Source of the DNA: a virus | Taxonomy: Duplodnaviria; Heunggongvirae; Uroviricota; Caudoviricetes | DNA length: 64,000 nt | Virus record (IMG/VR): IMGVR_UViG_3300006131_000005 | Strand: one strand, 5' to 3' | In this document: piece after piece, positions 1-64,000 of the stretch | How the letters are laid out: every line of letters starts with the position of its first letter | Numbering within the stretch: position 1 is the stretch's first letter | The notes under the pieces: model-generated | What the model was told of the DNA's origin: nothing | Databases searched by the model: none | The model's input: only the letters and a program-made list of their open reading frames with translations | Position numbers and translations under genes: made by a program

Positions 1-1538
1 GGATCGAGAAGGTCGTCACTTGGAATGATGTCAGTGATCCGGTGGTGCTTCTGGAAAAGGCAAAGGCCTATTTGAGAGACCTCCAGTTTGACAACATGGA
101 GTTAGAGTTGAGCGCCCTGGACCTTCACTATTTGGATGTGAGTATCGAGGCAGTGAAGCTGCTGGATGAGATTCGAGTCATCTCCAGGCCTCACGGACTG
201 GATCGGATGTTTCCGGTGACCAAGCTGGAAATTCCGTTGGATAACCCGGATCAGACCCAATTCAAGCTAGGCACGACGGTGAAAACTAGCCTCAGCAGTG
301 TGAACAATCAGACCAGTGCGGCCATTCTCCAGAAGATCGACGATCTTCCCAAGGCCCATTCCATCCTTAAAGAGGCCAAGGAGAACGCTACCCACATCAT
401 GAACATGGCTACCACCGGCTACATCACCATCACCAAGGACGACTACGGTTCGGAGACCCTTTATATTTCCAACATCCGGGACTACACCAAGGCGGACAAG
501 CTCTGGAAGTGGAACATGAATGGTCTGGGGTATTCCAACGATGGCGGCAAGACCTTTGGGCTGGCCATCACTATGGACGGGTCCATTGTGGCTGACTACA
601 TTACTACTGGCGTGCTGAATGCCAATGTGATTCGGGCCGGCGTGCTCAAGGATTATGGCGGCAACTTCAGTCTGGATTTTACCACCGGAAAACTGACCAT
701 GAAAAAGGGCTCCATCAACATCGGGAACGGAAATTTTACCGTGGATGAAGAAGGGAACCTATACGCCAGACGAGGCACCTTTGCAGGGACTCTGTCCGGC
801 GCAAAAGGAACGTTTGGCGGCCAGCTCGTGGCGGCCAGCGGGGACTTCAAGGGCGTTGTGCAGGCTTCCGATTTTCTGGATCGCTATGGAAACAGCATGA
901 TGACCGGGAGTAAGTTCTCCTCGGACTATCTCGACCTGTATGGGCTGACCATCCGGAACAAGAACACCGGCGCGATCACGTTTGCTGTCAGTCCCACAGG
1001 CGTTATCACCATCAACGGCAACATCACCATGGGCGCTGGCAGTTCTATCAACTGGGCGCAGGTGACCAATCAAAATCTGGACTACAACCCGGCTTATTCT
1101 CTTGCCTCGACGGCGAATGTCAAGGCGAACAATGCCAACTCGCTTGCTGCCGACGCTTATGACGCCGCCGATGCCGCTTATGCCAAAGCGAACCAGGCAT
1201 ACCGTCTGGCAGATTCTATCGAACTGCCCAGCTATATTCGGTCCACCTATATCGGGGCAACAACAATCAGATCTCCGGTTATCGAAGGTGGCGAATTTTA
1301 TGGCAGTGAATTCAACGTCATTGCCGGAGGAGATGCAGGCAGTTTCAACTTGTATGGGCCGTATGGAAGCAGCCGTTATCATATGTTCTGCATTGAATAT
1401 TACGATGCCGGCGTATGGGGGCCGTATGTTTATATTTCCAGCCCGTGTGGCGGAACAATCTGCTTTAATGGCCGGGTTGAGTTTACCGGAAGCGTTGATT
1501 TTTCCAGCGCCAGAGTCGATGGTATTGATTCAGAATAG
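1..1538 (+). CDS. Phage tail protein, C-terminal part (5' end truncated by window edge); minor structural / tail endopeptidase-like
   Basis: ORF runs off window start; Gly/Thr/Asn-rich beta-rich composition typical of siphovirus distal tail/host-specificity proteins; followed by fibre genes. Confidence 0.55.
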   Translation, partial: IEKVVTWNDVSDPVVLLEKAKAYLRDLQFDNMELELSALDLHYLDVSIEAVKLLDEIRVISRPHGLDRMFPVTKLEIPLDNPDQTQFKLGTTVKTSLSSVNNQTSAAILQKIDDLPKAHSILKEAKENATHIMNMATTGYITITKDDYGSETLYISNIRDYTKADKLWKWNMNGLGYSNDGGKTFGLAITMDGSIVADYITTGVLNANVIRAGVLKDYGGNFSLDFTTGKLTMKKGSINIGNGNFTVDEEGNLYARRGTFAGTLSGAKGTFGGQLVAASGDFKGVVQASDFLDRYGNSMMTGSKFSSDYLDLYGLTIRNKNTGAITFAVSPTGVITINGNITMGAGSSINWAQVTNQNLDYNPAYSLASTANVKANNANSLAADAYDAADAAYAKANQAYRLADSIELPSYIRSTYIGATTIRSPVIEGGEFYGSEFNVIAGGDAGSFNLYGPYGSSRYHMFCIEYYDAGVWGPYVYISSPCGGTICFNGRVEFTGSVDFSSARVDGIDSE

Positions 1539-1548
1539 GAGAATAACT

Positions 1549-1920
1549 GTGAAGAAAAAATTCAAAAACGCTGAGATGGCCGTAATGCTGAACCAGCTCC
1601 GGCCGCTTCTGTCCCATCGGGACAAGATCGGGTATGTCGCCGCCCGAAACTTTCGTATCCTCGGCGAATGCCTTACCGAATACGAGACGTTTCGTAACAG
1701 CCTCATTGAAAAGTATGGCGAGGAGGTCAAGGGCGAGCACGGCCAGACTACCATCGGCATTAAGGTCGATTCCCCCAATTTCCAGAAGTTCTGCGACGAG
1801 ATGGCCCCGTTCAACGAGATGGAGCACGAGGTCGAGCTGATGACGGCCAAGTATACGGAAGCTATCGGCTGTCTCTCCGGCGAGGAGATTTTGGGAGTCG
1901 ACTGGATGCTGGAAGATTAG
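1549..1920 (+). CDS. Small tail-module protein, unknown function
   Basis: GTG start 11 nt after AGGAGAA RBS, in-frame part of ORF 1102..1920; upstream extension overlaps tail gene and is rejected. Confidence 0.5.
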   Translation: MKKKFKNAEMAVMLNQLRPLLSHRDKIGYVAARNFRILGECLTEYETFRNSLIEKYGEEVKGEHGQTTIGIKVDSPNFQKFCDEMAPFNEMEHEVELMTAKYTEAIGCLSGEEILGVDWMLED

Positions 1921-1931
1921 GGGTGATTTAG

Positions 1932-3212
1932 TTGGCGAACATTGCCACATTCCTGCAAAAAATTCTGGACGCCGTATATGGCGAGGAAGTACGAGGTTCC
2001 ATCCATGACGCGCTGGTAGCTATGAATGTAGAGTCATCTGAGGCTATGCGGTTTGCGGCGACAGCCAAGGACTCTGCGGCCGCATCCGCTCTCGAAGCTA
2101 AGGCTTCAGCCGCCACGGCTGAGCAGAAGGCGACCGAAGTTGTGGACTCCGCCAGGGCCGCCAAGACCTCTGAGACAAACGCCAAAACTTCGGAGCTTAA
2201 TGCGATCCAGCAGGCTTCTAACGCAGCAAATGCCGCCGCGGCAGCCAAGGCTTCGGAAACTGCTGCCGGTAATTCGGAAGTAGTCGCCACGCAAAAGGCT
2301 CAGGAGGCCGCCGATTCTCAGGCCGCTGCCGCCCAGAGCGAGGCTGAGGCAAAGGCCGCCGAGGAACGGGTCAAGACGATTCGCTCTGACGTGGAGACCC
2401 TTGGCGCACAGGCCACAGCGGACAAGGAAGCCGCAGAGACGGCCAAAACAGATGCGGAGGCCGCCCGTGACGAGGCTCTCATCAGTCAAAATGGAGCGAA
2501 AGGCTCTGAGAACGCCGCCTTGGTGGCAAAAACCGCCGCAGAGCTCGCCAAAAACGATGCTGAAGCGGCAAAGTTAACCGCTCAGGCCGCCAAGGCAGCC
2601 GCAGAGACGGCCAAAACAGATGCGGAGACCGCCAAGGACAAGGCAAAGGAGTCTGAGGATTCTGCCGCCAAAAGCGCCCTTACTGCCCAGCAGTACAGCG
2701 GTAAGCCTCCAAAGCCCCAGGATGGGACTTGGTGGATCTGGGATGCCGATCAGCAGAAGTATTTGGACAGTGGTATTGCCTGCGACCTGGTGGGTCCTAC
2801 TGGAAACGGTATCCAGGATATCAAGCTCACCAAGGGCGACCACACTCCTGGTACTACGGATATTTACACCGTGACCATGACGGATGGCTCGACCATGACC
2901 ATTTCGGTCTACAATGGCCGGAACGGTACGGGAACCGGCGATGTGCTGGGCATCTCTTTTGATTTGGTTCTCCCGGTTTCCGGGTGGGCCAACGGGGAGA
3001 TCACTGTCGCCGACAGCCGTCTGTTAGCCCTGGCAACACATAAGTACCTTGTGGACGCTGACGAAGCCAGCCGTGAGGAGTATCTGGAGTGCAACGTGCA
3101 GGCCCGGAACATCACCACGACTGGCTTTATCACGTTCAAAAATGACACCGACCCGACAATGGACCTGACGGTGAATGTCATCCGTCTGGAACTGTCGGCC
3201 AACGGCGCATAG
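1932..3212 (+). CDS. Tail fibre-like protein, Ala-rich coiled-coil shaft with C-terminal globular tip
   Basis: TTG start after AGGGGTGA RBS; ~220 aa of AxxA(K/E) repeats then Gly/Thr-rich knob ending ..DLTVNVIRLELS. Confidence 0.55.
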   Translation: MANIATFLQKILDAVYGEEVRGSIHDALVAMNVESSEAMRFAATAKDSAAASALEAKASAATAEQKATEVVDSARAAKTSETNAKTSELNAIQQASNAANAAAAAKASETAAGNSEVVATQKAQEAADSQAAAAQSEAEAKAAEERVKTIRSDVETLGAQATADKEAAETAKTDAEAARDEALISQNGAKGSENAALVAKTAAELAKNDAEAAKLTAQAAKAAAETAKTDAETAKDKAKESEDSAAKSALTAQQYSGKPPKPQDGTWWIWDADQQKYLDSGIACDLVGPTGNGIQDIKLTKGDHTPGTTDIYTVTMTDGSTMTISVYNGRNGTGTGDVLGISFDLVLPVSGWANGEITVADSRLLALATHKYLVDADEASREEYLECNVQARNITTTGFITFKNDTDPTMDLTVNVIRLELSANGA

Positions 3213-3226
3213 AGGAGGTGATAGCT

Positions 3227-3835
3227 TTGGTGATCGAAATCAAAGACCAATGGGCAATGCTGGTCAGGGACGATACGCTCCGGCAGAACTCTAAGAAACC
3301 CTACGAGGTTGAGCTCGTCTTCGACGAAAGCTGGAACGGCTTCTCCAAGACCGCTATCTTTGAGGCGGGGCCTGTCAGCATCGTTGTTGTTCTAACGGAG
3401 GACCGATGTACGATTCCGGCGGAGTGTCTGAAACATGGGAGTGTAAAGCTGAAGATCGGCTTATATGGGGTGAATGGCGAGGCTCGCAAGGCCACCATCT
3501 GGTGTGAGACCAGCATGATTATCCCTGACGGGAGTCTTGGGCTTGGTTCGTCTACGGGAACGCCGATGCCGGATGAAATTTATTCGGAGATCATGGCGGC
3601 TATCGGAGATCTCTCTGCCGCCGGATTCGAGGGAAAAACTCTGGCTGAGATTTTCCGAGAGATCAAGAACAGCGCCTGTGAAACGGCCACGGACCCCGAG
3701 GTCGAGGACATGCTGGATGACACTTTTGGCTCTGCTCCGATCTTGCCGGATAACCCCGGCGGAGAGGAAATCCCCGACAACACCGCCACTGACAAAGAAG
3801 TGGCGGATATTCTCGATGAGGTTTTCGGCAAATAG
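3227..3835 (+). CDS. Tail-module protein, unknown; tandem acidic C-terminal TDxEVE(D/A)(M/I)LD(D/E)xFG motifs
   Basis: ORF 3218..3835; TTG/GTG 7-10 nt after GAGGAGG; motif repeated twice here and once in next gene. Confidence 0.45.
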   Translation: MVIEIKDQWAMLVRDDTLRQNSKKPYEVELVFDESWNGFSKTAIFEAGPVSIVVVLTEDRCTIPAECLKHGSVKLKIGLYGVNGEARKATIWCETSMIIPDGSLGLGSSTGTPMPDEIYSEIMAAIGDLSAAGFEGKTLAEIFREIKNSACETATDPEVEDMLDDTFGSAPILPDNPGGEEIPDNTATDKEVADILDEVFGK

Positions 3836-3868
3836 CCGCAACCAAATAATTTCAAGGAGGACTTGTAT

Positions 3869-4306
3869 ATGTCTAAGCACACTACCATTGACCAGCTCAA
3901 AATGCTGGCCCAGCGCACCAAGACCGAGCTGGCCGCTCTGGACGGGAAGATCGCCGACTATGGCCTGACCAAGCAGGAAACCGCTGAGGACGGCTATCTG
4001 GCCACCTATCAGCTCACCAAGGACGGCGCCCCCACCGGCGACAAGATCAACATTCCCAAGGACCTGCTGGTGAAGTCCGCCTCCGTCAAGGAGGTTGCCG
4101 AAGCTGGTCAGCCCTATGAGGGCGCTGCGGTCGGTGACAAGTACATCGACTTCGTCATCAACAGCGTTGAGGGCGACGCCAACGAGAGCCATATCTATCT
4201 GGCTGTGAAAGACCTTGGCGGGAGCGTTACCGTGGATACCGCTACAGACTCCGAGGTGGAGGCTATGTTGACCGAGGTCTTCGGCCCTGCCGCCACCGAG
4301 CCCTGA
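3869..4306 (+). CDS. Tail-module protein, paralog A (N-term TTIxQLKxLAxRTK; C-term TDSEVEAMLTEVFG)
   Basis: ATG 8 nt after AAGGAGG; shares N-terminal motif with 4372..4749 and C-terminal motif with 3227..3835. Confidence 0.5.
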   Translation: MSKHTTIDQLKMLAQRTKTELAALDGKIADYGLTKQETAEDGYLATYQLTKDGAPTGDKINIPKDLLVKSASVKEVAEAGQPYEGAAVGDKYIDFVINSVEGDANESHIYLAVKDLGGSVTVDTATDSEVEAMLTEVFGPAATEP

Positions 4307-4371
4307 GCAATCTGAGAGCGGGGGATAGTTTTTTCCTGTCCCTCGTTCGTCTTTTGAAAGGACGGAAACGA

Positions 4372-4749
4372 ATGGCAGAGAAACTGACTACGATCGAACA
4401 GCTTAAAAAGCTGGCGCTCAGGACCAAGGCTGATTCCGCTGCCCGTATCTCCGAGCTGGCCGAGATGATCGCCGCCGGTCTGGAGGATTCGCAGATCGGC
4501 TTTGCTGTCACTCTGCCGGCCGCAAACTGGAGCGGCAGAGCACAGACAGTTCAGCACGAGTCCTTCCTGGCAGACAGCAGCTACTGGTATCTTGTCTGCG
4601 GCGACGCCGACTGCTTCATTGAGTGCGGCGACACCGGCATCCGAGCGGACAACATTACAACCAACGGTGAGGCCACGTTCCACTGTGAGATCACGCCGGA
4701 GAACGACCTGACCGTGAATATTCTTCGACTGGAGGTCGTCGAGAAATGA
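4372..4749 (+). CDS. Tail-module protein, paralog A' with fibre-tip-like C-terminus (..DLTVNILRLEVVEK)
   Basis: ATG after GGACGGAAACGA; N-term paralogous to 3869..4306, C-terminal ~30 aa homologous to C-terminus of 1932..3212. Confidence 0.5.
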   Translation: MAEKLTTIEQLKKLALRTKADSAARISELAEMIAAGLEDSQIGFAVTLPAANWSGRAQTVQHESFLADSSYWYLVCGDADCFIECGDTGIRADNITTNGEATFHCEITPENDLTVNILRLEVVEK

Positions 4750-7619
4750 GTAATCCCAATGAAGTCGGAAAGGTGTTCAACCTGACCGGCAGCGGCGGAG
4801 GCAGCGGCTCTATCAAGCTGGAGAGCCTGACCGTCACCAAGCCGCCCAAGAAAACGATCTATAAATCCGGGGAGAGCTTCGACCCCACCGGGATGGTGGT
4901 GGAAGCAAGCTACGGCTTCGGCCTGACCTCGGAAGTGACCGGATACACCGTGACGCCCTCTGTGCTGACGGACGGCGTGACGGAGGTCACCATCACCTAT
5001 ACGGAGGGCCGGGCCACCAAGACGGCCAGCACTCCTGTCACTGTGGAAAAGGTCCTGGTCTCCATCGAGGTTACCACCCCGCCTACTAAAACTATTTACG
5101 ACTATCTGGAGAGCTTTGACCCGGCCGGTATGGTGGTCACAGCTATGTTCTCGGACGGTTCCACGGCCGTTGCCGAGGGTTACAGCTATCCCAGCTCCGC
5201 GTTCTCCACACTGGGAGATCAGGTAGTTAATTTGGACTACACCTACGAGGGCGTGACCAAGAGTACACACTTGTCAGTAGCAGTTGACGCTATCGTGGTG
5301 GCGGTCCCTACGCAGAAGAACGCGCCCGCCTATGACGGCTCCAGCAAATCTCCTTCCTGGGATGGATACGATTCCATCAAAATGGCTTTGGCCGGGACCA
5401 TTGACGGGGTCAACGCCGGCACCTACACCGCCAAGTTTACGCTGGTCTATGGATATTTGTTCCCCAACGGCACCAGCGAAGCCACGGTGGACTGGATCAT
5501 CAGCCGGGCGGTCATTCCGGCGCTGCCCACCCAGAGCAATGTTCTGGCGGCCGACGGCACGCCCAAGTCGCCCACCTGGGACGGCTACATCGTGGGTCAG
5601 CTCACTTTGGGCGGCGACCGGTTCGGCACTGAGGCCGGAGACTACACCGCCGAGTTCACCCCCACGGACAACTATCAGTGGTGGGACGGTACCACTGGAA
5701 TGAAGACAGCCACCTGGACCATCACCAGCGTCATCGTGCCCATCCCGACGCAGAAGAATATCCCCACTTACACCGGGGCGGCCCAGACGCCGCAGTGGGA
5801 CAACTTCGACACCGACAACTGCACCGTCCAGGTGACGCCGGCTACGGATGCCGGGGAGCACTCTGCGGTATTCAGTCTGGTGCAGGGCATGTGGTCGGAC
5901 GGCACCACCGCTAACAAGACGGTGAAATGGGTCATCAACCGGGCCACCATCGCCAAGGTCCCCGCCCAGAGCGGGATGCCTAAGTATGACGGTAACCCAA
6001 AAACCCCGACCTGGGACACCAACTACGACAGCGCCAAGATGACGCTGAGCGTGGAGTCTCAAATCAATGCTGGGACGGGATACACCGCTTCGTTCACGCC
6101 CACTGCCAACTATCAGTGGTCGGACGGGACGGTTGAGGCCAAGGTGGTCTCCTGGGGCATCGCCAAGGGGGACAACGCCATCACGGTGAGCCCCGCGTCG
6201 CTGACGCTGAACATGACCACCAAAAGCACCAAGTTCACCGTGGGCCGCAAGGGCAACGGCGCTATCACCGCCACCTCCAGCGATACCAAGGTCGCTACCA
6301 TCGGCTCTGTCAATCAGAACACCGGCGAGGTGGTGGTCAACAGCGTGAACGACACCAGCGGTACCGCCACCATCACGGTCAAGGTGGCCGAAGGCGACAA
6401 CTATCTGGCCCCTGCCAACAAGACCGTTTCGGTGAAGGCGAGCTTCCGGGAGTATCTGTATGGCTTCGACATCAACCTGAACGACAGCAATCCGGCCACC
6501 CGGGTCAGCTATCCCAGTGACGTGGAGAACTCCGGCTTTGCCAAGGCCATGATGAACTTCGGCGGCGCGTTCAGCTATGGTGGATGGCCCAGCACCCCTG
6601 GCTCCAAGTTTATGCCCCGGCCCTGTATGCTGAAGTATGACGGGACGGTGGCTTACTATCTCAACCCCAACGACCTGACCAAGAAGGCGGACGGCTCCGC
6701 TTCGGACGTGGCCAACATCAACTTCGGTGGCAATGCCATGATGGAATGGCCCAAAATCTACGTCAAGCGGTGGGAGAGCGGCGGCGTGTACCACTTCCGG
6801 TGTTCGGACGTGAAGGTGGACGCCGACTACGAGTGCTGGAGCAACTACGACAAGAACAACAAGGAGATCCCGCACTTCTACACGCCCATCTTCGACGGGG
6901 CATGGGACTCCTCCGGGCGGATGCGCTCCATCAGCGGGCAGACCTGCAAGGTCAGCACAACAGCCCAGCAGGAGATCGACGCCGCCAAGCTGAACGGCGC
7001 GAACATCTGGTACACCGAGGTCATCGCTGATATTTTCCTGGTGCAGGACCTGCTCACCATGATGTTCAAGAGCACCGACCTTCAGGCCACCGCAGGGTAC
7101 GGCCGGGTCAGCGCGAGCAACGCCATCGCGACCGGCACCATGAACACCAAGGGTATGTTCTGGGGAGCAAGCGACAAGACCTCCGGCGTCAAGGTGTTCG
7201 GCATGGAGAATCCGTGGGGCAACGTCTGGCGGAGGACCGCTGGGCTCATCTGCAACGCGGGCTCGGTCAAGGCCAAAATTACCAGGGGGACAAAGGACGG
7301 TTCTACCGCCGCCGACTACAACACGGACGGCTCCGGCTACAAGAGCATCATGACGATGGCTACGGGCGGCGGATACATCAGCGCCATGCGAACGGAGAAG
7401 TTCGGACGCCTCGCCACCGCTTTCAGCGGCTCGACAACCACCTATGAGGCGGACTACGCCTACTACAACAACTCCGGCGTCAGATACGCTATCGTTGGTG
7501 GCCACTGGAACCGTGACCTGGTTGCGGGACCGTTCTCCATCGACCTGAACGATACGCCCGGCGTTGCGCACGCCAGCTTTGGCGCGGCCCTCTCTTGTAA
7601 ACCACTTGCCGCGGCGTAG
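4746..7619 (+). CDS. DGR target protein: N-terminal bacterial Ig-like domains x2, four ~88-aa tandem Ig-like repeats, C-terminal C-type-lectin-fold variable domain; likely receptor-binding tail protein
   Basis: 957-aa ORF with ATGA overlap to upstream gene; repeats P(T/A)Q(K/S)N.P.YDG..K(S/T)P.WD...AG.YTA.FT; last ~40 codons form VR (..AIVGGHWNRDLVAGPFSIDLNDTPGVAHASFGAALS). Confidence 0.8.
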   Translation: MSNPNEVGKVFNLTGSGGGSGSIKLESLTVTKPPKKTIYKSGESFDPTGMVVEASYGFGLTSEVTGYTVTPSVLTDGVTEVTITYTEGRATKTASTPVTVEKVLVSIEVTTPPTKTIYDYLESFDPAGMVVTAMFSDGSTAVAEGYSYPSSAFSTLGDQVVNLDYTYEGVTKSTHLSVAVDAIVVAVPTQKNAPAYDGSSKSPSWDGYDSIKMALAGTIDGVNAGTYTAKFTLVYGYLFPNGTSEATVDWIISRAVIPALPTQSNVLAADGTPKSPTWDGYIVGQLTLGGDRFGTEAGDYTAEFTPTDNYQWWDGTTGMKTATWTITSVIVPIPTQKNIPTYTGAAQTPQWDNFDTDNCTVQVTPATDAGEHSAVFSLVQGMWSDGTTANKTVKWVINRATIAKVPAQSGMPKYDGNPKTPTWDTNYDSAKMTLSVESQINAGTGYTASFTPTANYQWSDGTVEAKVVSWGIAKGDNAITVSPASLTLNMTTKSTKFTVGRKGNGAITATSSDTKVATIGSVNQNTGEVVVNSVNDTSGTATITVKVAEGDNYLAPANKTVSVKASFREYLYGFDINLNDSNPATRVSYPSDVENSGFAKAMMNFGGAFSYGGWPSTPGSKFMPRPCMLKYDGTVAYYLNPNDLTKKADGSASDVANINFGGNAMMEWPKIYVKRWESGGVYHFRCSDVKVDADYECWSNYDKNNKEIPHFYTPIFDGAWDSSGRMRSISGQTCKVSTTAQQEIDAAKLNGANIWYTEVIADIFLVQDLLTMMFKSTDLQATAGYGRVSASNAIATGTMNTKGMFWGASDKTSGVKVFGMENPWGNVWRRTAGLICNAGSVKAKITRGTKDGSTAADYNTDGSGYKSIMTMATGGGYISAMRTEKFGRLATAFSGSTTTYEADYAYYNNSGVRYAIVGGHWNRDLVAGPFSIDLNDTPGVAHASFGAALSCKPLAAA
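7486..7597 (+). repeat. DGR variable region (VR) at 3' end of target gene
   Basis: ~112 bp aligning to TR 7764..7877; ~18 mismatches, all but one where TR has adenine. Confidence 0.75.
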
Positions 7620-7763
7620 CCGCGTAAAGGAGAGGTCTGGAGAACCTTGGGTCTCCGGGGAAACGAAATTCAAAATGGAGCGCCTGTCCATCCATAAACG
7701 GGCATAGGGGCCGGGGTCGAAAGATACCCTCCCCTAATTTTTATAGGGGTATGCACTGCGCCC

Positions 7764-7877
7764 ACGCTATCGTTGGTGGCAACTGGAACAATGACCTGAA
7801 TGCCGGACCGTTCTACATCAACCTGAACAATACGCCCGACAATACGAACACCAACATTGGCGCGGCCCTATCTTATC
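7764..7877 (+). repeat. DGR template region (TR), non-coding, AAC/AAT-rich
   Basis: Reads NWNNDLNAGPFYINLNNTPDNTNTNIGAALSY in VR frame (AAC codons typical of TR); lies between target and RT. Confidence 0.75.
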
Positions 7878-8046
7878 CACGCGAACCCTCATATATGAGC
7901 AATGCAGTGCATATCGCTGCCGAACGCAGTAAGGGGAGGGGCTTCACCGGCCTCTCCCTTTCCTCACCGCTTGGTGAAAATCAACTCGGTGCAAGCACCC
8001 GTTAGTATCTGAAAGAGGTGAAAGCGGGTGAGAGGATAAGAGAGTA

Positions 8047-9270
8047 ATGAAATCCTACAAACACTTGTTTGACATCTGCATATCGGAAGAAAACCGCCGC
8101 AAAGCCATCAAGCAGGCCAAGCGTACAAAGCGCGTCCGTAAGATGCTGAAGAAACGGCACATGTCGGATGATGAACTGCTGTGCGCCTCCTACGACTGGA
8201 TCATGCAGTACGAGAACGCCGAGCATGTTCCGAAGGTCATCCATGACGGGACGGCCCACAAGGAACGGGTCATCATCGTGCCGACGCTGGAGGAGCTTAT
8301 CGTTCAGCACTGTGTCGCTAAGGCCATGGAAGAGATGTTCTGGCATGGAATGTACCAGCACAGTTACGCCAGTCTGCCCAAGCGAGGAGCCCACAAGGCC
8401 AAGAAAGTCATCGAGAAATGGATCGAAACCGACCCGAAGAACGTGAAGTATGTTCTGAAAATGGACGTCCATCACTTCTTTGACAGTATCCCGCACGATA
8501 TTCTGAAAGCAAAGCTCCGCAAGCATATCCACGACGACATGATGCTGGACTTGCTGTTCAAGATTATCGACGTGACTGACGCCGGTATCCCTCTTGGCTT
8601 CTATACCTCGCAGTGGCTCTCCAACTGGTATTTGCAGGAGCTGGACCACTTCATCAAGGAGCAGCTTCACGCGGTCTACTATGTCCGCTACATGGACGAC
8701 ATGGTCATCTTCGGGTCAAACAAGAAAGTTCTGCACCAAATCAGACAAGCCATCTCCGAGTATCTTGAGACCAACCTGGGCCTGGAGCTGAAAGGAAATT
8801 GGCAGGTGTTTCGTTTCTCCTACACCGTCAACGGTGAAGACCGAGGGCGGCCTCTGGACTTCATGGGCTTCCAGTTCTATCGGAACCGGACGGTGCTGCG
8901 CAAATCTATCATGCTGAAAGCAACCAGAAAAGCCCGCAAGATTCACAAGAAACCTTATCAGGAGCGCAAGCCAACTGTTCACGACTACCGCCAGATGATG
9001 TCGTATCTGGGATGGATCGACTGTACCGACACCTACCGGATGTACCTGAAGCATATCAAGCCGAGGGTCAGCTTCCAGCGGATGAAGCGGTACATTTCCC
9101 GCTATGACCGGCATGACGACCGTCGTGTGTACGAGCAGCTTGTGCAGCTATATTTGCCGAGAGGAGGAAAGCGCCGTGGAACCCGTTTACATCACCGCAG
9201 AAAGTACCGTCCGCCCCAAGGAAATCGAAGTGGGCGTAACGACTGTGTATCTGCGCCGCAACATTGTTGA
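8047..9270 (+). CDS. DGR reverse transcriptase
   Basis: RYMDDMVIFG (YxDD) and IPLGFYTSQWLSNWYL (DGR-type LGxxxSQ) motifs; basic N-terminus; Arg-rich C-terminal tail may extend beyond functional end. Confidence 0.85.
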   Translation: MKSYKHLFDICISEENRRKAIKQAKRTKRVRKMLKKRHMSDDELLCASYDWIMQYENAEHVPKVIHDGTAHKERVIIVPTLEELIVQHCVAKAMEEMFWHGMYQHSYASLPKRGAHKAKKVIEKWIETDPKNVKYVLKMDVHHFFDSIPHDILKAKLRKHIHDDMMLDLLFKIIDVTDAGIPLGFYTSQWLSNWYLQELDHFIKEQLHAVYYVRYMDDMVIFGSNKKVLHQIRQAISEYLETNLGLELKGNWQVFRFSYTVNGEDRGRPLDFMGFQFYRNRTVLRKSIMLKATRKARKIHKKPYQERKPTVHDYRQMMSYLGWIDCTDTYRMYLKHIKPRVSFQRMKRYISRYDRHDDRRVYEQLVQLYLPRGGKRRGTRLHHRRKYRPPQGNRSGRNDCVSAPQHC

Positions 9271-9484
9271 GACGCAGCGCACCGACCCCATGGATGAGGG
9301 CCGCGAACCCACCCCCGTGTTCGTCTATGAGGAAGCCCAGCTCACCAAGGATGAAGCCCTGCTGGTTCTCGCCGAGGGCCAGGAGAACCACTCCAAAGAG
9401 CTAGCGGATGCCGACGGCATCAACATCGACCACGAGTACCGGCTGACCCTGCTGGAGCTGGGCCTGTCCGAGACTGATATTTGA
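9173..9484 (+). CDS. XkdW-like small phage protein (tail fibre-associated), tentative
   Basis: GTG after GAGGAGGAAAG; ~104 aa acidic protein directly upstream of an XkdX-like peptide as in PBSX xkdW-xkdX. Confidence 0.35.
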   Translation, partial: AVEPVYITAESTVRPKEIEVGVTTVYLRRNIVETQRTDPMDEGREPTPVFVYEEAQLTKDEALLVLAEGQENHSKELADADGINIDHEYRLTLLELGLSETDI

Positions 9485-9502
9485 GGAAAGGAGATGTAGA
9501 GC

Positions 9503-9640
9503 ATGTTGTATCGTACTCTGAAGCGCATGATCGAGCGCGGCCAGACTGACGGCATCGAGAGCAAGCTGGATATTTTCTACGCTGCCGGCAAGATTTCCGA
9601 GGCCGAGTATTCCGAGCTGATCGGGATTCTGAGCAAGTAA
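9503..9640 (+). CDS. XkdX-like 45-aa phage protein
   Basis: ATG after AAGGAGA; MLYRTLKRMIERGQTDGIESKLDIFYAAGKISEAEYSELIGILSK matches XkdX pattern (..Y..G..T...V...V..G.I(S/T)EEEY.EI(T/I)G). Confidence 0.45.
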   Translation: MLYRTLKRMIERGQTDGIESKLDIFYAAGKISEAEYSELIGILSK

Positions 9641-9661
9641 TCCAACAGGAGGAAATGAATT

Positions 9662-10126
9662 TTGACTATCCAAGAGCTTTTAGCTGGCGGGGGCGGTCTG
9701 GTTCTGCTCCTTTTGACGCTGGTGCAAATTGCCCCCGTCAAAATCAACCCTTGGTCGGCACTGGCAAAAACCGTTGGTAAAGCAGTTAATGCGGACATAT
9801 CCAGCCGACTTGATGGTATTGAGGCTAAGCTGGACGGTCACATCACCATGGATGACCGCCGGACTGCTGACAGCCGACGTGCCCAGATCCTGCATTTCAA
9901 CAACGAACTGCTGCGACCTATTGACCACACCAAAGAGGAGTTTGTTGAGGTGCTGGCTAAAATCGACGACTACGAGCGGTACTGCGAGGAACATCCGGAG
10001 TATCCAAACAACCGGGCGGTTCTCGCCATCGAAAACATCCGGGAGGTCTATAAGGAACGCTTGAAGAAGCGGGACTTCCTTCAGGAGAGCCACGCCAAGG
10101 ATGAAGAGGAGGGCGACGTATGCTGA
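9662..10126 (+). CDS. Membrane-anchored protein (N-terminal TM, acidic C-terminal domain); lysis-module protein in XhlA-like position
   Basis: TTG after AGGAGGAAATGAA; N-term LAGGGGLVLLLLTLVQIAPV hydrophobic. Confidence 0.4.
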   Translation: MTIQELLAGGGGLVLLLLTLVQIAPVKINPWSALAKTVGKAVNADISSRLDGIEAKLDGHITMDDRRTADSRRAQILHFNNELLRPIDHTKEEFVEVLAKIDDYERYCEEHPEYPNNRAVLAIENIREVYKERLKKRDFLQESHAKDEEEGDVC

Positions 10127-10488
10127 ACATCAAAGCAAAGGAAGTCGCGCCCATTGTGGAGCAGCCTGCTGATATTTCTGAGGACTGGCCGGAGGACGTC
10201 GTTGAAGAACCCACTCTCGACCTCTCTGAACCGAGCCAAAAGAAAGCGACCACTATGAAAATTATCGTGTGGGTCTGCCTGCTTAACGGTATTGCCTGGG
10301 TGTGGTGCAGCTACATCCTCGCATGGATGGGCAAGGAGCAGATTGCCGAGAGTTTATCTCAGGTGGCGCTTACCGAGATCATCGGCGTGGTGCTGGTGTA
10401 CGCCATCAAGTCTGCCGTCGAGAACCTGAGCAAGAACAATTCATGGCCGGATAAACATGGCTCTGCTCCGCCTGATGGGGTCGGATGA
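10120..10488 (+). CDS. Putative holin-like protein (2 TM segments)
   Basis: Acidic N-term then KIIVWVCLLNGIAWVWCSYILAWMG and IIGVVLVYAIKSAV hydrophobic helices. Confidence 0.4.
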   Translation: MLNIKAKEVAPIVEQPADISEDWPEDVVEEPTLDLSEPSQKKATTMKIIVWVCLLNGIAWVWCSYILAWMGKEQIAESLSQVALTEIIGVVLVYAIKSAVENLSKNNSWPDKHGSAPPDGVG

Positions 10489-10507
10489 CATAAGGAGGAA
10501 TCAAAAA

Positions 10508-10813
10508 ATGGAAAGTGTTCTGAACTGGTCCATGGTCATCAGCGTCATCGGTGTGCTGGTGATGGTGACCAACATCGTCGTCCAGGTGCTGAAAAAGGTC
10601 ACCTGGGACAAGCTGCCGACCAACATTCTGGCGGTCGCCGTCTCGATGGTACTAACGCTGGTGGCGTTCTTCGCCTACTGTCAGATCAAGGCTATCGCGG
10701 TGGTGTGGTATATGGTGGCCGCCGCGGTCGTGCTGGGGTTTATGGTAGCGTATGCAGCCATGTTTGGTTATGATAAGCTGATGGAGGCCATCGGCAAGGT
10801 GGGCAAGCAGTAA
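10508..10813 (+). CDS. Putative holin (3 TM segments, ~101 aa)
   Basis: ATG 8 nt after AAGGAGGAA; three hydrophobic helices, short charged C-terminus (KLMEAIGKVGKQ). Confidence 0.5.
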   Translation: MESVLNWSMVISVIGVLVMVTNIVVQVLKKVTWDKLPTNILAVAVSMVLTLVAFFAYCQIKAIAVVWYMVAAAVVLGFMVAYAAMFGYDKLMEAIGKVGKQ

Positions 10814-10849
10814 ACTAAATTCAGTTAAACAGAAAGTGAGGAAGTTAGC

Positions 10850-11137
10850 ATGATTCTCAAGACATTAACCCATGACCGAGGAAGTTCTGATTGCTGGAAC
10901 TACTACGACAACATCGAGAGTGCCAGCGTGTACTTCGACGAGGACGCTCAGATGTCCTGTGTTGCCGTCCGCTTCAAAGGCGCGGATTCAGATGTGGTTC
11001 TCGGTCTAAGTGAGGTGGCGTACCTGTGTAACGACAGGGGACAGACCATCGAGAAGCTTCGGCCTGCGGTGAAACAGACGGAGTCGGCTGAAGTGCATAC
11101 TGTTGAACTGACCGTCGGCGAACCGGTAGGGATTTAG
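10850..11137 (+). CDS. Hypothetical protein
   Basis: ORF with GAGGAAG RBS; no recognisable motif; not lysin-like. Confidence 0.4.
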   Translation: MILKTLTHDRGSSDCWNYYDNIESASVYFDEDAQMSCVAVRFKGADSDVVLGLSEVAYLCNDRGQTIEKLRPAVKQTESAEVHTVELTVGEPVGI

Positions 11138-11414
11138 CAGTAATTGAGAGCGGAAAAAGGTGTAGGAGAGTCGTTTACTTCTTGACTACTCCTACACCTT
11201 GACCGTTTTAGCCTTGGAACCACTGGACTTTGTGCTTCTTTAATAGAAACACTCTTTTACTTTCACCGCTCTTTACTGCCCTTAACCGCTGTTATTTCAA
11301 TAGTTTAAGCAGCAGTTAGAAGTGGAAAACTTTGTGGAAATGTAGACAATTCGTCCATTATTCCTGCATTATTCCTATACTAATATTCCTATACTTCGTG
11401 AAAGGCGAAACAGT

Positions 11415-11618
11415 ATGAATAAAAATACAATTCTCTACCTCTGCGATGGCAATATTCCAACCTGTCGCAAGGATGAGTGCTACAAGCGTGGCGGAGAATG
11501 TCGGCACACGACAGATGCCGATTATGCTTTGAACTCTGAGCCTCGCAACCTTGTTTCCGACGAGCAAGGTAACTTGGTGGAGGAAACACTATTAAGCCAG
11601 AAAAGAAACCGCCCTTGA
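11415..11618 (+). CDS. Small Cys-rich protein (CDGNIPTCRKDECYKRGGEC)
   Basis: ATG after GAAAGGCGAAACAG; 3' end lies inside left arm of 24-bp inverted repeat. Confidence 0.35.
   Translation: MNKNTILYLCDGNIPTCRKDECYKRGGECRHTTDADYALNSEPRNLVSDEQGNLVEETLLSQKRNRP
11580..11603. repeat. 24-bp inverted repeat, left arm (GAGGAAACACTATTAAGCCAGAAA)
   Basis: Perfect reverse complement found at 11865..11888. Confidence 0.7.
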
Positions 11619-11708
11619 CCGTTGGTAGCAGTCAGGGACGGCTTTGTGTTGTCAGACGAATTCAACCATCTCAGGCTCAGGGACAAGAACCCCGGTCTTG
11701 AATCCATG

Positions 11709-11852
11709 CTACAGCGCTTTCTTTGTTTGCTTCGCTGAGGACGCACCATGCGCTTTAGCAAACCGCCATGCCTCAGCGGGATGCGCGTTGGTATATGCAT
11801 CAGCTTGGTCAAGAGACATACATCTGATCTCCTCATTGGTCAATCTGGCCAT
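11709..11852 (-). CDS. Small protein (47 aa, MARLTNEEIRCMSLDQADAYTNAHPAEAW..)
   Basis: Internal ATG of ORF 11709..11915 preceded by perfect AAAGGAGG RBS that is itself part of the right IR arm. Confidence 0.35.
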   Translation of the reverse strand: MARLTNEEIRCMSLDQADAYTNAHPAEAWRFAKAHGASSAKQTKKAL

Positions 11853-11864
11853 AAACACGCCTCC

Positions 11865-11888
11865 TTTCTGGCTTAATAGTGTTTCCTC
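11865..11888. repeat. 24-bp inverted repeat, right arm
   Basis: Reverse complement of 11580..11603; arms ~260 bp apart. Confidence 0.7.
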
Positions 11889-11968
11889 AAGAGTTGTTTT
11901 AATTATTTCGACCAATACCTGTCAGCGCTTAATAGAAACACACGGACGCGTTGTAAGATTATTTTAGG

Positions 11969-11997
11969 TTGACAAATAAATGCCCTTACAGTATACT
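11969..11997 (+). promoter_or_regulatory. Consensus sigma-70-like promoter TTGACA-17 bp-TATACT
   Basis: Exact -35 and near-consensus -10 hexamers with 17-bp spacer in AT-rich island; the ORF-track 'start' at 11969 is the TTG of the -35 box. Confidence 0.45.
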
Positions 11998-12290
11998 GAA
12001 TATAGAGTTAGTTGTATCATTATGTACAACTTTCTTCGTTTCCCACCGTTATAGAGAGAAGAGGGGATGCGACACGCAAAAGACAATACAGGCTGCCGTC
12101 ACATATTGGACAGATCTGAAAACCAACATTTTTAAGAACTACCTTGATGCGTTATTCGGTATTATCCCATTGGTGGTTCTCCCCGCAGGGTCTCTCCTCC
12201 CCACCCTGCTCATCACCGAGGTTGATTTCTGGAATTATACCTTCCCAATTTTCTGTATCAGTATCGCAGGAATATATGACGCTTATGGCC

Positions 12291-12505
12291 GGATGGAAAA
12301 ACAGCAGCCGAAAAATGTCAAGCTGGGTATTAGAATGGCTCTAAATGGTATAGCTTTACTTCTTTCAGCTATACTATTGAATTACGGCGAGTGTGTGAGG
12401 TGGATTCCAGGCATCGTCCTTACAATCTGTGGTCTTATGTTGCTGAGGGAAATCTGGCAGCGCATTGTAACGTCCATCCAAATGAGTGAATGGTATCCCG
12501 GTTAA
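12291..12505 (+). CDS. Small two-TM membrane protein (start uncertain; may begin upstream at alternative start)
   Basis: C-terminal part of ORF 11969..12505; hydrophobic helices LNGIALLLSAILLNY and IPGIVLTICGLMLL. Confidence 0.3.
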
Positions 12506-12522
12506 AGAGATGGAGGTAAGTA

Positions 12523-13086
12523 ATGTTTAATAATCGTCTTTCCGTTGAGAAAATGATTGAGTTAGAGGATAAGCTAACGCAAAGTCCTCTCGCTGAGATT
12601 GGGTTTGCTAAAACAGATGAAGATTTGGCCAAGATATTAGGACTTGAAATTGTTGTTGTCCACGATAATGAACTGCCCCGAGATACAGAGGCTACGCTGA
12701 CACACAACGATAACCCAAGCTATTTTGGCCTGATTCAGGTGAAACAAAAATATCGGCGTAGCGTGTTTGCTTGTATTCATGAAATTATCCACTATGTATT
12801 TGATGTTGGGTGTAACAAGTATGTACAGGAAACTTTTGAGCGAAAAGTTCGTGGCAAAACGAAAGACGCCCATGAACAAGAAATCAACTACATGGCTGCT
12901 TCTTACTCTATGCCGTTCGTACAAATAAAAGAAGCTATTCGGAACTATAACGACAGTTCCCCTAAAGCCGATGAGTTGGTGTTTATCCACGATTTGTGCG
13001 AACACTATGGTCAGGAACGCGAGTCTGTTTTACGAAGAATTCGTGAGGTAAAACGGATTGATAGAAGCAGGACGGCAAAACACTGA
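12523..13086 (+). CDS. ImmA/IrrE-family (COG2856) zinc metallopeptidase
   Basis: HExxH motif in ..RRSVFACIHEIIHYVFD..; size and architecture typical of ImmA anti-repressor proteases; RBS GGAGGTAAG. Confidence 0.55.
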   Translation: MFNNRLSVEKMIELEDKLTQSPLAEIGFAKTDEDLAKILGLEIVVVHDNELPRDTEATLTHNDNPSYFGLIQVKQKYRRSVFACIHEIIHYVFDVGCNKYVQETFERKVRGKTKDAHEQEINYMAASYSMPFVQIKEAIRNYNDSSPKADELVFIHDLCEHYGQERESVLRRIREVKRIDRSRTAKH

Positions 13087-13137
13087 ATAAAAAGCAAGGA
13101 TATTTTTTAAGACAGGGTGTGGCGTATCTGCTATACC

Positions 13138-14382
13138 CTATCTTATTTTTCCGATTTCGGTCTTTAACCACTCGAACTCACGTTGAGTGTAGACCTTCTC
13201 GGTGATGTCCGAAATCTTGTGACCAACCATATATTTGATGGCATACTCGTCAACCCCGCCCTTTTTACAAGCCGTGACAAAATGTTTTCTACCATCGTGC
13301 GGACGATGCTCAGGATTCAGCTTCAGCTCATCACGAATCATTCCAAAACCTCTCTGGTAACGTGGATACGTCAGCATCGTGGGTTTGCCGCTTCGGCCAT
13401 CCGTACAAGTAAATAAATACTTGCTGCCAGCCTTTTGAGACGCCTGATATTGTCTCTCGACTAAGTACCGTATCTTCGAGTGGATCGGTACGACACGGTT
13501 CTCTCCGGCATCAGTTTTCATACCGCCTTTGAATGTCCAGTTTTCAAGGTCAACATTCTCCAGCTCCAGTAGGCCGAGCTCCTGGGGCCGCCAGCCTGAG
13601 TAACACTGGATCAGCAAGATATCGACATAGCGTTTATCGTCAACATGGGCCCAAAGCTGGGCCATCTCTTCTTCGGTGAAGGGAATATGCTCCTGTTTCA
13701 CCGTTTGGATCTCTTTGATGGTTTCTTCAGTGAGGTTGAAGGTGCGAGAGTAGTTCCGATCAACAAGTTCATATTCCAAAGCGTAGTCTAACATGAGATT
13801 GAACAGAGATTTAATTTTGTTCTTCATACTTGCCGAAGGATGCTGCTCTTTCCCTTTGACTTTGGCGGTTCCTTCTTCCATGCAGCCTTTTACATGACGA
13901 GCTCGAACATCCATCACCCGCATGTCATAGACAGCCGAACAATAAGCCCAAGCGGACGTTACAGCTCTGATACTGCCATCTGCTTTGAGTGTCTTAAAAT
14001 ATTCCTCCGACCACTTGTCGTAAAGTTCTTTGACGGTAATGGACGGCTCCAGGTCATAGGGATTCTTGTTGTACTCTACCAAGGCCGCATAGGCATCGTT
14101 GTAAGTAGGAAAATACGATTCCGGTTTTAGAGGCTTACAAATGGGTTTCCCTTCTGAGGTCTTACCAACCGTAACCATCGCCCGAAATGGGTTCCGAAGG
14201 TTGCGGTTTTTTATTTCGCTGATTTGACCGAATCCGTTTGGAAGGCGGCGTCGTTTGTTTCCCCTGGCACGGGGTTTGCGTTTGACGGTTGGCTGCATTG
14301 GATAACCACAATGCGGACAGGCCGAAGCCTTATCACTTACTTGCAGTTCGCATTCAGGGCATTGGATGAGCATGATTGACAC
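13138..14382 (-). CDS. int: Tyrosine site-specific recombinase (phage integrase) with N-terminal zinc ribbon
   Basis: CPEC..CPHCG N-term; C-terminal catalytic region HRPHDGRKHF..., KYMVGHK...Y; only long minus-strand gene in region. Confidence 0.85.
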   Translation of the reverse strand: MSIMLIQCPECELQVSDKASACPHCGYPMQPTVKRKPRARGNKRRRLPNGFGQISEIKNRNLRNPFRAMVTVGKTSEGKPICKPLKPESYFPTYNDAYAALVEYNKNPYDLEPSITVKELYDKWSEEYFKTLKADGSIRAVTSAWAYCSAVYDMRVMDVRARHVKGCMEEGTAKVKGKEQHPSASMKNKIKSLFNLMLDYALEYELVDRNYSRTFNLTEETIKEIQTVKQEHIPFTEEEMAQLWAHVDDKRYVDILLIQCYSGWRPQELGLLELENVDLENWTFKGGMKTDAGENRVVPIHSKIRYLVERQYQASQKAGSKYLFTCTDGRSGKPTMLTYPRYQRGFGMIRDELKLNPEHRPHDGRKHFVTACKKGGVDEYAIKYMVGHKISDITEKVYTQREFEWLKTEIGKIR

Positions 14383-14428
14383 CTCCGCAGAAATCGCAAT
14401 GGCTTTTATGGAAAGGAGTTGATTTGCA

Positions 14429-14635
14429 ATGTTGGAAAATCTTAGATATCGAATTGCGCTTTACTTTATAAAGAAGGCAAGCGTTCAGATTGAGCGAGGA
14501 GAAATACAAAAGGGAATGAATAATTTCAAACGCTCTATTTGGATTGTGCCGCCATCCAAAGAATTAAGCGAGTTTGGCGATAGATTGCGGCAGACAGCAG
14601 AATCACACTTGCAAACCTTAGAGGAGGAGCTCTGA
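14429..14635 (+). CDS. Hypothetical protein
   Basis: ORF after GGAAAGGAG RBS. Confidence 0.35.
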   Translation: MLENLRYRIALYFIKKASVQIERGEIQKGMNNFKRSIWIVPPSKELSEFGDRLRQTAESHLQTLEEEL

Positions 14636-14655
14636 CACGGGCTCTTTCTTTTACG
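14624..14655 (+). terminator. Rho-independent terminator (hairpin + T-run), member of conserved GAGCCC-loop-GGGCTC family
   Basis: GAGCTCTGACACGGGCTC followed by TTTCTTTT. Confidence 0.5.
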
Positions 14656-14682
14656 CATATCTAACTATCCCTCTTATGGAGA
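14654..14682 (+). promoter_or_regulatory. Conserved intergenic motif copy (..CCCTCTTATGGAG)
   Basis: One of more than 20 copies of CACGCGAAAAACAC-N-CCTTTTATGGAG family, directly after terminator. Confidence 0.4.
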
Positions 14683-14715
14683 AATCCATATTTCGATTTG
14701 AAAGGAAAGTCGGTA

Positions 14716-14969
14716 TGAAAGAGTCAAAAGTGAAAGTATGGTTTGAGGAGAACAAGGATAAAATCTGTGCCGAAGTCCGCTGCATAAGCTGGTACGCCTT
14801 TGGATTCGGACTCGCTTGGTTTGTCAACGGCAAGCTGACCAAGTACCGGTGTGCATTGGGTATCGCAAACCTGCACGAGAAGGGACTGATGAAGTTCTGT
14901 GATCCTGCCACCGGAATGGAAGTCACGATCGACAAAGCAGTCGAGATTTCCAAGAAGATGAGAAAGTAA
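14716..14969 (+). CDS. Hypothetical protein
   Basis: ATG after GGAAAG; in-frame part of ORF 14676..14969. Confidence 0.4.
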
Positions 14970-14982
14970 GGATTACTCAGAC

Positions 14983-15018
14983 GGGAGCCGCCGTTTTGGC
15001 GGCTCCTCTTTTTTTTCT
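14983..15018 (+). terminator. Rho-independent terminator
   Basis: GGGAGCCGCCGTTTTGGCGGCTCC perfect hairpin + T10. Confidence 0.7.
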
Positions 15019-15075
15019 TTCTTACCCCTTGCACCGCCCGCTTTTTTTTGCTTTCTTACCCCTTGCACCGCCCGC
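15017..15075 (+). repeat. Tandem direct repeat 2 x 25 bp (CTTTCTTACCCCTTGCACCGCCCGC) separated by T-run
   Basis: Exact duplication upstream of zinc-ribbon gene; possible operator. Confidence 0.6.
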
Positions 15076-15151
15076 AATAATCATATATCATAGTGTAGGA
15101 GTTTGTCAAGATATTCCTACATAAAATTTTATTGATTTGCGGAGGTGGGAT

Positions 15152-15472
15152 ATGGTTAGTACGAATGTGTCAATCTGTCCCAAGTGCGGCGGGAAATTAA
15201 AGCACTATGACAGTGTTCAAAGAATTGTACGGACGAAGGCTCGGAGGACAAGCTGGATGAGGCTCCGCCGCCTCCGCTGCGTGGAGTGCGGTACTTTTCA
15301 CAGGGCGCTTCCGGAGGTTTTATTCCCGTACAAGCAGTACGAGGCTGAGGTCATCCGAGGCGTTCTGGAGGGCCTGATAACCTGCGAAACCATAGGCTTC
15401 GAGGACTACCCATGTGAGATGACGATGGAGCGTTGGAAAGCGCAGAAAGAACAGCTCCTGTTATGGAGGTGA
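15152..15472 (+). CDS. Zinc-ribbon protein (CPKCGG...CVECG)
   Basis: ATG after GGAGGTGGGAT; two CxxC pairs, basic linker. Confidence 0.45.
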   Translation: MVSTNVSICPKCGGKLKHYDSVQRIVRTKARRTSWMRLRRLRCVECGTFHRALPEVLFPYKQYEAEVIRGVLEGLITCETIGFEDYPCEMTMERWKAQKEQLLLWR

Positions 15473-15477
15473 CTGAC

Positions 15478-15762
15478 ATGGTAATCAGAAACAAAGAATA
15501 CTACAACCAGCTTGATGCTGAGGTTAAGAATGATTTGCGTACTTTGAACTATCACATCCGTCAGGCCGAAAGGTATAAGCATATTCACGAACTTACAAAA
15601 GGGCGTTCTGGACTATATGCTTTGATACATAAATGGGCCGAACGGAACAACCATTTTCATTGTAACGCAGGGCTTAAACTCGGAAAATCGAATTTGGTTT
15701 GGTTGCTTTACGAAATGACGTACCTACAAGATTACATCCAACAGAAAGAGGAGGAGCCCTGA
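15478..15762 (+). CDS. Hypothetical protein
   Basis: ATG after GGAGGTGACTGAC; part of ORF 15433..15762. Confidence 0.4.
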   Translation: MVIRNKEYYNQLDAEVKNDLRTLNYHIRQAERYKHIHELTKGRSGLYALIHKWAERNNHFHCNAGLKLGKSNLVWLLYEMTYLQDYIQQKEEEP

Positions 15763-15782
15763 CACGGGCTCTTTCTTTTTTA
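15754..15782 (+). terminator. Rho-independent terminator (GAGCCCTGACACGGGCTC + T-run)
   Basis: Conserved hairpin family. Confidence 0.6.
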
Positions 15783-15811
15783 CGCCAAATTCACGCCCTC
15801 TTTTATGGAAG
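15783..15811 (+). promoter_or_regulatory. Conserved intergenic motif copy (CGCCAAATTCACGCCCTCTTTTATGGAAG)
   Basis: Family motif after terminator. Confidence 0.4.
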
Positions 15812-15850
15812 ACAATAACCAAATTTTCTATATTTGAGAGGAGATTCACA

Positions 15851-16117
15851 ATGAACTTTTTTAAGAAGAACAAGGAAATCGAGATCATTACTCCGCTGGA
15901 GGGGAATTTGGACGTTCAGGCTTTCGCCGAGCAGTATGCAAAGGCCGGCACAATCATTGAAGTGAAGGTGCATGGTTCGCTGTATCAGTCCGACGGAAAC
16001 ATGGTAAGCGTCCGGTTCATCACCAAGGAGAAGTGGGAGACGATCGTGGAGCATTTCATGCGGAAGTTCAGTACAAGAAGACCTACGGTTGGAAACCGGT
16101 TTATGTTCTGCCACTGA
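15851..16117 (+). CDS. Hypothetical protein
   Basis: ATG after GAGAGGAGA RBS. Confidence 0.45.
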   Translation: MNFFKKNKEIEIITPLEGNLDVQAFAEQYAKAGTIIEVKVHGSLYQSDGNMVSVRFITKEKWETIVEHFMRKFSTRRPTVGNRFMFCH

Positions 16118-16124
16118 TGAGTTT

Positions 16125-16160
16125 GAGCCCAGCACGGGCTCTTACTCTCTTTATTTTCCC
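16125..16160 (+). terminator. Rho-independent terminator (GAGCCCAGCACGGGCTC + T-rich)
   Basis: Conserved hairpin family. Confidence 0.55.
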
Positions 16161-16219
16161 GCATGAAAAACACGGCCTGTAATGGAGAGACCACTACATA
16201 TTGTGAGAGGAGTAATCTT

Positions 16220-16408
16220 ATGAAGAAGTTTGCTATTGCGGTATTAGTGTTGGTACTGGCCCTTACGCTGGCCGGCTATGGGAAGTCCCGGTCTGATAAG
16301 ATCTGGGAGAAGATCACGGAGTCAGCGGGTGAGGGCGAGATCACCACGACCGTTATGGATGACGGTTCTGTGATTCAGAGCTACACACTGTACGAGTCGT
16401 TCCGTTAA
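16220..16408 (+). CDS. Small secreted protein (N-terminal signal peptide)
   Basis: ATG after GAGAGGAG; MKKFAIAVLVLVLALTLAGYG signal-like. Confidence 0.4.
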   Translation: MKKFAIAVLVLVLALTLAGYGKSRSDKIWEKITESAGEGEITTTVMDDGSVIQSYTLYESFR

Positions 16409-16416
16409 AGGAGTTT

Positions 16417-16450
16417 GAGCCCTGCATGGGCTCTTACTCTTTATATTTAC
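16417..16450 (+). terminator. Rho-independent terminator (GAGCCCTGCATGGGCTC)
   Basis: Conserved hairpin family. Confidence 0.55.
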
Positions 16451-16478
16451 GCTAAAACAACACCGCCTTTTATGGAGG
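16450..16478 (+). promoter_or_regulatory. Conserved intergenic motif copy (CGCTAAAACAACACCGCCTTTTATGGAGG)
   Basis: Family motif. Confidence 0.4.
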
Positions 16479-16486
16479 TGAAAGAC

Positions 16487-16762
16487 ATGTATCAAATGAT
16501 TCTTTACGGGATTGCCGGAGCAGATCAGCAGTATATCGCGCAGATGTATTACTGTCTTTACGAGGAGGAGATCTCGATTTACAACATCATGTACCAAGCC
16601 CGGATGCTTAAGGCGAAATGCCCGAGCATCGAGCATGTGTACGCGATTGACAATCGGAGAGGTCTCCGCCGCGAGTATATGGACAGCATCCGTCTGCACT
16701 CGATTGAGAGCTGTATGATTTTCAAGGACATCCTGGAACGGGAAGGCTTGATGATACTGTAA
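16487..16762 (+). CDS. Hypothetical protein
   Basis: ATG after GGAGGTGAAAGAC. Confidence 0.4.
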   Translation: MYQMILYGIAGADQQYIAQMYYCLYEEEISIYNIMYQARMLKAKCPSIEHVYAIDNRRGLRREYMDSIRLHSIESCMIFKDILEREGLMIL

Positions 16763-16876
16763 GCCATGGACCGAGGCCCTACACAGGGGCTCTTGGTCTT
16801 TCTTTTTCCACTTTGGTTGTTTGTACTCCGATGCGGTTGCTAACTTAGAATAGCCGTTGAAAGGAGGTAAGCGCAG

Positions 16877-17125
16877 ATGGACGAGCAATTTCCAACCGGC
16901 TCGGTTCCCGTATCGGTAGCGGCCAGGGTGTATGGGAAAGACGCTTCGTGGGTTCGTGCGGGGATTATCTCAGGCTGGCTGCCCATCGGAAAGGCCACCA
17001 GAAACGGTAAGCTGGTCACGAGCGTCGAAGAGATGAACTCGAAGTACGGACGTATCAACTTCTACATTTCCCCAAAGCGTCTCTACGAGGAAACCGGCTA
17101 CAAATGGAAAGGAGAAAAGCAATAG
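16877..17125 (+). CDS. Hypothetical protein, possible small DNA-binding protein
   Basis: RBS GAAAGGAGGTAAG; helix-turn-helix-like stretch VSVAARVYGKDASWVRAGI. Confidence 0.35.
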   Translation: MDEQFPTGSVPVSVAARVYGKDASWVRAGIISGWLPIGKATRNGKLVTSVEEMNSKYGRINFYISPKRLYEETGYKWKGEKQ

Positions 17126-17126
17126 T

Positions 17127-17546
17127 ATGAGCACCACGATCAGACCGGCCCTGTCTTACAAGAACAAATACTGGATCGAGAAGCACCGCTACTATGAGCT
17201 GAAACATTTCTGCCTCCAGTATCCGGGCTGGAAAAGGGACTACATGGCCCTGGACGGACTGAAGAAGCAGCCCCACGACTTGTCTCTGCTGGTACGGACG
17301 AACGTCATCAGCGATCCAACGGCCCGGTGCGCCGAGGCCAAGCTGTTCTACTCCGAGCGCATGGAACTGGTGGAGCGGGTGGCCTACGAGACCGACCGCG
17401 ACCTGCATTCCTATATTCTCAAGGCGGTCACCGAGGGCCTTTCCTTTGAGACGTTGAAGACGCAGACCGATATTCCCTGCTGCCGGGACGTCTACTACGA
17501 CCTTTACCGCCGGTTCTTCTGGCTCCTGAACAGGGCCCGTGGATGA
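17127..17546 (+). CDS. Putative phage transcription regulator (ArpU/sigma-70 region-4-like), tentative
   Basis: 139 aa; C-terminal LSFETLKTQTDIPCCRDVYYDLYRRFFWLLNRAR resembles sigma region 4.2 HTH; weak. Confidence 0.3.
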   Translation: MSTTIRPALSYKNKYWIEKHRYYELKHFCLQYPGWKRDYMALDGLKKQPHDLSLLVRTNVISDPTARCAEAKLFYSERMELVERVAYETDRDLHSYILKAVTEGLSFETLKTQTDIPCCRDVYYDLYRRFFWLLNRARG

Positions 17547-17612
17547 CCCCCGCGAGCGGAACACAGCCCTTTATGGAAACCCAGACAATATTACATGAAG
17601 GAGTTGTTATCA

Positions 17613-17761
17613 TGAAGCGAATGGTTAGCTATATCAGAGGTATCTTTACGGGGTTCTGGATCGGAGCGGTCTTTGTGGCCACCGTGTTCATGAGCTGTAA
17701 GGATGTCCGCGATGGATGGAACGTCATCGCCGGCGACAAGCACGCCTGCATCAGAGGCTGA
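17613..17761 (+). CDS. Small membrane protein (49 aa)
   Basis: ATG after GAAGGAG; hydrophobic core FTGFWIGAVFVATVFM. Confidence 0.3.
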
Positions 17762-17774
17762 GTTTCAGTAAGGG

Positions 17775-17805
17775 AGAGTCCTGCAACAAGGGCTCTTACC
17801 CTTTC
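17775..17805 (+). terminator. Hairpin terminator (GAGTCCTGCAACAAGGGCTC)
   Basis: Conserved hairpin family (G-U wobble variant). Confidence 0.45.
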
Positions 17806-17837
17806 GCGCGAAATCCACACAGCCCTTTATGGAAACC
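17805..17837 (+). promoter_or_regulatory. Conserved intergenic motif copy (CGCGCGAAATCCACACAGCCCTTTATGGAAACC)
   Basis: Family motif. Confidence 0.4.
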
Positions 17838-17879
17838 AAAAGGTAAAACCAAAATCTTATTACATCGGAGGTTACAGTT

Positions 17880-18125
17880 ATGTACGACAACAAGAATTTG
17901 AGCAAGGAGTTCAAGGCGACGGTGGAGGAGACTAAGGGGTTGCTTATGGCGACGGCTATGGAGTCGTCCGTATCCACTATGGATGCTGACGACATCGTGA
18001 CCAACGTCAAAGCGCTCCGTCTGCTCAACCGGCTGCTGGATCTCTCCTGCGCCATGTTCGAGAAGCAGGACAAGCTGATGGACAAGATGGACAAGGCGAT
18101 GGACAAGTATCTGAAGGAGAACTAA
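17880..18125 (+). CDS. Hypothetical protein
   Basis: ATG after GGAGGTTACAGTT. Confidence 0.4.
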   Translation: MYDNKNLSKEFKATVEETKGLLMATAMESSVSTMDADDIVTNVKALRLLNRLLDLSCAMFEKQDKLMDKMDKAMDKYLKEN

Positions 18126-18192
18126 ACCCGAAGGGGCTGCGGAAACGCGGCCTCTTCCCCTTTCACGCATTTATATTTGAAAGGAGACGACC

Positions 18193-18711
18193 ATGGAACA
18201 GAAGATTTCATTGGACATGCCCATCGAGGAACTTGACTTTTCCACCCGATCCTACAACTGCCTGACCCGAAGCGGCATCCTTACGCTCGGCGCTCTCGTT
18301 GACACAAGCCGCCGGGAATTGGGCTGTATCAGGAACATGGGCGCAAAAAGTATGGAGGAAATCGAGGAAAAGGTACGCCTGTGCGGTTATGCACTCAAGG
18401 ACGCCCCGAGATGCGACCATCTTAAAAAGATGCAATTTCTGAAGAAGGCTCACGACCACTTCTTCGAGCTGACACGAAGTTTCAACTCCACACACTTTTC
18501 TCCGTACAGCCAGGATTGGGTGTATCCGTCCGTACTGTCGAGCAGTACCGGGTGGGAATACGTCAGAAAAGTGGTGCTCATGGCGTATGGCGTTTCTGAT
18601 ATTTGTTCTCTCCCGGACGACAAAGAAGAGGAAGTCAATGCCTTTGCGATTGAATTGACCGATATGCTCTTCGGCCGGCTCAGCAAGCAGACAACAGGCT
18701 ACGTCCGATAA
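18193..18711 (+). CDS. Protein with RNA polymerase alpha-subunit C-terminal-domain (alphaCTD)-like helix-hairpin-helix
   Basis: IEELDFSTRSYNCLTRSGILTLGALVDTSRRELGCIRNMGAKSMEEIEEKV aligns with RpoA CTD ([43 protein letters not shown]). Confidence 0.5.
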   Translation: MEQKISLDMPIEELDFSTRSYNCLTRSGILTLGALVDTSRRELGCIRNMGAKSMEEIEEKVRLCGYALKDAPRCDHLKKMQFLKKAHDHFFELTRSFNSTHFSPYSQDWVYPSVLSSSTGWEYVRKVVLMAYGVSDICSLPDDKEEEVNAFAIELTDMLFGRLSKQTTGYVR

Positions 18712-18717
18712 CTATTT

Positions 18718-18746
18718 CGCGTGCGTAACAAGCCCTTTTATGGAGG
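18718..18746 (+). promoter_or_regulatory. Conserved intergenic motif copy (CGCGTGCGTAACAAGCCCTTTTATGGAGG)
   Basis: Family motif. Confidence 0.4.
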
Positions 18747-18754
18747 TGACAGCT

Positions 18755-19033
18755 ATGGACGAAACCAAAGCTAAAAGCGCAGTCGAGGAACTGAGAGCCG
18801 TCGTCATGTGTCTGTATCGGTCAGCCGGTAATCTCGACAATATCTTACAGAGCATTGAGCTCGAATTGGATGGAACCAAATCGGACTCGCTCTACACTAA
18901 GGCATTTTGTCGGAGCAAGCGGATGTACCGGGAGGACGTGATGAAGGCGGCGGGATTCAGCGGCCTGGACAATCTGGAAGCTGAGGCGTGGAACAAACTG
19001 CTGGAGGCATTCTCCAAGGAGACGGAGTCCTGA
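18755..19033 (+). CDS. Hypothetical protein
   Basis: Internal ATG of ORF 18740..19033 after GGAGGTGACAGCT. Confidence 0.4.
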   Translation: MDETKAKSAVEELRAVVMCLYRSAGNLDNILQSIELELDGTKSDSLYTKAFCRSKRMYREDVMKAAGFSGLDNLEAEAWNKLLEAFSKETES

Positions 19034-19058
19034 CAAGGGCTCCTCTCTTTTATATTTT
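19024..19058 (+). terminator. Rho-independent terminator (GGAGTCCTGACAAGGGCTCC + T-run)
   Basis: Conserved hairpin family. Confidence 0.55.
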
Positions 19059-19153
19059 CCATACGCAGGTGACGGAAAAGTGTGGTAAATTGTTATCCTG
19101 AAAAATTCCCGGGTAGAAAAATCCGAAAAACAGTTTGAAAGGAGGTGTGCGCT

Positions 19154-19375
19154 ATGTGGATCGTACTCGCTTTGATCGGAGGTATTCTGGTTGGCGTCGC
19201 GGCTTCGGCCGTATATTTTCGTGCCAGGACTATCGGCTTGCTCAGGGTTGACCGCTCCGATCCGTCCGAACCCCCGTATCTCTTTCTGGAAGTGGAAAAG
19301 AATCCGGACGCCCTGCAACATGGGCGGCTGGTGGTTCTGCGAATCCGGAAAGAGAACCTGATCTCGCACGAATAA
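19154..19375 (+). CDS. Small membrane protein
   Basis: ATG after GAAAGGAGGTG; N-terminal TM WIVLALIGGILVGVAASAVYF. Confidence 0.4.
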   Translation: MWIVLALIGGILVGVAASAVYFRARTIGLLRVDRSDPSEPPYLFLEVEKNPDALQHGRLVVLRIRKENLISHE

Positions 19376-19423
19376 CACCCGCTTTTATGGAGCCATCTAC
19401 AAAACGAAGGAGGTTTATACGAG

Positions 19424-19885
19424 ATGGAAGAGATCAACAAATTGATGGATGAGGAGATCGTCAGCCAGATCAAAGGGCTGAAGACCCTCCAGGCCGGGTC
19501 GCAGGAGCAGACTGCGGCAGTCAAGAACCTGACAGCATTGTATGAGGCCAGGATCAACCAGGAGAAGGTCCAGTTGGACGCCGACGACAAGCGGGAGAAG
19601 CGTGAAATGGAGCGCGAGCAGCACCGCGCTGACGAAACTCTGAGAAAGAGTCAAGTGGCCGATGAGGCAGCGGCCAGGGAGCGCGACCTCAAGCTTAAGG
19701 AGGCCCAAGCGGAGGACCAGAAAATCGACCGGTTGGTTCGGGCTGGCATTGAGATGCTGGGGATCGGACTGCCTCTGGTGTGCTACGGGCACTGGTTCAG
19801 GAAGGGCCTCAAGTTCGAGGAGACCGGCAGCATCACATCGTCTATGATGCGGAATCTCATCAACAAGTTCAAGACCAAAAAGTAA
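19424..19885 (+). CDS. Coiled-coil protein with C-terminal TM segment
   Basis: RBS GAAGGAGG; E/K/R-rich heptad region then GIEMLGIGLPLVCYGHWF. Confidence 0.45.
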   Translation: MEEINKLMDEEIVSQIKGLKTLQAGSQEQTAAVKNLTALYEARINQEKVQLDADDKREKREMEREQHRADETLRKSQVADEAAARERDLKLKEAQAEDQKIDRLVRAGIEMLGIGLPLVCYGHWFRKGLKFEETGSITSSMMRNLINKFKTKK

Positions 19886-20012
19886 GAAGACGACTCCGAG
19901 GCGGGAGCCTGCGTAAAACGCGTGGGCTCCTCGCTTTTCCCCTTTTACAAACGGCCCGCATTATGCTATAATTCGTGTTATCGGCTTGATATTTGCGAAG
20001 GAGGAGCATACA

Positions 20013-20351
20013 ATGAGCAGGAATAGAGACGAATACGGCGCTATTTGGGGCCGTGGTCCTCTTCCGGGAGCCGGGGAGGAGCTTGACGGGCTTGGTTTAG
20101 CGCCTACGGACGACTTATACAGCGACGTGTACGATGAAGACGGCGACGAGGTTTTGTGTGCTATTTGCGGTTCCGAGGTGAAATGGAGAGAAGAGGACGG
20201 CGTGTATATGTGCCCGAATTGCGGACAAGTCTTCACCCGGACTGATTTCTTCAATTTTATCGGAGCGGAACCACCCGGAAAAGAGTGCTACACCTGCGAT
20301 TGTCTCTACCCCGGCTGCATGACCTGCCCATACGGGTATGGCGAGTTGTGA
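20013..20351 (+). CDS. Cys-rich zinc-finger protein
   Basis: ATG after GAAGGAGGAGCAT; CAICGS...CPNCG and CYTCDCLYPGCMTCPYGYG clusters. Confidence 0.45.
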   Translation: MSRNRDEYGAIWGRGPLPGAGEELDGLGLAPTDDLYSDVYDEDGDEVLCAICGSEVKWREEDGVYMCPNCGQVFTRTDFFNFIGAEPPGKECYTCDCLYPGCMTCPYGYGEL

Positions 20352-20364
20352 ACAGAAAGGTATC

Positions 20365-20455
20365 GTGTTGGAGGCCTCCAACACGTCATGCGGATATCCG
20401 CATGAAAAAATTTTTCGTCGATGGGCCCATCGACATTCCGTATGTATATACGGAA
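20365..20455. repeat. Cluster of four consecutive palindromes (20-bp GTGTTGGAGGCCTCCAACAC; 18-bp CATGCGGATATCCGCATG; 16-bp TCGATGGGCCCATCGA; 8-bp-arm TTCCGTAT..ATACGGAA)
   Basis: Perfect dyad symmetries in 187-bp intergenic region upstream of lipoprotein gene. Confidence 0.65.
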
Positions 20456-20537
20456 TGATACCCCTCTGAATACATAATTTATAGAAAACGGCGTCCGCGC
20501 CGAAACTCGCTTACTGAAATGTGAAAGGAGAATTTCC

Positions 20538-21737
20538 ATGAAATGTAAGAAATTGTTTGCCTTTACTCTGGTCCTAGCGCTTATATTTGCTCTTGCTGGA
20601 TGCAGTGGCGGAGGAGACCGCTTGGTATGGCCCAACACATCACTTGGCGAACGCCTGCCCGGGCCTCCGGTGAAAACTGGCGAAATCACTGTCGAGACTT
20701 CTGATGTTCTGATGGTGGATGCCTTTGATGCAACCGAGAAGGACTACCAGAGGTTTGTCGAGAGTTGCGAGAAGAAAGGGTTCACAATCGACAGTAAGAA
20801 GGAGGACTACACCTTCTCGGCCTATGATGATGATGGATATTTCATCGAACTTCGATACTGGAAAGACGATCAGAAGATCAACATCACTGTCAAGGCATCC
20901 ATCGAGACTGACTTTGCTGAGTTCAGTTGGCCGAAAAGCGAAATCGCGAGTTCTGTTCCCATCCCGAAATCCAACATTGGAACGGTCTCCTGGGAGAGCG
21001 AAAACGGCTTTGTGATCTATGTCGGAGAAACCAGCAAAGAGGACTATGACGAGTATGTCAACCAGTGCTATAATGCCGGATTCACGATTGATTATAACAA
21101 GGGCGACGACTATTTCAGAGGAGTAAATGAGGATGGTTATCATCTGAACGTCAACTACGAGTGGAACCAGACCATGTTTGTCCGAATGGATACCTCCGAG
21201 GCCCTTGGAAAAGAGCCACCTGAGAAGACAACGCCATCTTCGGAGCAGCCGTCCGTACCCTCTGATACCCCGCCGGCTCAGACCGACCCTGTAGAGACAA
21301 CTCATCCGGTGGAGACAGAGCAGCCCAGCTCAACAGCACCTACGGATGAGCCGAGCGCGGTCACTTACTCTACAAATGACTATGAAACCGCAAAAAACGG
21401 AAATTCCGGCGTGTTCTCCTATGTGAATCGAGGGCCGAGCTATGATATCTACTGGATCATCGACTTTGACGAGGGGTATGTCTACTACTTCACCGAAGGA
21501 AATGGCGAGGAGACCTGCGACCGTCTTGCAATCGAGTCGGGAGACTTGAATGATGTCCTTATCATTACCTACCACGATGGTGGCGATACCTGGTCTTATG
21601 GTCTCCACTTCCACTACAAAAACCAGCCAACCAAGCTGATCATGCAAGACAACGATGGCTTTGAGTATGAATACTCTACTACCAATCTGACCAGCGCTAT
21701 TGCATTAAGAGACAGCAAGACCATCCGTGATTATTGA
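20538..21737 (+). CDS. Lipoprotein with two ~35-aa internal repeats and Pro/Thr/Glu-rich linker
   Basis: Signal peptide + lipobox LAGC; repeats GFTIDSKKEDYTFSAYDDDGYFIELRY / GFTIDYNKGDDYFRGVNEDGYHLNVNY. Confidence 0.6.
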   Translation: MKCKKLFAFTLVLALIFALAGCSGGGDRLVWPNTSLGERLPGPPVKTGEITVETSDVLMVDAFDATEKDYQRFVESCEKKGFTIDSKKEDYTFSAYDDDGYFIELRYWKDDQKINITVKASIETDFAEFSWPKSEIASSVPIPKSNIGTVSWESENGFVIYVGETSKEDYDEYVNQCYNAGFTIDYNKGDDYFRGVNEDGYHLNVNYEWNQTMFVRMDTSEALGKEPPEKTTPSSEQPSVPSDTPPAQTDPVETTHPVETEQPSSTAPTDEPSAVTYSTNDYETAKNGNSGVFSYVNRGPSYDIYWIIDFDEGYVYYFTEGNGEETCDRLAIESGDLNDVLIITYHDGGDTWSYGLHFHYKNQPTKLIMQDNDGFEYEYSTTNLTSAIALRDSKTIRDY

Positions 21738-21798
21738 TTACCGCACCCAAAACATCCTCCTTTATGGAGCCAGTCCAATTTTAACAAGGAGGAACGAG

Positions 21799-21975
21799 CA
21801 TGACACGGGAAGAAATCATCGAGATGATCTCAAACATGTACCTCAAGGCGGTGGGAGCCTATCAGTGCTGTCAGAAGCACGGAAAGGAGGATCGACTGCC
21901 GCTGTTGAGGCGGGATGCGATCGTCTGCGATCATATTCTCACGCAGATCGAGAAGGCCGAGGCTAAAGCTGGATA
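21799..21975 (+). CDS. Small protein (58 aa)
   Basis: ATG after AAGGAGGAACGAGC; below ORF-track size cut-off. Confidence 0.3.
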
Positions 21976-21990
21976 AGTTCCACTACACGG

Positions 21991-22026
21991 AGGAGCCCTA
22001 TTACAGGGCTCCTCTTTTATTTTTTA
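21991..22026 (+). terminator. Rho-independent terminator (GGAGCCCTATTACAGGGCTCC + T-run)
   Basis: Conserved hairpin family. Confidence 0.6.
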
Positions 22027-22188
22027 GGAGGTAGTTTTGTGAAAAGGCTGAAACTTGGTTTTTGGCTTCGTGCGATTGCTTTCGGGGATTTCCTGCATAA
22101 TCTGAGCAACCAGGTGGTACAGAAAGCCCTCGATGCGCTGAATAATATATGCGAGGCTGAGACGAACCAGCGGAAAAAGGATTGACTC

Positions 22189-22548
22189 TTGCGCTACCAT
22201 TACGAAAAGCCCGCCATCTATCTGTCTATGTACGGCAAGCGTTATATTTGCGAGCACCCGGTCTATGGTAGCTGCACACTCTTTGAAATCAACAATAAGG
22301 GCTTGGCCGTGATACAGCAACGGTTCGATTCTGACACGAAGAGCACGTTCTGGACAGAGGTAGATCCGTGGCTGACGGACGCTTTATATTTACACCCCAA
22401 TTTCAAGGAGTTCTTTGATAGTCGGGCCGGCGCTTGTACGGACGGTCTCTATCCTACCGTAACCATCCGGCAGATCATGTGGGCGCTGAAGATGAAGCCT
22501 CTACCAAAGGAGCGGTGGGAAACTGTGTTTGACCGTAAAAATATTTGA
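22189..22548 (+). CDS. Hypothetical protein (start uncertain; upstream 49-codon GTG ORF 22038..22187 in other frame)
   Basis: TTG-initiated ORF; possible frameshifted gene. Confidence 0.3.
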   Translation: MRYHYEKPAIYLSMYGKRYICEHPVYGSCTLFEINNKGLAVIQQRFDSDTKSTFWTEVDPWLTDALYLHPNFKEFFDSRAGACTDGLYPTVTIRQIMWALKMKPLPKERWETVFDRKNI

Positions 22549-22583
22549 AAGTGGTGATATCTACGAAGAAAGTAGCATTTCAG

Positions 22584-22874
22584 ATGTCCGCATTAAACAA
22601 TAAGCAGATGTGGGTTTGCGACATCATGACGCGGCTGGGTCTTATCAAGTATACAGAATATGATGATGGCGAAATCGTGGCGCATCTGCTGGAATCTCCT
22701 ATCACCGGAAAGCCCTTGGACATTTGGTGGTGGGTCGAGAGTTCGTCTGTCGTTCACTGGATATTTTTCTTCATCTGGGGTAGCCCGCTGTGCGTTGACA
22801 AAGAGGCCAAGCAGCGCGCAAGTGAGTTGAAGCGATTGGGCTGGATCGGGCAAAAAGAAGAAACGCCGCAATAA
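22584..22874 (+). CDS. Hypothetical protein
   Basis: Internal ATG of ORF 22545..22874. Confidence 0.35.
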   Translation: MSALNNKQMWVCDIMTRLGLIKYTEYDDGEIVAHLLESPITGKPLDIWWWVESSSVVHWIFFFIWGSPLCVDKEAKQRASELKRLGWIGQKEETPQ

Positions 22875-22905
22875 ATACACGGTCTTTTGTGGAGGTGAAA
22901 AGATC

Positions 22906-23097
22906 ATGTTTCTGTTTAAGAAGAGGAAGAAAGCGAAACCTGTCGATGTCGCAAGGATTCGATTGCAAGTTGAGATGGTTCAGGTATTACTGAATAACGG
23001 TTATAGCTGGGATCAAATTTTCGATGCGATCGGATTCAGTGAGACATGGCTGAAGTTTACGCAAACCCATCTTCCCGAATGGCAAAATCGGATGTAA
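22906..23097 (+). CDS. Hypothetical small basic protein
   Basis: ATG after GGAGGTGAAAAGATC. Confidence 0.35.
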   Translation: MFLFKKRKKAKPVDVARIRLQVEMVQVLLNNGYSWDQIFDAIGFSETWLKFTQTHLPEWQNRM

Positions 23098-23193
23098 AGC
23101 ATCAACCAAGGAGAAAGGCCCGTGTGGGCCCTTTTCCTTTGCGCCATATTTACGTTCTCTTTTATGGAAATCAATCAAAAGGAGGAGCCGATT

Positions 23194-23331
23194 ATGGCAG
23201 TTATTCTGGTGGTTATTGAGATCGCGAATTTGGCGGTATCGCTTTACATCGCACGGATGCTGAAGCGCATCGGCAAGGAGCTGAACCAAATCGAAGACTG
23301 GAAAAGCATTCCGAAGAAGCACTATTTTTGA
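23194..23331 (+). CDS. Small membrane protein (45 aa)
   Basis: ATG after AAAAGGAGGAGCCGATT. Confidence 0.3.
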   Translation: MAVILVVIEIANLAVSLYIARMLKRIGKELNQIEDWKSIPKKHYF

Positions 23332-23368
23332 GTTCCACAGGAAGGAGTCCGCATGGGCTCTTTCTTTT

Positions 23369-23400
23369 CACGCGAGAAATACACCGTCCTTTATGAGAAG
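23369..23400 (+). promoter_or_regulatory. Conserved intergenic motif copy (CACGCGAGAAATACACCGTCCTTTATGAGAAG)
   Basis: Family motif after hairpin 23344..23370. Confidence 0.4.
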
Positions 23401-23429
23401 ACCCAAAAAATTTCAGGAGGTTTTATACT

Positions 23430-23624
23430 ATGAAGAAGCAAAAATGGACCGAGAAGCCCATCACCTGGGGCGGCTATTTTAAGCTGGCCGGAGTGTGCTA
23501 CGTCATCGGTATGATGATTGCGGCGTACTACTGGATCACAGCGTTCGATATCCACCCCATTGAGAGCATCAAGGACGCCATTCACCGGCGCTTCTGGAAG
23601 AAGGAAGAGACCACCGAGGAGTGA
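23430..23624 (+). CDS. Small membrane protein
   Basis: ATG after CAGGAGG; TM GVCYVIGMMIAAYYWITAF. Confidence 0.4.
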   Translation: MKKQKWTEKPITWGGYFKLAGVCYVIGMMIAAYYWITAFDIHPIESIKDAIHRRFWKKEETTEE

Positions 23625-23704
23625 GGTCTGACGAGGGAGAGCCCACACGGGCTTTTCCCTTTTCCGCAAAAAACGCATCTCCTATTGTGAAAGGAGGTGC
23701 GACG

Positions 23705-23869
23705 AATGGTAACATTTCTGATCCTGCTGTTTGCGATTCTCGCAATCGGAGTGATGGCGGTGCTCGCTTTAGGAGCGGGCGGTATCGTCATCTTCGTGAT
23801 TTTCGGGGACGTGATCATTGCGGGAGCGATCATTTACCTCATCATTCGCGCCATCTTAAGAAGGAGATA
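23705..23869 (+). CDS. Small hydrophobic protein (54 aa, 2 TM)
   Basis: ATG after GAAAGGAGGTGCGACGA; below ORF-track cut-off. Confidence 0.3.
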
Positions 23870-23882
23870 AAAGAGAAAGCTG

Positions 23883-23912
23883 GAGCCCTTTAGCAGGGGC
23901 TCTTAGCTTTTC
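23883..23912 (+). terminator. Rho-independent terminator (GAGCCCTTTAGCAGGGGCTC + T-rich)
   Basis: Conserved hairpin family. Confidence 0.5.
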
Positions 23913-23939
23913 CAGACCAATCATGAAAGGAGAAGCGTC

Positions 23940-24125
23940 ATGCCTGAAATCGTGAACAAGATCATCAGCCGTCTGGATATTTCCTCTCTCCGGTTCAAGC
24001 GGTTGGAGGAGGATAAGCGCCAGAAGCCCTCCTTGCTCAAGGAGGTCGTCTCCTCCCCGGAGAAGTTCAAACTGGAGGCCATCATCGAGGGCGACGAGAT
24101 TCAGGTCACCATCAAGAGGCGGTAA
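23940..24125 (+). CDS. Hypothetical small protein
   Basis: ATG after GAAAGGAGAAGCGTC. Confidence 0.35.
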   Translation: MPEIVNKIISRLDISSLRFKRLEEDKRQKPSLLKEVVSSPEKFKLEAIIEGDEIQVTIKRR

Positions 24126-24179
24126 AAACAAGTTCTGTTATGGAGACACCCAAACAAAACTTGAAAGGAGACAGACATT

Positions 24180-24542
24180 ATGAGCAAAATCTTGGAGTTC
24201 TCGGGGTTATCCCAGGAGGAGAAGACAGTCCGTTTCAAGGACAAGGTTCGTGAGAAGCTTCAGAGTGCCCGGAACTGGGTCGAGTGGCACAGGAACGAGA
24301 TCGTGACGTTTACGCCGGTTGTGATCGCTGGTGCGACGACCGTTATCAAAGTCGTTGGCCGGCGGGCCAACCTGCACAAGCAGGAAACGATCAAAAACCT
24401 GTACTGCTATGACCGGTCACTGGGACACTACTGGCAGCTTCGGCGGCCGCTGTCCAACAAGGAATGGCTGGCTATCGACGCCCGGAGAAAGCGCGGAGAG
24501 CGTATGGCGGATATTCTGGCGTCTATGAAGGTTTTGAAGTGA
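24180..24542 (+). CDS. Hypothetical protein
   Basis: ATG after GAAAGGAGACAGACATT. Confidence 0.45.
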   Translation: MSKILEFSGLSQEEKTVRFKDKVREKLQSARNWVEWHRNEIVTFTPVVIAGATTVIKVVGRRANLHKQETIKNLYCYDRSLGHYWQLRRPLSNKEWLAIDARRKRGERMADILASMKVLK

Positions 24543-24647
24543 CTCAGACGAGGGAGGCCCTGTAGCAAGGGCTTTTCCCTTTTATATTTCGGCCTCGCGA
24601 TGAAAACACCGCCTCTAATGAAGAACACATTTAGAGGAGGAGTTTAT

Positions 24648-24839
24648 ATGCCAAGGAAAGATTTCATCAAGGTGCTTCTGCTGACGGCCATTTGTGTGGC
24701 GGCGTTCGTAGGATATTTCTACATCGCCATACAGTACCCGTTGGTAGGAATCTATGGGACGATATTCTTCGCAATGTACCCCAAGGTCAAAAGTGTGTAC
24801 CAAAACAATCAAAAGAAGGGAGATAAGGCCGAGCCCTGA
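24648..24839 (+). CDS. Small membrane protein
   Basis: ATG after AGAGGAGGAGTTTAT; two hydrophobic helices. Confidence 0.35.
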   Translation: MPRKDFIKVLLLTAICVAAFVGYFYIAIQYPLVGIYGTIFFAMYPKVKSVYQNNQKKGDKAEP

Positions 24840-24859
24840 ACAGGGGCTCTTCGCCTTTC

Positions 24860-24889
24860 CACGCGAAAAACACATATCCTTTTATGGAG
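24860..24889 (+). promoter_or_regulatory. Conserved intergenic motif, best consensus copy (CACGCGAAAAACACATATCCTTTTATGGAG), immediately upstream of tRNA-like gene
   Basis: Family motif; here it precedes a non-coding RNA, so the TATGGAG is not a start codon context. Confidence 0.45.
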
Positions 24890-24960
24890 AAACAGTTAGC
24901 TCAATGGTAGAGCGACAGACTAAAATCTGTGTGTTGCGAGTTCGAATCTCGCGCTGCTTC
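24890..24960 (+). tRNA. tRNA-like gene with aberrant 6-nt anticodon loop (CTAAAA); anticodon undetermined
   Basis: Canonical D-arm (GCTC-AATGGTA-GAGC), perfect T-arm GCGAG-TTCGAAT-CTCGC, 7-bp acceptor stem with one A-C mismatch; 71 nt, one short of standard; followed by terminator 24972..25005. Confidence 0.5.
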
Positions 24961-24971
24961 TCCGACGGCAT

Positions 24972-25005
24972 GGAGCCCTTTGGCAGGGGCTCCTATTATT
25001 TTTGC
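24972..25005 (+). terminator. Rho-independent terminator (GGAGCCCTTTGGCAGGGGCTCC + T-run)
   Basis: Conserved hairpin family, directly after tRNA-like gene. Confidence 0.6.
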
Positions 25006-25022
25006 GGAGAAAGGAGAGACGT

Positions 25023-25322
25023 ATGCGTGAGCAGATTCTGCAAGATATCAAAGAGTCTATTATCGCCATCAGCATGGAGCTATTACACGCAGGCAAAGAC
25101 TGGTTCACACAACTCAGCTATGAGAAATGGGCCCTGCTGGAGATACAGGACCTGATTCTCCAAAATCCAGAAGCGTCTCCCTGGGATATTGTGGAGGAGT
25201 TTATCAACCTTATGGATCGGTATTCTCTTGTACCTCATCCCAATAATCACATCTTTTGTGTCGCTCATGACACCGCTTGGTCAGTCCTGGTGGAGCTGAT
25301 GGGCGAAGAACCGCTGCATTGA
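25023..25322 (+). CDS. Hypothetical protein
   Basis: ATG after GAAAGGAGAGACGT. Confidence 0.4.
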   Translation: MREQILQDIKESIIAISMELLHAGKDWFTQLSYEKWALLEIQDLILQNPEASPWDIVEEFINLMDRYSLVPHPNNHIFCVAHDTAWSVLVELMGEEPLH

Positions 25323-25339
25323 AAGGAGAACTGAAATCA

Positions 25340-25792
25340 ATGGAAATCGTAGGAAGCGTGATATTTAAGGACAAGACTTTGCCCATTTACAGCTCGCTTG
25401 ATGTGCCCCTGTTCAGGGCTTCGGACGTGGCTAAGCTGATCGAGTACAGCGACGGCAACGTCTGGAAGATGCTTGAGATGTGCGAGGCCGACGAGAAGCT
25501 GACTTTACCGATGGTAGCGCATGGCCAGAGGCGGACTGTCAGCTTCATCACGGAGACCGGCCTCTATAACATCCTTGCTCAAAGCCGGAAGCCGATTGCC
25601 CGAGCGTGGCGGCGTGTCGTCCATGAGGAACTGATTGCTCTCCGGAAGTCTCGGGGCAAGAACGTGGCCGAGCAGTTCCAGGATTGGGATGATGCCGCCG
25701 AGTCTATCTACTTCGACGAGGAGACTGGAATGATGATGCAGTCGGTTACGGTTGCCGGCGGCGATGTGGAGCAAATCCCTTATAGGCCCTAA
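25340..25792 (+). CDS. Bro-N domain protein (phage antirepressor-like)
   Basis: FKDKTLPIYSS..LFRASDVAKLIEYSDGNVWKMLE...TETGLYNILAQSRKPIARAWRRVVHEELI matches Bro-N/KilA-like N-terminal domain. Confidence 0.5.
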   Translation: MEIVGSVIFKDKTLPIYSSLDVPLFRASDVAKLIEYSDGNVWKMLEMCEADEKLTLPMVAHGQRRTVSFITETGLYNILAQSRKPIARAWRRVVHEELIALRKSRGKNVAEQFQDWDDAAESIYFDEETGMMMQSVTVAGGDVEQIPYRP

Positions 25793-25828
25793 CATTTAAC
25801 AAATGCTTTTTGAAAGGAGGCATCGACT

Positions 25829-26656
25829 ATGAAAATCCCGACCGGATTAGTGCCCAAAGCGGAGCGGTTCTTGAAAAAGGCTTCGCCGACGATCCTTACC
25901 TGCATTGGCGCGGCTGGTGTCGTGGCTACCGCTATTATGGCGGCCAAGGCGACCCCGAAAGCGTTGAAGCTGATCCACTCGGACAGCCGCATCAATCATG
26001 ATGGAGACCCGAATGCCTACACCAAGAAAGAGGCAGTGGCGTCCTGCTGGAGGTGTTACGTCCCCACGGTAATTGTCGGCGGCTCCACCATCGCCTGCAT
26101 ATTTGGGGCGAATGCTCTGAACAAACGCCAACAGGCGGCTCTTGCCAGCGCCTACGGGCTCGTGAGTCAGGCCTATAACGACTACAAGCGCAAGGTTCGC
26201 GAGAATTTTGGCGAGGAGGCCCACCGGGATATCATGCGGCAAATCGCCGCTGAACGCAGCAGTGGCGCTACGATCATCTCCCCCAATCTCATTAACGGTT
26301 CGTGCTTGGAATTTGAGGGTGCGAACGAGGAACAGCGGCTGTTCTATGACGCGATGTCTGAGCGATATTTTCAGGCTACCATCAGTCAGGTTCTCCAAGC
26401 GGAGTATCATCTCAACCGTAATTTCGCGCTTGGTGGAGGATTTATCACGCTGAATAACTTTTATGAATTTCTCGGCATTGACGGTGTTCAGGGTGGCGAT
26501 GACATTGGTTGGATGGTTTCGGACGGCCTCTATTGGGTCGATTTCGACCACAGCCGAGCCATGGTGGACGATGGTCTGAATGGTGAAGTCGAATGTTTTA
26601 TCATCGACGCGCCGTTTCCGCCGGTCAGCGAAGCGGAATACGATGAATATTTGTGA
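25829..26656 (+). CDS. Two-TM membrane protein, paralog family member 1 (unknown function)
   Basis: Shares SP(E/T)IL..IG.AG...T.IMA.KATPKAL, CY(I/V)P..IVGG..IAC, ALA.AY, LN.FY..(L/I)G(L/I)...G...GW with 27232..28017 and 29932..30915. Confidence 0.55.
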   Translation: MKIPTGLVPKAERFLKKASPTILTCIGAAGVVATAIMAAKATPKALKLIHSDSRINHDGDPNAYTKKEAVASCWRCYVPTVIVGGSTIACIFGANALNKRQQAALASAYGLVSQAYNDYKRKVRENFGEEAHRDIMRQIAAERSSGATIISPNLINGSCLEFEGANEEQRLFYDAMSERYFQATISQVLQAEYHLNRNFALGGGFITLNNFYEFLGIDGVQGGDDIGWMVSDGLYWVDFDHSRAMVDDGLNGEVECFIIDAPFPPVSEAEYDEYL

Positions 26657-26706
26657 CCGATACGCAGAAAACGCAATGACTGTTATGGAAAGGAGGTAAA
26701 CGCTTC

Positions 26707-26889
26707 ATGAGAAGGAAACGTGACACGATCAAGCTTTTGGCTATTCTTGCCACCGGCCTCGGATTTGCGGCAACGCTGCTGTCCGATTGGGCCAACAGCA
26801 AGGAGCAGGAGGCATTGATCGAGGAAAAGGTCAATGAGGCGCTCGCCAAACGCGACAAGGAAGAGAATGAAGACGAGGAGGAGTCCTGA
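26707..26889 (+). CDS. Small membrane protein with acidic tail
   Basis: ATG after GAAAGGAGGTAAACGCTTC. Confidence 0.35.
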   Translation: MRRKRDTIKLLAILATGLGFAATLLSDWANSKEQEALIEEKVNEALAKRDKEENEDEEES

Positions 26890-26905
26890 ACAGGGGCTCT
26901 TCCCC
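26881..26905 (+). terminator. Hairpin terminator (GAGTCCTGAACAGGGGCTC)
   Basis: Conserved hairpin family. Confidence 0.45.
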
Positions 26906-26925
26906 TTTGCCTGTGAGGTGAATGA

Positions 26926-27214
26926 CATGGATGCGCTTGATGCGGTAGACAAAATCCGCTGGTTCATGGAGCTTCCGGAAGCTCGCCCCGGTCTGCCCTG
27001 GGATAAGGAGTTTGAGAATCGTGCCTATATTCGCTGGGCCTGTAGTGAACTGACGCAGGATCTTATGGAGCGTCTGGATATTCCGGCCGAGATGACCATA
27101 GATGCGTTCTGGTTTCGGATGTTGCAGTTCTATCATTTCGCGGGCACTCCGAAAATGAGCAAAATCTTCCAGATCGCGATGGACACAGCGGATACAATCA
27201 AAGCAATGATTTGA
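26926..27214 (+). CDS. Hypothetical protein
   Basis: Internal ATG of ORF 26834..27214 after GTGAGGTGAATGAC. Confidence 0.4.
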
Positions 27215-27231
27215 AAGGAGATAGTTTTCTG

Positions 27232-28017
27232 ATGGATAAGCAAATGCTTGTCAATGCGGTTAAGAGTGTACGGACGGCGGCCAAACGGCACAGTCCGGAG
27301 ATACTCACCGGCATTGGCATCGCCGGCATGATTACTACGACTATCATGGCGGTTCGCGCCACACCGAAAGCTCTGACCATCATCGGCGAATGCGAGGTGG
27401 ATGAAAACCGGAAGCTCTCCAAGACGGAGGTCGTAAAAGCCACCTGGACCTGTTATATTCCGTCCGCAATCGTCGGCGGGGCGTCTATCGCTTGTCTTGT
27501 GGGCTCCACCTCCGTCAACCTTCGCCGGAACGCGGCCTTGGCGGCGGCTTACAGTTGCGCCGAGACTGCGCTGCGGGAGTACCAGGACAGGGTCGTAGAG
27601 GTCATCGGCGAGAAGAAGGAGCAGACGATCCGGGACGCGGTGGCAAAGGAACGGATCGAGAAGCATCCGGTTTCCGAGCAGCAGATTCTCTACACCGGCC
27701 ACGGTGATACCTTATGTTATGATGCTTGGTGCTCGCGGTACTTCAAATCCGACATTGAGGTGATTCGGCGGGCTATTCATGAACTGAATGACCGGCTTCG
27801 GGTGGACAATTATATTTCCCTGAACGAGTTTTATGACGCCATCGGCTTGGAAGAATCGAAAACCGGAGAAATCCTCGGGTGGAATATCGGGAAGGGCTAC
27901 ATCCAGCTTGCCTTCAGTTCCGTGTTGGCGTCCGATCTGACGCCGTTTCCGGATACGCCCTGTCTGGCGATCGACTTCCGGGTGCCCCCGCAGTACGACT
28001 ACGACCGGGGCTGGTGA
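27232..28017 (+). CDS. Two-TM membrane protein, paralog family member 2
   Basis: ATG after GAAAGGAGATAGTTTTCTG; see 25829..26656. Confidence 0.55.
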   Translation: MDKQMLVNAVKSVRTAAKRHSPEILTGIGIAGMITTTIMAVRATPKALTIIGECEVDENRKLSKTEVVKATWTCYIPSAIVGGASIACLVGSTSVNLRRNAALAAAYSCAETALREYQDRVVEVIGEKKEQTIRDAVAKERIEKHPVSEQQILYTGHGDTLCYDAWCSRYFKSDIEVIRRAIHELNDRLRVDNYISLNEFYDAIGLEESKTGEILGWNIGKGYIQLAFSSVLASDLTPFPDTPCLAIDFRVPPQYDYDRGW

Positions 28018-28047
28018 CGCGCGAAAAACGCACACGCTGTTATGGAG
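28018..28047 (+). promoter_or_regulatory. Conserved intergenic motif copy (CGCGCGAAAAACGCACACGCTGTTATGGAG)
   Basis: Family motif. Confidence 0.4.
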
Positions 28048-28087
28048 AACAATCCAAATAATTCATATTTTGAAAGGAGCAAAAACC

Positions 28088-28378
28088 ATGGAAGAGAAGA
28101 ATATGGTAGAGTTCGAGGATGTCGACAACGTCGATGAGATCGAGGAGACCGAGGAGAATACCCCGCGGCGTTCCGGGATCGGCACCTTCGGAGCCATGGC
28201 CATCGGCAGCGGCTTGACGCTGGGCGGAATCGCCCTGTTCAAGAAGTTGAAGAAAGTCATGGCTGCGAAGAAGGCCGCAAAGGAAGCTGCGGCGGAGACA
28301 TCTGAGGCCATCGAGGTCGAAGTGGTCGAAACCACGGACCCTCATTCGGAAACCCAGGAGGAGCAGCCGGCAAAGTAA
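28088..28378 (+). CDS. Acidic protein with central TM segment
   Basis: ATG after GAAAGGAGCAAAAACC. Confidence 0.4.
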   Translation: MEEKNMVEFEDVDNVDEIEETEENTPRRSGIGTFGAMAIGSGLTLGGIALFKKLKKVMAAKKAAKEAAAETSEAIEVEVVETTDPHSETQEEQPAK

Positions 28379-28462
28379 GAAGAACGAGGGGTTCGCCAAG
28401 GGAGAGTACCTATAACAAGGTGCTTTCCCTTTTGCTTTATATTTTCAGTGAGGATGGTATTT

Positions 28463-28681
28463 ATGAACGATCTTGCGATTCTGCGGACGATACGGTGTTT
28501 CTACTATCCGGAGGAAAGGCTGTTCAGAACCGAGAACAGTGAGGTGATCCTGAATCTGTATCCGCTGGTTCCGCCCAGCATGATATTTATGTTCCGGCGC
28601 AATAAGCGGACTGTGAGCTATATGAACCACAAGTACCATATCAAGACAATTCTTTTATATCCGACAAAGGAGGCAGTGTAA
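28463..28681 (+). CDS. Hypothetical protein
   Basis: ATG after GTGAGGATGGTATTT. Confidence 0.35.
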   Translation: MNDLAILRTIRCFYYPEERLFRTENSEVILNLYPLVPPSMIFMFRRNKRTVSYMNHKYHIKTILLYPTKEAV

Positions 28682-29286
28682 TGGCAGAAGAGTATCCGTC
28701 CAACTCCAATCGTGCGAAAAACGATAAGCCCGCCGCTCCCGAGAAAAAGGTAGAAGCGGTGGTGTCTGGCGGCGCCAAGACCCGGAAGAAGAGCGAGGCC
28801 AAGAAGCTCGCTGACACCTTCATCTCCGAGGATGCCAGCAATGTCAAGAATTATATTCTTGGGGATGTGCTGATCCCGGCTATCAAGAAGGCTGTCTGCG
28901 ACATCGTGACCAACGGGATCGAGATGATCCTCTACGGTGAGACTGGACGGGCCAAAGGCAGCACCGTCAACTACTCGAAAATCTCCACCCGCCGGTATGA
29001 TCGTTCTGGCGAGCGCCGGGACTATACGGCGTCGGCGCGGCGCGGTTTCGACTATGACGAGGTGATCGTCCCGAGCAGGGGCGAGGCTCAGAAAATCCTG
29101 GACTGTATGGACGAGGTCATCGCGCAGTATCGGTTCGTGAGCATCTTCGACCTGTATGAGCTGGCCGGTCTGGATGCGCCGTATACCTACGACAAGTATG
29201 GCTGGAGCGATATCAGCACCGCGAGGGTCCTCTCGGTTCGGGAGGGTTACCTCATTAAGCTCCCCCGCCCTGTTCCGGTGGATTGA
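28681..29286 (+). CDS. Hypothetical protein
   Basis: ATG after AAGGAGGCAGTGTA. Confidence 0.45.
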   Translation: MAEEYPSNSNRAKNDKPAAPEKKVEAVVSGGAKTRKKSEAKKLADTFISEDASNVKNYILGDVLIPAIKKAVCDIVTNGIEMILYGETGRAKGSTVNYSKISTRRYDRSGERRDYTASARRGFDYDEVIVPSRGEAQKILDCMDEVIAQYRFVSIFDLYELAGLDAPYTYDKYGWSDISTARVLSVREGYLIKLPRPVPVD

Positions 29287-29401
29287 CCGTCTATGGAATA
29301 CGGCTATCTGACACCCTACGGCTTTAAGGGCTTGGTCGACGGCAGATGGATGCTGTTTGCGACCGAATCCGAGTACCACGAATATTTGAAGGAGGAAGAC
29401 C

Positions 29402-29926
29402 ATGAAAAACAGTAATCTGGAGCTTATCGTCGGCATCGGCGTTGCCATCGCTGGGATGATCGGTATCGGCTACGCCATCGGCACTCGCTCCAAAATGAAT
29501 ACCCTGTGCGAGAAGCTGGACACGTCCATTGACAAGCTGTCGGATGACATTCCGGTTGATATTCCGGAGAAGCTGGTGTCTCGCGCCATTGAGAACGCCG
29601 TGCAACGGGAAGTGGCGGCTGCTGTGAAGCTGGCTACGAATGAGGTGGTTGCCGCGGCCGAGCGCGACATCCGCAAGGAAGTGAACGCTGAGGTGGAGCG
29701 GCAGTATACCGCAATCTCCGACGGGGTTACGGACGAGATTGCCGCCCGTGTCGCCCGCATCGACGAGGCCAAGCTTCGGAAAGAAGTGGTCGAGAAGGCC
29801 AAGAAACAGATCGCCGACAAGTTCGACGATAAGCTGGACGACCTTTTGGAGGAGTTCAATGGAAACCTTCAGAATGTCGGGAAAATCTACACTTCCATTG
29901 CCAAATCATTTACTAAGGAGGGTTAA
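29402..29926 (+). CDS. Membrane-anchored coiled-coil protein
   Basis: RBS GAAGGAGGAAGACC; N-term TM LIVGIGVAIAGMIGIGYAIG then A/E/K-rich helices. Confidence 0.45.
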   Translation: MKNSNLELIVGIGVAIAGMIGIGYAIGTRSKMNTLCEKLDTSIDKLSDDIPVDIPEKLVSRAIENAVQREVAAAVKLATNEVVAAAERDIRKEVNAEVERQYTAISDGVTDEIAARVARIDEAKLRKEVVEKAKKQIADKFDDKLDDLLEEFNGNLQNVGKIYTSIAKSFTKEG

Positions 29927-29931
29927 TCACC

Positions 29932-30915
29932 ATGAAAAAGACTGAACTGACTGCTACCTTGAGCCGCACCGTAAATAAGGTCGGCCTCCAGATCAAGAAG
30001 AGGAGCCCCGAGATCCTGATCGTCGCCGGCGTGGTAGGCACCGTCACCAGCGCCGTCATGGCCTGCAAGGCCACCCTGAAGGTGGACGAGATCATGCGGG
30101 AGAGCAACGACACCATCGAGAAGGTCCACAAGGCCCGGAGCATGGATGGGCAGCCGTCCCCCAGCAACCCTGAGAAGGTCATCGAGTACACCGCCGATGA
30201 CGCGAAGAGCGACTTGACCAAGGTCTATATCCAGACCGGCCTGAAGCTGGCTCACCTCTACGCCCCCTCTGTCATCCTGGGTGCTCTGTCCATCACCTGC
30301 TTCATTACGTCCCACAACATCATGCGCAAGCGCTGTGCCAATCTGGCGGCGGCATACGGCACCTTGGATACGGCCTTTAAGAAGTACCGCGAGCGGGTGG
30401 CAGAGCGCTTTGGTGAGGAAGTGGAGAAGGAGATCCGCTACAACATCAAGGCCAAGGAGATCGAGAAGACCATCGTGGACCCTGAGACCGGCGAGGAAAA
30501 GACTGTGAAGGAGACCGTCAAGGTCATGGACGGCGACCCTTCTTCGGTCAGTCCCTATGCTGTGGAGTTCAGCGAGAGCAACCCCAACTACTGCAAGGAC
30601 CCCAATATGAGCTTTGCCTTCCTGCGGGCCCAGCAGCAGTATTTCAACGACCTGCTCCAGGCGAAGGGGCACGTCTTCCTGAACGAGGTTTACGACGCTC
30701 TGGGCCTCCCTCGTACCAAGGCTGGCGCTGTCGTCGGCTGGGTCTTCGACTCGGATGCGCCTGTGGGCGACAACTATATCGACTTCGGCATGTACACCGC
30801 GGACAAGGAGAAGGTGCGGGATTTCGTCAACGGCGTGGAGCCGACGATCCTGCTGGACTTCAATGTGGACGGAGTGATTCTGGACCTGATCGCAAGCCAT
30901 CAGGCGATTGCGTAA
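29932..30915 (+). CDS. Two-TM membrane protein, paralog family member 3
   Basis: See 25829..26656; longest and most divergent copy. Confidence 0.55.
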   Translation: MKKTELTATLSRTVNKVGLQIKKRSPEILIVAGVVGTVTSAVMACKATLKVDEIMRESNDTIEKVHKARSMDGQPSPSNPEKVIEYTADDAKSDLTKVYIQTGLKLAHLYAPSVILGALSITCFITSHNIMRKRCANLAAAYGTLDTAFKKYRERVAERFGEEVEKEIRYNIKAKEIEKTIVDPETGEEKTVKETVKVMDGDPSSVSPYAVEFSESNPNYCKDPNMSFAFLRAQQQYFNDLLQAKGHVFLNEVYDALGLPRTKAGAVVGWVFDSDAPVGDNYIDFGMYTADKEKVRDFVNGVEPTILLDFNVDGVILDLIASHQAIA

Positions 30916-30926
30916 AGGAGGCCGCC

Positions 30927-31535
30927 ATGAACAAACGAATCGCTCATGGGATGATATTTGTTCCGCTGCTGTGTCTTCTGTTGGCCCTGCTCGCCTTCGC
31001 CCCTGTCTGGACATGGCAACATGACGCTCAGCCTCCCATCGAGGAGGCGGCGTCCGAGCCGGTGAAGACACCCTGCCCCCTGGAGTTGAACGACCTGGCT
31101 CCTCTTGTTAGCAAAGAGATATTTTATGCTCCATCTCCTTCGACGGCGGCGGAAACGACCCCCCCAGTGGAGGATTGGGTTTGTCCGCTTACGGACGAGG
31201 GGGTGGAGCTTATCGCTTTGCTTACGATGGCCGAAGCGGAGGGCGAATCCGAGTATGGGCAGCGCCTTGTGATCGACTCTGTGCTCAACCGGATGGATTC
31301 GGAGCACTTCCCTGATACCGTACATGGCGTAATCTATCAAAAGAATCAGTATTCATCCATGACTGGCGAACGCGTCACTCGCTGCTGGGTCAAGGAGGAA
31401 TTGTGTGAGCTGGTGCGTTCCGAATTAAAGGAGAGGACTGACTATGATGTGGTTTTCTTCCGAACAGGACACTATCATCCCTATGGAACCCCATTATTCC
31501 AGGTCGGAGCCCATTACTTTTCCAAGTACGGATGA
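30927..31535 (+). CDS. Cell-wall hydrolase, SleB/Hydrolase_2 family, with N-terminal signal/TM
   Basis: LTMAEAEGESEYGQRLVIDSVLNRMDSEHFPDTVHGVIYQKNQYS matches Hydrolase_2 core (A.AEA.GE..G...V..VLNR......FP.T...V..Q..Q(F/Y)S). Confidence 0.55.
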   Translation: MNKRIAHGMIFVPLLCLLLALLAFAPVWTWQHDAQPPIEEAASEPVKTPCPLELNDLAPLVSKEIFYAPSPSTAAETTPPVEDWVCPLTDEGVELIALLTMAEAEGESEYGQRLVIDSVLNRMDSEHFPDTVHGVIYQKNQYSSMTGERVTRCWVKEELCELVRSELKERTDYDVVFFRTGHYHPYGTPLFQVGAHYFSKYG

Positions 31536-31653
31536 AAGGAGCGGATATCATGATGGACCATATGAGGACCCTTTTGAGTTACACCCTGGCGACGATGGCC
31601 GGGATCTGCTTCATCGGCGGGGTTGCCGTTCTGTCTGGCGGGAGGTGACGAAC

Positions 31654-31842
31654 ATGGACGGCTTGGCGAACATTATCTCGATGCTCGATTATGTACTCGA
31701 TTCCCCGAGAAAACGGCATATCACTGGAGGTATTCTGCTGAGCGTTTCCATGCTTTTCGGCAGTCTGGCGCTGACTGTCATCACCCTGAAGAACGAGGAA
31801 AACATCATTGAGGAGGAACCCGAACATGAACAAGAAGAGTAG
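31654..31842 (+). CDS. Small membrane protein (62 aa); preceded by a 32-codon hydrophobic ORF at 31549..31647
   Basis: ATG after GGGAGGTGACGAAC. Confidence 0.3.
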   Translation: MDGLANIISMLDYVLDSPRKRHITGGILLSVSMLFGSLALTVITLKNEENIIEEEPEHEQEE

Positions 31843-32440
31843 TCTTCTGGCGTTTATGCTGGGTATGGCCGTTGGCTCGGCCATCACCTGGCAGATGATC
31901 AAAGATCGGTACGAACGCCGTATCGAGGAAGATCGCAAATCGCTGGAAGCGATGTATTCGGCCAAGAAGATGACCGGGGCCGTAAAGCCCGAAGCCGCTG
32001 AGACGAAGCCGGAGGAGAAGCCTGCCCCCGATCCCAAGGAGCTTGCCGAGCGGGCAAAGGACAAGCCCGACATCGGTGAGTACGCCAAGCGGCTCCAGGG
32101 CGAGGGCTACACCAACTATGCCGGTGGCGGACAGGTCATGGAGGTCAAGGAGCCGCCCAAGGCCGACGCCGTGGATATTCCCTACGTCATCTCTCCGGAT
32201 GATTTTGGGGAATTGGACGGCTATGAGCGAATCAGCCTCACCTACTATGCCGATGGTGTGCTGGCCGACGAGGACAACGAACCGGTGGATGACATCGAGG
32301 AGATTGTCGGCGACGGTCTGGAGCACTTCGGCGAGTATGAGGAGGACTCGGTCTTCGTCCGCAACGACGCGAAGAAGTGCGACTATGAGATTCTCAGGGA
32401 TCTGCGCACGTTTGCCGAGGTCGTCGCGAAATTTCGTTAA
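31826..32440 (+). CDS. Membrane-anchored acidic protein
   Basis: ATG after GAGGAGGAACCCGAAC; N-term TM. Confidence 0.45.
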   Translation: MNKKSSLLAFMLGMAVGSAITWQMIKDRYERRIEEDRKSLEAMYSAKKMTGAVKPEAAETKPEEKPAPDPKELAERAKDKPDIGEYAKRLQGEGYTNYAGGGQVMEVKEPPKADAVDIPYVISPDDFGELDGYERISLTYYADGVLADEDNEPVDDIEEIVGDGLEHFGEYEEDSVFVRNDAKKCDYEILRDLRTFAEVVAKFR

Positions 32441-32452
32441 GGAGGTATAACT

Positions 32453-32995
32453 TTGACCAGAGACGAGTTGGTAAATCGGTACTTCGATTGGATGTACCAG
32501 CTCGTGGTCGACCGATATTCCAAGCTGTCTTATCGGAGGCTGTTCGCCAAGCTCCATTCGACGGAGTTTATATTTGAGATTCCGATGGATGGAAACCGAG
32601 CCGAAGACGGCGTCGAGCTTAGATATCGGTTCGGCCGCGAGCAGAACTATCCGGACGCTATGGTTGCGTCTCTGCTGGATGACACCTCTTGCAGCATTCT
32701 TGAAATGATGATTGCCCTTTCCATTCGCTGTGAAGAGCACATCATGGACAATCCCGATATTGGCAATCGAACCGGGCAGTGGTTCTGGAACATGATTGTC
32801 AACCTCGGACTGGGTTCCATGGATGACGAGAAGTTTGACCGCGGGTATGTTGAGTTCGTACTCAACCGCCTGCTGGACAGGCAGTACGAGCGGAATGGGA
32901 AGGGCGGTCTCTTCACCGTAAGCAACTGCCGGAGGGACATGCGCTCGGTTGATATCTGGTATCAGATGTGCTGGTATCTGGATGAGATCGTGTAG
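32453..32995 (+). CDS. Hypothetical protein
   Basis: TTG after AAGGAGGTATAAC. Confidence 0.45.
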   Translation: MTRDELVNRYFDWMYQLVVDRYSKLSYRRLFAKLHSTEFIFEIPMDGNRAEDGVELRYRFGREQNYPDAMVASLLDDTSCSILEMMIALSIRCEEHIMDNPDIGNRTGQWFWNMIVNLGLGSMDDEKFDRGYVEFVLNRLLDRQYERNGKGGLFTVSNCRRDMRSVDIWYQMCWYLDEIV

Positions 32996-33031
32996 CGTGT
33001 CTCTTCTTATATTTTTGAAAGGAGATACCCG

Positions 33032-33262
33032 ATGAACGAGATGCTCAATTACGTCTTCAAGTCGATGAAGACCACCGAGAGGGCCCTGGCCAAGCTGGAA
33101 AAGACCATGCGCAGGCAGGTCAGGTCTAACCGGCGGCTCAAGCTCATTGCCATCACCGGCGTTGCTTACGCGCTCTGGGCGGAGACCGTCCGCCGGGAGC
33201 AGCAGGAGGAGATCGAACGCCTGAGCGGTGAGGTCGAGGAGTTGAAGCGCAAAGGAGAGTAA
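33032..33262 (+). CDS. Hypothetical small coiled-coil protein
   Basis: ATG after GAAAGGAGATACCCG. Confidence 0.4.
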   Translation: MNEMLNYVFKSMKTTERALAKLEKTMRRQVRSNRRLKLIAITGVAYALWAETVRREQQEEIERLSGEVEELKRKGE

Positions 33263-33270
33263 CACATGCA

Positions 33271-36200
33271 ATGTTAGATTTCGTAACGATTTCAACGCGT
33301 TCTACGAAGCGTGGCGTAATAGAAATCTATCCAAAGTTCATAGTCCGAACGAGCAACGACCTCATGATCCGGGGCGGCGATTTCTACGCTATCTGGGTTG
33401 ATGAACGCGGCTTATGGTCTACCAATGAGGAGGACGCTCTTCAGCTCATAGACCGCGAACTGGATAGATACGCGGAGGAACATCGCCACGGTTTCGATGC
33501 GAACATTCACATCCTACATCTGTGGGACGCCGAGTCGGGCATGATCGACGCATGGCATAAGTATTGCCAGAAGCAAATGTGGGACTCTTTCCATATGCTC
33601 GACGAAAAATTGATATTCTCCAACAGCAACGCTGGCAAGAAGGACTACGCCAGCAAAAAACTGCCCTATCCGCTTGAACCAGGAAGCACGACAGCCTATG
33701 ACAAGCTGATGTCCACTCTCTACGAACCGGAGGAGCGTCACAAGATTGAGTGGGCTATTGGCTCCGTTGTCTGCGGTGAGTCCAAGAAGCTCCAGAAGTT
33801 CATGGTGCTGTATGGCGAGGCCGGTACGGGTAAGTCTACGGTGCTCAACATCATCCAGAAACTCTTTGAGGGCTACTACAAGACCTTTGAGTCGAAGGCG
33901 CTTGGGTCGGCCAGTAATGTATTTGCGTTGGAAGCGTTTCGCTCGAACCCGCTGGTAGCCATTGAGCATGACGGAAAACTGTCTCGCATTGAGGACAATA
34001 CCCGTCTGAACAGTCTGGTTTCCCACGAGGAGATGACGGTGAATGAGAAGTTCAAGTCTGTCTACACCAACAGCTTCAAGTGCTTTCTGTTCATCGGCAC
34101 AAATGAGCCCGTCAAGATTACGGACGCCAAATCGGGCTTGATCCGAAGGCTCATCGACGTCTCCCCATCGGGAAACAAACTGCCAGCTGCGGAATACCGG
34201 GCAATCGTGAAGCAGATCGACTTCGAGCTCAGCGCGATTGCCTACCACTGTCAGGAGGTCTACCAGGAAGACCCCGGCTACTATGACGATTACATCCCTA
34301 TCGCCATGCTGGGGGCCTCCAACGACTTCTATAACTTTGTGGTGGACAGCTACCCGGTGTTCAAGCAGGAGGACGGCGTATCGCTGAAAGCAGCCTGGGA
34401 GATGTATAAAACCTACAATGAGGAGGCGAAGGTCACCTATCCACTGAGCAAGCGGGCGTTTAAGGAGGAACTGAAAAACTATTTCTGGACGTATGATGAT
34501 CGCCCTACCCTTGACGACGGAGCCCGTATCCGCAATTACTACAGCGGGTTTCGGACGGAAAAGTTCGAGGATCGGCTTGTCAGTATCACGCCCGAGGAAA
34601 AGAAGCCAAAACTCATTCAGTTTGACGCCACAGAATCTATATTTGACCGGGAGTGTTCCGATTGCCTCGCGCAGTATGCCTCGGCCAATGAAACTCCGAC
34701 CCAGAAGTGGGAAAAGGTCACGACTCAGCTCTCGCAGTTGGACACCAGTCGGCTTCACTATGTCAAGCTGCCGGAAAACCACATCGTCATCGACTTTGAT
34801 ATTCCGGACGACCAGGGCAACAAGTCCTTTGAGCGGAATCTGGAAGAGGCGAGTAAGTGGCCGGCGACCTATGCCGAGGTGAGCAAGAGCGGCTGCGGCA
34901 TCCACCTGCACTACATCTATACCGGCGATGTATTAAGACTCAGCAGGGTCTATGCAGACCACATTGAGATCAAGATATTTACGGGAAAGAGCTCCCTGCG
35001 CCGGAAGCTGTCGAAAAGCAATAACCTGCCTATCTCGACGATCAGCTCAGGTTTACCGTTGAAAGGAGAAAGTAAAGTGGTAAACGATAAAGTGGTCCAA
35101 AGCGAGAAAGGGCTTAGAAGACAGATCAGGCAAAATCTCAATAAGGAGATCCATCCCAATACTAAGCCCAGCATCGACTTTATCTATAAGATCCTGGAGG
35201 ACAGCTATAACAGCGGCCTCGTCTATGATGTGACGGATATGCGCAACGCTGTTCTGGCCTTCGCGGCCAACAGCAGCAACAAATCCGAGTATTGCATCAA
35301 ACTGGTCAACCGGATGAAGTTCAAGTCCGACGATCAGTCTCCCTCGGCGAAGGACGACAAGGCCAAGCTGGTGTTCTACGACGTGGAGGTCTTCCCCAAC
35401 CTGTTCCTGGTGAACTGGAAGTTCGAGGGCCCGGGGGCGTCGGTGGTGCGGATGATCAATCCCACCTCCAAGGAGATTGAGGAACTGATGAAGTTCAACC
35501 TGGTCGGCTTCAACTGCCGCCGGTATGACAATCACATCCTCTACGCCCGTCTGATGGGATACACCAACGAGCAGCTCTATAACCTGTCCCAGCGCATCAT
35601 CAGCAGCGAGAAAAAGGCCCGGAGCAACAACTGCTTCTTTGGTGAGGCGTATAACGTCTCGTATACGGACGTCTATGATTTCTGCTCCAAAAAGCAGTCT
35701 CTGAAGAAGTGGGAAATCGAGTTGGGCATCCACCATCAGGAGCTGGGCCTTCCCTGGGATCAGCCGGTGCCGGAGAACATGTGGATGAAGGTCGCCGAAT
35801 ACTGCGACAACGACGTTATTGCCACTGAAGCTGTATTCAACGCCCGGAAGGCGGACTTCGTTGCTCGAGAGATTCTGGCGGACGTGGCCGGCATGACGGT
35901 CAATGACACCACCAACACCCTGACCGCCCGGATTATCTTTGGCGGGAACCGTAAGCCGCAGGATGTGTTTAACTATCGGGATATGGGCGACGTGAGCCAG
36001 ATATTTGATCCTGACGGAGATCTGCCTTTTACCATGGGCCCCCAGGAGTTCGATCGGTATACGGCCTTCGACAAAAAGAAGCGGCCTATCTTCCCTGGGT
36101 ACAAGTTTGAGAACGGCAAGTCCATCTATCGCGGCGAGGAGGTTGGCGAAGGCGGCTATGTCTATGCCGAGCCCGGAATGTACGGGAACATCGCCCTGCT

Positions 36201-37401
36201 GGACATCGCCTCCATGCACCCCAGTTCCATCATCGCGGAGGAGCTCTTCGGCCCCGAGTTCACCAAGCGGTTCGAGGAGATCAAGGAAGCCCGTGTCGCC
36301 ATCAAGCACAAGGACTTTGACCGGGCCCGCAAGATGCTGAACGGCGCTTTGGCAAAGTATCTGACCGATGAGAACGCCGCTGCTGATCTGGCTCAGGCTC
36401 TGAAGATTGCCATCAACTCGGTTTACGGCCTTACCTCTGCCAACTTCGAGAACCCCTTCCGAGACAACCGGAACCGGGACAACATCGTCGCCAAACGCGG
36501 AGCCCTGTTCATGGTCAACCTCAAGCACGAGGTCCAGAAACGGGGCTTTACTGTTGCCCACATCAAGACGGACTCCATCAAGATCCCCGATGCTACGCCG
36601 GAGATCATTCAGTTTGTCACCGACTACGGCAAGCTCTACGGTTATATTTTCGAGCATGAAGACACTTATGACCGTATGTGTCTGGTGAACAATGCCGTCT
36701 ACATCGCCAAGTATAAGACCCCTCATATTGACAAAAAAACTGGGAAAGAAATCTGGTGGACGGCCACCGGGACGCAGTTCCAGGTTCCCTATGTGTTCAA
36801 GAAGCTCTTCAGTCATGAGGAGATCACCTTCGAGGACATGTGCGAGACCAAGTCGGTAAAGGATGCTCTATATTTGGATATGAACGAGAAGCTGCCGGAT
36901 GTGTCCGAGTATGAGAAAGAGCATACGACTCTATGGAAGGATATTTGCGATATGACGCTCCCTCATGATGCAGAAATGGAGCGTAAATGTGCAAGAGCCG
37001 AGGAGTTGTCTGATCTCATTGCTCAGGGTCACAACTACGTCTTTATCGGAAAGGTCGGTCAGTTCTGTCCTATGATGGACGGCTTCGGCGGCGGTGTCCT
37101 GCTTCGCCAAACGGATAACAAGAAGACCGGCGAAAAGGGCTATGCCGCTGTGACTGGCACGAAGGGCTACCGCTGGATGGAATCCGAGATGGTCAGACAA
37201 CTGGACAAGCAAGACGGTATCGACCGGAGCTATTATGACGCCATGGTGGACGCGGCTATTCAGGACATTTCCGGTTATGGTGACTTCGAGTGGTTCGTCT
37301 CCGAAGACCCTTACGTCAAGGTCGAGGACGATACCCCACCGTGGGAAAGTCCCGGCGAGCCTTGGCAGTCCGACGACAACATCGCCTTTGATGTGCGCTA
37401 A
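33271..37401 (+). CDS. Multidomain replicase: SF3/D5-like helicase (Walker [10 protein letters not shown]) - primase-polymerase (prim-pol) - 3'-5' exonuclease - family B DNA polymerase
   Basis: P-loop at aa ~185; [15 protein letters not shown] and GIHLHYIY (prim-pol); Exo I FYDVEVFP, Exo II YCDNDV; Pol motif [14 protein letters not shown], motif [11 protein letters not shown], motif [10 protein letters not shown]. Confidence 0.8.
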
Positions 37402-37429
37402 AACTACACACTCTGTTGTGGAAGGAGAG

Positions 37430-37460
37430 GATGCCTGTAACAGGGCGTCTTCTCTTTTAT
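37430..37460 (+). terminator. Hairpin terminator + T-run after replicase
   Basis: GCCTGTAACAGGGC stem followed by TCTTCTCTTTTATATTTTT. Confidence 0.45.
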
Positions 37461-37484
37461 ATTTTTGAAAAGGAGACTTTATCA

Positions 37485-37964
37485 ATGGCTTATCAGAATG
37501 TTGACAACATCGTGATCGAAAATGCCCGCCTTCTCTTCCGGAACTTCGCCGGTAACGAGAGCAAGTACAACCGCGCCGGACAGCGCAACTTCTGCGTCTT
37601 CATCGACGATCCCGACGAGGCTCAGAAGCTGATCAATGACGGTTGGAATGTTCGCATCCTGGCTCCCCGCGAGGATGACGAGACGGCTCGCTACTATCTC
37701 CAGGTGGCTGTCAGTTTCCAGAACATCCCGCCCGTAATCCATATGATGACCCGGCGGAACCGGCGCGGGACTGAGCTGGATGAGGAGTCCGTCGGCACCC
37801 TTGACTATGCGGAGATCCGCAACGTGGATTTAACGATCCGTCCCTACTCCTGGGAGGTCAACGGCAAAACCGGCGTCAAAGCCTACCTCAAGTCCATGTG
37901 GGTCACTATTGAGGAAGACGAGTTCGCGGCCAAGTATGCCGCTGAAGAGGGCCCGGAGGAGTAA
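37485..37964 (+). CDS. Hypothetical protein, possible ssDNA-binding/OB-fold protein (weak)
   Basis: ATG after GAAAAGGAGACTTTATCA; position after replicase; no decisive motif. Confidence 0.3.
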
Positions 37965-38057
37965 TCCGGTTGGCGTTTTCTATGACGGTCCATTCATGCC
38001 TGGGGCTCTGGTTCGTTGATAGCCAGCGCTCCGCCGTGTTTGAAAGGGGTATGTGCC

Positions 38058-39047
38058 ATGAAACCGTTTTGGAGCAAACCGAACAAGAAGAGTAAGTCAA
38101 GTGTACGGACGAAGCCCAAACCGAAAGCACCGCCCACCCCCAAGCCAAAACCCGAGCCATGGAAACCGCCAAATCCTCCAAAATTACCGCCAAGACCAGC
38201 ACCGACGTATACACTACCGCCACCGTCAAAAGTCATGAAGCCGGACATTCAACCGCCCATTCAAAAGTCGGAGCCTCAGAAGGTAGTCAGAAAGTCTCGA
38301 ATGGCTCAAAAAGAATTTCTGAAAACTTTCCACAGCCTTACTATTCGACGGAGAGATTGGGATATTTGGACTGACTTTGTGACTATGGCGGCGTGCAGCA
38401 TTTCTAATGCGGTGGATAAATTCCATTTCGACGAGCGGGAGAAAACCTATCTGCGTATCGTCAACAAGTACGACAAAGAGGAGCGGCAACTTTTCCCTCA
38501 ACTCCTCGCCTACACTGTGTTGGCTCTTGAGGAAAACCCAGAGCAAGATTTTCTCGGTGATATTTACACCGAACTTGGACTCAACAGCAAAGAGCACAAA
38601 CAGATATTTACGCCCTACCATATCTGTCACATGATGGCTGAGATTACATTCGGCGATCTTGTGACACAGGTAGAAGAAAAGGGGTATGTCGAAATCAATG
38701 ACTGCTGCTGTGGAGCGGGAGCAACGTTGATTGCCGCTGCGAATGTGGCGAAGTACAAATTGGAAAAGGCCGGTCTCAACTTCCAGAATCATATTTTGAT
38801 CAGTGGCCAGGACATCGACTACCTCGTTACTATGATGTGTTACATCCAGCTTTCCCTTCTCGGTGTGGCCGGATATTTCAAAGTCGGCAACGCTCTTACG
38901 GAGCCTATGATAACCGGCGACAGTCTTGCGAATTACTGGTTCACACCGATGTATTTCTCCAATGTATGGCACTACCGGAGGGTATTCCGGCAACTCGATT
39001 CCCTGATGAAAGGAGACCCTGATGGCGAACAGCAAAGAAATCCATAA
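38058..39047 (+). CDS. HsdM-like N6-adenine methyltransferase domain protein with degenerate catalytic motif (NPPF replaced by NYWF) and Pro/Lys-rich N-terminus
   Basis: Motif X QIFTPYHICHMM, motif I EINDCCCGAGATLIAAA, ISGQDIDYLVTMMCYIQLSLLG (cf. YGQEINPTTYAIARMNMLLHG), then GDSLANYWFTP where DVVLANPPF expected; no HsdS/HsdR nearby. Confidence 0.5.
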   Translation: MKPFWSKPNKKSKSSVRTKPKPKAPPTPKPKPEPWKPPNPPKLPPRPAPTYTLPPPSKVMKPDIQPPIQKSEPQKVVRKSRMAQKEFLKTFHSLTIRRRDWDIWTDFVTMAACSISNAVDKFHFDEREKTYLRIVNKYDKEERQLFPQLLAYTVLALEENPEQDFLGDIYTELGLNSKEHKQIFTPYHICHMMAEITFGDLVTQVEEKGYVEINDCCCGAGATLIAAANVAKYKLEKAGLNFQNHILISGQDIDYLVTMMCYIQLSLLGVAGYFKVGNALTEPMITGDSLANYWFTPMYFSNVWHYRRVFRQLDSLMKGDPDGEQQRNP

Positions 39048-39210
39048 CTTTTGCGAGCGATTGGAAGCGGTCTGGTCTAATGTTCCCGATCTCCGCTTTG
39101 GGCAAATCATGTCCATTGTCTGGAAAAGGGCACGGCAGATGGGCCGCGATCCATTCTGCATGACCAATGATGAGCTGATTCGGCTCTATGAAGATTTCGA
39201 CAGGTGGTAA
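39022..39210 (+). CDS. Hypothetical small protein (overlaps end of previous gene)
   Basis: ORF only. Confidence 0.25.
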   Translation: MANSKEIHNFCERLEAVWSNVPDLRFGQIMSIVWKRARQMGRDPFCMTNDELIRLYEDFDRW

Positions 39211-39277
39211 CACCGCAACGTCTGTTCACATTTTGAAAGGAGAAAAAGTAACTATGAAAACTAACCATATGCCTTCC

Positions 39278-39683
39278 CTTGAGGTTATCGAGAAGGTGGT
39301 TGAAGGACGAGGACTGGCGTGTCCGGGCTGCGGCCATGAACGCCTGCAAAGCAAACAACATCCCGGTTCCGGTTATTCGGACGATCGAGCCGCCCGAGTT
39401 GGTCTACAAGAAGTGCATCGGCGGCATCATCGTCGTTGCCTCCATTCCCAAGGATGCGCAGGTTCGTGGCAGTGTTGGCCACAAGTGCCGGGCCAGCAAG
39501 GCCGTCATCAAGGAGATCATCGGCGATCTCTGCGGAGAGCAGGTCGGTATTTCCAAGTATGATCTGAGAACCCTCTACTATGCCGGCGATGAAGTTGAGA
39601 TCGACAACTTCGACTTCAGCAACGAGGAGTGCTCCACCGGCTTCCACTTCTTCTGCACAATCGAAGAGGCCAGACGCTACTAA
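39278..39683 (+). CDS. Hypothetical protein (start ambiguous; strong RBS+ATG at 39254 lies in a different frame)
   Basis: 134-codon ORF with protein-like composition; possible +1 frameshift from 39254 frame. Confidence 0.35.
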
Positions 39684-40053
39684 GCACTGGGAGGCGGAGT
39701 TTCATTTTACGCTCGATCCCTGCGCAACCCCGGAAACGGCAAAATGCGCCAAATTTTACACCGAAGAGGATAACGGGCTTGTCCAAGACTGGACTGGAGA
39801 AACGGTGTTCTGCAACTCTCCTTATTCTGATCAGCAGCAAACCAAGTGGGTCAGAAAATGCTATGAGCATGGCCTTCGGGGGAGGGTAGCAGTCATGCTG
39901 ATACCGGCCAGAACCGACACAAAACGCTTTCACGATTATATTTACGGGAAGGCGGAGGTGCGGTTCATCAAAGGCCGGCTCAAGTTTGGAGGCTGTGAAA
40001 ACTCCGCTCCCTTTCCGTCCATGGTTGTTGTCTTCGGAAAAAGAACCCAATGA
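39580..40053 (+). CDS. dam: Phage Dam-family (PF05869-like) DNA N6-adenine methyltransferase
   Basis: EAEFHFTLDPCA, DNGLVQDWTGETVFCNSPYS (NPPY variant NSPY), VMLIPARTDTKRFHDYIY, AEVRFIKGRLKFGG..APFPSMVVVF; start overlaps upstream gene by ~100 nt so true start uncertain. Confidence 0.6.
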   Translation: MPAMKLRSTTSTSATRSAPPASTSSAQSKRPDATKHWEAEFHFTLDPCATPETAKCAKFYTEEDNGLVQDWTGETVFCNSPYSDQQQTKWVRKCYEHGLRGRVAVMLIPARTDTKRFHDYIYGKAEVRFIKGRLKFGGCENSAPFPSMVVVFGKRTQ

Positions 40054-40069
40054 AAGGAGGACGCGCCCC

Positions 40070-41632
40070 ATGGGAGGCATAAGTCTCTATGACTATCAAC
40101 TCGACGCCATCAATCGGATGAAAAACGGATGTATCCTGTGCGGTGGCGTCGGCAGCGGTAAGTCGCGCACATCCCTTGCGTACTATTACAAGCAGCAGGG
40201 CGGTAATCTGTTTGATACAAGTCATAGGCCAATGCAAAACCCAAAGGGTCTTTACATCATTACCACCGCCCGGAAACGGGATACCCTTGAGTGGGAGGGG
40301 GAGCTGGCTCCGTTCCTCCTCTCCACTCACCCGGAAGCTAACTATTACAAAAACACGGTTGTGGTGGACTCTTGGAACAATATCGCCAAGTATACGGATG
40401 TGAGAGACGCATTCTTTATATTTGACGAGCAGCGGGTCATCGGCTATGGAGCCTGGACCAAGGCGTTCCTGAAAATTGCCAAGGCGAACAACTGGATACT
40501 GCTCTCGGCAACGCCGGGCGACACTTGGCAGGATTATATTCCCGTCTTTATTGCCAATGGCTTCTACCGAAACAAAACTCAGTTCGTCGATAACCATATC
40601 ATCTGGGATCGCTACGCGAAATTTCCCAAGATTGACAGCTATCGCAACACAGGCCGCCTGATTCGGCTGCGGGACAGCATTCTGGTGACCATGGACTTCG
40701 AGCGAAAAACTGTTGCCCACCATGAGGATGTACCAGTGTCGTATGATATTTCCAAGTACAAGAACATCATGCGGAAACGCTGGAACCCCTGGGAAGACCG
40801 GCCAATCGAGACTGCGGCGGAGCTGTGTATGGCTCTTCGCCGGATTGTCAACTCAGATGAGTCCAGAGCGGTTGCCACGCTGGAGATTTTGGAAGACCAC
40901 CCCAAGGCCATCATCTTCTACAGCCACAATTATGAACTGGATATTTTGAGATCGCTCGGGTATCAGGAGGGAACTGAGATTGCGGAGTGGAATGGCCACA
41001 AGCACCAGGAAATTCCCACCGGGGACAAATGGGTGTACCTCGTCCAGTATACGGCTGGCTGCGAAGGCTGGAACTGCATTACCACAGACACCATTATATT
41101 TTTCTCTCAGCAGTATTCCTACAAGGTCGCAACTCAGGCGGCTGGGCGAATCGACCGGCTCACTACGCCTTATACCGACCTCTGGTATTACCATCTCAAG
41201 AGTTTTTCCGGTATCGACCTGGCCATTGCGAAAGCGCTCAAGGCGAAGAAGAATTTCAACGAGGGCAAGTTTATTGGCTGGTCTACGAAGCCGATGGAGG
41301 TGAGGAAAATCGCTGCGCAGAAGGAGGACAAAATTGCCGAGCTGATTAACCGGCGGAGGAGACAACTTCTCGTTCACAGCATTATCTACTACAAAATGGA
41401 CGAGAACATCATTTCTGACGCTACCTGGTCAAAGTGGGGACAGGAATTGGAAGAACTCCAAGCGAAGTACCCTGAAATCGCCGCCAAGCAGCCCTACGCG
41501 AAAGAGTTCGAGGGATTTGACCATTCCACCGGTATGTCGCTTCCTCTGAACGATCCCCGGGCCGTCAACAAGGCTCGGCAACTGCTTCAGCAGAAAGAAA
41601 ACGGGCGGTTCGATAACTTCAACGCCGCTTGA
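40070..41632 (+). CDS. Superfamily-2 (SNF2/DEAD-like) helicase
   Basis: YDYQLDAINRM.., Walker A GGVGSGKS, motif II FFIFDEQ, motif III LLSATPG, motif VI QAAGRIDR. Confidence 0.7.
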   Translation: MGGISLYDYQLDAINRMKNGCILCGGVGSGKSRTSLAYYYKQQGGNLFDTSHRPMQNPKGLYIITTARKRDTLEWEGELAPFLLSTHPEANYYKNTVVVDSWNNIAKYTDVRDAFFIFDEQRVIGYGAWTKAFLKIAKANNWILLSATPGDTWQDYIPVFIANGFYRNKTQFVDNHIIWDRYAKFPKIDSYRNTGRLIRLRDSILVTMDFERKTVAHHEDVPVSYDISKYKNIMRKRWNPWEDRPIETAAELCMALRRIVNSDESRAVATLEILEDHPKAIIFYSHNYELDILRSLGYQEGTEIAEWNGHKHQEIPTGDKWVYLVQYTAGCEGWNCITTDTIIFFSQQYSYKVATQAAGRIDRLTTPYTDLWYYHLKSFSGIDLAIAKALKAKKNFNEGKFIGWSTKPMEVRKIAAQKEDKIAELINRRRRQLLVHSIIYYKMDENIISDATWSKWGQELEELQAKYPEIAAKQPYAKEFEGFDHSTGMSLPLNDPRAVNKARQLLQQKENGRFDNFNAA

Positions 41633-41647
41633 AAGGAGAAAACATGA

Positions 41648-42263
41648 ATGGAACCTCTATTTGCGGATGAAAAAAGGCGAATGTATGAGTTCAAAACTCT
41701 GATGGAGCCGGTACTTCATCTTAGCCCGTACTGTCTCACAGAAAGCTTGTGCGATGATGGCTTCTTCACAGCGCCGGCAAGCAGAAAGTATCATGGTAAC
41801 TATGAGGGTGGACTGTTTGACCACTCTTTTCATGTGACCAATACGCTGCTCGGGCTCACGGAAGACTGCGGCCTGTTCTGGCAGCGAAAAGAATCTCCGT
41901 ATATCGTCGGAATGTTCCATGATTTATGCAAGTCCGATCTGTATCGGCATCCGGAAGTTGTCCAGCCCATGCGTGTTGATGGACAGGAGCTCCGTACTGT
42001 CGATGTGACCCAATGGGAACACAATCCCGAAGTCCTGCTTGAAGGGCGCGGCGATAAATCCGTGATGCTGTTATCCTGATATTTTCAGCTCACATTGGAA
42101 GAGATTATGTGCATCCGGTATCACATGGGTGCATTTGTGGACCGAAGCGAATGGAATAACTATACTCAGGCCATTCACGCGTTCCCTAATGTCCTTTGGA
42201 TACACCATGCCGACATGATCGCCAGCCATATTTTAGAGGTTGACCACGAACCTAAAAGAATTT
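41648..42263 (+). pseudogene. HD-domain phosphohydrolase interrupted by in-frame TGA at ~42077-42079 (pseudogene, sequencing error or readthrough)
   Basis: N-part YHGNYEGGLFDHSFHV...MFHDLCKSDLY (H..HD); same frame continues after TGA with ..LTLEEIMCIRYHMGAFVDRSEW...WIHHADMIASHILE typical HD C-terminal helices. Confidence 0.5.
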
Positions 42264-42294
42264 GACTGAGCAATAGTTTGGAAAGGAGATCTAA

Positions 42295-42762
42295 ATGAGC
42301 CGTTGGACTTATGTAACAGGTGTCATTGAAGTGGACACCTGTGCCAGAAGTGACGCCGAGGCCATGTATCTCGCTCAGACTGTCGTTGGCCATTTGCCCG
42401 GTATCACTGGTTCGGAGCGAGATGTGGAATTTCACTTCCTTCGACCGAACGGATATTGCTCGTCATCCAACGTTGATGAATTTGGGAAATTGAGCAATCT
42501 GTATGACGATAAGCAATTTCGTATGTTCACTACGCAGGAAAGAGTTTTGATCGTCATGCATGGTAGACTCCGGGATCGGATGTTTGAGCAAACGCTGCGC
42601 GAAACCACAAAAATACTGGCGAGACTTTCTTCCAGGCTTTTAGTGACGAGTTGCTCTGTCAGAGTCAAATCCGACAGGGGTGAGACATTCCTATTTGATG
42701 ATCCGGAGTGGATTTGTAATCGTGAAATCACGGAATGGACTCGCTACCTGCTCTGGTTGTAA
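42295..42762 (+). CDS. Hypothetical protein
   Basis: ATG after GAAAGGAGATCTAA. Confidence 0.45.
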   Translation: MSRWTYVTGVIEVDTCARSDAEAMYLAQTVVGHLPGITGSERDVEFHFLRPNGYCSSSNVDEFGKLSNLYDDKQFRMFTTQERVLIVMHGRLRDRMFEQTLRETTKILARLSSRLLVTSCSVRVKSDRGETFLFDDPEWICNREITEWTRYLLWL

Positions 42763-42810
42763 CTCAATAGGATGCGTGAGAAACTCAACTCCAAATAGAA
42801 AGGAAATACC

Positions 42811-43254
42811 ATGATCAAATATTGTCTTGATTGCTGGAACAAAAATCAGCAGTCACTTCGTGAGCAATTGGAAAAGGATGCCTCGTTGAATTCGTGCGAG
42901 TATGAGTATCTTGTCAAGCTTGTCACAAGGTATATTCTCGGTAAGGAGTGGGATGCCGAGAATATCATCGTTGTTGATAATGGTGACTATCAAGGAACGC
43001 TGCTGTTCTTGATTCCGCGTGATACTTACCAGCCGTCCGAGGATGAGTACCTCATGACTTATGTCGGTTATGGATCTTGCTCTGGGTGCGATACGCTTCA
43101 GGCGATTCAGGAATGTGGTGAGAACATTCCCACTCCGGAGCAGTTGAAGGACTTCATGTCCCTTTGTAAGGATTTGGTCACTAACATGATCAAACCGTAT
43201 AACACGGGCTGGAGAGCAACCTCTGATTTTGAACCTGTTGTCATGGAGGAATGA
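42811..43254 (+). CDS. Hypothetical Cys-containing protein
   Basis: ATG after GAAAGGAAATACC. Confidence 0.45.
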   Translation: MIKYCLDCWNKNQQSLREQLEKDASLNSCEYEYLVKLVTRYILGKEWDAENIIVVDNGDYQGTLLFLIPRDTYQPSEDEYLMTYVGYGSCSGCDTLQAIQECGENIPTPEQLKDFMSLCKDLVTNMIKPYNTGWRATSDFEPVVMEE

Positions 43255-43260
43255 GGAACT

Positions 43261-43641
43261 ATGGACTTTCACACCGAATATTTAGGAAAGCCCTTTGTCC
43301 CGACATGGATTTACGGAGATGTGGACCCGCACAACGAAGAGTTTAATCAGACAATTCAAGCCGTAGAACGTGCGCTCGGTTTCAAACTCTTCGTATGGCA
43401 GAAAGCTTTCATCAACCGTGGAGAGTTTCGGCAGATGGGCGCGACTACGGCGAAAATTCTTCGTGAATTGCTGAATGTCTCTGGCGAGCCCATCGACTAC
43501 AGTCGCCCGTCGGCAAGTAAGCGGGATCAGTTTTACCGGGAAGAGCTTCGTCGTATCAAGTGCAAGCTGGATGAGGCCGGAATCCCGACGAGGCTCGTTT
43601 GGTTCTCGGAACGGGATAAGCACTATTGGCTGCATCGCTGA
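43261..43641 (+). CDS. Hypothetical protein
   Basis: ATG after GGAGGAATGAGGAACT. Confidence 0.45.
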   Translation: MDFHTEYLGKPFVPTWIYGDVDPHNEEFNQTIQAVERALGFKLFVWQKAFINRGEFRQMGATTAKILRELLNVSGEPIDYSRPSASKRDQFYREELRRIKCKLDEAGIPTRLVWFSERDKHYWLHR

Positions 43642-43671
43642 CTATCAACTATAAAAAGGAGAAACAACCTA

Positions 43672-44720
43672 TGGAACTGAAAAAATTCTGCACCGACCAC
43701 AACATCCCCCTAGAGGAGCTCGGCCCCATCGGCGAGGTGAGCGATGGCTTTCACACTTTCGACTCTCTCTACCACCAGAGGCTGATCCTCTTCGCCGCCC
43801 TGGTCAGTGCCTTTCCGAATAAAGCGTGGAAATCCCACAAGCACAGCGACGGCGAGGCTCCCTTCGGCGGAGGCTGGTTTATCGTCGGTATTCAGACACC
43901 GGAAGGCCAGTACACCTATCACTACGAGGACAAGGATTGGAATATTTTCCAGTGTCCGGAAGTGGAGAAGGCTCCCGAGTGGGATGGTCACACCGATAAG
44001 GACGTCACGCGGCTCCTCTCCCTGTTCAAGCCTGAGCCGGGCACACAGTCCGACTGGGCCGAGCGGGAGGTCGCGCTTGCTATCGCCGCTGAAAAAAAGA
44101 TGGCGGAGGGTACGAATGACTGGGCCTATGGTGCAGCTTGCTATGGGAGCGCTCTGCGGGCCCACCAGTCTCTTTCCCGCGACGGTCACTCCGGCTACAG
44201 CATCCAGATCACCAAGGGTATCCTGAACCGGCTGATTGACGGGAAGTGCCTGACGCCCATCGAGGACACGCCGGATATTTGGACGGACATCTCGGAGTCC
44301 TTCTCCAAGGACGATAAACGCAAGCATTACCAGTGCAACCGCATGTCCTCTCTATTCAAAGAGGTGGCCGAGGACGGCACCGTGACCTTCAGCGACGGGA
44401 ATCGGGTCTATTGCGTCAATGCCAATGATCCCGACAACACCTATACGAACGGCTTCGCTACCAATCTGGTCAATAAGATATTTCCCATCCGGATGCCCTA
44501 TTTCCCGGCCAGTAAGAAGTTCCGGGTCGTTGTGGATGAGTTCCTCTTTGATCCAAAGAACGGCGACTTCGACACGATCGGTTATCTCTGCATCATGACT
44601 CCGGATGGAAAGAAGGTTGAACTGAACCGCTACTTCAAGGAAGAGGGCGGAAAGCTGGTGCCCATTGAGAAGACCGAGTTCGATGAGCGGAAAGCGAAGA
44701 AGGTGAAGATAAATGGCTGA
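43672..44720 (+). CDS. Hypothetical protein (349 aa)
   Basis: ATG after AAAAAGGAGAAACAACCT. Confidence 0.5.
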
Positions 44721-45360
44721 CATCCGGCTCATTACCAAGAATACCAATCTGTCGCATCCTTCGAAGCCCTATGACTGGGACGTCTTGATTGATGGGCGTC
44801 CTTATTTTGTTGTCCGGATGGAGGGATATGTTCACAGCATCGGCGGACGCTGGGGCAATAATGACCTCTGGGCTTACCCGCGCGATGAGGCTCCGTCTTA
44901 TGAAAATCTCATTGAGTTCAGCGCCGACCAGCCTGTTGCGTGGGGCCTTCAGTACGAGCCCAATAACTATACCAAAACAAAGTGGGACGAAACGGAGGCT
45001 CGCAGTGGCGGAGGTGTTACCATTACTCGTAATGGGAGACCGTTCTGCCATATCGCTGGTGGCCTGAATTATGGGATTGACAAGGCCCGGACGATGATCA
45101 CGGAGTTCTCTGAGCATCCGCTGGAGCTCAACGCAATCGACTTTGACCATAAGGCGGTTGGGCGTAAAGTCTGGTGGAGAGGCGAGCCCGCCATCGTCGA
45201 GTCCTTCATTAGCGGACAGGCTTGTGTCATCCTGAAGCCGGACGGCATCCCGCGGTTTACGGTTCCACCGGAGTTTGCGGAGGAAGAACCGGACTATTAT
45301 GAGGATGAAACGGTAAAGACGGATATCCTCGACCGCCATATCTGGTGGTTCAGAGACTGA
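44713..45360 (+). CDS. Hypothetical protein
   Basis: ATG overlapping previous stop (ATGGCTGA). Confidence 0.5.
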   Translation: MADIRLITKNTNLSHPSKPYDWDVLIDGRPYFVVRMEGYVHSIGGRWGNNDLWAYPRDEAPSYENLIEFSADQPVAWGLQYEPNNYTKTKWDETEARSGGGVTITRNGRPFCHIAGGLNYGIDKARTMITEFSEHPLELNAIDFDHKAVGRKVWWRGEPAIVESFISGQACVILKPDGIPRFTVPPEFAEEEPDYYEDETVKTDILDRHIWWFRD

Positions 45361-45370
45361 GCATTCGGCA

Positions 45371-45402
45371 GCACGCAGAAATCACATTTCCTTCTATGGA
45401 GA
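45371..45402 (+). promoter_or_regulatory. Conserved intergenic motif copy (GCACGCAGAAATCACATTTCCTTCTATGGAG)
   Basis: Family motif. Confidence 0.4.
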
Positions 45403-45490
45403 AGAGTAAGAGACCGAAAGGCACTGAGGAAACTTGGCACCTTCAGCTTTTACTCATTCTCTGAATTTTATATTTGAAGGAGGAGCACCA

Positions 45491-45880
45491 ATGGAACAGC
45501 GTACCTGTAACATTATAATGTGCTGCAAGGGTCATTGCAAGTTGCCCGATGCAGGCGAGGCCTCAATGGAGGCTATTGCGGCCTATATGAGTAAAGAGTG
45601 CCTTTGCCCAAAAGAAGATTACAAAGGCTCCCTGATGGAATCTATTTTGCGAGAGGCGTTATTTGACTACATCGCAAATGCGGACAAACCCGATTTCGAG
45701 TTGCGTCAACTGCTTCAGCAGTACATTTCGCGCGAACCTACTCTGTCGGAACGCATCTGCACTATGTTTCAGCTTACCAGGGTTCGCAACGATGATGGAA
45801 GCTATGCGAATGGTTTTTCCGAACAGCTTCTTGTTCAAAGCGAAATAGATATTGGAAAGGAGGCAGCCAATGAGAGCTAA
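45491..45880 (+). CDS. Hypothetical protein with N-terminal Cys cluster
   Basis: ATG after GAAGGAGGAGCACCA. Confidence 0.4.
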   Translation: MEQRTCNIIMCCKGHCKLPDAGEASMEAIAAYMSKECLCPKEDYKGSLMESILREALFDYIANADKPDFELRQLLQQYISREPTLSERICTMFQLTRVRNDDGSYANGFSEQLLVQSEIDIGKEAANES

Positions 45881-46517
45881 AATTATCGCCGTTGATTTCG
45901 ACGGCACTTTGATTGAGGAGGGCAAGTGGCCGGGAATCGGGGCCACGAATGAGAAAGTTCTCGACTACTGCAAGAGCGAACAGGCCAAAGGAGCCCGCAT
46001 CATTCTTTGGACGAACCGTGTTGGAGAACCTCTCGAAGCCGCAGTCAAATGGTGCGAGAATAACGGTCTGCGCCTTGATGCAGTGAACGAGAATCTTCAA
46101 GAATCCATTGATTTCTTCGGTTTCAATACCCGCAAAATCTATGCGGACGAGTTCATCGACGACCGCATGGCGAAAGGGTTTGACCTGCCGTATGTTACTG
46201 AAGCCGAGCAAAGACTCGAAGATCTTCCTCAGTACCACATCGACCGCGATGTAATGTGCAAAATTGTTGCTGAAACGGTTGGATATGAACGGCTTATGGA
46301 TGCCTTCGACCATGGAACGGTCATTTGTGACAGTTTTGCATGGTTTCGTAACAGCGATGAATTTTATATTATCCATTTGGATAGCGGGATGATGGTCAAC
46401 TGGTACAAGCATCTCGGACGAACCAATACCTGCTCTCAGGCCAATCGAACCGTTGAGGATTATCGCACTTTCTTCACTCTTTTCAAAGAAGAATTGGATT
46501 ATTGGGGGAAGGTGTAG
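45870..46517 (+). CDS. HAD-superfamily hydrolase-like protein (N-terminal DxDGT motif), possible nucleotidase/phosphatase
   Basis: KIIAVDFDGTLIEEGKWPGIG...ARIILWTNR. Confidence 0.5.
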   Translation: MRAKIIAVDFDGTLIEEGKWPGIGATNEKVLDYCKSEQAKGARIILWTNRVGEPLEAAVKWCENNGLRLDAVNENLQESIDFFGFNTRKIYADEFIDDRMAKGFDLPYVTEAEQRLEDLPQYHIDRDVMCKIVAETVGYERLMDAFDHGTVICDSFAWFRNSDEFYIIHLDSGMMVNWYKHLGRTNTCSQANRTVEDYRTFFTLFKEELDYWGKV

Positions 46518-46521
46518 GAAA

Positions 46522-46767
46522 ATGTGCGAGTTCTGCAACCGTCACCTCAATAACGGCAAGGAATGCGGAAAGGCCTATCCAATTCAGCCTTGTGCGAGTG
46601 GTGATCTTGGAGTTCGTGCCGAGTATATCGACGGCGGCATCGTCCTATTCAAGGATCACAACTTCGCCAGTGGATATTTTGACATCAACTACTGTCCTAT
46701 CTGCGGGCGAAAGGTTGCTTCGACGGAATCTGTGACAGAAGAGGCGGAAGATGAAAACTTTCTCTGA
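46522..46767 (+). CDS. Small zinc-ribbon protein
   Basis: CEFCN...CPICG; ATG after GGGGAAGGTGTAGGAAA. Confidence 0.4.
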   Translation: MCEFCNRHLNNGKECGKAYPIQPCASGDLGVRAEYIDGGIVLFKDHNFASGYFDINYCPICGRKVASTESVTEEAEDENFL

Positions 46768-46966
46768 ACAAACAGCAAAAAATTGCAACAACTGTGTGCA
46801 TATCAACCTGACGGAAGAACAGCAACATAAAACAGCGCCCGGGGTTCCACATATCTGTATGAAATACGGGAAACGCGTGTTCCATAGGTCGAACAAACCT
46901 GGATATCATGGAATGTTATTTCCATGTAAAGAGTGCGAAGATGCAGAAAGGACCCAATCGGTGTAA
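46751..46966 (+). CDS. Small Cys-rich protein
   Basis: CNNC...C..C...CKEC. Confidence 0.35.
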   Translation: MKTFSEQTAKNCNNCVHINLTEEQQHKTAPGVPHICMKYGKRVFHRSNKPGYHGMLFPCKECEDAERTQSV

Positions 46967-46996
46967 AAACTTTATATTTGAAAGGGGTTTCTCTAA

Positions 46997-47257
46997 ATGA
47001 AGAAAAAACTAATTGCAACCGTCCTCGCTTTGGGGATGGTCATTTCTATGTCCGGGTGCGGCAACCGACAGATGATCGACCTCACCTACAACTATAAGTA
47101 CGCTGTCATCAGCCTGCCCAACGGAGATATTGTCGAGGGCGCAGTCGAGTCCTGGCGGGACTATGATGACGGCGATCAGCTTCAAGTCACTGTCGATGGC
47201 GTGACTTATCTTCTCCATGCGGCAAATGTCGCTTTGATGACGGAGGAGAAATCGTGA
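46997..47257 (+). CDS. Small lipoprotein
   Basis: MKKKLIATVLALGMVISMSGC signal+lipobox; RBS GAAAGGGG. Confidence 0.45.
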   Translation: MKKKLIATVLALGMVISMSGCGNRQMIDLTYNYKYAVISLPNGDIVEGAVESWRDYDDGDQLQVTVDGVTYLLHAANVALMTEEKS

Positions 47258-47511
47258 AAATATCCTTTTGCCTGCCCTCTTGCAATTACAATATTATCTT
47301 GACCAGGGAGGAGCTTCAACAGCTTATCGACACTGGGCATACCGGCGTCATTCGCCCTGATCGGATTTCCGGGCTTTATTATGATGAACGTGGTCGTAGG
47401 CAAGAGGGTGTCTATCACGATTTGAGGTATCTCGATAGGAACGGCGAGGAATCTGTTCAGTTTCTGACGGTTAATGTTGAAAAGGAGGCTTCGGATAATG
47501 GCCAATCTTAA
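47254..47511 (+). CDS. Hypothetical protein
   Basis: GTG start overlapping previous stop. Confidence 0.35.
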   Translation: MKISFCLPSCNYNIILTREELQQLIDTGHTGVIRPDRISGLYYDERGRRQEGVYHDLRYLDRNGEESVQFLTVNVEKEASDNGQS

Positions 47512-48016
47512 TATGACGGTTAGAACGGAAACCAGACTTTGCATTGTGAACGGCAGGGTTGGGTATTTTCATGCTTGGGAGCACTACTCAAAACCGCTCC
47601 CCGCATGTCCTCTTGTCGTCGGAGAACCTGCTGGTGTGCTCAGTCAGATATTCGGCATTGTGGAGTTTGAGGACGGCACCCGGCGGGTTGACCCGACCGA
47701 GATTATCTTCTGCGATGAGGATACCGACTTCCTCTACCAAATCAATAAAGACGAGGATGCAAAAAAGCGGATTATCCAAGGGCCGTCGGCGAAAGAAAAC
47801 GGCGCAAAGCCATCGCAAGACACCTGTCGCAATGATATTCTCAACATCCTGCTACATGCAGACGCAGTGACCTGCACTGTCACAGGCTATGAGCCAATGC
47901 TGTATGCCAGTAAAGCCCTTTACGAGATTCCGAGTAATCACCAGGTAACCATCGACTATAACAAGATGGCAAAAGCGTTATACGACGCGGGATACAGGAA
48001 AGGTGGTTCGCAATGA
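47498..48016 (+). CDS. Hypothetical protein
   Basis: ATG after GAAAAGGAGGCTTCGGATA. Confidence 0.45.
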   Translation: MANLNMTVRTETRLCIVNGRVGYFHAWEHYSKPLPACPLVVGEPAGVLSQIFGIVEFEDGTRRVDPTEIIFCDEDTDFLYQINKDEDAKKRIIQGPSAKENGAKPSQDTCRNDILNILLHADAVTCTVTGYEPMLYASKALYEIPSNHQVTIDYNKMAKALYDAGYRKGGSQ

Positions 48017-48276
48017 CTGACACTGAAATTTTCGATTTCTGTGAAGAGCACGACATCGAGGTCAGCTTCAGGTTCGAGAAGGAAATTAACGGATGTCACC
48101 TGCGGATACGGAGAGGCGCTTGGCAGTACGCCACTATTATCACACGCGAGCAGATCGAATGTACTAAGGTATGGGGCTCTGCTGTTAAAGAGCTCCTGTG
48201 CCATATGGTCGAAAAATTAGACCGGGAACAGAATGCCAGAAAGGCAGAATTGGAGGAGCATCATGATTCTGATTGA
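48013..48276 (+). CDS. Hypothetical protein
   Basis: ATGA overlap with previous gene. Confidence 0.4.
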   Translation: MTDTEIFDFCEEHDIEVSFRFEKEINGCHLRIRRGAWQYATIITREQIECTKVWGSAVKELLCHMVEKLDREQNARKAELEEHHDSD

Positions 48277-49222
48277 GAAAACCCAAATCATGGGACTGGA
48301 GCCCACTATCCGCGGGATGCGGAACCCGATGAACAGTTGGGCGAAATCCGATAGCAATATCGGGTGTGAGCATAATCTCTGCGAGAACTGCGATATTAAC
48401 CGCGAATTATGCGAAGAGATGCCGCGGTATATCGTCGGTCCCAACGACCTCGATCTGATGCTGCGGCTGGCCAGGGCCGGCTCGGTAGACGGCAAGTTCC
48501 GCCGGATGATCGCGGTGTACGTCGACATCACCGCCCCGCTCTACTGGTGGAAGGAGTTCGACACCTATAAGGTGGGTACGGTCGCCAATTCTTGCTCCAC
48601 CATGCACAGGATCCATGCCAAGGAGTTTGAACCGGAAGATTTCAGCCATGACCATCTTATGGGGGATGGTGAATGGTTCGATGTCGGAGATATTCACGGC
48701 TTAATGGAGCCTCTTAAGCTTCCCAGCTTTACGTCCAGAGAACTCCTGCAAATTATAATAGGGGCACTCAACTGTTATCGTAAGCGTTACCTTGAAACCA
48801 AGGACAAGCTTTATTGGTGGCAGATGATTCAGCTTCTCCCCTCCAGCTACAACCAGAAGCGGACGGTCATGCTGAACTACGAGGTCCTGTCCAACATCTA
48901 CCAGCACCGGCGCAACCACAAGCTGGACGAGTGGCGGGAACTCTGCAAGTGGATTGAGAGCCTGCCGTACAGCGAGGTTATTACCTGTAATGTCACCGAA
49001 GTCAAAAAGGCTGAATTGAAAACCTTTGTTGGCAACAGCGATACAACGCCTGTTCACGGCGGCGCTTTTGATAGGCCGACTAAGGCCGAACAAGAGGAAA
49101 TCGAAACTCTCCAGGCCGCCATCAACAAATTGCGGGCTCAGAAATGGAGCGAAGAGCAGATCCAGATGGTTCTCAAAGCATGGGGCGATGTTCAGAAAGA
49201 AATCCAGGAGATGAGATCATGA
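48263..49222 (+). CDS. Hypothetical protein (320 aa) with N-terminal CEHNLCENCD cluster
   Basis: Overlapping-start operon member; no confident family. Confidence 0.45.
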   Translation: MILIEKTQIMGLEPTIRGMRNPMNSWAKSDSNIGCEHNLCENCDINRELCEEMPRYIVGPNDLDLMLRLARAGSVDGKFRRMIAVYVDITAPLYWWKEFDTYKVGTVANSCSTMHRIHAKEFEPEDFSHDHLMGDGEWFDVGDIHGLMEPLKLPSFTSRELLQIIIGALNCYRKRYLETKDKLYWWQMIQLLPSSYNQKRTVMLNYEVLSNIYQHRRNHKLDEWRELCKWIESLPYSEVITCNVTEVKKAELKTFVGNSDTTPVHGGAFDRPTKAEQEEIETLQAAINKLRAQKWSEEQIQMVLKAWGDVQKEIQEMRS

Positions 49223-49869
49223 CAAAGCCCTCTAAAAACTACGGCTTCGTTCGTTGCGACTCCGAGTTTGAAGCCGTCGGGCAAGATCTCGATATGTCCA
49301 CCATGGGGATCGTCAAAGGTATTCCGATGTACCAGATGCCTGATATTTCTCGTGAACTCATGCTGCTGGAAGAGCAGCTAAAATTTTCTGCCAAAGGCAA
49401 GGAGGATAAACATATGTTAGCTATTGGAACGAAGGTCATTGTCAGAACATGCGACGACTATGGTGGCCGTCACTGCGGCCGGGTTGGTATGGTGTGCAAA
49501 CACTTCGCCAAGGACAAGAAGGTCGGCGTCATGTTCGAGGGGATCAAGAACACCGCAAGCAAGGACGGCATCTTCTGGTTCCAGGACGCCAACCTGACGC
49601 CCTACAAGGAGCCCAGCACCATGTTGAGCACCAGCGACGTGAAGAGCGTGATTTTCAACGGCGGCAAGACCATTGTGTTGTGGGCGGATGGCACCAAGAC
49701 GATTTCCACCTGCGGAGAGAGTGACACTTTTGATCCTTACGCCGGCTTCTGCGCGGCCGTTGCCAAAAAGGTGTTCGGCTCTACGGGGGCAGCGAAGCGT
49801 ATTCTCAAGAACGTTTCTAAGATTACTCCCGCAAAAAAAGAGAAAACCCTTCCTGAAACGGAGGGATAA
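49219..49869 (+). CDS. Hypothetical protein
   Basis: ATGA overlap; ATG after CAGGAGATGAGATC. Confidence 0.5.
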   Translation: MTKPSKNYGFVRCDSEFEAVGQDLDMSTMGIVKGIPMYQMPDISRELMLLEEQLKFSAKGKEDKHMLAIGTKVIVRTCDDYGGRHCGRVGMVCKHFAKDKKVGVMFEGIKNTASKDGIFWFQDANLTPYKEPSTMLSTSDVKSVIFNGGKTIVLWADGTKTISTCGESDTFDPYAGFCAAVAKKVFGSTGAAKRILKNVSKITPAKKEKTLPETEG

Positions 49870-50561
49870 GCCGAGTTATCATTGCTGACATCATCAGACG
49901 GATTATGCGGCGGTCGGACTGGAAGTAAAATTCCATCATCCCCGTTTGGCGCCTCGAAATAGATCGGAGAGGTTTGACTTTGAGGCTTATAGGCCGTACA
50001 TCCAGGGAGCGCTTGAATCATGTCAATTAGGTATTGCGGATTGACATGTATAAAATTGTCCAGAAAGTAAGATGTGGTTATCGTCTTTCTGCCGCGTTTA
50101 ACATTGTGCGTGATAATATGGGCGCGAAGTTCTCCGACTGTGGGAAGTTGAAGCGTTTCGGAGGTTGGACCGAGGCCCTTCATCACAGAAGCAACATCAA
50201 AATCGTTTTCTACATGGGGAATGCTGGAAATATCATTTGTCAGACGGAGGAGCCGATAACCGTCACAAATTACAAACCTATCACCATAAGTAAATAAACC
50301 GCACATCTCAGGTCGAGACGCATTGCAGTTCTTATAAATTCGAGTGATGGCAGCGATAGCTGTGCGAGGTGTGGTTTTAGTATCCAATTTGGCACGAGTC
50401 TCGATTAGCAGGGCAGCAGCGCTGGCGTAAAAGGGAAAATATTCGCTGCTAACCCACTTTTCCGGGTTGGAAATCACACCATCAGCGGCGCGGTTGCCGG
50501 TATGCAAGTCATATTCCTGGAGCAGTACACAGATATGGTTATACATTGTTTCGTATGTCAT
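49737..50561 (-). CDS. Hypothetical protein on opposite strand (274 aa) in AT-rich patch
   Basis: Reverse-strand AAAGGAGGG RBS 8 nt before ATG at 50561; 3' end overlaps convergent gene by ~130 nt. Confidence 0.5.
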   Translation of the reverse strand: MTYETMYNHICVLLQEYDLHTGNRAADGVISNPEKWVSSEYFPFYASAAALLIETRAKLDTKTTPRTAIAAITRIYKNCNASRPEMCGLFTYGDRFVICDGYRLLRLTNDISSIPHVENDFDVASVMKGLGPTSETLQLPTVGELRAHIITHNVKRGRKTITTSYFLDNFIHVNPQYLIDMIQALPGCTAYKPQSQTSPIYFEAPNGDDGILLPVRPPHNPSDDVSNDNSAYPSVSGRVFSFFAGVILETFLRIRFAAPVEPNTFLATAAQKPA

Positions 50562-50653
50562 GTCTTATGCCCTCCTTTATGACCGTTGAAATTCCATCCG
50601 TCAGCAATGAAAAGACTACATCATAGCCGCTATTGAGAAAGGAAACTAAAAAT

Positions 50654-50911
50654 ATGGAGCAGAAAAACTTTATTACATCGTGGCAGGAGGCCCACGCCAT
50701 CATTGATGAGGCTATGACGAAGGGCGACAGGTCGGTCTCCATCTATATTTCGCCAGACGGAGGTATGTCCATCAGCGTCTATCCCTGGCCGGATGAGGAG
50801 TCGTTGCGTACGGCCTACGAACAGGGCAAAATCTCGTATAACGACTATCGAGCAAAGCTTGGTCTGCCGATGATTAAGAACAATGAAAATCATTTTTCAA
50901 CTGAAGTCTAA
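50654..50911 (+). CDS. Hypothetical protein
   Basis: ATG after GAAAGGAAACTAAAAAT. Confidence 0.4.
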   Translation: MEQKNFITSWQEAHAIIDEAMTKGDRSVSIYISPDGGMSISVYPWPDEESLRTAYEQGKISYNDYRAKLGLPMIKNNENHFSTEV

Positions 50912-50933
50912 GAAACATAAGGAGGAATACATC

Positions 50934-51314
50934 ATGACCAAAGAAGAGCAGGTTATCGAGACCATCAGAAAAGGGCCCGGAATGAGCCCGAACGAGTATC
51001 AGCGGCTGGCGCTCCGGACGGCATCCGAGGAGTCCGTGAAAGATCCTCTCCTGAACGGCCTGCTGGGCCTTGGCGGTAAAACGGGCGAGTGCCAGGATCT
51101 CTACAAGAAGCATCGCTTCCAGGGCCATGAGCTCGACAAGGCTAAGATGGCTAAAGAGCTGGGCGATGTGTCCTGGTATCTGGCGCTCACGGCTTATGCC
51201 ATCGGCTACAACCTGGAGGATATTTTCAAGATGAACATTGAGAAGCTCCGGGCCAGGTATCCGGACGGCTTTGACGCCGACCACAGCCTCCACCGGAGGC
51301 CCGGGGATATTTAG
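50934..51314 (+). CDS. mazG: MazG-like nucleoside triphosphate pyrophosphohydrolase
   Basis: EYQRLALRT..LLNGLLGLGGKTGECQDL..ELGDVSWYLALTAYAIGYNLEDI..NIEKLRARYP. Confidence 0.6.
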   Translation: MTKEEQVIETIRKGPGMSPNEYQRLALRTASEESVKDPLLNGLLGLGGKTGECQDLYKKHRFQGHELDKAKMAKELGDVSWYLALTAYAIGYNLEDIFKMNIEKLRARYPDGFDADHSLHRRPGDI

Positions 51315-51325
51315 GAGCGGCAGTC

Positions 51326-51490
51326 ATGGAAGACCATGAGCTGTTTGTCGAGTTCGACCAATACTGCAAGACCTGTCAGTATGAAAAGCTTGCGGAAACG
51401 GACTCGCCTTGTGACGAGTGTCTGGATCATCCACTCTCACAGACCATTCTGCTACGAAAGGAGGGACTGACCTATGTTGGAGAAGCCTGA
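51326..51490 (+). CDS. Small zinc-ribbon protein (54 aa); followed by 39-codon ORF 51474..51593
   Basis: ATG after TTAGGAGCGGCAGTC; CKTC...CDEC. Confidence 0.3.
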   Translation: MEDHELFVEFDQYCKTCQYEKLAETDSPCDECLDHPLSQTILLRKEGLTYVGEA

Positions 51491-51603
51491 AATCATGGTG
51501 CCGTGCGAGGACCCTAATACCACCTATCTCTGCTACCGCGACATGCGCTTCATCTTCCGGGACGGCGTGTATGCTGGCTGGTATCGGCCGTAAATCGACG
51601 AGG

Positions 51604-51642
51604 AGAGAGCCTGCGGAAACGTGGGCTCTCTTATATTTTTTC
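51604..51642 (+). terminator. Rho-independent terminator (GAGAGCCTGCGGAAACGTGGGCTCTC + T-run)
   Basis: Hairpin family variant. Confidence 0.55.
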
Positions 51643-51692
51643 AGTTCGTCATGCTCACACTGGAGAAATCTAATTAAATTAGGAGGTCAAGA

Positions 51693-52541
51693 ATGAGCGC
51701 GATTATCATGGATGGAACCGCTCTCGCCAAGCGGATAAAGTCGAACATTCGTAAATGGACAAACAGCCTTTTCTACGTTCCCGGTCTGGCGGTTGTCATG
51801 GTCGGGAACGACTTGGCATCCGAAACCTATGTGGCCGGAAAAATCAAGGATTGTGGTGAATGCGGCTTTTACAGCGAGAAGTACATATTTGACAAGGATA
51901 CTTGCGAAGAAAATTTGATCGATCTGATTAAGCAACTGAACACCCGACGGAACATCCACGGCATCCTTGTGCAACTGCCGCTTCCGGCTGGCATCAACAA
52001 GCATCGCGTTGTCGCCAGCATCGACCCCGGTAAGGATGTAGATTGCTTGCATCCTCTTAACATGGCAAATAACGTTGTACATCGCGGCCGAGGGCCCGTG
52101 CCATGCACTCCGGCCGGAATTATGCGGTTATTAGAGGAGTACCGGTTTGATTTTTCCGGCAAACGTGCTGTCGTGATTGGCCGTTCCGATATTGTCGGCG
52201 TCCCGATGGCATTCATGCTGCAACACGCAAACGCCACTGTGACGGTCTGCCACTCTTATACGAAAGAACTCTCCGAAATCACCAGACAAGCCGATATTTT
52301 GGTGTCGGCCGTTGGAAAGTTAGGTACGGTCACCTCCGAGATGGTAAAACCTGGGGCGGTAGTCATCGACGTTGGAATTACAAGAGGCTTTGACGGAAAG
52401 TTGCATGGAGACGTTGATTTCGATAGTGTAAAAGATGTCGTGTCGCATATCACACCCATCCCCGGTGGTGTCGGCCCTATGACCAGAGCAATGCTCATGA
52501 ATAACATCTGGACAATATGCCACGAGCCCGGAAGAAAATAA
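51693..52541 (+). CDS. folD: Bifunctional 5,10-methylene-tetrahydrofolate dehydrogenase / methenyl-THF cyclohydrolase (auxiliary metabolic gene)
   Basis: Full-length collinear match to FolD: IIDGTALAKRIK, LAVVMVGNDLASETYV, ILVQLPLPAGIN, DVDCLHPLN, PCTPAGIMRLLEEY, VVIGRSDIVGVPMA, ITPIPGGVGPMTRAML; AT-rich, own RBS. Confidence 0.8.
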   Translation: MSAIIMDGTALAKRIKSNIRKWTNSLFYVPGLAVVMVGNDLASETYVAGKIKDCGECGFYSEKYIFDKDTCEENLIDLIKQLNTRRNIHGILVQLPLPAGINKHRVVASIDPGKDVDCLHPLNMANNVVHRGRGPVPCTPAGIMRLLEEYRFDFSGKRAVVIGRSDIVGVPMAFMLQHANATVTVCHSYTKELSEITRQADILVSAVGKLGTVTSEMVKPGAVVIDVGITRGFDGKLHGDVDFDSVKDVVSHITPIPGGVGPMTRAMLMNNIWTICHEPGRK

Positions 52542-52584
52542 AAGGCGCGGCAGTGGATTTTTTGATTTGAAAGGAATGGGTCAT

Positions 52585-52908
52585 ATGAACGAAAAAGTTA
52601 TACATCACAAAGAACTGTGCGATGGGCTGAACGCCTTGTACGCTCGCAAAAATCACGACTACGGCGACAGCTTCCACCAGACTTTCGTGGAGGAAGGCCT
52701 GGCAATGTCCCGTATTCGGCTGGGGGACAAATTCTCCCGCTTTAAGACCCTGTCCCGTATTTCTCCAACTGACAGCGATCAGCAGCAGGTTACGGACGAG
52801 TCCATCCGGGACACTCTCCTCGACCTCGCAAACTACGCTATCATGACCGTGTTGGAGCTAGATGAGGCAGAGAAAAAAGCCACAGCTCCAGACTATGATA
52901 TTTCGTGA
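52585..52908 (+). CDS. Small all-alpha protein with KNHDYGDSF motif (MazG-like/DUF1599-like NTP-PPase fold?), tentative
   Basis: NALYARKNHDYGDSFH..RIRLGDKFSR; typical companion of phage nucleotide-metabolism genes. Confidence 0.35.
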   Translation: MNEKVIHHKELCDGLNALYARKNHDYGDSFHQTFVEEGLAMSRIRLGDKFSRFKTLSRISPTDSDQQQVTDESIRDTLLDLANYAIMTVLELDEAEKKATAPDYDIS

Positions 52909-52918
52909 GGCATAAATC

Positions 52919-53107
52919 ATGTCTGACGAACCTACCTATATCGACTGGCTCACAACCATTGAGCCCGAAGAAGTCTGTGAAATCGCCTCCAAATACGGAA
53001 ACCGCTATGCTGAAATCACCGAGGAGCAGATTGAAGAATTGCGGGCTGGAAAGGTGCTGTGCTATGTGGACGAGTATGGCATCTTTATCAGACTGAAAAA
53101 GGAGTGA
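52919..53107 (+). CDS. Hypothetical small protein
   Basis: ORF only. Confidence 0.35.
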   Translation: MSDEPTYIDWLTTIEPEEVCEIASKYGNRYAEITEEQIEELRAGKVLCYVDEYGIFIRLKKE

Positions 53108-53252
53108 TATTTGTTGTTCAAGTTCATTTCCTTGATACTCGTTCTCGTAGGGATATTCTCCGAAAGAGTGGATGTGCTCTTCGTAGCAGCCCTGTTTGCG
53201 CTCATTTCAAACGTGGATATCTCCATCAACATCAATAAGGAGGACAAACACG

Positions 53253-53540
53253 ATGATGGCTAAACTTCAGGAGCGCTGGTACTTCCTTCTCGTTCTGCTG
53301 GATGCGGCCGGTATTGCCTGGGTCCGGACGAGGCGGACATTCCGCAGCCTGCTGGATATTCTCGTCGCACTGGTCGGGCTCCTACTCGATACCGAAACAC
53401 TGCGGAACAAGTTCTACGCCGTTCTGCTCATTGCCTGTACCATCCCGGTCGTCTTCCTCGAAGGCGATGCTACGGCGACCGTCTTTGTAGGCTTCATTGC
53501 AGTACCAATGTTCTTCGCCAAAGAGAACTGGATTTATTAG
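53253..53540 (+). CDS. Small membrane protein (3 TM)
   Basis: ATG after ATAAGGAGGACAAACACG. Confidence 0.4.
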   Translation: MMAKLQERWYFLLVLLDAAGIAWVRTRRTFRSLLDILVALVGLLLDTETLRNKFYAVLLIACTIPVVFLEGDATATVFVGFIAVPMFFAKENWIY

Positions 53541-53556
53541 AAAGGATGGAATTACC

Positions 53557-53883
53557 ATGAAAGACACCATCAGAAACATTCTCCTTGCGCTGCTCGCCGT
53601 CATCATCGTGGTGGGTGGGACCTATACCGCTATCCAGTGGGACGCCATCGTCGGCAAGTGGGAGACTGAAGCGGAGCGGGAGGTCTTCAAGCAGACAACC
53701 ACCTATTCCGAGGCCGCCGCATCCTTCCTCGTCGACAGCTATAAGCAGTATAATGACGCAGAAACCGAGACCGACAAGAGCACCATTATGGAGTATGTCA
53801 TCATGCGGTATCCCAACCTCGATACGGACTCCATCGACAACGACACCCTGCGCCGGTTCTATAACCAGTGCCTCAATCATTAA
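53557..53883 (+). CDS. Membrane-anchored protein
   Basis: ATG after AGAAAGGATGGAATTACC. Confidence 0.4.
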   Translation: MKDTIRNILLALLAVIIVVGGTYTAIQWDAIVGKWETEAEREVFKQTTTYSEAAASFLVDSYKQYNDAETETDKSTIMEYVIMRYPNLDTDSIDNDTLRRFYNQCLNH

Positions 53884-53901
53884 AAAACGGAGGAAACGAA
53901 A

Positions 53902-54432
53902 ATGAAGAAAACCATGAGAATAGCGGCTCTGTTCCTGTGCGCCGTCATGATGACCTGCCTGATGGCGGGGTGTGACGAGACTACCCGGACAAAGGAAGAA
54001 AACTACACAGAAGAAATCAAAACGCAGATCAGGGATATGTATGGTTTCCCCGAGGTTATCAATTTCTTTGAGTATTCCCAGCTCAAGGAAATTTACGAAC
54101 TCCGGGACAACCCCAACCTGATCTGTTACTGGTACACCAAGAACGATATGTCCGGCAAGTGGGTTTACCAAGGTACCTGTGTGGGATATGGTATCCCTTA
54201 TGGGGCGAGCATCACAAACCCCGAGCAGTATGAGTACAATGGGGCAACGCTTCCTCTCGCTGAGCCGAATGGCATTTATACAAACGGCCTCTCCACCTCG
54301 GCAACCTGGATTCTGACTACAGACTCCAGCGGTAAAATCACCCCTACTTACGTCGAAAGCGAAATTACCATCAGCCAGTCCAAAATAGAGGCTCGGCTCT
54401 GCGAGGACTGGTCGATTCCGTCCGACTATTAA
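53902..54432 (+). CDS. Lipoprotein
   Basis: MKKTMRIAALFLCAVMMTCLMAGC signal+lipobox. Confidence 0.5.
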   Translation: MKKTMRIAALFLCAVMMTCLMAGCDETTRTKEENYTEEIKTQIRDMYGFPEVINFFEYSQLKEIYELRDNPNLICYWYTKNDMSGKWVYQGTCVGYGIPYGASITNPEQYEYNGATLPLAEPNGIYTNGLSTSATWILTTDSSGKITPTYVESEITISQSKIEARLCEDWSIPSDY

Positions 54433-54514
54433 GAAGTGTCAGCGTCATCTACCGCGCGAAGAAAACACCCTATATTGTGGAGAACAACACTCAACAATAA
54501 AAGGAGTTTTTGAA

Positions 54515-54706
54515 ATGAAAAAGGTATTTATGTTGTTGGTAGTGGCAGCTATGATTATCTGTGCCTTCCTGGCCGGAATCGTAATTGGACCGAGTCTCGG
54601 TTCAACAGAGTGCGAATTTGGCGAGGTAGAGCTTGGAGAAATGCTGCCCGGCACCAAAGCGGCGGATGACCTGATTACTTACGAGACTGCGATAAATGGA
54701 AAGTGA
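54515..54706 (+). CDS. Small secreted/membrane protein
   Basis: N-terminal hydrophobic signal; RBS AAAAGGAG. Confidence 0.35.
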   Translation: MKKVFMLLVVAAMIICAFLAGIVIGPSLGSTECEFGEVELGEMLPGTKAADDLITYETAINGK

Positions 54707-54723
54707 TATTTCTCACGAGGATT

Positions 54724-54752
54724 GAGCCCTTAACACGGGCTCTTTCTTTTTA
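54724..54752 (+). terminator. Rho-independent terminator (GAGCCCTTAACACGGGCTC + T-run)
   Basis: Conserved hairpin family. Confidence 0.6.
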
Positions 54753-54826
54753 CCGGAAACCAAAATTGGTGAGCTCCTTACATGTAAGAAATCGTAGAGA
54801 CGTGGTATGGAGAAAGGAGTAGTACC

Positions 54827-55009
54827 ATGAAACGCAACAGACGGGTTTATGATCCTACGGGTTTTCAGGCAATCCAGAACATTACGGACGAGACCAGAAG
54901 ATTCTACAAGCTGTTGTACACCATCTACTATATTTGTGAGCTCGCTGGGTTTGACGTCGGTGAACGCATTGTCCTCATTGACATGAAAACGGGACGTATC
55001 TGGAAGTAA
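54827..55009 (+). CDS. Small protein, paralog of 56314..56529 (C-term ICELAGFDVGERIVLIDMKTGRIWK)
   Basis: ATG after GAAAGGAGTAGTACC. Confidence 0.4.
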   Translation: MKRNRRVYDPTGFQAIQNITDETRRFYKLLYTIYYICELAGFDVGERIVLIDMKTGRIWK

Positions 55010-55029
55010 CTATATTTTTGGAGGCTACC

Positions 55030-55359
55030 ATGAGAGTCAAGAAAGCCGGTGGCAGGATATTCGGAGGAACAATGTCCGCTGCCGAGAAAAAAGCCATGGA
55101 CTTGGAAATCCAGCGTCAACTCGCCGAGTACGACCGGAAGCATCTGATCGAGATCGACGCCATGATCCTCTGGGTGCTGCATGAACGGTTTGGTTTCGGC
55201 CCCAAAAGGTTGCGGCAATACTACGACAGCTTCCGGGCCTGCACCAACGAGCTGGTTGAGCGGTACCAGATGGACACTGGTGATGACGTGTGGCTCTGTA
55301 CACAGATGCTGAAGCGCATTGGTGTGGACGTCGAGCAGTGGCATAAGGAGGTGAATTGA
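55030..55359 (+). CDS. Hypothetical protein
   Basis: ATG after TTGGAGGCTACC. Confidence 0.4.
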   Translation: MRVKKAGGRIFGGTMSAAEKKAMDLEIQRQLAEYDRKHLIEIDAMILWVLHERFGFGPKRLRQYYDSFRACTNELVERYQMDTGDDVWLCTQMLKRIGVDVEQWHKEVN

Positions 55360-55799
55360 TGCTCTACGAAATTACCTATTTATCGAAATATTACATCTCC
55401 CCTGGGCATTGCCTCGAATGTCCGCTACACTTTATCAATTTGAAGCCAGAACCCGGAGAACCGGCGACAGGGTGCGAATTGACCGGGGAATTTCTCCCGG
55501 ATGAGTGGGACATCGAAAATATTCCATGGGATAAATGTCCAGTGACTCAATGCGAAGAATATCCGACATCCGGTCTTGATAAGTTCGGAAAACTTGTGCG
55601 GGATATTCGTATCACCAGAAGCCTGCGGCTCTATGACATGGCTAAAGAACTTGGCCTATCTCCTGCCGAACTCTCGGCCATCGAGTGCGGGAGGAAACCT
55701 GTTCCGGATTGGTTCATTCCGGCGCTGGATAAGGCCTATGGCATTGGCGACGCCTGTGTTTGGACGCTGGAGTTGCTCGCTAAGAATCGAGGTGAATAA
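55359..55799 (+). CDS. Cys-rich N-terminal domain fused to XRE-type helix-turn-helix
   Basis: ATG after AAGGAGGTGAATTG; C-term IRITRSLRLYDMAKELGLSPAELSAIECGRK = HTH_XRE. Confidence 0.5.
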   Translation: MLYEITYLSKYYISPGHCLECPLHFINLKPEPGEPATGCELTGEFLPDEWDIENIPWDKCPVTQCEEYPTSGLDKFGKLVRDIRITRSLRLYDMAKELGLSPAELSAIECGRKPVPDWFIPALDKAYGIGDACVWTLELLAKNRGE

Positions 55800-55800
55800 T

Positions 55801-56304
55801 TTGACCTGTATCATAGGATTTACGGATCGCGAAAACAACATTTCATGGATCGGCGGAGATAGTCTTGGAAGCGACGGATACATTAAAGCAACCGAAATGC
55901 CGTCAAAAGTTTTCAGAAATGAGACGTTTACTAATGTCCTAATCGGAGGGACTACCACGTTCCGGCACTTAGATCTACTTAAGTATTCCGAAAGCCTTTT
56001 TGACGAGATTGATTGGTACAAGAAAGCGAATATCGACCACAAGTATATGGTGACAAAATTTATTCCGAAGGTCATTGAACTGTTCAAATATGGGATTATC
56101 GGCGAGCCAGAAACAAAACGCGGTGGAAACTTTATTGTTGCCACACCGGGAAAAATATTTGAGGTGCAGCCAGACTATTCCGTTTTAGAACCTGAACTCG
56201 GAATATGCTCTGTTGGATGCGGCGCGGAGCAATATTGTTGCGGCGTCCAAAGACCATTTCGTATTCTATGTACCGATGGGAGCGATGAAATTGTAATCCG
56301 ATAA
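55801..56304 (+). CDS. HslV/proteasome-beta-like N-terminal-nucleophile hydrolase, tentative
   Basis: TTG after GAGGTGAATAA; N-term (M)TCIIGFTDRENNISWIGGDSLGSDG..KVFRNETFTNVLIGGTTTF aligns with HslV [45 protein letters not shown]; later CSVGCGAEQY ~ IAIGSGGPYA; AT-rich. Confidence 0.4.
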   Translation: MTCIIGFTDRENNISWIGGDSLGSDGYIKATEMPSKVFRNETFTNVLIGGTTTFRHLDLLKYSESLFDEIDWYKKANIDHKYMVTKFIPKVIELFKYGIIGEPETKRGGNFIVATPGKIFEVQPDYSVLEPELGICSVGCGAEQYCCGVQRPFRILCTDGSDEIVIR

Positions 56305-56313
56305 AACACAGTT

Positions 56314-56529
56314 TTGGTGGTGAGTGATATTTTGTCTGCAAAAGATAGGAAAAACTCGGAGGGCTATTCCGATCCGACTATTTACGCAGCCATGAAGAAC
56401 ATCGCCCGAGACGAAGACCGTTTTCGGAAACTACGTAAGGTCATCTTAAACATTTGCGACGTGGCGGGCTTCGAGATTCGGGGTCCGCTCATTCTTATGG
56501 ACAAGAAGACCGGAAAGATTTGGAGGTGA
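56314..56529 (+). CDS. Small protein, paralog of 54827..55009
   Basis: C-term ICDVAGFEIRGPLILMDKKTGKIWR. Confidence 0.4.
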   Translation: MVVSDILSAKDRKNSEGYSDPTIYAAMKNIARDEDRFRKLRKVILNICDVAGFEIRGPLILMDKKTGKIWR

Positions 56530-56657
56530 ATCCATTGGACTGGAAAAATTGTGCAGTATGGTTACTCAGGCTTGTAACTGCCGGAATATTGGTGGTTGGT
56601 ATTCTTTTGGGTCTTGTTATTGGAAAAATATTTTGAGGAAGGAGCGTGAGAATAACT

Positions 56658-57053
56658 ATGACTGGATATTCTGAGGCACCTCAATGGTCTGACTTAACTC
56701 CTGAAAAAATTTGCGACGAGTTAAGAGTTCTTACCAAAAGAGTTAGGCAGATGAAAGCTCAGCAGCCTTCCGGTATTATAATCATGGCCGGAGAAGCCGC
56801 ACACGCCACTATTCGTCATACATTTCCAGAAGATACCGAAACCGTAAAAATCAAGCCTTGTCGATATCTTAAACCAGATCAGTGTCTCATAGTCGGGGTT
56901 GATATTTCCGAAAACAAAGACCTCTCTGTGCTCACGGTTAGCCGTCTCGACAGGACCAAGATGACTGTGGTCAACACCTTCATGGGTGCCGAAGCCGAAG
57001 AGATGTACGAACATCTTACAGGCCAGAAAGTTGGGGTGGTCCGGGATGAATGA
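56658..57053 (+). CDS. Hypothetical protein
   Basis: ATG after GAAGGAGCGTGAGAATAACT. Confidence 0.4.
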   Translation: MTGYSEAPQWSDLTPEKICDELRVLTKRVRQMKAQQPSGIIIMAGEAAHATIRHTFPEDTETVKIKPCRYLKPDQCLIVGVDISENKDLSVLTVSRLDRTKMTVVNTFMGAEAEEMYEHLTGQKVGVVRDE

Positions 57054-57360
57054 TTGGTTGTTTCCAGAAGAGGTCATCGAACTTATCCGACAGAAAGCCA
57101 AAGAGCTTCTACTGGATTTTGACACTCTTGCTGATGCTGTGAACAGAGCACTTGGCATCGTTGGCTATTCCATGCAAGAGGCTACGGAAGCCTTTGAAAA
57201 GCTCTTCAAACAGGCAGAGGAACAGAGTATTGCGAGTGTCGGTACATCTCCTAAAAAATATGGAATGTCGCTTCACAAACGCCAAAATCAAGTAGCCACG
57301 CACTACAATTATATTCCCAGAGTACCCAGGAACCAACCACACCAACGGCGGGCATACTAA
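57046..57360 (+). CDS. Hypothetical protein
   Basis: ATG overlapping previous stop. Confidence 0.35.
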   Translation: MNDWLFPEEVIELIRQKAKELLLDFDTLADAVNRALGIVGYSMQEATEAFEKLFKQAEEQSIASVGTSPKKYGMSLHKRQNQVATHYNYIPRVPRNQPHQRRAY

Positions 57361-57398
57361 TCCGCCAACAATACGTTACATAAAAAGGAGTAAATAAA

Positions 57399-58343
57399 AT
57401 GATTATTCTGCTTGTTATCCTCGCGATCATCGCCATCGCTGGCTTCGCCATCACCACCGCCCTTCGCAAAGGGCTCGACCCAAAGGACGAGTACGATAAG
57501 GACCGGCTGAAAATTCTCGGCATCATCCGGGGTGCGGTCATCGGCGGCTGTGTCGTCATCTTCGCTATTGCGATGCTGATCGGCAGCGTCAAAATCATGG
57601 ATCAGACCGAGGTCGGCATCGTGAAGACCTTCGGTAAGGTCGATCACACTGTTTCCGGCGGCCTCAATTTCGTGAACCCGATTTCCGATACGGTGGAAGT
57701 CATGGACCTGCGGGTACACGTCAATGAGGCGTCCTTTGCGAGCTACACCAAGGATGCTCAGCCGTTGACGGCCGCAATCGAGTATCAGTACGAGCCCATC
57801 GCCGCCCAGGCCATGCAAATCGTCTCCCAATACGGCTCCTATGAGATTCTGGAGACCAAACTTCAGGCCGCTGTTGAGGAGCGCGCTAAAATCGTGTTTG
57901 CACGCTACGGCGCTATGACGCTGCTGGAGAATCGCGCCACCCTTTCCGCTCAGGTGCAGGAGGAAGTTAAGGAGTTGGAGGAACTGTTTCCGGTCAACTT
58001 CACCCAAGTGGTCGTGAAAGACATCGACTTCTCCGACGCTTTCGAGCAGGCCGTCGAAGCCAAGATGCAGGCGGAGCAGAACGCGCTGCGAGCTGAGAAT
58101 GAGAAACAGGAAGCCATCACCAGGGCGGAGCAGGAGCGTGAGGTTGCCCGCGTTGAGGCGGAGGCTGCTGTTCTGGCTGCTGAAGGTGAAGCCCGCGCCC
58201 TGGAAATCACTCGTGAGGCCCTTGAGAACATGCCCGACACCTGGATTGCCCAGCAGTATTTAGAGAAGTGGGACGGTAAGCTGCCTCAGTTCATTACCGG
58301 CGACGGCTCCGGCTTGATGTTGACGCCCAACCTGGAGCAGTGA
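57399..58343 (+). CDS. SPFH/Band-7 (prohibitin/HflC-like) membrane protein
   Basis: N-terminal TMs then TEVGIVKTFGKV..GLNFVNPI core and long A/E/Q-rich coiled-coil. Confidence 0.65.
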   Translation: MIILLVILAIIAIAGFAITTALRKGLDPKDEYDKDRLKILGIIRGAVIGGCVVIFAIAMLIGSVKIMDQTEVGIVKTFGKVDHTVSGGLNFVNPISDTVEVMDLRVHVNEASFASYTKDAQPLTAAIEYQYEPIAAQAMQIVSQYGSYEILETKLQAAVEERAKIVFARYGAMTLLENRATLSAQVQEEVKELEELFPVNFTQVVVKDIDFSDAFEQAVEAKMQAEQNALRAENEKQEAITRAEQEREVARVEAEAAVLAAEGEARALEITREALENMPDTWIAQQYLEKWDGKLPQFITGDGSGLMLTPNLEQ

Positions 58344-58353
58344 GGCGAGGAAG

Positions 58354-58629
58354 ATGACATTTATCATTCGGCTGGTCATATTTCTGATCCGCCTGAAGCT
58401 CCATGTGAGAAAGGGCGAGCGGTTCCAGTTCGACAACCAGAAAACCGATTCGGTCTACTGGTTCACGGAGAGCTCTCTCATGAAGATGGAGTACGGGCAT
58501 CGCTATGAAGCCAGCGTCAGCCTGAATTGGCTGCTGAACCCAGACTGTAAAATCAGACCGCCATATTTAGCCCGGATGCCGAGTCGTAGCAACTTTCTAA
58601 CAAAGGGTGAACGGTGGGAAAGAGGTTAG
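58354..58629 (+). CDS. Hypothetical protein
   Basis: ORF only. Confidence 0.3.
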   Translation: MTFIIRLVIFLIRLKLHVRKGERFQFDNQKTDSVYWFTESSLMKMEYGHRYEASVSLNWLLNPDCKIRPPYLARMPSRSNFLTKGERWERG

Positions 58630-58633
58630 CATA

Positions 58634-58936
58634 ATGGGCTTATCAAAATTAGCCGCCAAGTGTCAGACGTGTCCGTTCGTATCCACCTGTGGCCATAAGC
58701 GCATGGAGGAGGTCGGGTATCTTATCCCGTCCGTACCAGCGGAGCAGCAGAGTGTGGATATTTCGCAGGGCTCGACAACCATTGAGCAGATTGCGTTGCA
58801 GAACTCCATAGCCGTGGATGAGATTGTACGGATGGCGCAAAGCCCCTTCGAGGAGAACATACGCACATATCTGAACCTGATAGAAAGGAGCATTATGACG
58901 GTGTCGGAGGTGAGAGAAATACACCATCTGAAGTAA
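58634..58936 (+). CDS. Hypothetical protein
   Basis: ATG after GGGAAAGAGGTTAGCATA. Confidence 0.4.
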   Translation: MGLSKLAAKCQTCPFVSTCGHKRMEEVGYLIPSVPAEQQSVDISQGSTTIEQIALQNSIAVDEIVRMAQSPFEENIRTYLNLIERSIMTVSEVREIHHLK

Positions 58937-59004
58937 CCCGAGACGCGATTTTGGCCCGGTTCTGTCTATCTTAGGATAAAAATATTTCTAACTTAGAATA
59001 GGAT

Positions 59005-59350
59005 TCGGGCCATTTTCGCGGCCAAATCTGCTCCTACTTTTGGTAGTTCCAGGTTATATTTCTTGGCCACTTTTGTGTTTTGAAAGTGGGCAGAGGGCGA
59101 AAAAAGCGGGCATTTGGCCACTTTTGCATCGGATTTTGAGGACTCGCGAAAGAGTGAAAACGGGCATTTGGCCACTTTTTCCGGCCATTTGGCCACTTTT
59201 GAAACCCCAAAGTGGCCAGCAAAAACCCAGTATTTGCAAGGGTTTGAGGGCTCTCTGCCCACTTTGCCCACTTTTTTCTCTTAACTAATTGCGATAAAAA
59301 ATTTAAGGTATATAGTAATAAGAGCCCCAAAAAGTGGACAAGTGGCCAAA
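59005..59350. repeat. Iteron cluster: ~8 copies of GGCCA(C/T)TTT / GGGCATTTGGCCACTTTT in direct and inverted orientation, incl. palindrome GGCCACTTTTGAAACCCCAAAGTGGCC
   Basis: 430-bp non-coding region; candidate packaging (pac/cos) site, origin or operator array. Confidence 0.7.
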
Positions 59351-59369
59351 ACGGATATGAGGAGGTTTT

Positions 59370-59555
59370 ATGAGCGAGAAAATCACATGGGGCGATATTT
59401 ACAAGGACTTCAAGACCCGGCTGCCTACCTGGGCGAAGCTGGCGGTCGATTACCGTCCGTATGATTACATGACCATCGTCGTATATTTTGCCGACGGTTC
59501 GAGGATGCTGTACGACGGCCTGCAAAAGCTGCCTCGACTTCTGGTGACGGTATAA
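59370..59555 (+). CDS. Hypothetical small protein
   Basis: ATG after TGAGGAGGTTTT. Confidence 0.4.
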   Translation: MSEKITWGDIYKDFKTRLPTWAKLAVDYRPYDYMTIVVYFADGSRMLYDGLQKLPRLLVTV

Positions 59556-59589
59556 CCGCCGGACCTGATGAAGATGAAACATATTTTAT

Positions 59590-59628
59590 GAGAGCCTGTG
59601 TTTGAGGAACATGGGCTCTTCTTTTTGC
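59590..59628 (+). terminator. Hairpin terminator + T-run
   Basis: GAGAGCC..GGGCTCT stem, then TTCTTTTT. Confidence 0.45.
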
Positions 59629-59640
59629 GCTGTTTTCCGG

Positions 59641-59670
59641 CACGCGAAAAAAACATGCCCTTTTATGAAG
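59641..59670 (+). promoter_or_regulatory. Conserved intergenic motif copy (CACGCGAAAAAAACATGCCCTTTTATGAAG)
   Basis: Family motif. Confidence 0.4.
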
Positions 59671-59741
59671 AGAGAGGATAAAAGCGCCATTTTTGAAAAT
59701 GACACACTTCCTCTTTTACTTTTGGAAAGGAGGGTCCGCTT

Positions 59742-60041
59742 ATGGCGAGAAGCGCACGGTTGGAGAGCGGGTTTCAGGATTGGTTAATCGTGAAGCTCAA
59801 AAAACTCTTTCCGGGTTGCATGGTGTTCAAGATGGACCAGATACAGGGTATCCCCGATCTCCTGATTCTGTACGGAGCCAAGTGGGCCTCCCTGGAGTGC
59901 AAGAAATCCGCGAAAGCCAAGAGACAGCCGAACCAAGAATACTATGTGGGGTTGATGAACAGCATGTCCTTTTCTCGTTTCATCTCCCCCGAGAACAAGG
60001 AGGAAGTATTGCGTGAACTTCAACAGGCACTCAAACCTTGA
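59742..60041 (+). CDS. VRR-NUC domain nuclease
   Basis: ESGFQDWL, GIPDLLIL, ASLECKKS, Q..QEYYVGL pattern of VRR-NUC (E..Q, G.PD, ExK). Confidence 0.55.
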   Translation: MARSARLESGFQDWLIVKLKKLFPGCMVFKMDQIQGIPDLLILYGAKWASLECKKSAKAKRQPNQEYYVGLMNSMSFSRFISPENKEEVLRELQQALKP

Positions 60042-60570
60042 AGGCCAACACGCCTTTCTCGGCGCGAGTAAGTATCACTGGATCAACTATGATGAAGACA
60101 AGGTTGCTACGGCCTTTCGTAATCATATCGCGACTCAGCGGGGGACAGAGCTTCACGATTTGGCCGCCCGTTTAATCTTACTCAGGCAGAAGCTACCAAA
60201 ATCGCAGAAGACCTTGAATATGTATGTCAATGACGCGATTGGCTACAAGATGACCCCGGAGCAGATGCTCTACTATTCAGAGAACTGCTTCGGTACCGCG
60301 GATGCTATCTCATTCAAACAGAACGTGCTCCGTATTCACGACCTCAAGACCGGCGAGATCCCCGCGCACATGGAGCAGCTTATGATTTACGCCGCTCTGT
60401 TCTGTCTGGAGTATCGGGTCAGGCCCGCCGATATCCAGATCGAACTGCGCATCTACCAGCACAACGAAATTCTCCTGGACGAGCCTACTGTAGAGGACAT
60501 CCTGCCCATCATGGACAAGATTATGACCTTCGACAAGATTCTCAAACAAATCAAAGAAGAGGAGGGATAA
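60013..60570 (+). CDS. PD-(D/E)xK (RecB/Cas4-like) nuclease
   Basis: GTELHDL, IHDLKTGE, EQLMIYAALF (D..E.K and QxxxY-like motifs). Confidence 0.45.
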   Translation: MNFNRHSNLEGQHAFLGASKYHWINYDEDKVATAFRNHIATQRGTELHDLAARLILLRQKLPKSQKTLNMYVNDAIGYKMTPEQMLYYSENCFGTADAISFKQNVLRIHDLKTGEIPAHMEQLMIYAALFCLEYRVRPADIQIELRIYQHNEILLDEPTVEDILPIMDKIMTFDKILKQIKEEEG

Positions 60571-60573
60571 ACC

Positions 60574-63357
60574 ATGGACCCTAGTTTAGACGAAGTGTTC
60601 GGTCAGGTTGTTGAGATGGCCGAGCAAGACCCTGACATTCTGATGCACTACGGCATCGGTAAACTGGATGGCGCTCCGGGTCCTGGTTCCGGCCGCTATC
60701 CCCTGGGAAGCGGAAAGAACCCCAACCAGCGCAGCGGCGACTTCCTCTCCCGGGTGGATGAGCTTCGCAAGCAGAGGTTTACCTACACTGATAAGGATGG
60801 GAAGGTTTGGACGGGAGACAATGCCATCGCCAAGGCTATGGGCCTGACCAGCACCCAGTTCCGCACTCAGTTGGGCCTTGCTCGGGATGAGCGCCGCTCA
60901 TCTAATGTGGCTACGGCCAAACGGCTGCGCGACGAGGGCAAGACTTTGAAGGAAATTGCTGACACAATGGGTTTCCCCAACGACTCCTCCGTTCGTTCCC
61001 TGCTTAATGAGAGTTCGGAAGCCCGAATGAACCAGGCCAAGAAGACCGCTGAGTTCCTGAGACAGCAGATCGCTGAAAAGGGAATGATCGACGTGGGCAC
61101 CGGCGTGGAGCGGGAACTCGGTATCTCTAGGGAGAAGCTAAACCAGGCGCTATATATGTTGGAGATGGAGGGCTACGCTGTCTATGGCGGCGGCGTTCCC
61201 CAGGTCACCAACAAGGGCCAGCAGACAAATCTCAAGGTTCTCTGTCCTCCAGGCACGGAGCACAAGGACATCTACAACTTTGGCGAGATCCATTCTGTTG
61301 TGGATTACATCAGTCCTGACGGCGGTGAGACCTTCAAGCCGGCCTTTGTCTATCCTGAGAGTATGGACTCATCCCGGCTGAAGATTCGCTATGCCGAAGA
61401 AGGCGGGCTCCAGCGGGACGGAACCGTGGAACTTCGCCGTGGTGTGGCTGATCTGTCCCTGGGTGAGTCCAGCTATGCTCAGGTCCGCATTCTGGTAGAT
61501 GGAAAGAAGTACATCAAGGGAATGGCATTCTACGGCGATGATAAGGACTTCCCTGATGGCGTGGATGTGATCTTTAACACCAACAAGAAGAAGGGTACTC
61601 CTATGGGGGATGTCCTCAAGACCATCAAGGATGATCCAGACAATCCCTTTGGCTCCCTCATCAAGGAGCGCGGCGGCCAGAGCTACTACATCGACCCGAA
61701 AACCGGGAAGGAGAAGCTGTCTCTCATCAATAAACGGGCCGAGGAAGGGGACTGGGGGGAATGGAGCGATCATCTCCCCTCTCAATTTCTTTCTAAGCAG
61801 TCCATGACACTGATTAAAAAGCAGCTTGGCTTGGCTGCGGCTGATAAGGCGTCTGAGTTCGACGAGATCTGTGCCCTCACCAATCCCACCATGAAGAAGG
61901 CACTTCTGGCTTCCTTCGCTGACGACTGCGATTCAGCGGCCGTACACCTTCAGGCAGCGGCTTTGCCGAGACAGAAGTATCAGGTCATCCTTCCTATTGC
62001 TTCGATGAAGGACACTGAGGTCTACGCCCCCAATTACAGGGATGGCGAGACCGTCGCGCTTGTCCGTTATCCTCATGGCGGCACCTTCGAGATTCCAATT
62101 CTTAAGGTGAACAACAAGCAGAGTGAGGCGAAGCGCATCCTGGGCAACGCTCTTGACGCTATTGGCATCAACTCCAAGGTGGCGGAGCGGCTGTCCGGCG
62201 CTGACTTCGATGGCGACACTGTTATGGTCATCCCCACCGGGGGCAAGATCAAAATTACATCCACTCATGCGCTGAAAGGGCTGGAAGGCTTCGACCCGAA
62301 GCTGGAGTACGGCGGCAAACCGGAAGGTTCTTTCAAGCAGATGAAGAACACCCAGACCGAAATGGGTAAGATCTCCAATCTCATCACCGACATGACTCTG
62401 AAAGGCGCCACTGAACCGGAGTTAGCGAGGGCTGTACGGCATAGTATGGTGGTCATCGACGCCGAGAAACATCATCTCGACTACAAGCAGAGCGAGAAGG
62501 ACAACGGCATTGCCGCCTTGAAGAAGAAGTATCAGGGCTATGTGACCGACGACGGTGAGGAAAGAGGCGGCGCCTCTACCCTGATCTCAAGGGCAAAGTC
62601 CGAGGTCTCCGTTCCAAAGCGGAAAGGAAGTCCTAAGACTGACCCTGACACCGGGGAGCTGGTATGGAAGGTCGATGAGGATCGGTTCTACACCGACCCC
62701 AAGACCGGGAAGACCGTGGAGAGGCGGCAGAAGAGTACCCAGATGGCCGAGGAAAGGGACCCCTATAAGCTGTCGTCCGGCACTCCGCAGGAAGAGGCTT
62801 ACGCCGCTTACGCCAGCCAGATGAAGTCCCTGGCCAACCAGGCCCGTAAGGAGATCCTATCCACCGGCAAGATTACTTACTCCGCCTCCGCCAAAGAGAC
62901 CTATCAGACTGAGGTAGCCTCCCTGACCTCCAAGCTCAACATCGCCCTCAAGAACGCCCCCAGGGAGAGGCAGGCCCAGGTCATGGCCAACAGCGTCGTG
63001 GCCGCCAAGAAGAAGGACAACCCCGGTATGACCAAGGAGGAGATCAAGAAGGCCAGCCAGCAGGCGTTGAGCTCTGCCCGTGCTACTGTTGGCGCAAAGC
63101 GGACGCCTATCGTCATCACTGACCGGGAATGGCAGGCGATTCAGGCCGGCGCGATCAGTGAGAACAAGCTGACGCAGATCATCAACCACGCCGACATCGA
63201 CGTGCTTCGGTCTTACGCGACGCCGAGAGCGACGACAACGCTCAGCACCGCGAAGATCAACAAGATCTCGTCCATGAACGCTTCTGGTTACACCACTGCT
63301 GAGATCGCTGAAAGTCTTGGCGTCTCAACTTCCACTGTGCGAAAGTATCTCTCTTGA
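60574..63357 (+). CDS. Large protein with RNAP beta'-type ADFDGD metal-binding motif and C-terminal HTH; candidate YonO-like single-subunit RNA polymerase (tentative)
   Basis: SGADFDGDTVMVIPTGG resembles NADFDGDQMAVHVP of multisubunit RNAP beta'; C-term TTAEIAESLGVSTSTVRKYLS sigma-region-4-like HTH; no P-loop, so not a terminase. Confidence 0.35.
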   Translation: MDPSLDEVFGQVVEMAEQDPDILMHYGIGKLDGAPGPGSGRYPLGSGKNPNQRSGDFLSRVDELRKQRFTYTDKDGKVWTGDNAIAKAMGLTSTQFRTQLGLARDERRSSNVATAKRLRDEGKTLKEIADTMGFPNDSSVRSLLNESSEARMNQAKKTAEFLRQQIAEKGMIDVGTGVERELGISREKLNQALYMLEMEGYAVYGGGVPQVTNKGQQTNLKVLCPPGTEHKDIYNFGEIHSVVDYISPDGGETFKPAFVYPESMDSSRLKIRYAEEGGLQRDGTVELRRGVADLSLGESSYAQVRILVDGKKYIKGMAFYGDDKDFPDGVDVIFNTNKKKGTPMGDVLKTIKDDPDNPFGSLIKERGGQSYYIDPKTGKEKLSLINKRAEEGDWGEWSDHLPSQFLSKQSMTLIKKQLGLAAADKASEFDEICALTNPTMKKALLASFADDCDSAAVHLQAAALPRQKYQVILPIASMKDTEVYAPNYRDGETVALVRYPHGGTFEIPILKVNNKQSEAKRILGNALDAIGINSKVAERLSGADFDGDTVMVIPTGGKIKITSTHALKGLEGFDPKLEYGGKPEGSFKQMKNTQTEMGKISNLITDMTLKGATEPELARAVRHSMVVIDAEKHHLDYKQSEKDNGIAALKKKYQGYVTDDGEERGGASTLISRAKSEVSVPKRKGSPKTDPDTGELVWKVDEDRFYTDPKTGKTVERRQKSTQMAEERDPYKLSSGTPQEEAYAAYASQMKSLANQARKEILSTGKITYSASAKETYQTEVASLTSKLNIALKNAPRERQAQVMANSVVAAKKKDNPGMTKEEIKKASQQALSSARATVGAKRTPIVITDREWQAIQAGAISENKLTQIINHADIDVLRSYATPRATTTLSTAKINKISSMNASGYTTAEIAESLGVSTSTVRKYLS

Positions 63358-63375
63358 AAGGAGTGAACTTAGTAA

Positions 63376-63627
63376 ATGCAGACTGAATGCGCTTTGACTA
63401 CTTTCGACAATCCGTACAATCCATTTGAACAGTTCACTGCTTGGTTTCTGTTCGATGAGACGAAAGGGTATCACACTTGCGCTTACTTGGGCAGAATCGC
63501 GCGAACTTCCAATCTGCTTTCCGATGAAGAGAACAATCGGGAAATTGAAAGAGCGATTGACGAGATCATCAAGTACGATTTCCAGAACATCTACAAGAAG
63601 GTCAGGCGGCAGCCCGTCTCTGCGTGA
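63376..63627 (+). CDS. Hypothetical protein
   Basis: ATG after GAAAGGAGTGAACTTAGTAA. Confidence 0.4.
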   Translation: MQTECALTTFDNPYNPFEQFTAWFLFDETKGYHTCAYLGRIARTSNLLSDEENNREIERAIDEIIKYDFQNIYKKVRRQPVSA

Positions 63628-63926
63628 CCCGGCGCTGACAAAGAGCGCTCGCAATCTTGTGGTTTTTTTAGCTGTAGGCTTTGTGAAACTCTACGGCACT
63701 GAGCGTCATCCGCGAGGCCGACAGTAATCTCGCAGCCGAAATTCATTGGCAGTTCTCCGCTGACAAGTGAGGACGGCCCCGGCTTGTGGAATGTGTCTGC
63801 GACAACATCTTTGTCGTTGCACACAAGGATTACTGCCGGTCTCCGGCGCGCCAGCCAGTCTCTATCTGTAAATGGATTTGTTCTCAGCTTCGATTTTGTT
63901 TCCTCATCCACAAGAAGTTTGGTCAA
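63591..63926 (-). CDS. Possible minus-strand hypothetical protein (weak)
   Basis: TTG-initiated ORF without clear RBS; overlaps previous gene. Confidence 0.2.
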   Translation of the reverse strand: MTKLLVDEETKSKLRTNPFTDRDWLARRRPAVILVCNDKDVVADTFHKPGPSSLVSGELPMNFGCEITVGLADDAQCRRVSQSLQLKKPQDCERSLSAPGHAETGCRLTFL

Positions 63927-64000
63927 CTCAACGACCTACTACACTCATTCAACTCAATATGACATAGGGGAGGTGCGAGATAAGCATACCCCCTTGGCAT

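Follow-up and report, generated by a model that had tools for sequence, protein, structure and literature searches.

The locus at positions 54,827 to 56,529 of the window (the whole 64,000-nucleotide stretch of DNA that was analysed) is an ordinary mosaic accessory region, in a portion of the genome, most of it unannotated, of a very common gut phage. The reading that we favour, with a probability of about 0.7, is that of an accessory patchwork in which an inherited core received separate additions, the copy of a peptidase gene is most likely an inactive remnant, and two small paralogous genes, sA and sB, delimit no mobile or functional unit. The inherited core would consist of a 109-aa gene (g109) and, downstream of it, a single small protein of the "EGYSDPT...KTGKIWR" type (sB); a short XRE-HTH gene often separates the two. 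In the lineage of the window, three pieces would have been added to this core separately, namely a 595-bp segment upstream of g109 (54433-55027; 63-aa peptide gene, terminator-like hairpin and sA), a Cys-rich N-terminal extension of the HTH protein, which probably binds zinc, and a single gene for an HslV-like threonine peptidase, inserted precisely after the HTH stop codon and ahead of the start of sB. A deletion between GCGGCG repeats has stripped the window copy of this peptidase of H3 and H4, and hence of an entire helical layer of the alpha-beta-beta-alpha sandwich; because of this loss, it is most likely an inactive remnant carried by a successful phage clone.

This phage is related to phages and prophages of Oscillospiraceae (Flavonifractor, Oscillibacter, Pseudoflavonifractor). 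A scan of genome contigs for its host returned only distant relatives (Anaerovorax, a Peptococcaceae MAG) and not the phage itself, and blastn with the locus gave no match in GenBank phages. As it stands, the locus means little, its most striking gene belonging to an already annotated phage family and being probably damaged.

Layout, base composition and the small paralogs

All five open reading frames were confirmed on the + strand: sA (54827..55009, 60 aa), g109 (55030..55359), a gene for a 146-aa protein made of a Cys-rich N-terminal part (55359..55568, CxxC...C...CxxxxC) and an XRE-type HTH domain (55569..55799), the peptidase gene in its 167-aa form (55801..56304), and sB (56332..56529, 65 aa). 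The arrangement described in the earlier note, with three genes between two small paralogs, was indeed found. The genes are closely packed, the TGA stop of g109 sharing one nucleotide with the ATG of the gene that follows, and the Cys-HTH gene being followed by the peptidase gene as TAA, one base, TTG. A terminator-like hairpin (54724..54750, + strand; GAGCCC-loop-GGGCTC then a T run), identified by a pattern scan only, lies between the 63-aa gene (54515-54706) and sA, within the 54433-55027 segment that is missing from the sister phage L072.

The region had been described as an AT-rich stretch, which holds for the added pieces (43-46% GC) but not for the core (53-55%), in a window of 51.8% GC. 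The peptidase gene (42.9%, in the lowest 2% of 504-nt windows), sA (45.4%) and the Cys-rich part (46.2%) are thus AT-rich, whereas g109 (54.5%) and the HTH part (52.8%) are not. Outside this lineage, the nearest relatives of the peptidase gene were found in loci of 40-42% GC, and its source was probably a lower-GC Clostridia phage.

The paralogy of the two small genes was significant, as had been supposed. BLASTP aligned sA and sB without gaps (23/52 identities, 44%; 36/52 positives; E=8e-17), both matched the phrog_6568 profile over nearly their full length (8.5e-14 for sA, 2.4e-20 for sB), and the shared C-terminal motif given in the earlier note, with its KTG(R/K)IW(K/R) end, was found in both. 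The sB gene itself was confirmed, but its start at 56314, which would give 71 aa, is less likely than the TTG at 56332, since sB homologs are mostly 65 aa long. sB is the resident copy, 85-88% identical and at the equivalent backbone position in sister phages L052, L057-60, L070 and L072. sA is a divergent member of the family, in which YDPT is present and the EGYS motif absent; it is missing from L072 and is an extra copy specific to the lineage of the window. IMG/VR holds at least 484 loci encoding a relative of this small family; a search of it with sA alone as the query found no sA-type genes. The AF2 model of the small protein, a modest one (pLDDT 76.8), has a long helix followed by a beta-hairpin, and the Foldseek matches of this model in PDB and BFVD were limited to noise and to phage proteins that are themselves uncharacterised. 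PDB was also searched, by profile and by sequence, with the small family and g109, and yielded nothing; g109, sA and sB had no match in Pfam, NCBIfam, PADLOC, PDB or Foldseek searches; Pfam, NCBIfam and PADLOC searches with the peptidase also gave nothing significant.

Two directly oriented paralogs on both sides of three genes could be the ends of a mobile cassette, as boundary duplicates that serve in recombination or signal a transposed unit. We consider this extremely unlikely: there is no DNA-level repeat between sA and sB, their conserved halves share only about 53% nucleotide identity (84/159 columns), and they belong to different subfamilies. Moreover, the gene g109 that they enclose belongs to the backbone and is not cargo, the comparison with sister phages points to two separate insertions and not one, and all of the 80 other loci with a small gene carry a single copy, two per locus being unusual for PHROG 6568.

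Fold, catalytic residues and phage relatives of the peptidase

The peptidase gene starts with a TTG at 55801, 5 nt after AGGTGA, and reads on TCIIGF. Some gene callers choose an upstream ATG (MALATPVF...), and the resulting extension was considered as a propeptide; it was rejected, being the out-of-frame 3' end of the HTH gene, while 120 of 133 family representatives start with MT. The 167-aa protein matched phrog_1040, "peptidase HslV family" (7e-10; residues 1-143 on profile positions 14-121 of 277). When searched alone, it gave nothing meaningful by sequence in PDB and no match to Pfam Proteasome, a profile matched by 12 of 58 family members. A profile search of PDB with the family placed HslV in the top three positions, weakly (E about 0.04). 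The AF2 model of a full-length relative, P0003 (pLDDT 93.5, pTM 0.90), found HslV 1m4y as its best Foldseek match in PDB (2.7e-10, TMt 0.77-0.78), followed by BPH (5ovu, 5ovs; 1.4e-9) and 20S beta subunits. The sandwich is complete in this 195-aa family model, where H1-H2 cover one face and H3-H4 the opposite one. The 195-aa family therefore consists of proteasome-beta/HslV-type Ntn threonine peptidases (MEROPS T1), and the HslV-type fold previously proposed stands for it, on AF2 and Foldseek, though the sandwich is incomplete in the window copy, from which H3 and most of H4 are deleted.

Alignment with E. coli HslV by hhalign paired T2 with Thr1, D20 with D17, K36 with K33, and GCG with GSG. 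A threonine directly after the methionine, as proposed in the earlier note for 55801..56304, was present, and T2 was found in 127 of 134 aligned family sequences, D20 in 132, K36 in 133 and G139 in 133; D20 and K36 are both present in the window copy. The Gly-Ser-Gly loop of HslV-type enzymes, whose serine is Ser124 in HslV and Ser129 in 20S, corresponds here to G139-C140-G141, with Cys for Ser and two nearly invariant glycines. From a mechanistic point of view, and by extension from the family, removal of the initiator Met, assumed from methionine aminopeptidase specificity, would expose the nucleophile Thr1 of the full-length peptidase, while D20 and K36 (equivalents of Asp17 and Lys33) and the Gly-Cys-Gly loop would complete the active site. 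Its subunits may stack into rings like those of HslV or BPH, and it may act alone or with a host unfoldase, because the phage ORFs scanned revealed no HslU-like ATPase.

Bacterial HslV (ClpQ), which supplies the peptidase activity of the ATP-dependent protease HslUV, has its fold and its aligned catalytic residues in common with the phage family, as well as the lack of a propeptide. By contrast, sequence similarity is marginal, GCG replaces GSG, and the window copy is devoid of H3-H4. BPH and Anbu are stand-alone bacterial homologs of the proteasome for which no ATPase partner is known. They share a stand-alone proteasome-beta fold with the phage family, and BPH was among the top structural matches, but they were not closer than HslV in the fold search; the likeness concerns a possible way of working, not membership.

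The earlier note saw no obvious phage precedent for a stand-alone peptidase of this type beside a DNA-binding protein and between duplicated genes; for the peptidase this does not hold, the family being PHROG 1040, found by tblastn in 189 GenBank phage records, some of them annotated "peptidase HslV family" or "protease", and comprising 5,738 protein clusters at 50% identity. Escherichia phage 121Q, Salmonella phages Munch and 7t3, Geobacillus virus E3 and Moorella phage MTATph1 offer examples, with stand-alone proteins of about 170-195 aa that have Thr after Met, like the window gene, 33-39% identity over 84-100% of the query, and no adjacent HslU-like gene; the window copy differs from them by the 28 residues (H3-H4) that it lacks, and its subfamily by the Cys in place of the Ser of HslV in the Gly-Ser-Gly loop and by a conserved CCGVQRPF C-terminus. 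HslV genes without HslU were also described in a jumbo-phage paper (PMC7823757). In the window, 20 ORFs of 155 aa or more outside the locus were scanned and included no AAA+ unfoldase or HslU, and no HslU-like partner was found beside the peptidase gene in 45 other loci, where ten neighbour proteins were domain-scanned, or in the Moorella phage. The commonest neighbour family was present in at most 19 of these 45 loci. The literature on phage HslV-like proteins yielded annotations only, and no experimental or functional study was found. Given its very large size, its intact catalytic residues and the lack of a known partner or function, the family would reasonably repay biochemical work.

Deletion alleles of the peptidase gene

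DNA alignment with the near-identical phage L001 revealed an 84-bp in-frame deletion in the window copy. Its junction (56218..56229, + strand) reads GGATGCGGC|GCGGAGC, and the deletion ends lie at two GCGGCG microhomologies. The 167-aa protein consequently lacks the 28 residues that follow the GCG motif, i.e., residues 142-169 of the 195-aa form, which correspond in the AF2 model to helix H3 (142-152) and most of H4 (159-173). Four of the lost positions, A145, G147, A166 and L167, are each kept by 90% or more of relatives, and the segment is missing from none of 134 diverse relatives. The possibility of an assembly artefact was rejected, as the exact 167-aa protein occurs in 711 blocks of the collection, compared with 2 for the full-length form; its two annotated forms had contig counts of 465 and 601. 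In a sister allele, present in 27 blocks and 99.95-100% identical to the window over 8.5 kb, a deletion of 1,029 bp (56179-57207) takes away the C-terminus of the peptidase together with sB. The occurrence of this allele of the same phage in many samples indicates that the peptidase gene is dispensable. Intact, 84-bp deletion and 1,029-bp deletion alleles thus exist in a nearly identical, very widespread gut phage, which constitutes a natural experiment on dispensability.

Judging from structure and conservation, the 167-aa allele is probably inactive. It may alternatively work in an altered way, as a non-ring peptidase or as a poison or decoy subunit directed against a host HslV-type protease, in line with a deletion that keeps the reading frame, Thr1, the Asp (D20), the Lys (K36) and GCG, and with the dominance of this allele in public data. 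However, such dominance is explicable by clonal spread, the sequences being almost invariant, while the altered allele lacks a segment that all 134 diverse relatives keep, together with four highly conserved positions, in a gene that the phage can lose. We therefore regard altered function as rather unlikely, and an inactive remnant as the better account of this allele.

A broader proposal, more doubtful still, is that phage HslV-like peptidases are proteases of counter-defence or host takeover that work with a host unfoldase, that the slot between g109 and the small gene is an accessory hot spot, and that the 167-aa allele is ring-incompetent yet acts, for example by poisoning a host HslV-type protease. 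If it were true, the stand-alone HslV-like peptidases of phages (more than 5,000 clusters) would destroy specific host proteins by means of the host unfoldase, and accessory genes would be swapped in and out of the slot between g109 and the small gene.

Empty sites, neighbourhoods and the conserved core

Sister phages provided empty sites for the added genes. In place of the entire peptidase gene of the window, L052 has the sequence AAGAATCGAGGTGA|TTGATATTTTG; the gene is therefore a single-gene insertion relative to L052, and in L052, L070 and L073 the HTH gene abuts sB with a clean junction and no peptidase gene. L072 (85-88% nucleotide identity) passes from w53902 to g109 and directly to sB, and lacks window segments 54433-55027 and 55350-56329. 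Neighbourhoods in other phages pointed in the same direction. None of the 45 HslV-like loci from other phages had the HTH gene, the 109-aa gene or the small genes, and none of the 80 small-gene loci, each with one copy, had an HslV-like gene; the genes of the proposed module were never together outside near-identical strains.

These results bear on the suggestion of a two-gene module made of the Cys-HTH protein and the HslV-like peptidase, a regulator with a protease that would serve as a switch, a toxin or an anti-defence system, bracketed by duplicated genes. The two genes are adjacent, co-directional and one base apart, and this arrangement is kept in the 24 longest contigs with the exact protein (711 blocks). 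Both are absent from L072, so that they could have arrived together, and a gene with a Tad3 domain, of the anti-Thoeris type, lies 11 kb upstream of the locus. No HTH homolog was present, however, within 4-8 kb in any of the 45 HslV-like loci, the HTH gene exists directly against sB without the peptidase, and the peptidase of the window has lost two helices, the sister allele shortening it further. As for a toxin or defence function, PADLOC gave no significant match beyond a generic HTH_VI model for the Cys-HTH protein (5e-6), and none of its models matched sA, g109, sB or the full-length peptidase. The lack of co-occurrence thus largely refutes the two-gene module, which we consider very unlikely, and favours a patchwork of separate additions.

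The HTH assignment was confirmed, residues 76-132 of the Cys-HTH protein matching Pfam HTH_31 (3.6e-8, 34.0 bits) above its gathering cut-off of 27. This match places the protein near the XRE-family HTH regulators of phages (Pfam HTH_31 / HTH_19), from which it differs by its Cys-rich N-terminus, a lineage-specific extension found in few relatives. Its five cysteines are kept in all five full-length homologs, and it is probably a zinc ribbon, with predicted zinc binding. The Cys module is C-terminal to the HTH in P0365, missing from most homologs, and present in none of the 80 small-gene loci.

The core itself is more widely conserved. In 56 of the 80 small-gene loci a g109 homolog was found no more than 3 kb from the small gene, and in the loci inspected it was upstream; g109, which has a weak phrog_17690 match, shows 94% identity in L072 and 68-70% in Flavonifractor-type phages. 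An HTH gene is immediately upstream of the small gene in 38 of the 80 loci; in sister phages it is a stand-alone gene of 75-104 aa at this position, such as the 75-aa HTH-only gene of L052 (79% identical). A natural fusion, in P0396/L064, of the HTH in frame with the small protein suggests that the core may be a regulatory unit. This uncharacterised g109-(HTH)-small-protein core is kept in hundreds of Oscillospiraceae phages.

The locus and its peptidase family

The locus at 54827-56529 is a mosaic in which separate insertions surround a conserved core, and its copy of the HslV-like peptidase gene is probably inactive. Its five open reading frames all lie on the same strand. The small gene sA (54827-55009, 60 aa) is followed by g109 (55030-55359), which encodes a 109-aa protein, and by the gene for the 146-aa Cys-HTH protein (55359-55799), whose ATG has one base in common with the g109 stop codon. 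The peptidase gene (55801-56304, 167 aa) has a TTG start, located 5 nt 3' of AGGTGA and one base beyond the preceding TAA. The second small gene, sB, ends at 56529 and has two candidate starts, 56314 and 56332, of which the TTG at 56332 is favoured because homologs are mostly 65 aa long. The Cys-HTH protein was indeed found to combine the two domains previously ascribed to it: an XRE-type HTH at residues 76-132 (Pfam HTH_31, 34 bits vs. a cut-off of 27) and, N-terminal to it, a 70-residue part whose five cysteines are kept in all full-length homologs.

The assignment of the 167-aa protein to the HslV/proteasome Thr1-type family was confirmed. This protein matched phrog_1040, "peptidase HslV family" (7e-10), and a database search returned 298 relatives, nearly all of 195 aa. 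An AlphaFold2 model of P0003, a full-length member, drew on 58 sequences (pLDDT 93.5, pTM 0.90) and showed strands and helices in the order known from proteasome beta subunits. Its best Foldseek match in the PDB was Thermotoga HslV (2.7e-10, TMt 0.77), with S. aureus HslV, BPH and numerous 20S beta subunits ranking next, so that the predicted fold of the family is clearly of the HslV/proteasome-beta type. Evidence at the sequence level was weaker and agreed with this fold: the three best matches of the family profile among PDB sequences were all HslV (E about 0.04), and Pfam Proteasome was reached by 12 of the 58 family members (best 1.9e-5). An hhalign comparison with an E. coli HslV sequence paired T2 with Thr1, D20 with Asp17, K36 with Lys33 and G-C-G 139-141 with the Gly-Ser-Gly loop. 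In an alignment of 134 sequences (133 representatives at 50% identity plus P0003), Thr directly followed the initiator Met in 127, and D20, K36 and G139 were present in 132, 133 and 133, respectively. This conservation supports an active enzyme, and taken together these results show the family assignment to be right.

Such a peptidase is not new to phages, contrary to the earlier note, which saw no obvious precedent. Using tblastn, the family was found in 189 GenBank phage records, with Rak2/121Q-type jumbo phages, Geobacillus virus E3 and Moorella phage MTATph1 among them; the labels "peptidase HslV family" or "protease" are already in use for several of these. Among 1.84 billion representative proteins, a profile search retrieved 5,738 clusters at E<=1e-3, of which 3,352 reached E<=1e-10, and HslV genes without HslU have been described in a Salmonella jumbo phage (PMC7823757). 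The phage HslV-like peptidase is therefore already annotated, though biochemically unstudied, literature searches having returned no functional study of any phage member.

Alleles of the peptidase gene

Compared with its relatives, the window's protein lacks 28 residues immediately after GCG. Two related loci, L001 and L002, with 99-99.9% DNA identity to the window, carry the full-length gene, from which the window's copy differs by an 84-bp deletion between two GCGGCG microhomologies. On the P0003 model, the missing residues (142-169) span all of helix H3 (142-152) and the larger part of H4 (159-173). In 20S and HslV structures, one of the two layers of helices consists of H3 and H4, which also form the contact between rings. 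A145, G147, A166 and L167, all within the deletion, are each conserved in 90% or more of family members, and every one of the 134 diverse relatives has the segment, with 25-63 residues retained there. On these structural and conservation grounds, the window's 167-aa allele is probably inactive. An artefact was ruled out as the source of the deletion, since the exact 167-aa protein recurs across 711 blocks of the collection, with 465 and 601 contigs carrying its two annotated forms. Given how prevalent this allele is, an altered function has some, though low, probability; a wider reading, in which the phage HslV-like family serves counter-defence or host takeover and the dominant short allele keeps an altered activity, seems improbable to us.

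A third allele of the same phage was found in L067-L069. Over 8.5 kb, L067 matches the window at 99.95-100% identity; its 1,029-bp deletion (window 56179-57207) leaves ~126 N-terminal residues of the peptidase fused to the C-terminal end encoded by the 56986-57360 gene, with sB and two more small genes lost. This allele occurs in 27 blocks. The peptidase gene is therefore dispensable in the window's phage.

Additions around an inherited core

The two small genes, described in the earlier note as paralogs bracketing the cassette, are indeed clearly paralogous: their proteins align without gaps (23/52 identities, E=8e-17), and both match phrog_6568 over nearly the full profile length. DNA identity between their conserved halves is only ~53%, and a repeat search detected no repeat linking them; the duplication is therefore old, or the copies derive from different phages.

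Empty sites were found in sister phages. In L052 and L053, a 75-aa HTH-only gene (79% identical) directly abuts sB (88%), the DNA alignment reading ...AAGAATCGAGGTGA|TTGATATTTTG... at the site where the window and L001 hold the whole peptidase gene, and GGTGA flanks this insertion on either side. L072, whose backbone shares 85-88% nucleotide identity with the window, runs from a homolog of the gene at window 53902 to g109 (94% amino acid identity) and sB (85%) with nothing between; it is devoid of window 54433-55027 (a 63-aa gene, a terminator-like hairpin and sA) and of 55350-56329 (Cys-HTH and the peptidase gene). In L057-L060, NrdD-NrdG precede sB at the same backbone position. The stretch around the locus is therefore a variable slot, in which g109-(HTH)-sB is the inherited core, to which sA, the Cys extension and the peptidase gene were added.

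This division is matched by base composition (43-46% GC in the additions vs. 53-55% in the core). The description of the cassette as AT-rich thus holds for the peptidase gene (42.9%, within the lowest 2% of 504-nt windows), sA (45.4%) and the Cys part (46.2%), and fails for g109 (54.5%) and the HTH part (52.8%), the whole window being at 51.8%. The closest outside relatives of the peptidase gene lie in loci of 40-42% GC.

A novel module pairing a peptidase with a DNA-binding protein between duplicated genes was not supported by the neighborhoods in other genomes, where the gene set is not kept together. Around 45 HslV-like loci from other phages (32-72% identity, flanks of 4-8 kb), tblastn detected no homolog of sA/sB, g109 or Cys-HTH, no neighbor family was shared by more than 19 of these loci, and the ten neighbor proteins scanned contained no unfoldase domain. 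Conversely, the 80 IMG/VR small-gene loci analyzed, out of at least 484 found, each contained exactly one small gene, with neither an HslV-like gene nor a Cys module in any. A g109 homolog lay within 3 kb of the small gene in 56 of them, on its 5' side in the loci inspected, and an HTH gene was immediately upstream in 38; about half were without any HTH gene.

Tight packing with overlaps is seen in Flavonifractor-type phages and prophages for g109 (68-70% identical), the gene of a 98-aa HTH protein and the small gene, the last two commonly overlapping in different frames. In L064-L066, an extra A in an A-run (A7 vs. A6 in L061; positions 5180-5440 in both L064 and L061) places them in one frame, giving the 143-aa fusion P0396, present on 17 contigs. 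This natural fusion hints that the HTH and small proteins act together when both are present. The small protein was modeled as a long helix spanning residues 15-45 and then a beta-hairpin (pLDDT 76.8), and structure and sequence searches returned no informative relative; a regulatory or protein-binding role for it and for g109 is only a guess.

In the L057-L060 slot upstream of sB (about 1100-4100), the insertion of an HNH/NUMOD4 homing-endonuclease gene has divided the NrdD (anaerobic ribonucleotide reductase) gene, which is followed by NrdG, into two ORFs. Directly 3' of sB, window 56535-56636 encodes a hydrophobic peptide of ~33 aa, kept in relatives (33 aa in L057), whose ribosome-binding site and start context (GAGGTGAATCCATTGGACTG) resemble the HTH/peptidase gene junction (GAGGTGAATAATTTGACCTG).

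Context in the phage genome

The large phage to which the window belongs has almost all of its genes on the + strand, and the window encodes tail proteins, a DUF5906-type primase/helicase, an ssDNA-binding protein, a methylase, an SPFH protein and DUF2800. For the small and HTH proteins, the named relatives belong to Oscillospiraceae (Flavonifractor, Oscillibacter, Pseudoflavonifractor).

A diversity-generating retroelement occupies 4746-9270. Its variable repeat (VR, 7486-7596), 111 nt at the end of a 957-aa Big_3-domain protein, is 84% identical to the template repeat (TR, 7764-7874) 278 nt downstream, with mismatches mostly at template adenines, and the reverse transcriptase gene follows (8047-9270; RVT_1, 6.2e-19). 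ARAGORN reported a tRNA-like gene at 24889-24963, with no anticodon or amino acid identity assigned. A stretch of 5 kb contains three paralogous DUF6353 genes (25829-26656, 27211-28017 and 29932-30915; E 1e-73 to 1e-82), between a Bro-N gene upstream (25277-25792) and a cell-wall hydrolase gene downstream (30927-31535).

About 11 kb upstream of the locus, a 364-aa protein (43626-44720) with WDGH (3.2e-41) and Tad3 "Type I Thoeris inhibitor" (3.6e-27) matches is likely the product of an anti-defence gene; in the relatives L061-L065, the same backbone includes a Tad3 protein of 344 aa. At 51693-52908, FolD (methylene-tetrahydrofolate dehydrogenase/cyclohydrolase; both domains, 5.4e-65 and 1.2e-33) is encoded ahead of a DUF1599 "nucleotide modification associated" protein, an arrangement that suggests folate or nucleotide-modification chemistry driven by the phage. 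Finally, a 927-aa protein (60574-63357) with a C-terminal sigma-70 region-4-like HTH shows ~50% identity, along 97-98% of its sequence, to counterparts in Gordonia, Arthrobacter, Streptomyces and Microbacterium phages, where the annotation varies between "RNA-dependent RNA polymerase" and "HTH DNA-binding protein"; such conservation between Firmicutes and Actinobacteria phages is striking.

Follow-up and report, generated by a model that had tools for sequence, protein, structure and literature searches.

A predicted single-chain two-barrel RNA polymerase with helix-turn-helix modules at both ends accompanies a promoter-like motif in a temperate gut phage

The window analyzed in this study is a 64,000-nucleotide stretch of phage DNA, and the longest ORF of the region of interest (positions 60574–63357, + strand) starts with ATG and encodes a protein of 927 amino acids. 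This ORF is preceded by two genes of the same operon, both on the + strand. The first encodes an endonuclease (59742–60041; phrog_93) and occupies the same position in the phages FP_oengus, Arcadia, and Secretariat, and the second encodes a PD-(D/E)XK/Cas4-like exonuclease (60013–60570; phrog_3953, E = 3.7e-84; Pfam DUF2800) with conserved synteny. An 83-residue ORF (63376–63627, +; phrog_4303) always lies 3′ of the polymerase gene, and small ORFs matched by position alone are found at the equivalent place in FP_oengus (gp56), Arcadia (gp97), Secretariat (gp84), and phage 1706 (orf76). The order endonuclease–exonuclease–polymerase–small ORF is conserved, 300 to 450 nt from the right genome end, in the window, FP_oengus, Arcadia, and Secretariat; in phage 1706, the nuclease genes are located elsewhere and not beside the polymerase gene. 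The polymerase gene closes the replication/recombination module, and no other large gene lies between it and the genome end. A terminator-like hairpin recognized in the sequence (59590–59620, +) lies just 5′ of a promoter-like motif that precedes the operon.

The protein matched PHROG 4291 over the full length of the profile (E = 0, 1273.5 bits; residues 14–927 against profile positions 3–906 of 909). This family occurs in 250 phage genomes in GenBank, with 249 phage records covering at least 80% of the query, and forms 949 clusters at 50% identity (E < 1e-30). Full-length homologues with 48 to 53% identity include ORF75 of phage 1706, gp55 of FP_oengus, and actinophage "HTH DNA-binding" proteins, and the actinophage clusters with PHROG 4291 homologues are AM, AU, AW, DJ, CC, EL, and BI. 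Isolated phages carrying the family have hosts that include Faecalibacterium, Lactococcus, Arthrobacter, Gordonia, and Streptomyces, and cultivable bacteria with prophages of the family include Hungatella hathewayi, Clostridium leptum, and [Ruminococcus] torques. The window protein is nearly identical to a protein of an uncultured Oscillibacter, and its source is a temperate gut phage of Clostridia. The family itself had been catalogued before and is not new: PHROG 4291 and RefSeq name it "RNA-dependent RNA polymerase," most actinophage records (SEA-PHAGES annotation) name the homologue "helix-turn-helix DNA binding domain protein," and the proteins of 1706, FP_oengus, and actinophages were earlier proposed to be a putative RNA polymerase (PMC2919709; bioRxiv 10.1101/842583). 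The literature searched yielded two bioinformatic papers and no experimental work on any family member.

Conventional searches revealed little of the catalytic part of the protein. Pfam and NCBIfam returned HTH matches only. Against solved structures, the single sequence gave no informative match (best E = 0.68), and a profile built from 101 sequences gave only HTH matches in the PDB, with the P23-45 polymerase gp96 at a nonsignificant E of 0.82. The Pfam RdRP family (PF05183) was not matched by HMMER at E ≤ 1 with the whole protein or at E ≤ 0.01 with the core alone; an HHpred probability of 95.7% to PF05183 has been published for the family (10.1101/842583). Pfam and PHROGs gave no match to a P-loop, terminase, or portal family, and the protein showed no similarity to proteins of virion structure or ejection; the homologue in 1706 is likewise absent among the annotated structural proteins. 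The original prediction had also seen no P-loop and no terminase- or portal-like motif, and its reading of the protein as an RNA polymerase is supported, although the protein does belong to a recognizable family, PHROG 4291.

The structure predicted by AF2 (pLDDT 88.7) is that of a two-barrel RNA polymerase, with fold matches to QDE-1, gp62/gp64, RDR2, and β′. The nearest solved structures are QDE-1 and P23-45 gp64/P74-26 gp62, gp64 being the second closest. On the basis of the ORF, the PHROG match, the model, and the fold matches, the feature at 60574–63357 was annotated as a single-chain two-barrel RNA polymerase of the PHROG 4291 family. The β-type barrel (DPBB-B/DPBB1; residues ~265–400, 61366–61773, +) precedes the β′-type barrel (DPBB-A/DPBB2; residues ~465–556, 61966–62241, +) in the chain, as in the two-barrel superfamily. 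To assess conservation, we aligned the window protein with 100 representatives sharing 47 to 64% identity (101 sequences). The segment SGADFDGDTVMVIPTGG spans residues 541–557 (62194–62244) and includes ADFDGD at residues 543–548 (62200–62217); S541, G542, A543, D544, D546, G547, and D548 are invariant in 101/101 sequences. The loop that had first drawn attention to this 927-residue protein is thus a conserved element and not a chance pentapeptide. Also invariant in all 101 sequences are R498, P500, and H501, which place an R-x-P loop (R498-Y-P500) upstream of DxDGD in the same barrel, another feature of the superfamily. The β-type barrel, which the original prediction had expected to carry a conserved Lys/Arg, contains the basic residues R305 and K315 (in the invariant Q303-V-R305 and K315-G316), in line with the superfamily, whose β-type barrel uses basic residues to hold the NTP and the RNA 3′ end. 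It also has two invariant aspartates, D282 and D331, as candidates for the fourth catalytic aspartate of the superfamily.

In two-barrel polymerases, R-x-P is the "Pro-gate" loop and DxDxD is the metal site (PMC9508822; PMC2919709), and the role of the QDE-1 R962-x-P964 loop has been described (PMC9508822). R498/P500, D544/D546/D548, and Q303/R305 correspond to the R-x-P, DxDxD, and Q-x-R elements of QDE-1, the equivalence of Q303-V-R305 being by motif. The second barrel is followed in the model by helices 593–609 and 614–633, and this pair (MGxxSNLITDM ... DAxKH; residues 593–633, 62350–62472, +) contains invariant M597, G598, N602, L603, I604, D606, M607, D629, K632, and H633. We refer to it as bridge-helix-like from its position after the second barrel.

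The best explanation of these features appears to be a catalytically competent polymerase of the QDE-1/phage non-virion RNAP clade. The finding that Pfam detects HTHs only, and the name given in most actinophage records, would suit a DNA-binding regulator whose polymerase-like core is no longer catalytic, but every catalytic-site residue is invariant in 101 sequences at approximately 50% identity, which is not the pattern expected of a dead enzyme; we therefore give this reading hardly any credence. A true RNA-dependent RNA polymerase, copying transcripts of phage or host into double-stranded or antisense RNA, is suggested by the PHROG and RefSeq annotation and by the best structural neighbors, the RNAi polymerases QDE-1 and RDR2. 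The Q-x-R signature in DPBB1 is moreover typical of RNAi-related RdRPs, in which it replaces the first DPBB1 lysine of DNA-dependent RNAPs (PMC9508822). The RdRP name is nonetheless a homology transfer, and QDE-1 itself is also DNA-dependent and acts on single-stranded DNA (PMC9508822). The characterized phage members of the clade, gp64 and gp96, as well as the more distant YonO, copy DNA templates (PMC10770324; PMC5467207), and the fused HTHs and the co-inherited DNA motif described below point to DNA, so that an RNA template is very unlikely. Both database names, "RNA-dependent RNA polymerase" and "HTH DNA-binding protein," are probably misleading for what is likely a DNA-dependent transcriptase.

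The catalytic core is flanked by predicted DNA-binding modules. Near the N terminus, the motif HYG...SGRYPxGSG..PxQ (residues 25–52, 60646–60729, +) has invariant G27, S39, G40, R41, G45, and G47 and nearly invariant H25 and Q52, in a region predicted to be disordered (pLDDT below 50). Helical HTH-like modules follow at residues 57–170 (60742–61083, +), as indicated by model helices and weak HTH matches: residues 103–160 gave weak HTH-type PHROG matches, and the profile gave weak matches in the PDB to the HTHs of lambda CI, a resolvase, and a transposase. An N-terminal HTH of the family has been published (10.1101/842583). A tandem HTH region occupies the C terminus (residues 845–927, 63106–63354, +; Pfam matches and model helices at 850–926). 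It includes YTTAEIAESLGVSTSTVRKYL within residues 904–927, which exceeded the curated Pfam cut-offs for Sigma70_r4_2 (PF08281; 31.5 bits, cut-off 25.7) and Sigma70_r4 (PF04545; 26.7 bits, cut-off 24.1), confirming the C-terminal HTH that had been proposed. The sigma-70 region 4 match spans approximately 24 residues (profile positions 25–48 of 54), and many generic HTH families score alike; the sequence match thus shows an HTH of the general sigma-70 region 4 type and not a sigma factor.

The window also contains a promoter-like motif of approximately 30 bases, CGCGAAAAAWACA-N4-CTWTTATGRRRR, with an information content of 26.6 bits. It occurs in 24 copies on the + strand and none on the − strand, as compared with zero or one copy in composition-matched (mononucleotide) shuffles, in agreement with the more than 20 intergenic copies noted originally. 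Copies 1 to 10 lie at 14384–14415, 14652–14683, 15439–15470, 15781–15812, 16158–16189, 16448–16479, 17549–17580, 17805–17836, 18716–18747, and 19363–19394, and copies 11 to 17 lie at 21740–21771, 22865–22896, 23140–23171, 23369–23400, 23663–23694, 24116–24147, and 24594–24625. Copy 18 (24860–24891) abuts a tRNA-like gene (24890–24960), and copies 19 and 20 are at 26661–26692 and 28018–28049. Copy 21 (37394–37425) directly follows the DNA polymerase gene, copies 22 and 23 are at 45372–45403 and 54453–54484, and copy 24 (59641–59672; PWM score 39.3) stands before the endonuclease–exonuclease–polymerase operon. Most copies follow a terminator hairpin and precede an RBS by 10 to 40 nt. A text search of the literature for the motif sequence returned nothing relevant.

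The motif is found with the same spacing in FP_oengus, Arthrobacter phage Arcadia, Gordonia phage Secretariat, and Lactococcus phage 1706, and it therefore accompanies the polymerase in phages of two bacterial phyla, Actinobacteria and Firmicutes. In phage 1706, which is AT-rich, the window PWM did not detect the motif, and the 1706 version was recovered with a relaxed pattern. The actinophages have a perfect TATAAT as the downstream box, 1706 has TATAGT, and the window has TTTTATGG. Across 80 metagenomic loci, 172 copies are on the + strand and one is on the − strand. In 101 of 103 loci (62/62 viral and 39/41 genomic), the polymerase start has a copy 860 to 1402 nt (about 950 nt) upstream of it, and the late region is nearly free of the motif (two + and one − matches in 316 kb). 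These comparative data strongly suggest that the polymerase and the motif form a pair.

A role in replication, with the enzyme making a primer or R-loop at an iteron cluster close upstream of its operon, in the way that T7 RNA polymerase activates the T7 primary origin, would suit a gene at the end of the replication/recombination module beside two nuclease genes, one for an endonuclease and one for an exonuclease. The iterons, GGCCACTTT/TGGCCAAAA, are clustered 300 to 700 nt upstream of the operon in the window, FP_oengus, and Arcadia, and the action of QDE-1 on single-stranded DNA would agree with such a role. However, the 1376-residue DNA polymerase encoded in the window already carries a primase-like region, and the 24 strand-specific copies before genes would be left unexplained. 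We consider this function improbable as an alternative, and it could coexist with transcription.

We next considered which polymerase reads the motif. The possibility that the phage RNAP is active but that host polymerase, perhaps with a phage factor on the upstream half, reads the motif, leaving the phage enzyme to transcribe the motif-free late genes, for structure and lysis, as one long operon in the manner of YonO, is in our view rather unlikely, yet several observations favor it. The TATAAT and TATAGT boxes of the actinophages and 1706 could be used by host sigma-A, which counts against a phage transcriptase, and the motif is missing from the late region. The polymerase operon always stands behind the motif, as would be expected if the host enzyme transcribed it early. 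The genome end bearing the polymerase gene probably enters the cell first, as far as entry order can be inferred, and the gene would then need host transcription. In the gut lineage, by contrast, the motif (157 sites) has no −35 element at 16 to 18 nt and no TG extension, and an A at the −11-equivalent position is found in only 38% of sites. On the basis of this 157-site matrix, we rejected the sigma-70 reading for the gut lineage; for the actinophages and 1706 it is possible. From TAT to the beginning of the tRNA-like gene there are 5 nt in the window and 3 nt in FP_oengus, which would place the start inside the motif, and sigma-70 geometry does not fit such a start. This argument is weakened by the fact that, among the relatives checked, the tRNA abuts the motif only in these two related phages. 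A host sigma factor would also not explain why CGC-N7-ACA and its spacing are conserved across phages of Actinobacteria and Firmicutes. Furthermore, when the 3 kb downstream of the gene at 38 non-redundant loci were searched for a conserved late promoter, no obvious candidate emerged, and the conserved words there belonged to a cos-like inverted repeat where contigs end. No conserved sigma factor has been reported for the phage group, and the polymerase-like HTH protein is its only conserved gene with a transcription-related annotation (10.1101/842583).

On balance, the evidence leans toward a promoter-specific, DNA-dependent transcriptase of the QDE-1/non-virion RNAP clade that reads the motif for early and middle genes. 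A more detailed version, which we put forward tentatively, is that one chain combines the two-barrel RNAP with sigma-4-like and other HTHs that recognize a bipartite promoter of 30 nt, CGC-N7-ACA-N4-C-TWTWRT-purines, that transcription starts after TAT, and that enzyme and promoter are co-inherited in actinophages, Lactococcus phages, and abundant gut Clostridia prophages, with self-driven feedback. In this scheme, binding of the upstream half (CGCGAAAAAWACA) of the ~30-nt promoter would fall to the HTH modules at the two ends and melting of the downstream CTWTTATG box to the catalytic core, and synthesis would start at the purine run directly after TAT. In this way, the polymerase would transcribe 24 short early/middle transcription units and also its own endonuclease–exonuclease–polymerase operon, giving positive feedback; the motif-free structural genes might be reached by read-through across cos or be left to host polymerase. 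Because the polymerase gene lies behind the motif in nearly all relatives, the first molecules would have to come from elsewhere, such as host read-through or co-injection. T7 gene 1, for comparison, is not behind a T7 promoter.

Single-chain two-barrel RNAPs have been taken as models of what the ancestral transcription enzyme may have been. What is new here is the promoter-like motif tied to the polymerase. The combination of fused HTH modules with a sharply defined, co-inherited motif makes promoter recognition directly testable, and the motif offers a ready map of transcription units for a widespread group of gut prophages. If the proposal is true, the promoter grammar of a single-chain two-barrel RNAP that carries its own specificity domain would be defined for the first time.

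The proteins of 1706, FP_oengus, and the actinophages share the HTH ends, the operon synteny, and the motif with the window protein and show no essential difference from it. QDE-1 and RDR2 have approximately 11 to 14% identity to the phage protein, in which no slab, head, or dimerizing tail has been shown; unlike them, the phage protein is the product of a dsDNA phage and carries predicted DNA-binding HTH modules at each end. The virion RNAP gp66 of phi14:2, a crAss-like phage, belongs to the same superfamily and the same QDE-1-like clade (PMC10770324). P23-45 gp64 and P74-26 gp62 are approximately 600 residues long and lack fused HTH domains, and gp64 sets a precedent for the proposal in that it reads a motif that is strongly conserved and lies in multiple copies upstream of early genes. 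Transcription of their own gene depends on a separate RNAP, which is carried in the virion as a fusion to the tape measure protein, and no second polymerase of this type was seen in the window. YonO of the Bacillus prophage SPbeta, a temperate Firmicutes phage, is a single-chain two-barrel RNAP of 839 residues with RxPH followed by DxDGD, as in the window protein, and has been grouped with the 1706 family as "YonO-like" (PMC2919709). The resemblance to YonO in the original prediction holds at the level of the superfamily, in the two-barrel fold, but not as significant similarity: hhalign with the 101-sequence profile gave a probability of 0.2%, and the best BLASTP match had an E of 1.1, with the RxPH...DxDGD stretch aligning at 1.5. 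Membership of the YonO family was rejected because both comparisons were negative. YonO has no reported HTH, unlike the window protein, and serves one late operon with a single promoter, for which the specifying sequence features have not been defined (PMC5467207). That precedent for late-gene transcription counts against an early/middle transcriptase; the window, by contrast, has 24 early/middle motif copies and none late. T7-type RNAP is a phage enzyme specific for its promoters, which are long and nearly identical to one another and reach as far as the start site; the initial transcript that follows them is rich in purines. With its unrelated right-hand fold, this enzyme is a functional analogue only.

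The polymerase gene (60574–63357, + strand) starts with ATG, is by far the longest ORF of its region and encodes 927 amino acids, of which residues 541 to 557 read SGADFDGDTVMVIPTGG. The last 24 residues matched Pfam Sigma70_r4_2 (31.5 bits; cut-off 25.7), Sigma70_r4 (26.7 bits; cut-off 24.1) and many generic helix-turn-helix (HTH) families, and no Pfam or NCBIfam model matched the rest of the protein. The original prediction was therefore right that ordinary domain searches recognize nothing enzymatic here. The claim that the protein has no recognizable family did not hold: PHROG 4291, which carries the name "RNA-dependent RNA polymerase," covers residues 14 to 927 end to end (1273.5 bits). 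Using tblastn, we found full-length relatives with 48–53% identity in 250 phage genomes, including phages of Arthrobacter (95), Gordonia (55), Streptomyces (54), and Lactococcus (13), as well as Faecalibacterium phage FP_oengus; they are annotated as "RNA-dependent RNA polymerase," "putative RNA polymerase," "helix-turn-helix DNA binding domain protein," or "hypothetical." Large protein collections contain at least 8000 family matches, and the family forms 949 clusters at 50% identity (E < 1e-30). The exact window protein is already on record, and one cluster member, almost identical to it, is attributed to an uncultured Oscillibacter. Prophage copies with 60–76% identity are present in Clostridium leptum DSM 753, [Ruminococcus] torques ATCC 27756, Hungatella hathewayi, Enterocloster lavalensis, Cuneatibacter, and many Lachnospiraceae and Oscillospiraceae MAGs. 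Ruprich-Robert and Thuriaux (2010) placed the protein of Lactococcus phage 1706 in one of five "YonO-like" two-barrel protein families, described as having eight invariant active-site residues in common (PMC2919709). Koert et al. reported an "HTH protein," with HTHs at both ends and a match to Pfam RdRP by HHpred, as the signature gene of a supercluster comprising actinophage clusters AM, AU, AW, DJ, CC, EL, and BI, the Lactococcus 1706-like phages, and FP_oengus (10.1101/842583). The window protein is thus a member of a known, catalogued, uncharacterized family, which means that identifying it as a polymerase is not new; in the literature searched, we found no family member with biochemical or transcriptomic data.

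The window protein was aligned with 100 representatives (47–64% identity), and its structure was predicted from that alignment with a mean pLDDT of 88.7 and a pTM of 0.82; only the first ~55 residues and the loop 247–255 were uncertain. In a Foldseek search against the PDB, QDE-1 chains ranked first (E 1e-8 to 3e-7, probability 1.0), followed by the non-virion RNA polymerases P74-26 gp62 and P23-45 gp64 (E 6e-6 to 8e-6); maize and Arabidopsis RDR2 and β′/Rpb1-type subunits (E from 5e-3) also matched. Among predicted viral structures, the matches were other phage proteins named "RdRP" and P23-45 gp64. The model contains a first β-rich domain (residues ~265–400), connector helices (403–458), a second β-rich domain bearing the ADFDGD motif (~465–556), and two long helices (593–633), and this order of elements agrees with the single-chain clade. 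Invariant in all 101 sequences are D282, Q303, R305, K315, G316, and D331 in the first of these domains, R498, P500, H501, and S541-G-A-D-x-D-G-D548 in the second, and M597, G598, N602, L603, I604, D606, M607, D629, K632, and H633 in the helices. R-x-P is known as the "Pro-gate" loop, DxDxD as the metal site, and Q-x-R in the first barrel as the signature replacing the first DPBB1 lysine in QDE-1-type enzymes (PMC9508822); for the window protein, the first-barrel equivalences rest on motif and order only. With a second barrel predicted, DFDGD in a loop that is invariant apart from its phenylalanine in 101 of 101 sequences, and homology to structural proteins not found, the two-barrel RNA polymerase reading was not refuted. 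We consider it very probable that the window protein is an active nucleotide polymerase, and probable that it uses DNA templates. Within the N-terminal region disordered in the AlphaFold2 model (pLDDT below 50), residues 25–52 (window 60646–60729) contain an invariant or nearly invariant HYG...SGRYPxGSG..PxQ; such conservation suggests that a partner, e.g., the packaging machinery or a host factor, recognizes it as a short linear motif.

The window represents the genome of a temperate siphovirus, in circular or virion permutation. The phage is marked as temperate by a tyrosine integrase (13138–14382, − strand), which has a zinc ribbon at its N-terminus, and by the prophage copies in Clostridia genomes. 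The gene order is tail genes, a diversity-generating retroelement, the minus-strand integrase, a long run of small plus-strand genes, a 1376-aa primase-polymerase, a helicase, an endonuclease (59742–60041, +), an exonuclease (60013–60570, +), the polymerase, and a conserved 83-aa ORF (63376–63627, +; phrog_4303). In the retroelement, the reverse transcriptase gene (8047–9270; Pfam RVT_1, phrog_1423) adjoins a 111-nt template repeat (7764–7874), the variable repeat (7486–7596) lies at the 3′ end of a 957-aa tail protein gene (4746–7619), and 17 of 18 mismatches between the repeats are adenines in the template copy. FP_oengus, Arthrobacter phage Arcadia, and Gordonia phage Secretariat all have this endonuclease–exonuclease–polymerase–small ORF block. 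The 1706 genome likewise ends in the polymerase gene and small ORF, although its nuclease genes lie apart from them. In all relatives examined, from both phyla, a small ORF comes directly after the polymerase gene, and the 83-aa product in the window is a candidate accessory factor. The long noncoding stretch upstream of the operon contains iterons GGCCACTTT/TGGCCAAAA in both orientations (59008–59347; five exact and six one-mismatch copies), with all exact copies in the window confined to this interval. Related iterons occupy the equivalent place in FP_oengus (26905–27083) and Arcadia (3777–4020), and the cluster may serve as a replication origin or be bound by an HTH module of the polymerase. 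Beyond the operon, the distance from the polymerase stop codon to the right genome end is 324–430 nt in three cultured phages with defined ends, and approximately 20 IMG/VR contigs end 170–550 nt past the gene, most at 290–450 nt. An inverted repeat, TATAGGGGGG-N10-CACCCCCTCC, followed by CATCGCGGCGGTCTT and CCCCGGGGG, is conserved where contigs end (300–470 nt after the stop in L016, L025, L040, L044, L059, L068, and L101) and is likely the cos region. A related sequence lies at 63964–63996 in the window, whose very end reads ATAGGGGAGGTG...CCCCCTT.

The original prediction counted more than 20 copies of an intergenic motif, and a position matrix built from the window repeat families agreed, finding 24 sites of this ~30-nt bipartite promoter-like element, all on the plus strand and none on the minus strand (26.6 bits; shuffled sequences gave 0–1). 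Of these, 19 fall between 14.4 and 28.0 kb and one starts at 28018; many have a GC-rich hairpin and T run before them and a ribosome-binding site (RBS) 10–40 nt after them. The early region (14600–28450) repeats a cassette made of such a hairpin, the motif, an RBS, and a small gene. Several of the hairpins form repeat families of their own (D5, D9–D11, D15, and D16), and the first motif copy (14384) starts 2 nt from the integrase start codon on the opposite strand. Farther along are the sites at 37394, 45372, 54453, and 59641; because it lies between a terminator hairpin (59590–59620) and the endonuclease gene, the 59641 site heads the polymerase operon. The same matrix found 12 plus-strand sites in FP_oengus, 10 in Arcadia (eight intergenic, of the form CGCGTAAATTACAnGGGCTATAATGA), and 12 in Secretariat (TTCGCAnnnATTACACGCCCTATAATGAGACC), and a relaxed pattern found 15 in the AT-rich 1706, 11 of which read CACAtGTTTTACAnnnnCTATAGTAGA; none of the four had a minus-strand site. 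The columns and spacing kept across lineages are C-x-C, seven bases, ACA, four bases, C, and then T-W-T-W-R-T. Eighty metagenomic loci (31–52% GC) had 172 plus-strand sites versus one on the minus strand, and 157 distinct sites gave CGCGAAAAAWACA-N4-CTWTTATG followed by four purines. All 62 viral loci and 39 of the 41 genomic loci carried a motif copy ahead of the polymerase gene, at a distance of 860–1402 nt (median 950) from its start. Up to and including the polymerase gene, 362 kb contained 54 plus-strand and no minus-strand sites, versus two and one, respectively, in 316 kb downstream (structural genes). In L068 (8927–9086), L071 (8998–9155), and L074 (8900–9093), a hairpin with a T run and a tRNA-Met gene, in that order, separate the operon motif from the endonuclease gene; a weaker hairpin is in the matching place in the window (59684–59705), and such hairpins may be leaders or attenuators. 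Neither a link of the family to a defined, co-inherited promoter-like motif nor a conserved promoter before the polymerase operon was found in the literature searched, and the text of Koert et al. nowhere mentions promoters, intergenic motifs, or transcription (10.1101/842583). The family and its motif therefore offer an attractive system for studying how promoters are found by a single-chain two-barrel enzyme that carries its own HTH modules.

Which polymerase reads the motif we infer from several observations. The upstream half and spacing are conserved in phages of both Actinobacteria and Firmicutes, which calls for a conserved phage-encoded reader, and the polymerase-like HTH protein is the group's only conserved gene with a transcription-related annotation (10.1101/842583). 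In the gut lineage, the motif has nothing like TTGACA 16–18 nt upstream and no TG extension (157 sites), and only 38% of sites have an A at the equivalent of −11; judged by these features, it is not σ70-like, which also favors the phage enzyme. In the actinophages and 1706, the downstream box is a perfect −10 element, a point against the phage enzyme. A tRNA-like gene whose anticodon loop is shortened, and to which ARAGORN assigns no amino acid, starts 5 nt after the motif TAT in the window (24890–24960; Rfam 49.1 bits) and 3 nt after it in FP_oengus (2936–3005; 47.9 bits). A transcript including this tRNA-like gene must start inside the motif, which in these two related phages would be closer than a σ70 −10 element allows and is again a point for the phage enzyme. 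In favor of host reading, the polymerase gene itself is always behind the motif, so that the first polymerase molecules need another source; the 1706 homolog is absent from the annotated structural proteins of that phage, which counts against injection. The single σ70-like consensus match within 58.6–64 kb, TTGCGA-16-TATAGT (59289–59316), might provide host-driven read-through into the operon; it is followed by a 61-aa ORF (59370–59555), for which no family match was found, and then by the terminator hairpin.

Known enzymes supply one further argument on each side. "YonO-like," as the protein was originally called, stands in the broad working sense used in the literature but does not extend to detectable membership of YonO's own family: against YonO (839 aa, from the SPbeta record), hhalign with the family profile gave a probability of 0.2% and BLASTP nothing significant, with one subthreshold segment (E 1.5) aligning VRYPH...ADFDGD with LRSPH...FDNDGD. 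The QDE-1 and gp64 branch is closer to the window protein. YonO transcribes a late operon, in line with host reading of the motif, whereas P23-45 gp64, whose solved fold is the next closest, recognizes a multicopy, strongly conserved motif before early genes and leaves late genes to the host RNA polymerase, which is a point for the phage enzyme. With four points for the phage enzyme and four against it, we therefore regard host reading, with the phage enzyme making late RNA, as rather unlikely and slightly favor the polymerase as a promoter-specific early and middle transcriptase that reads the motif.
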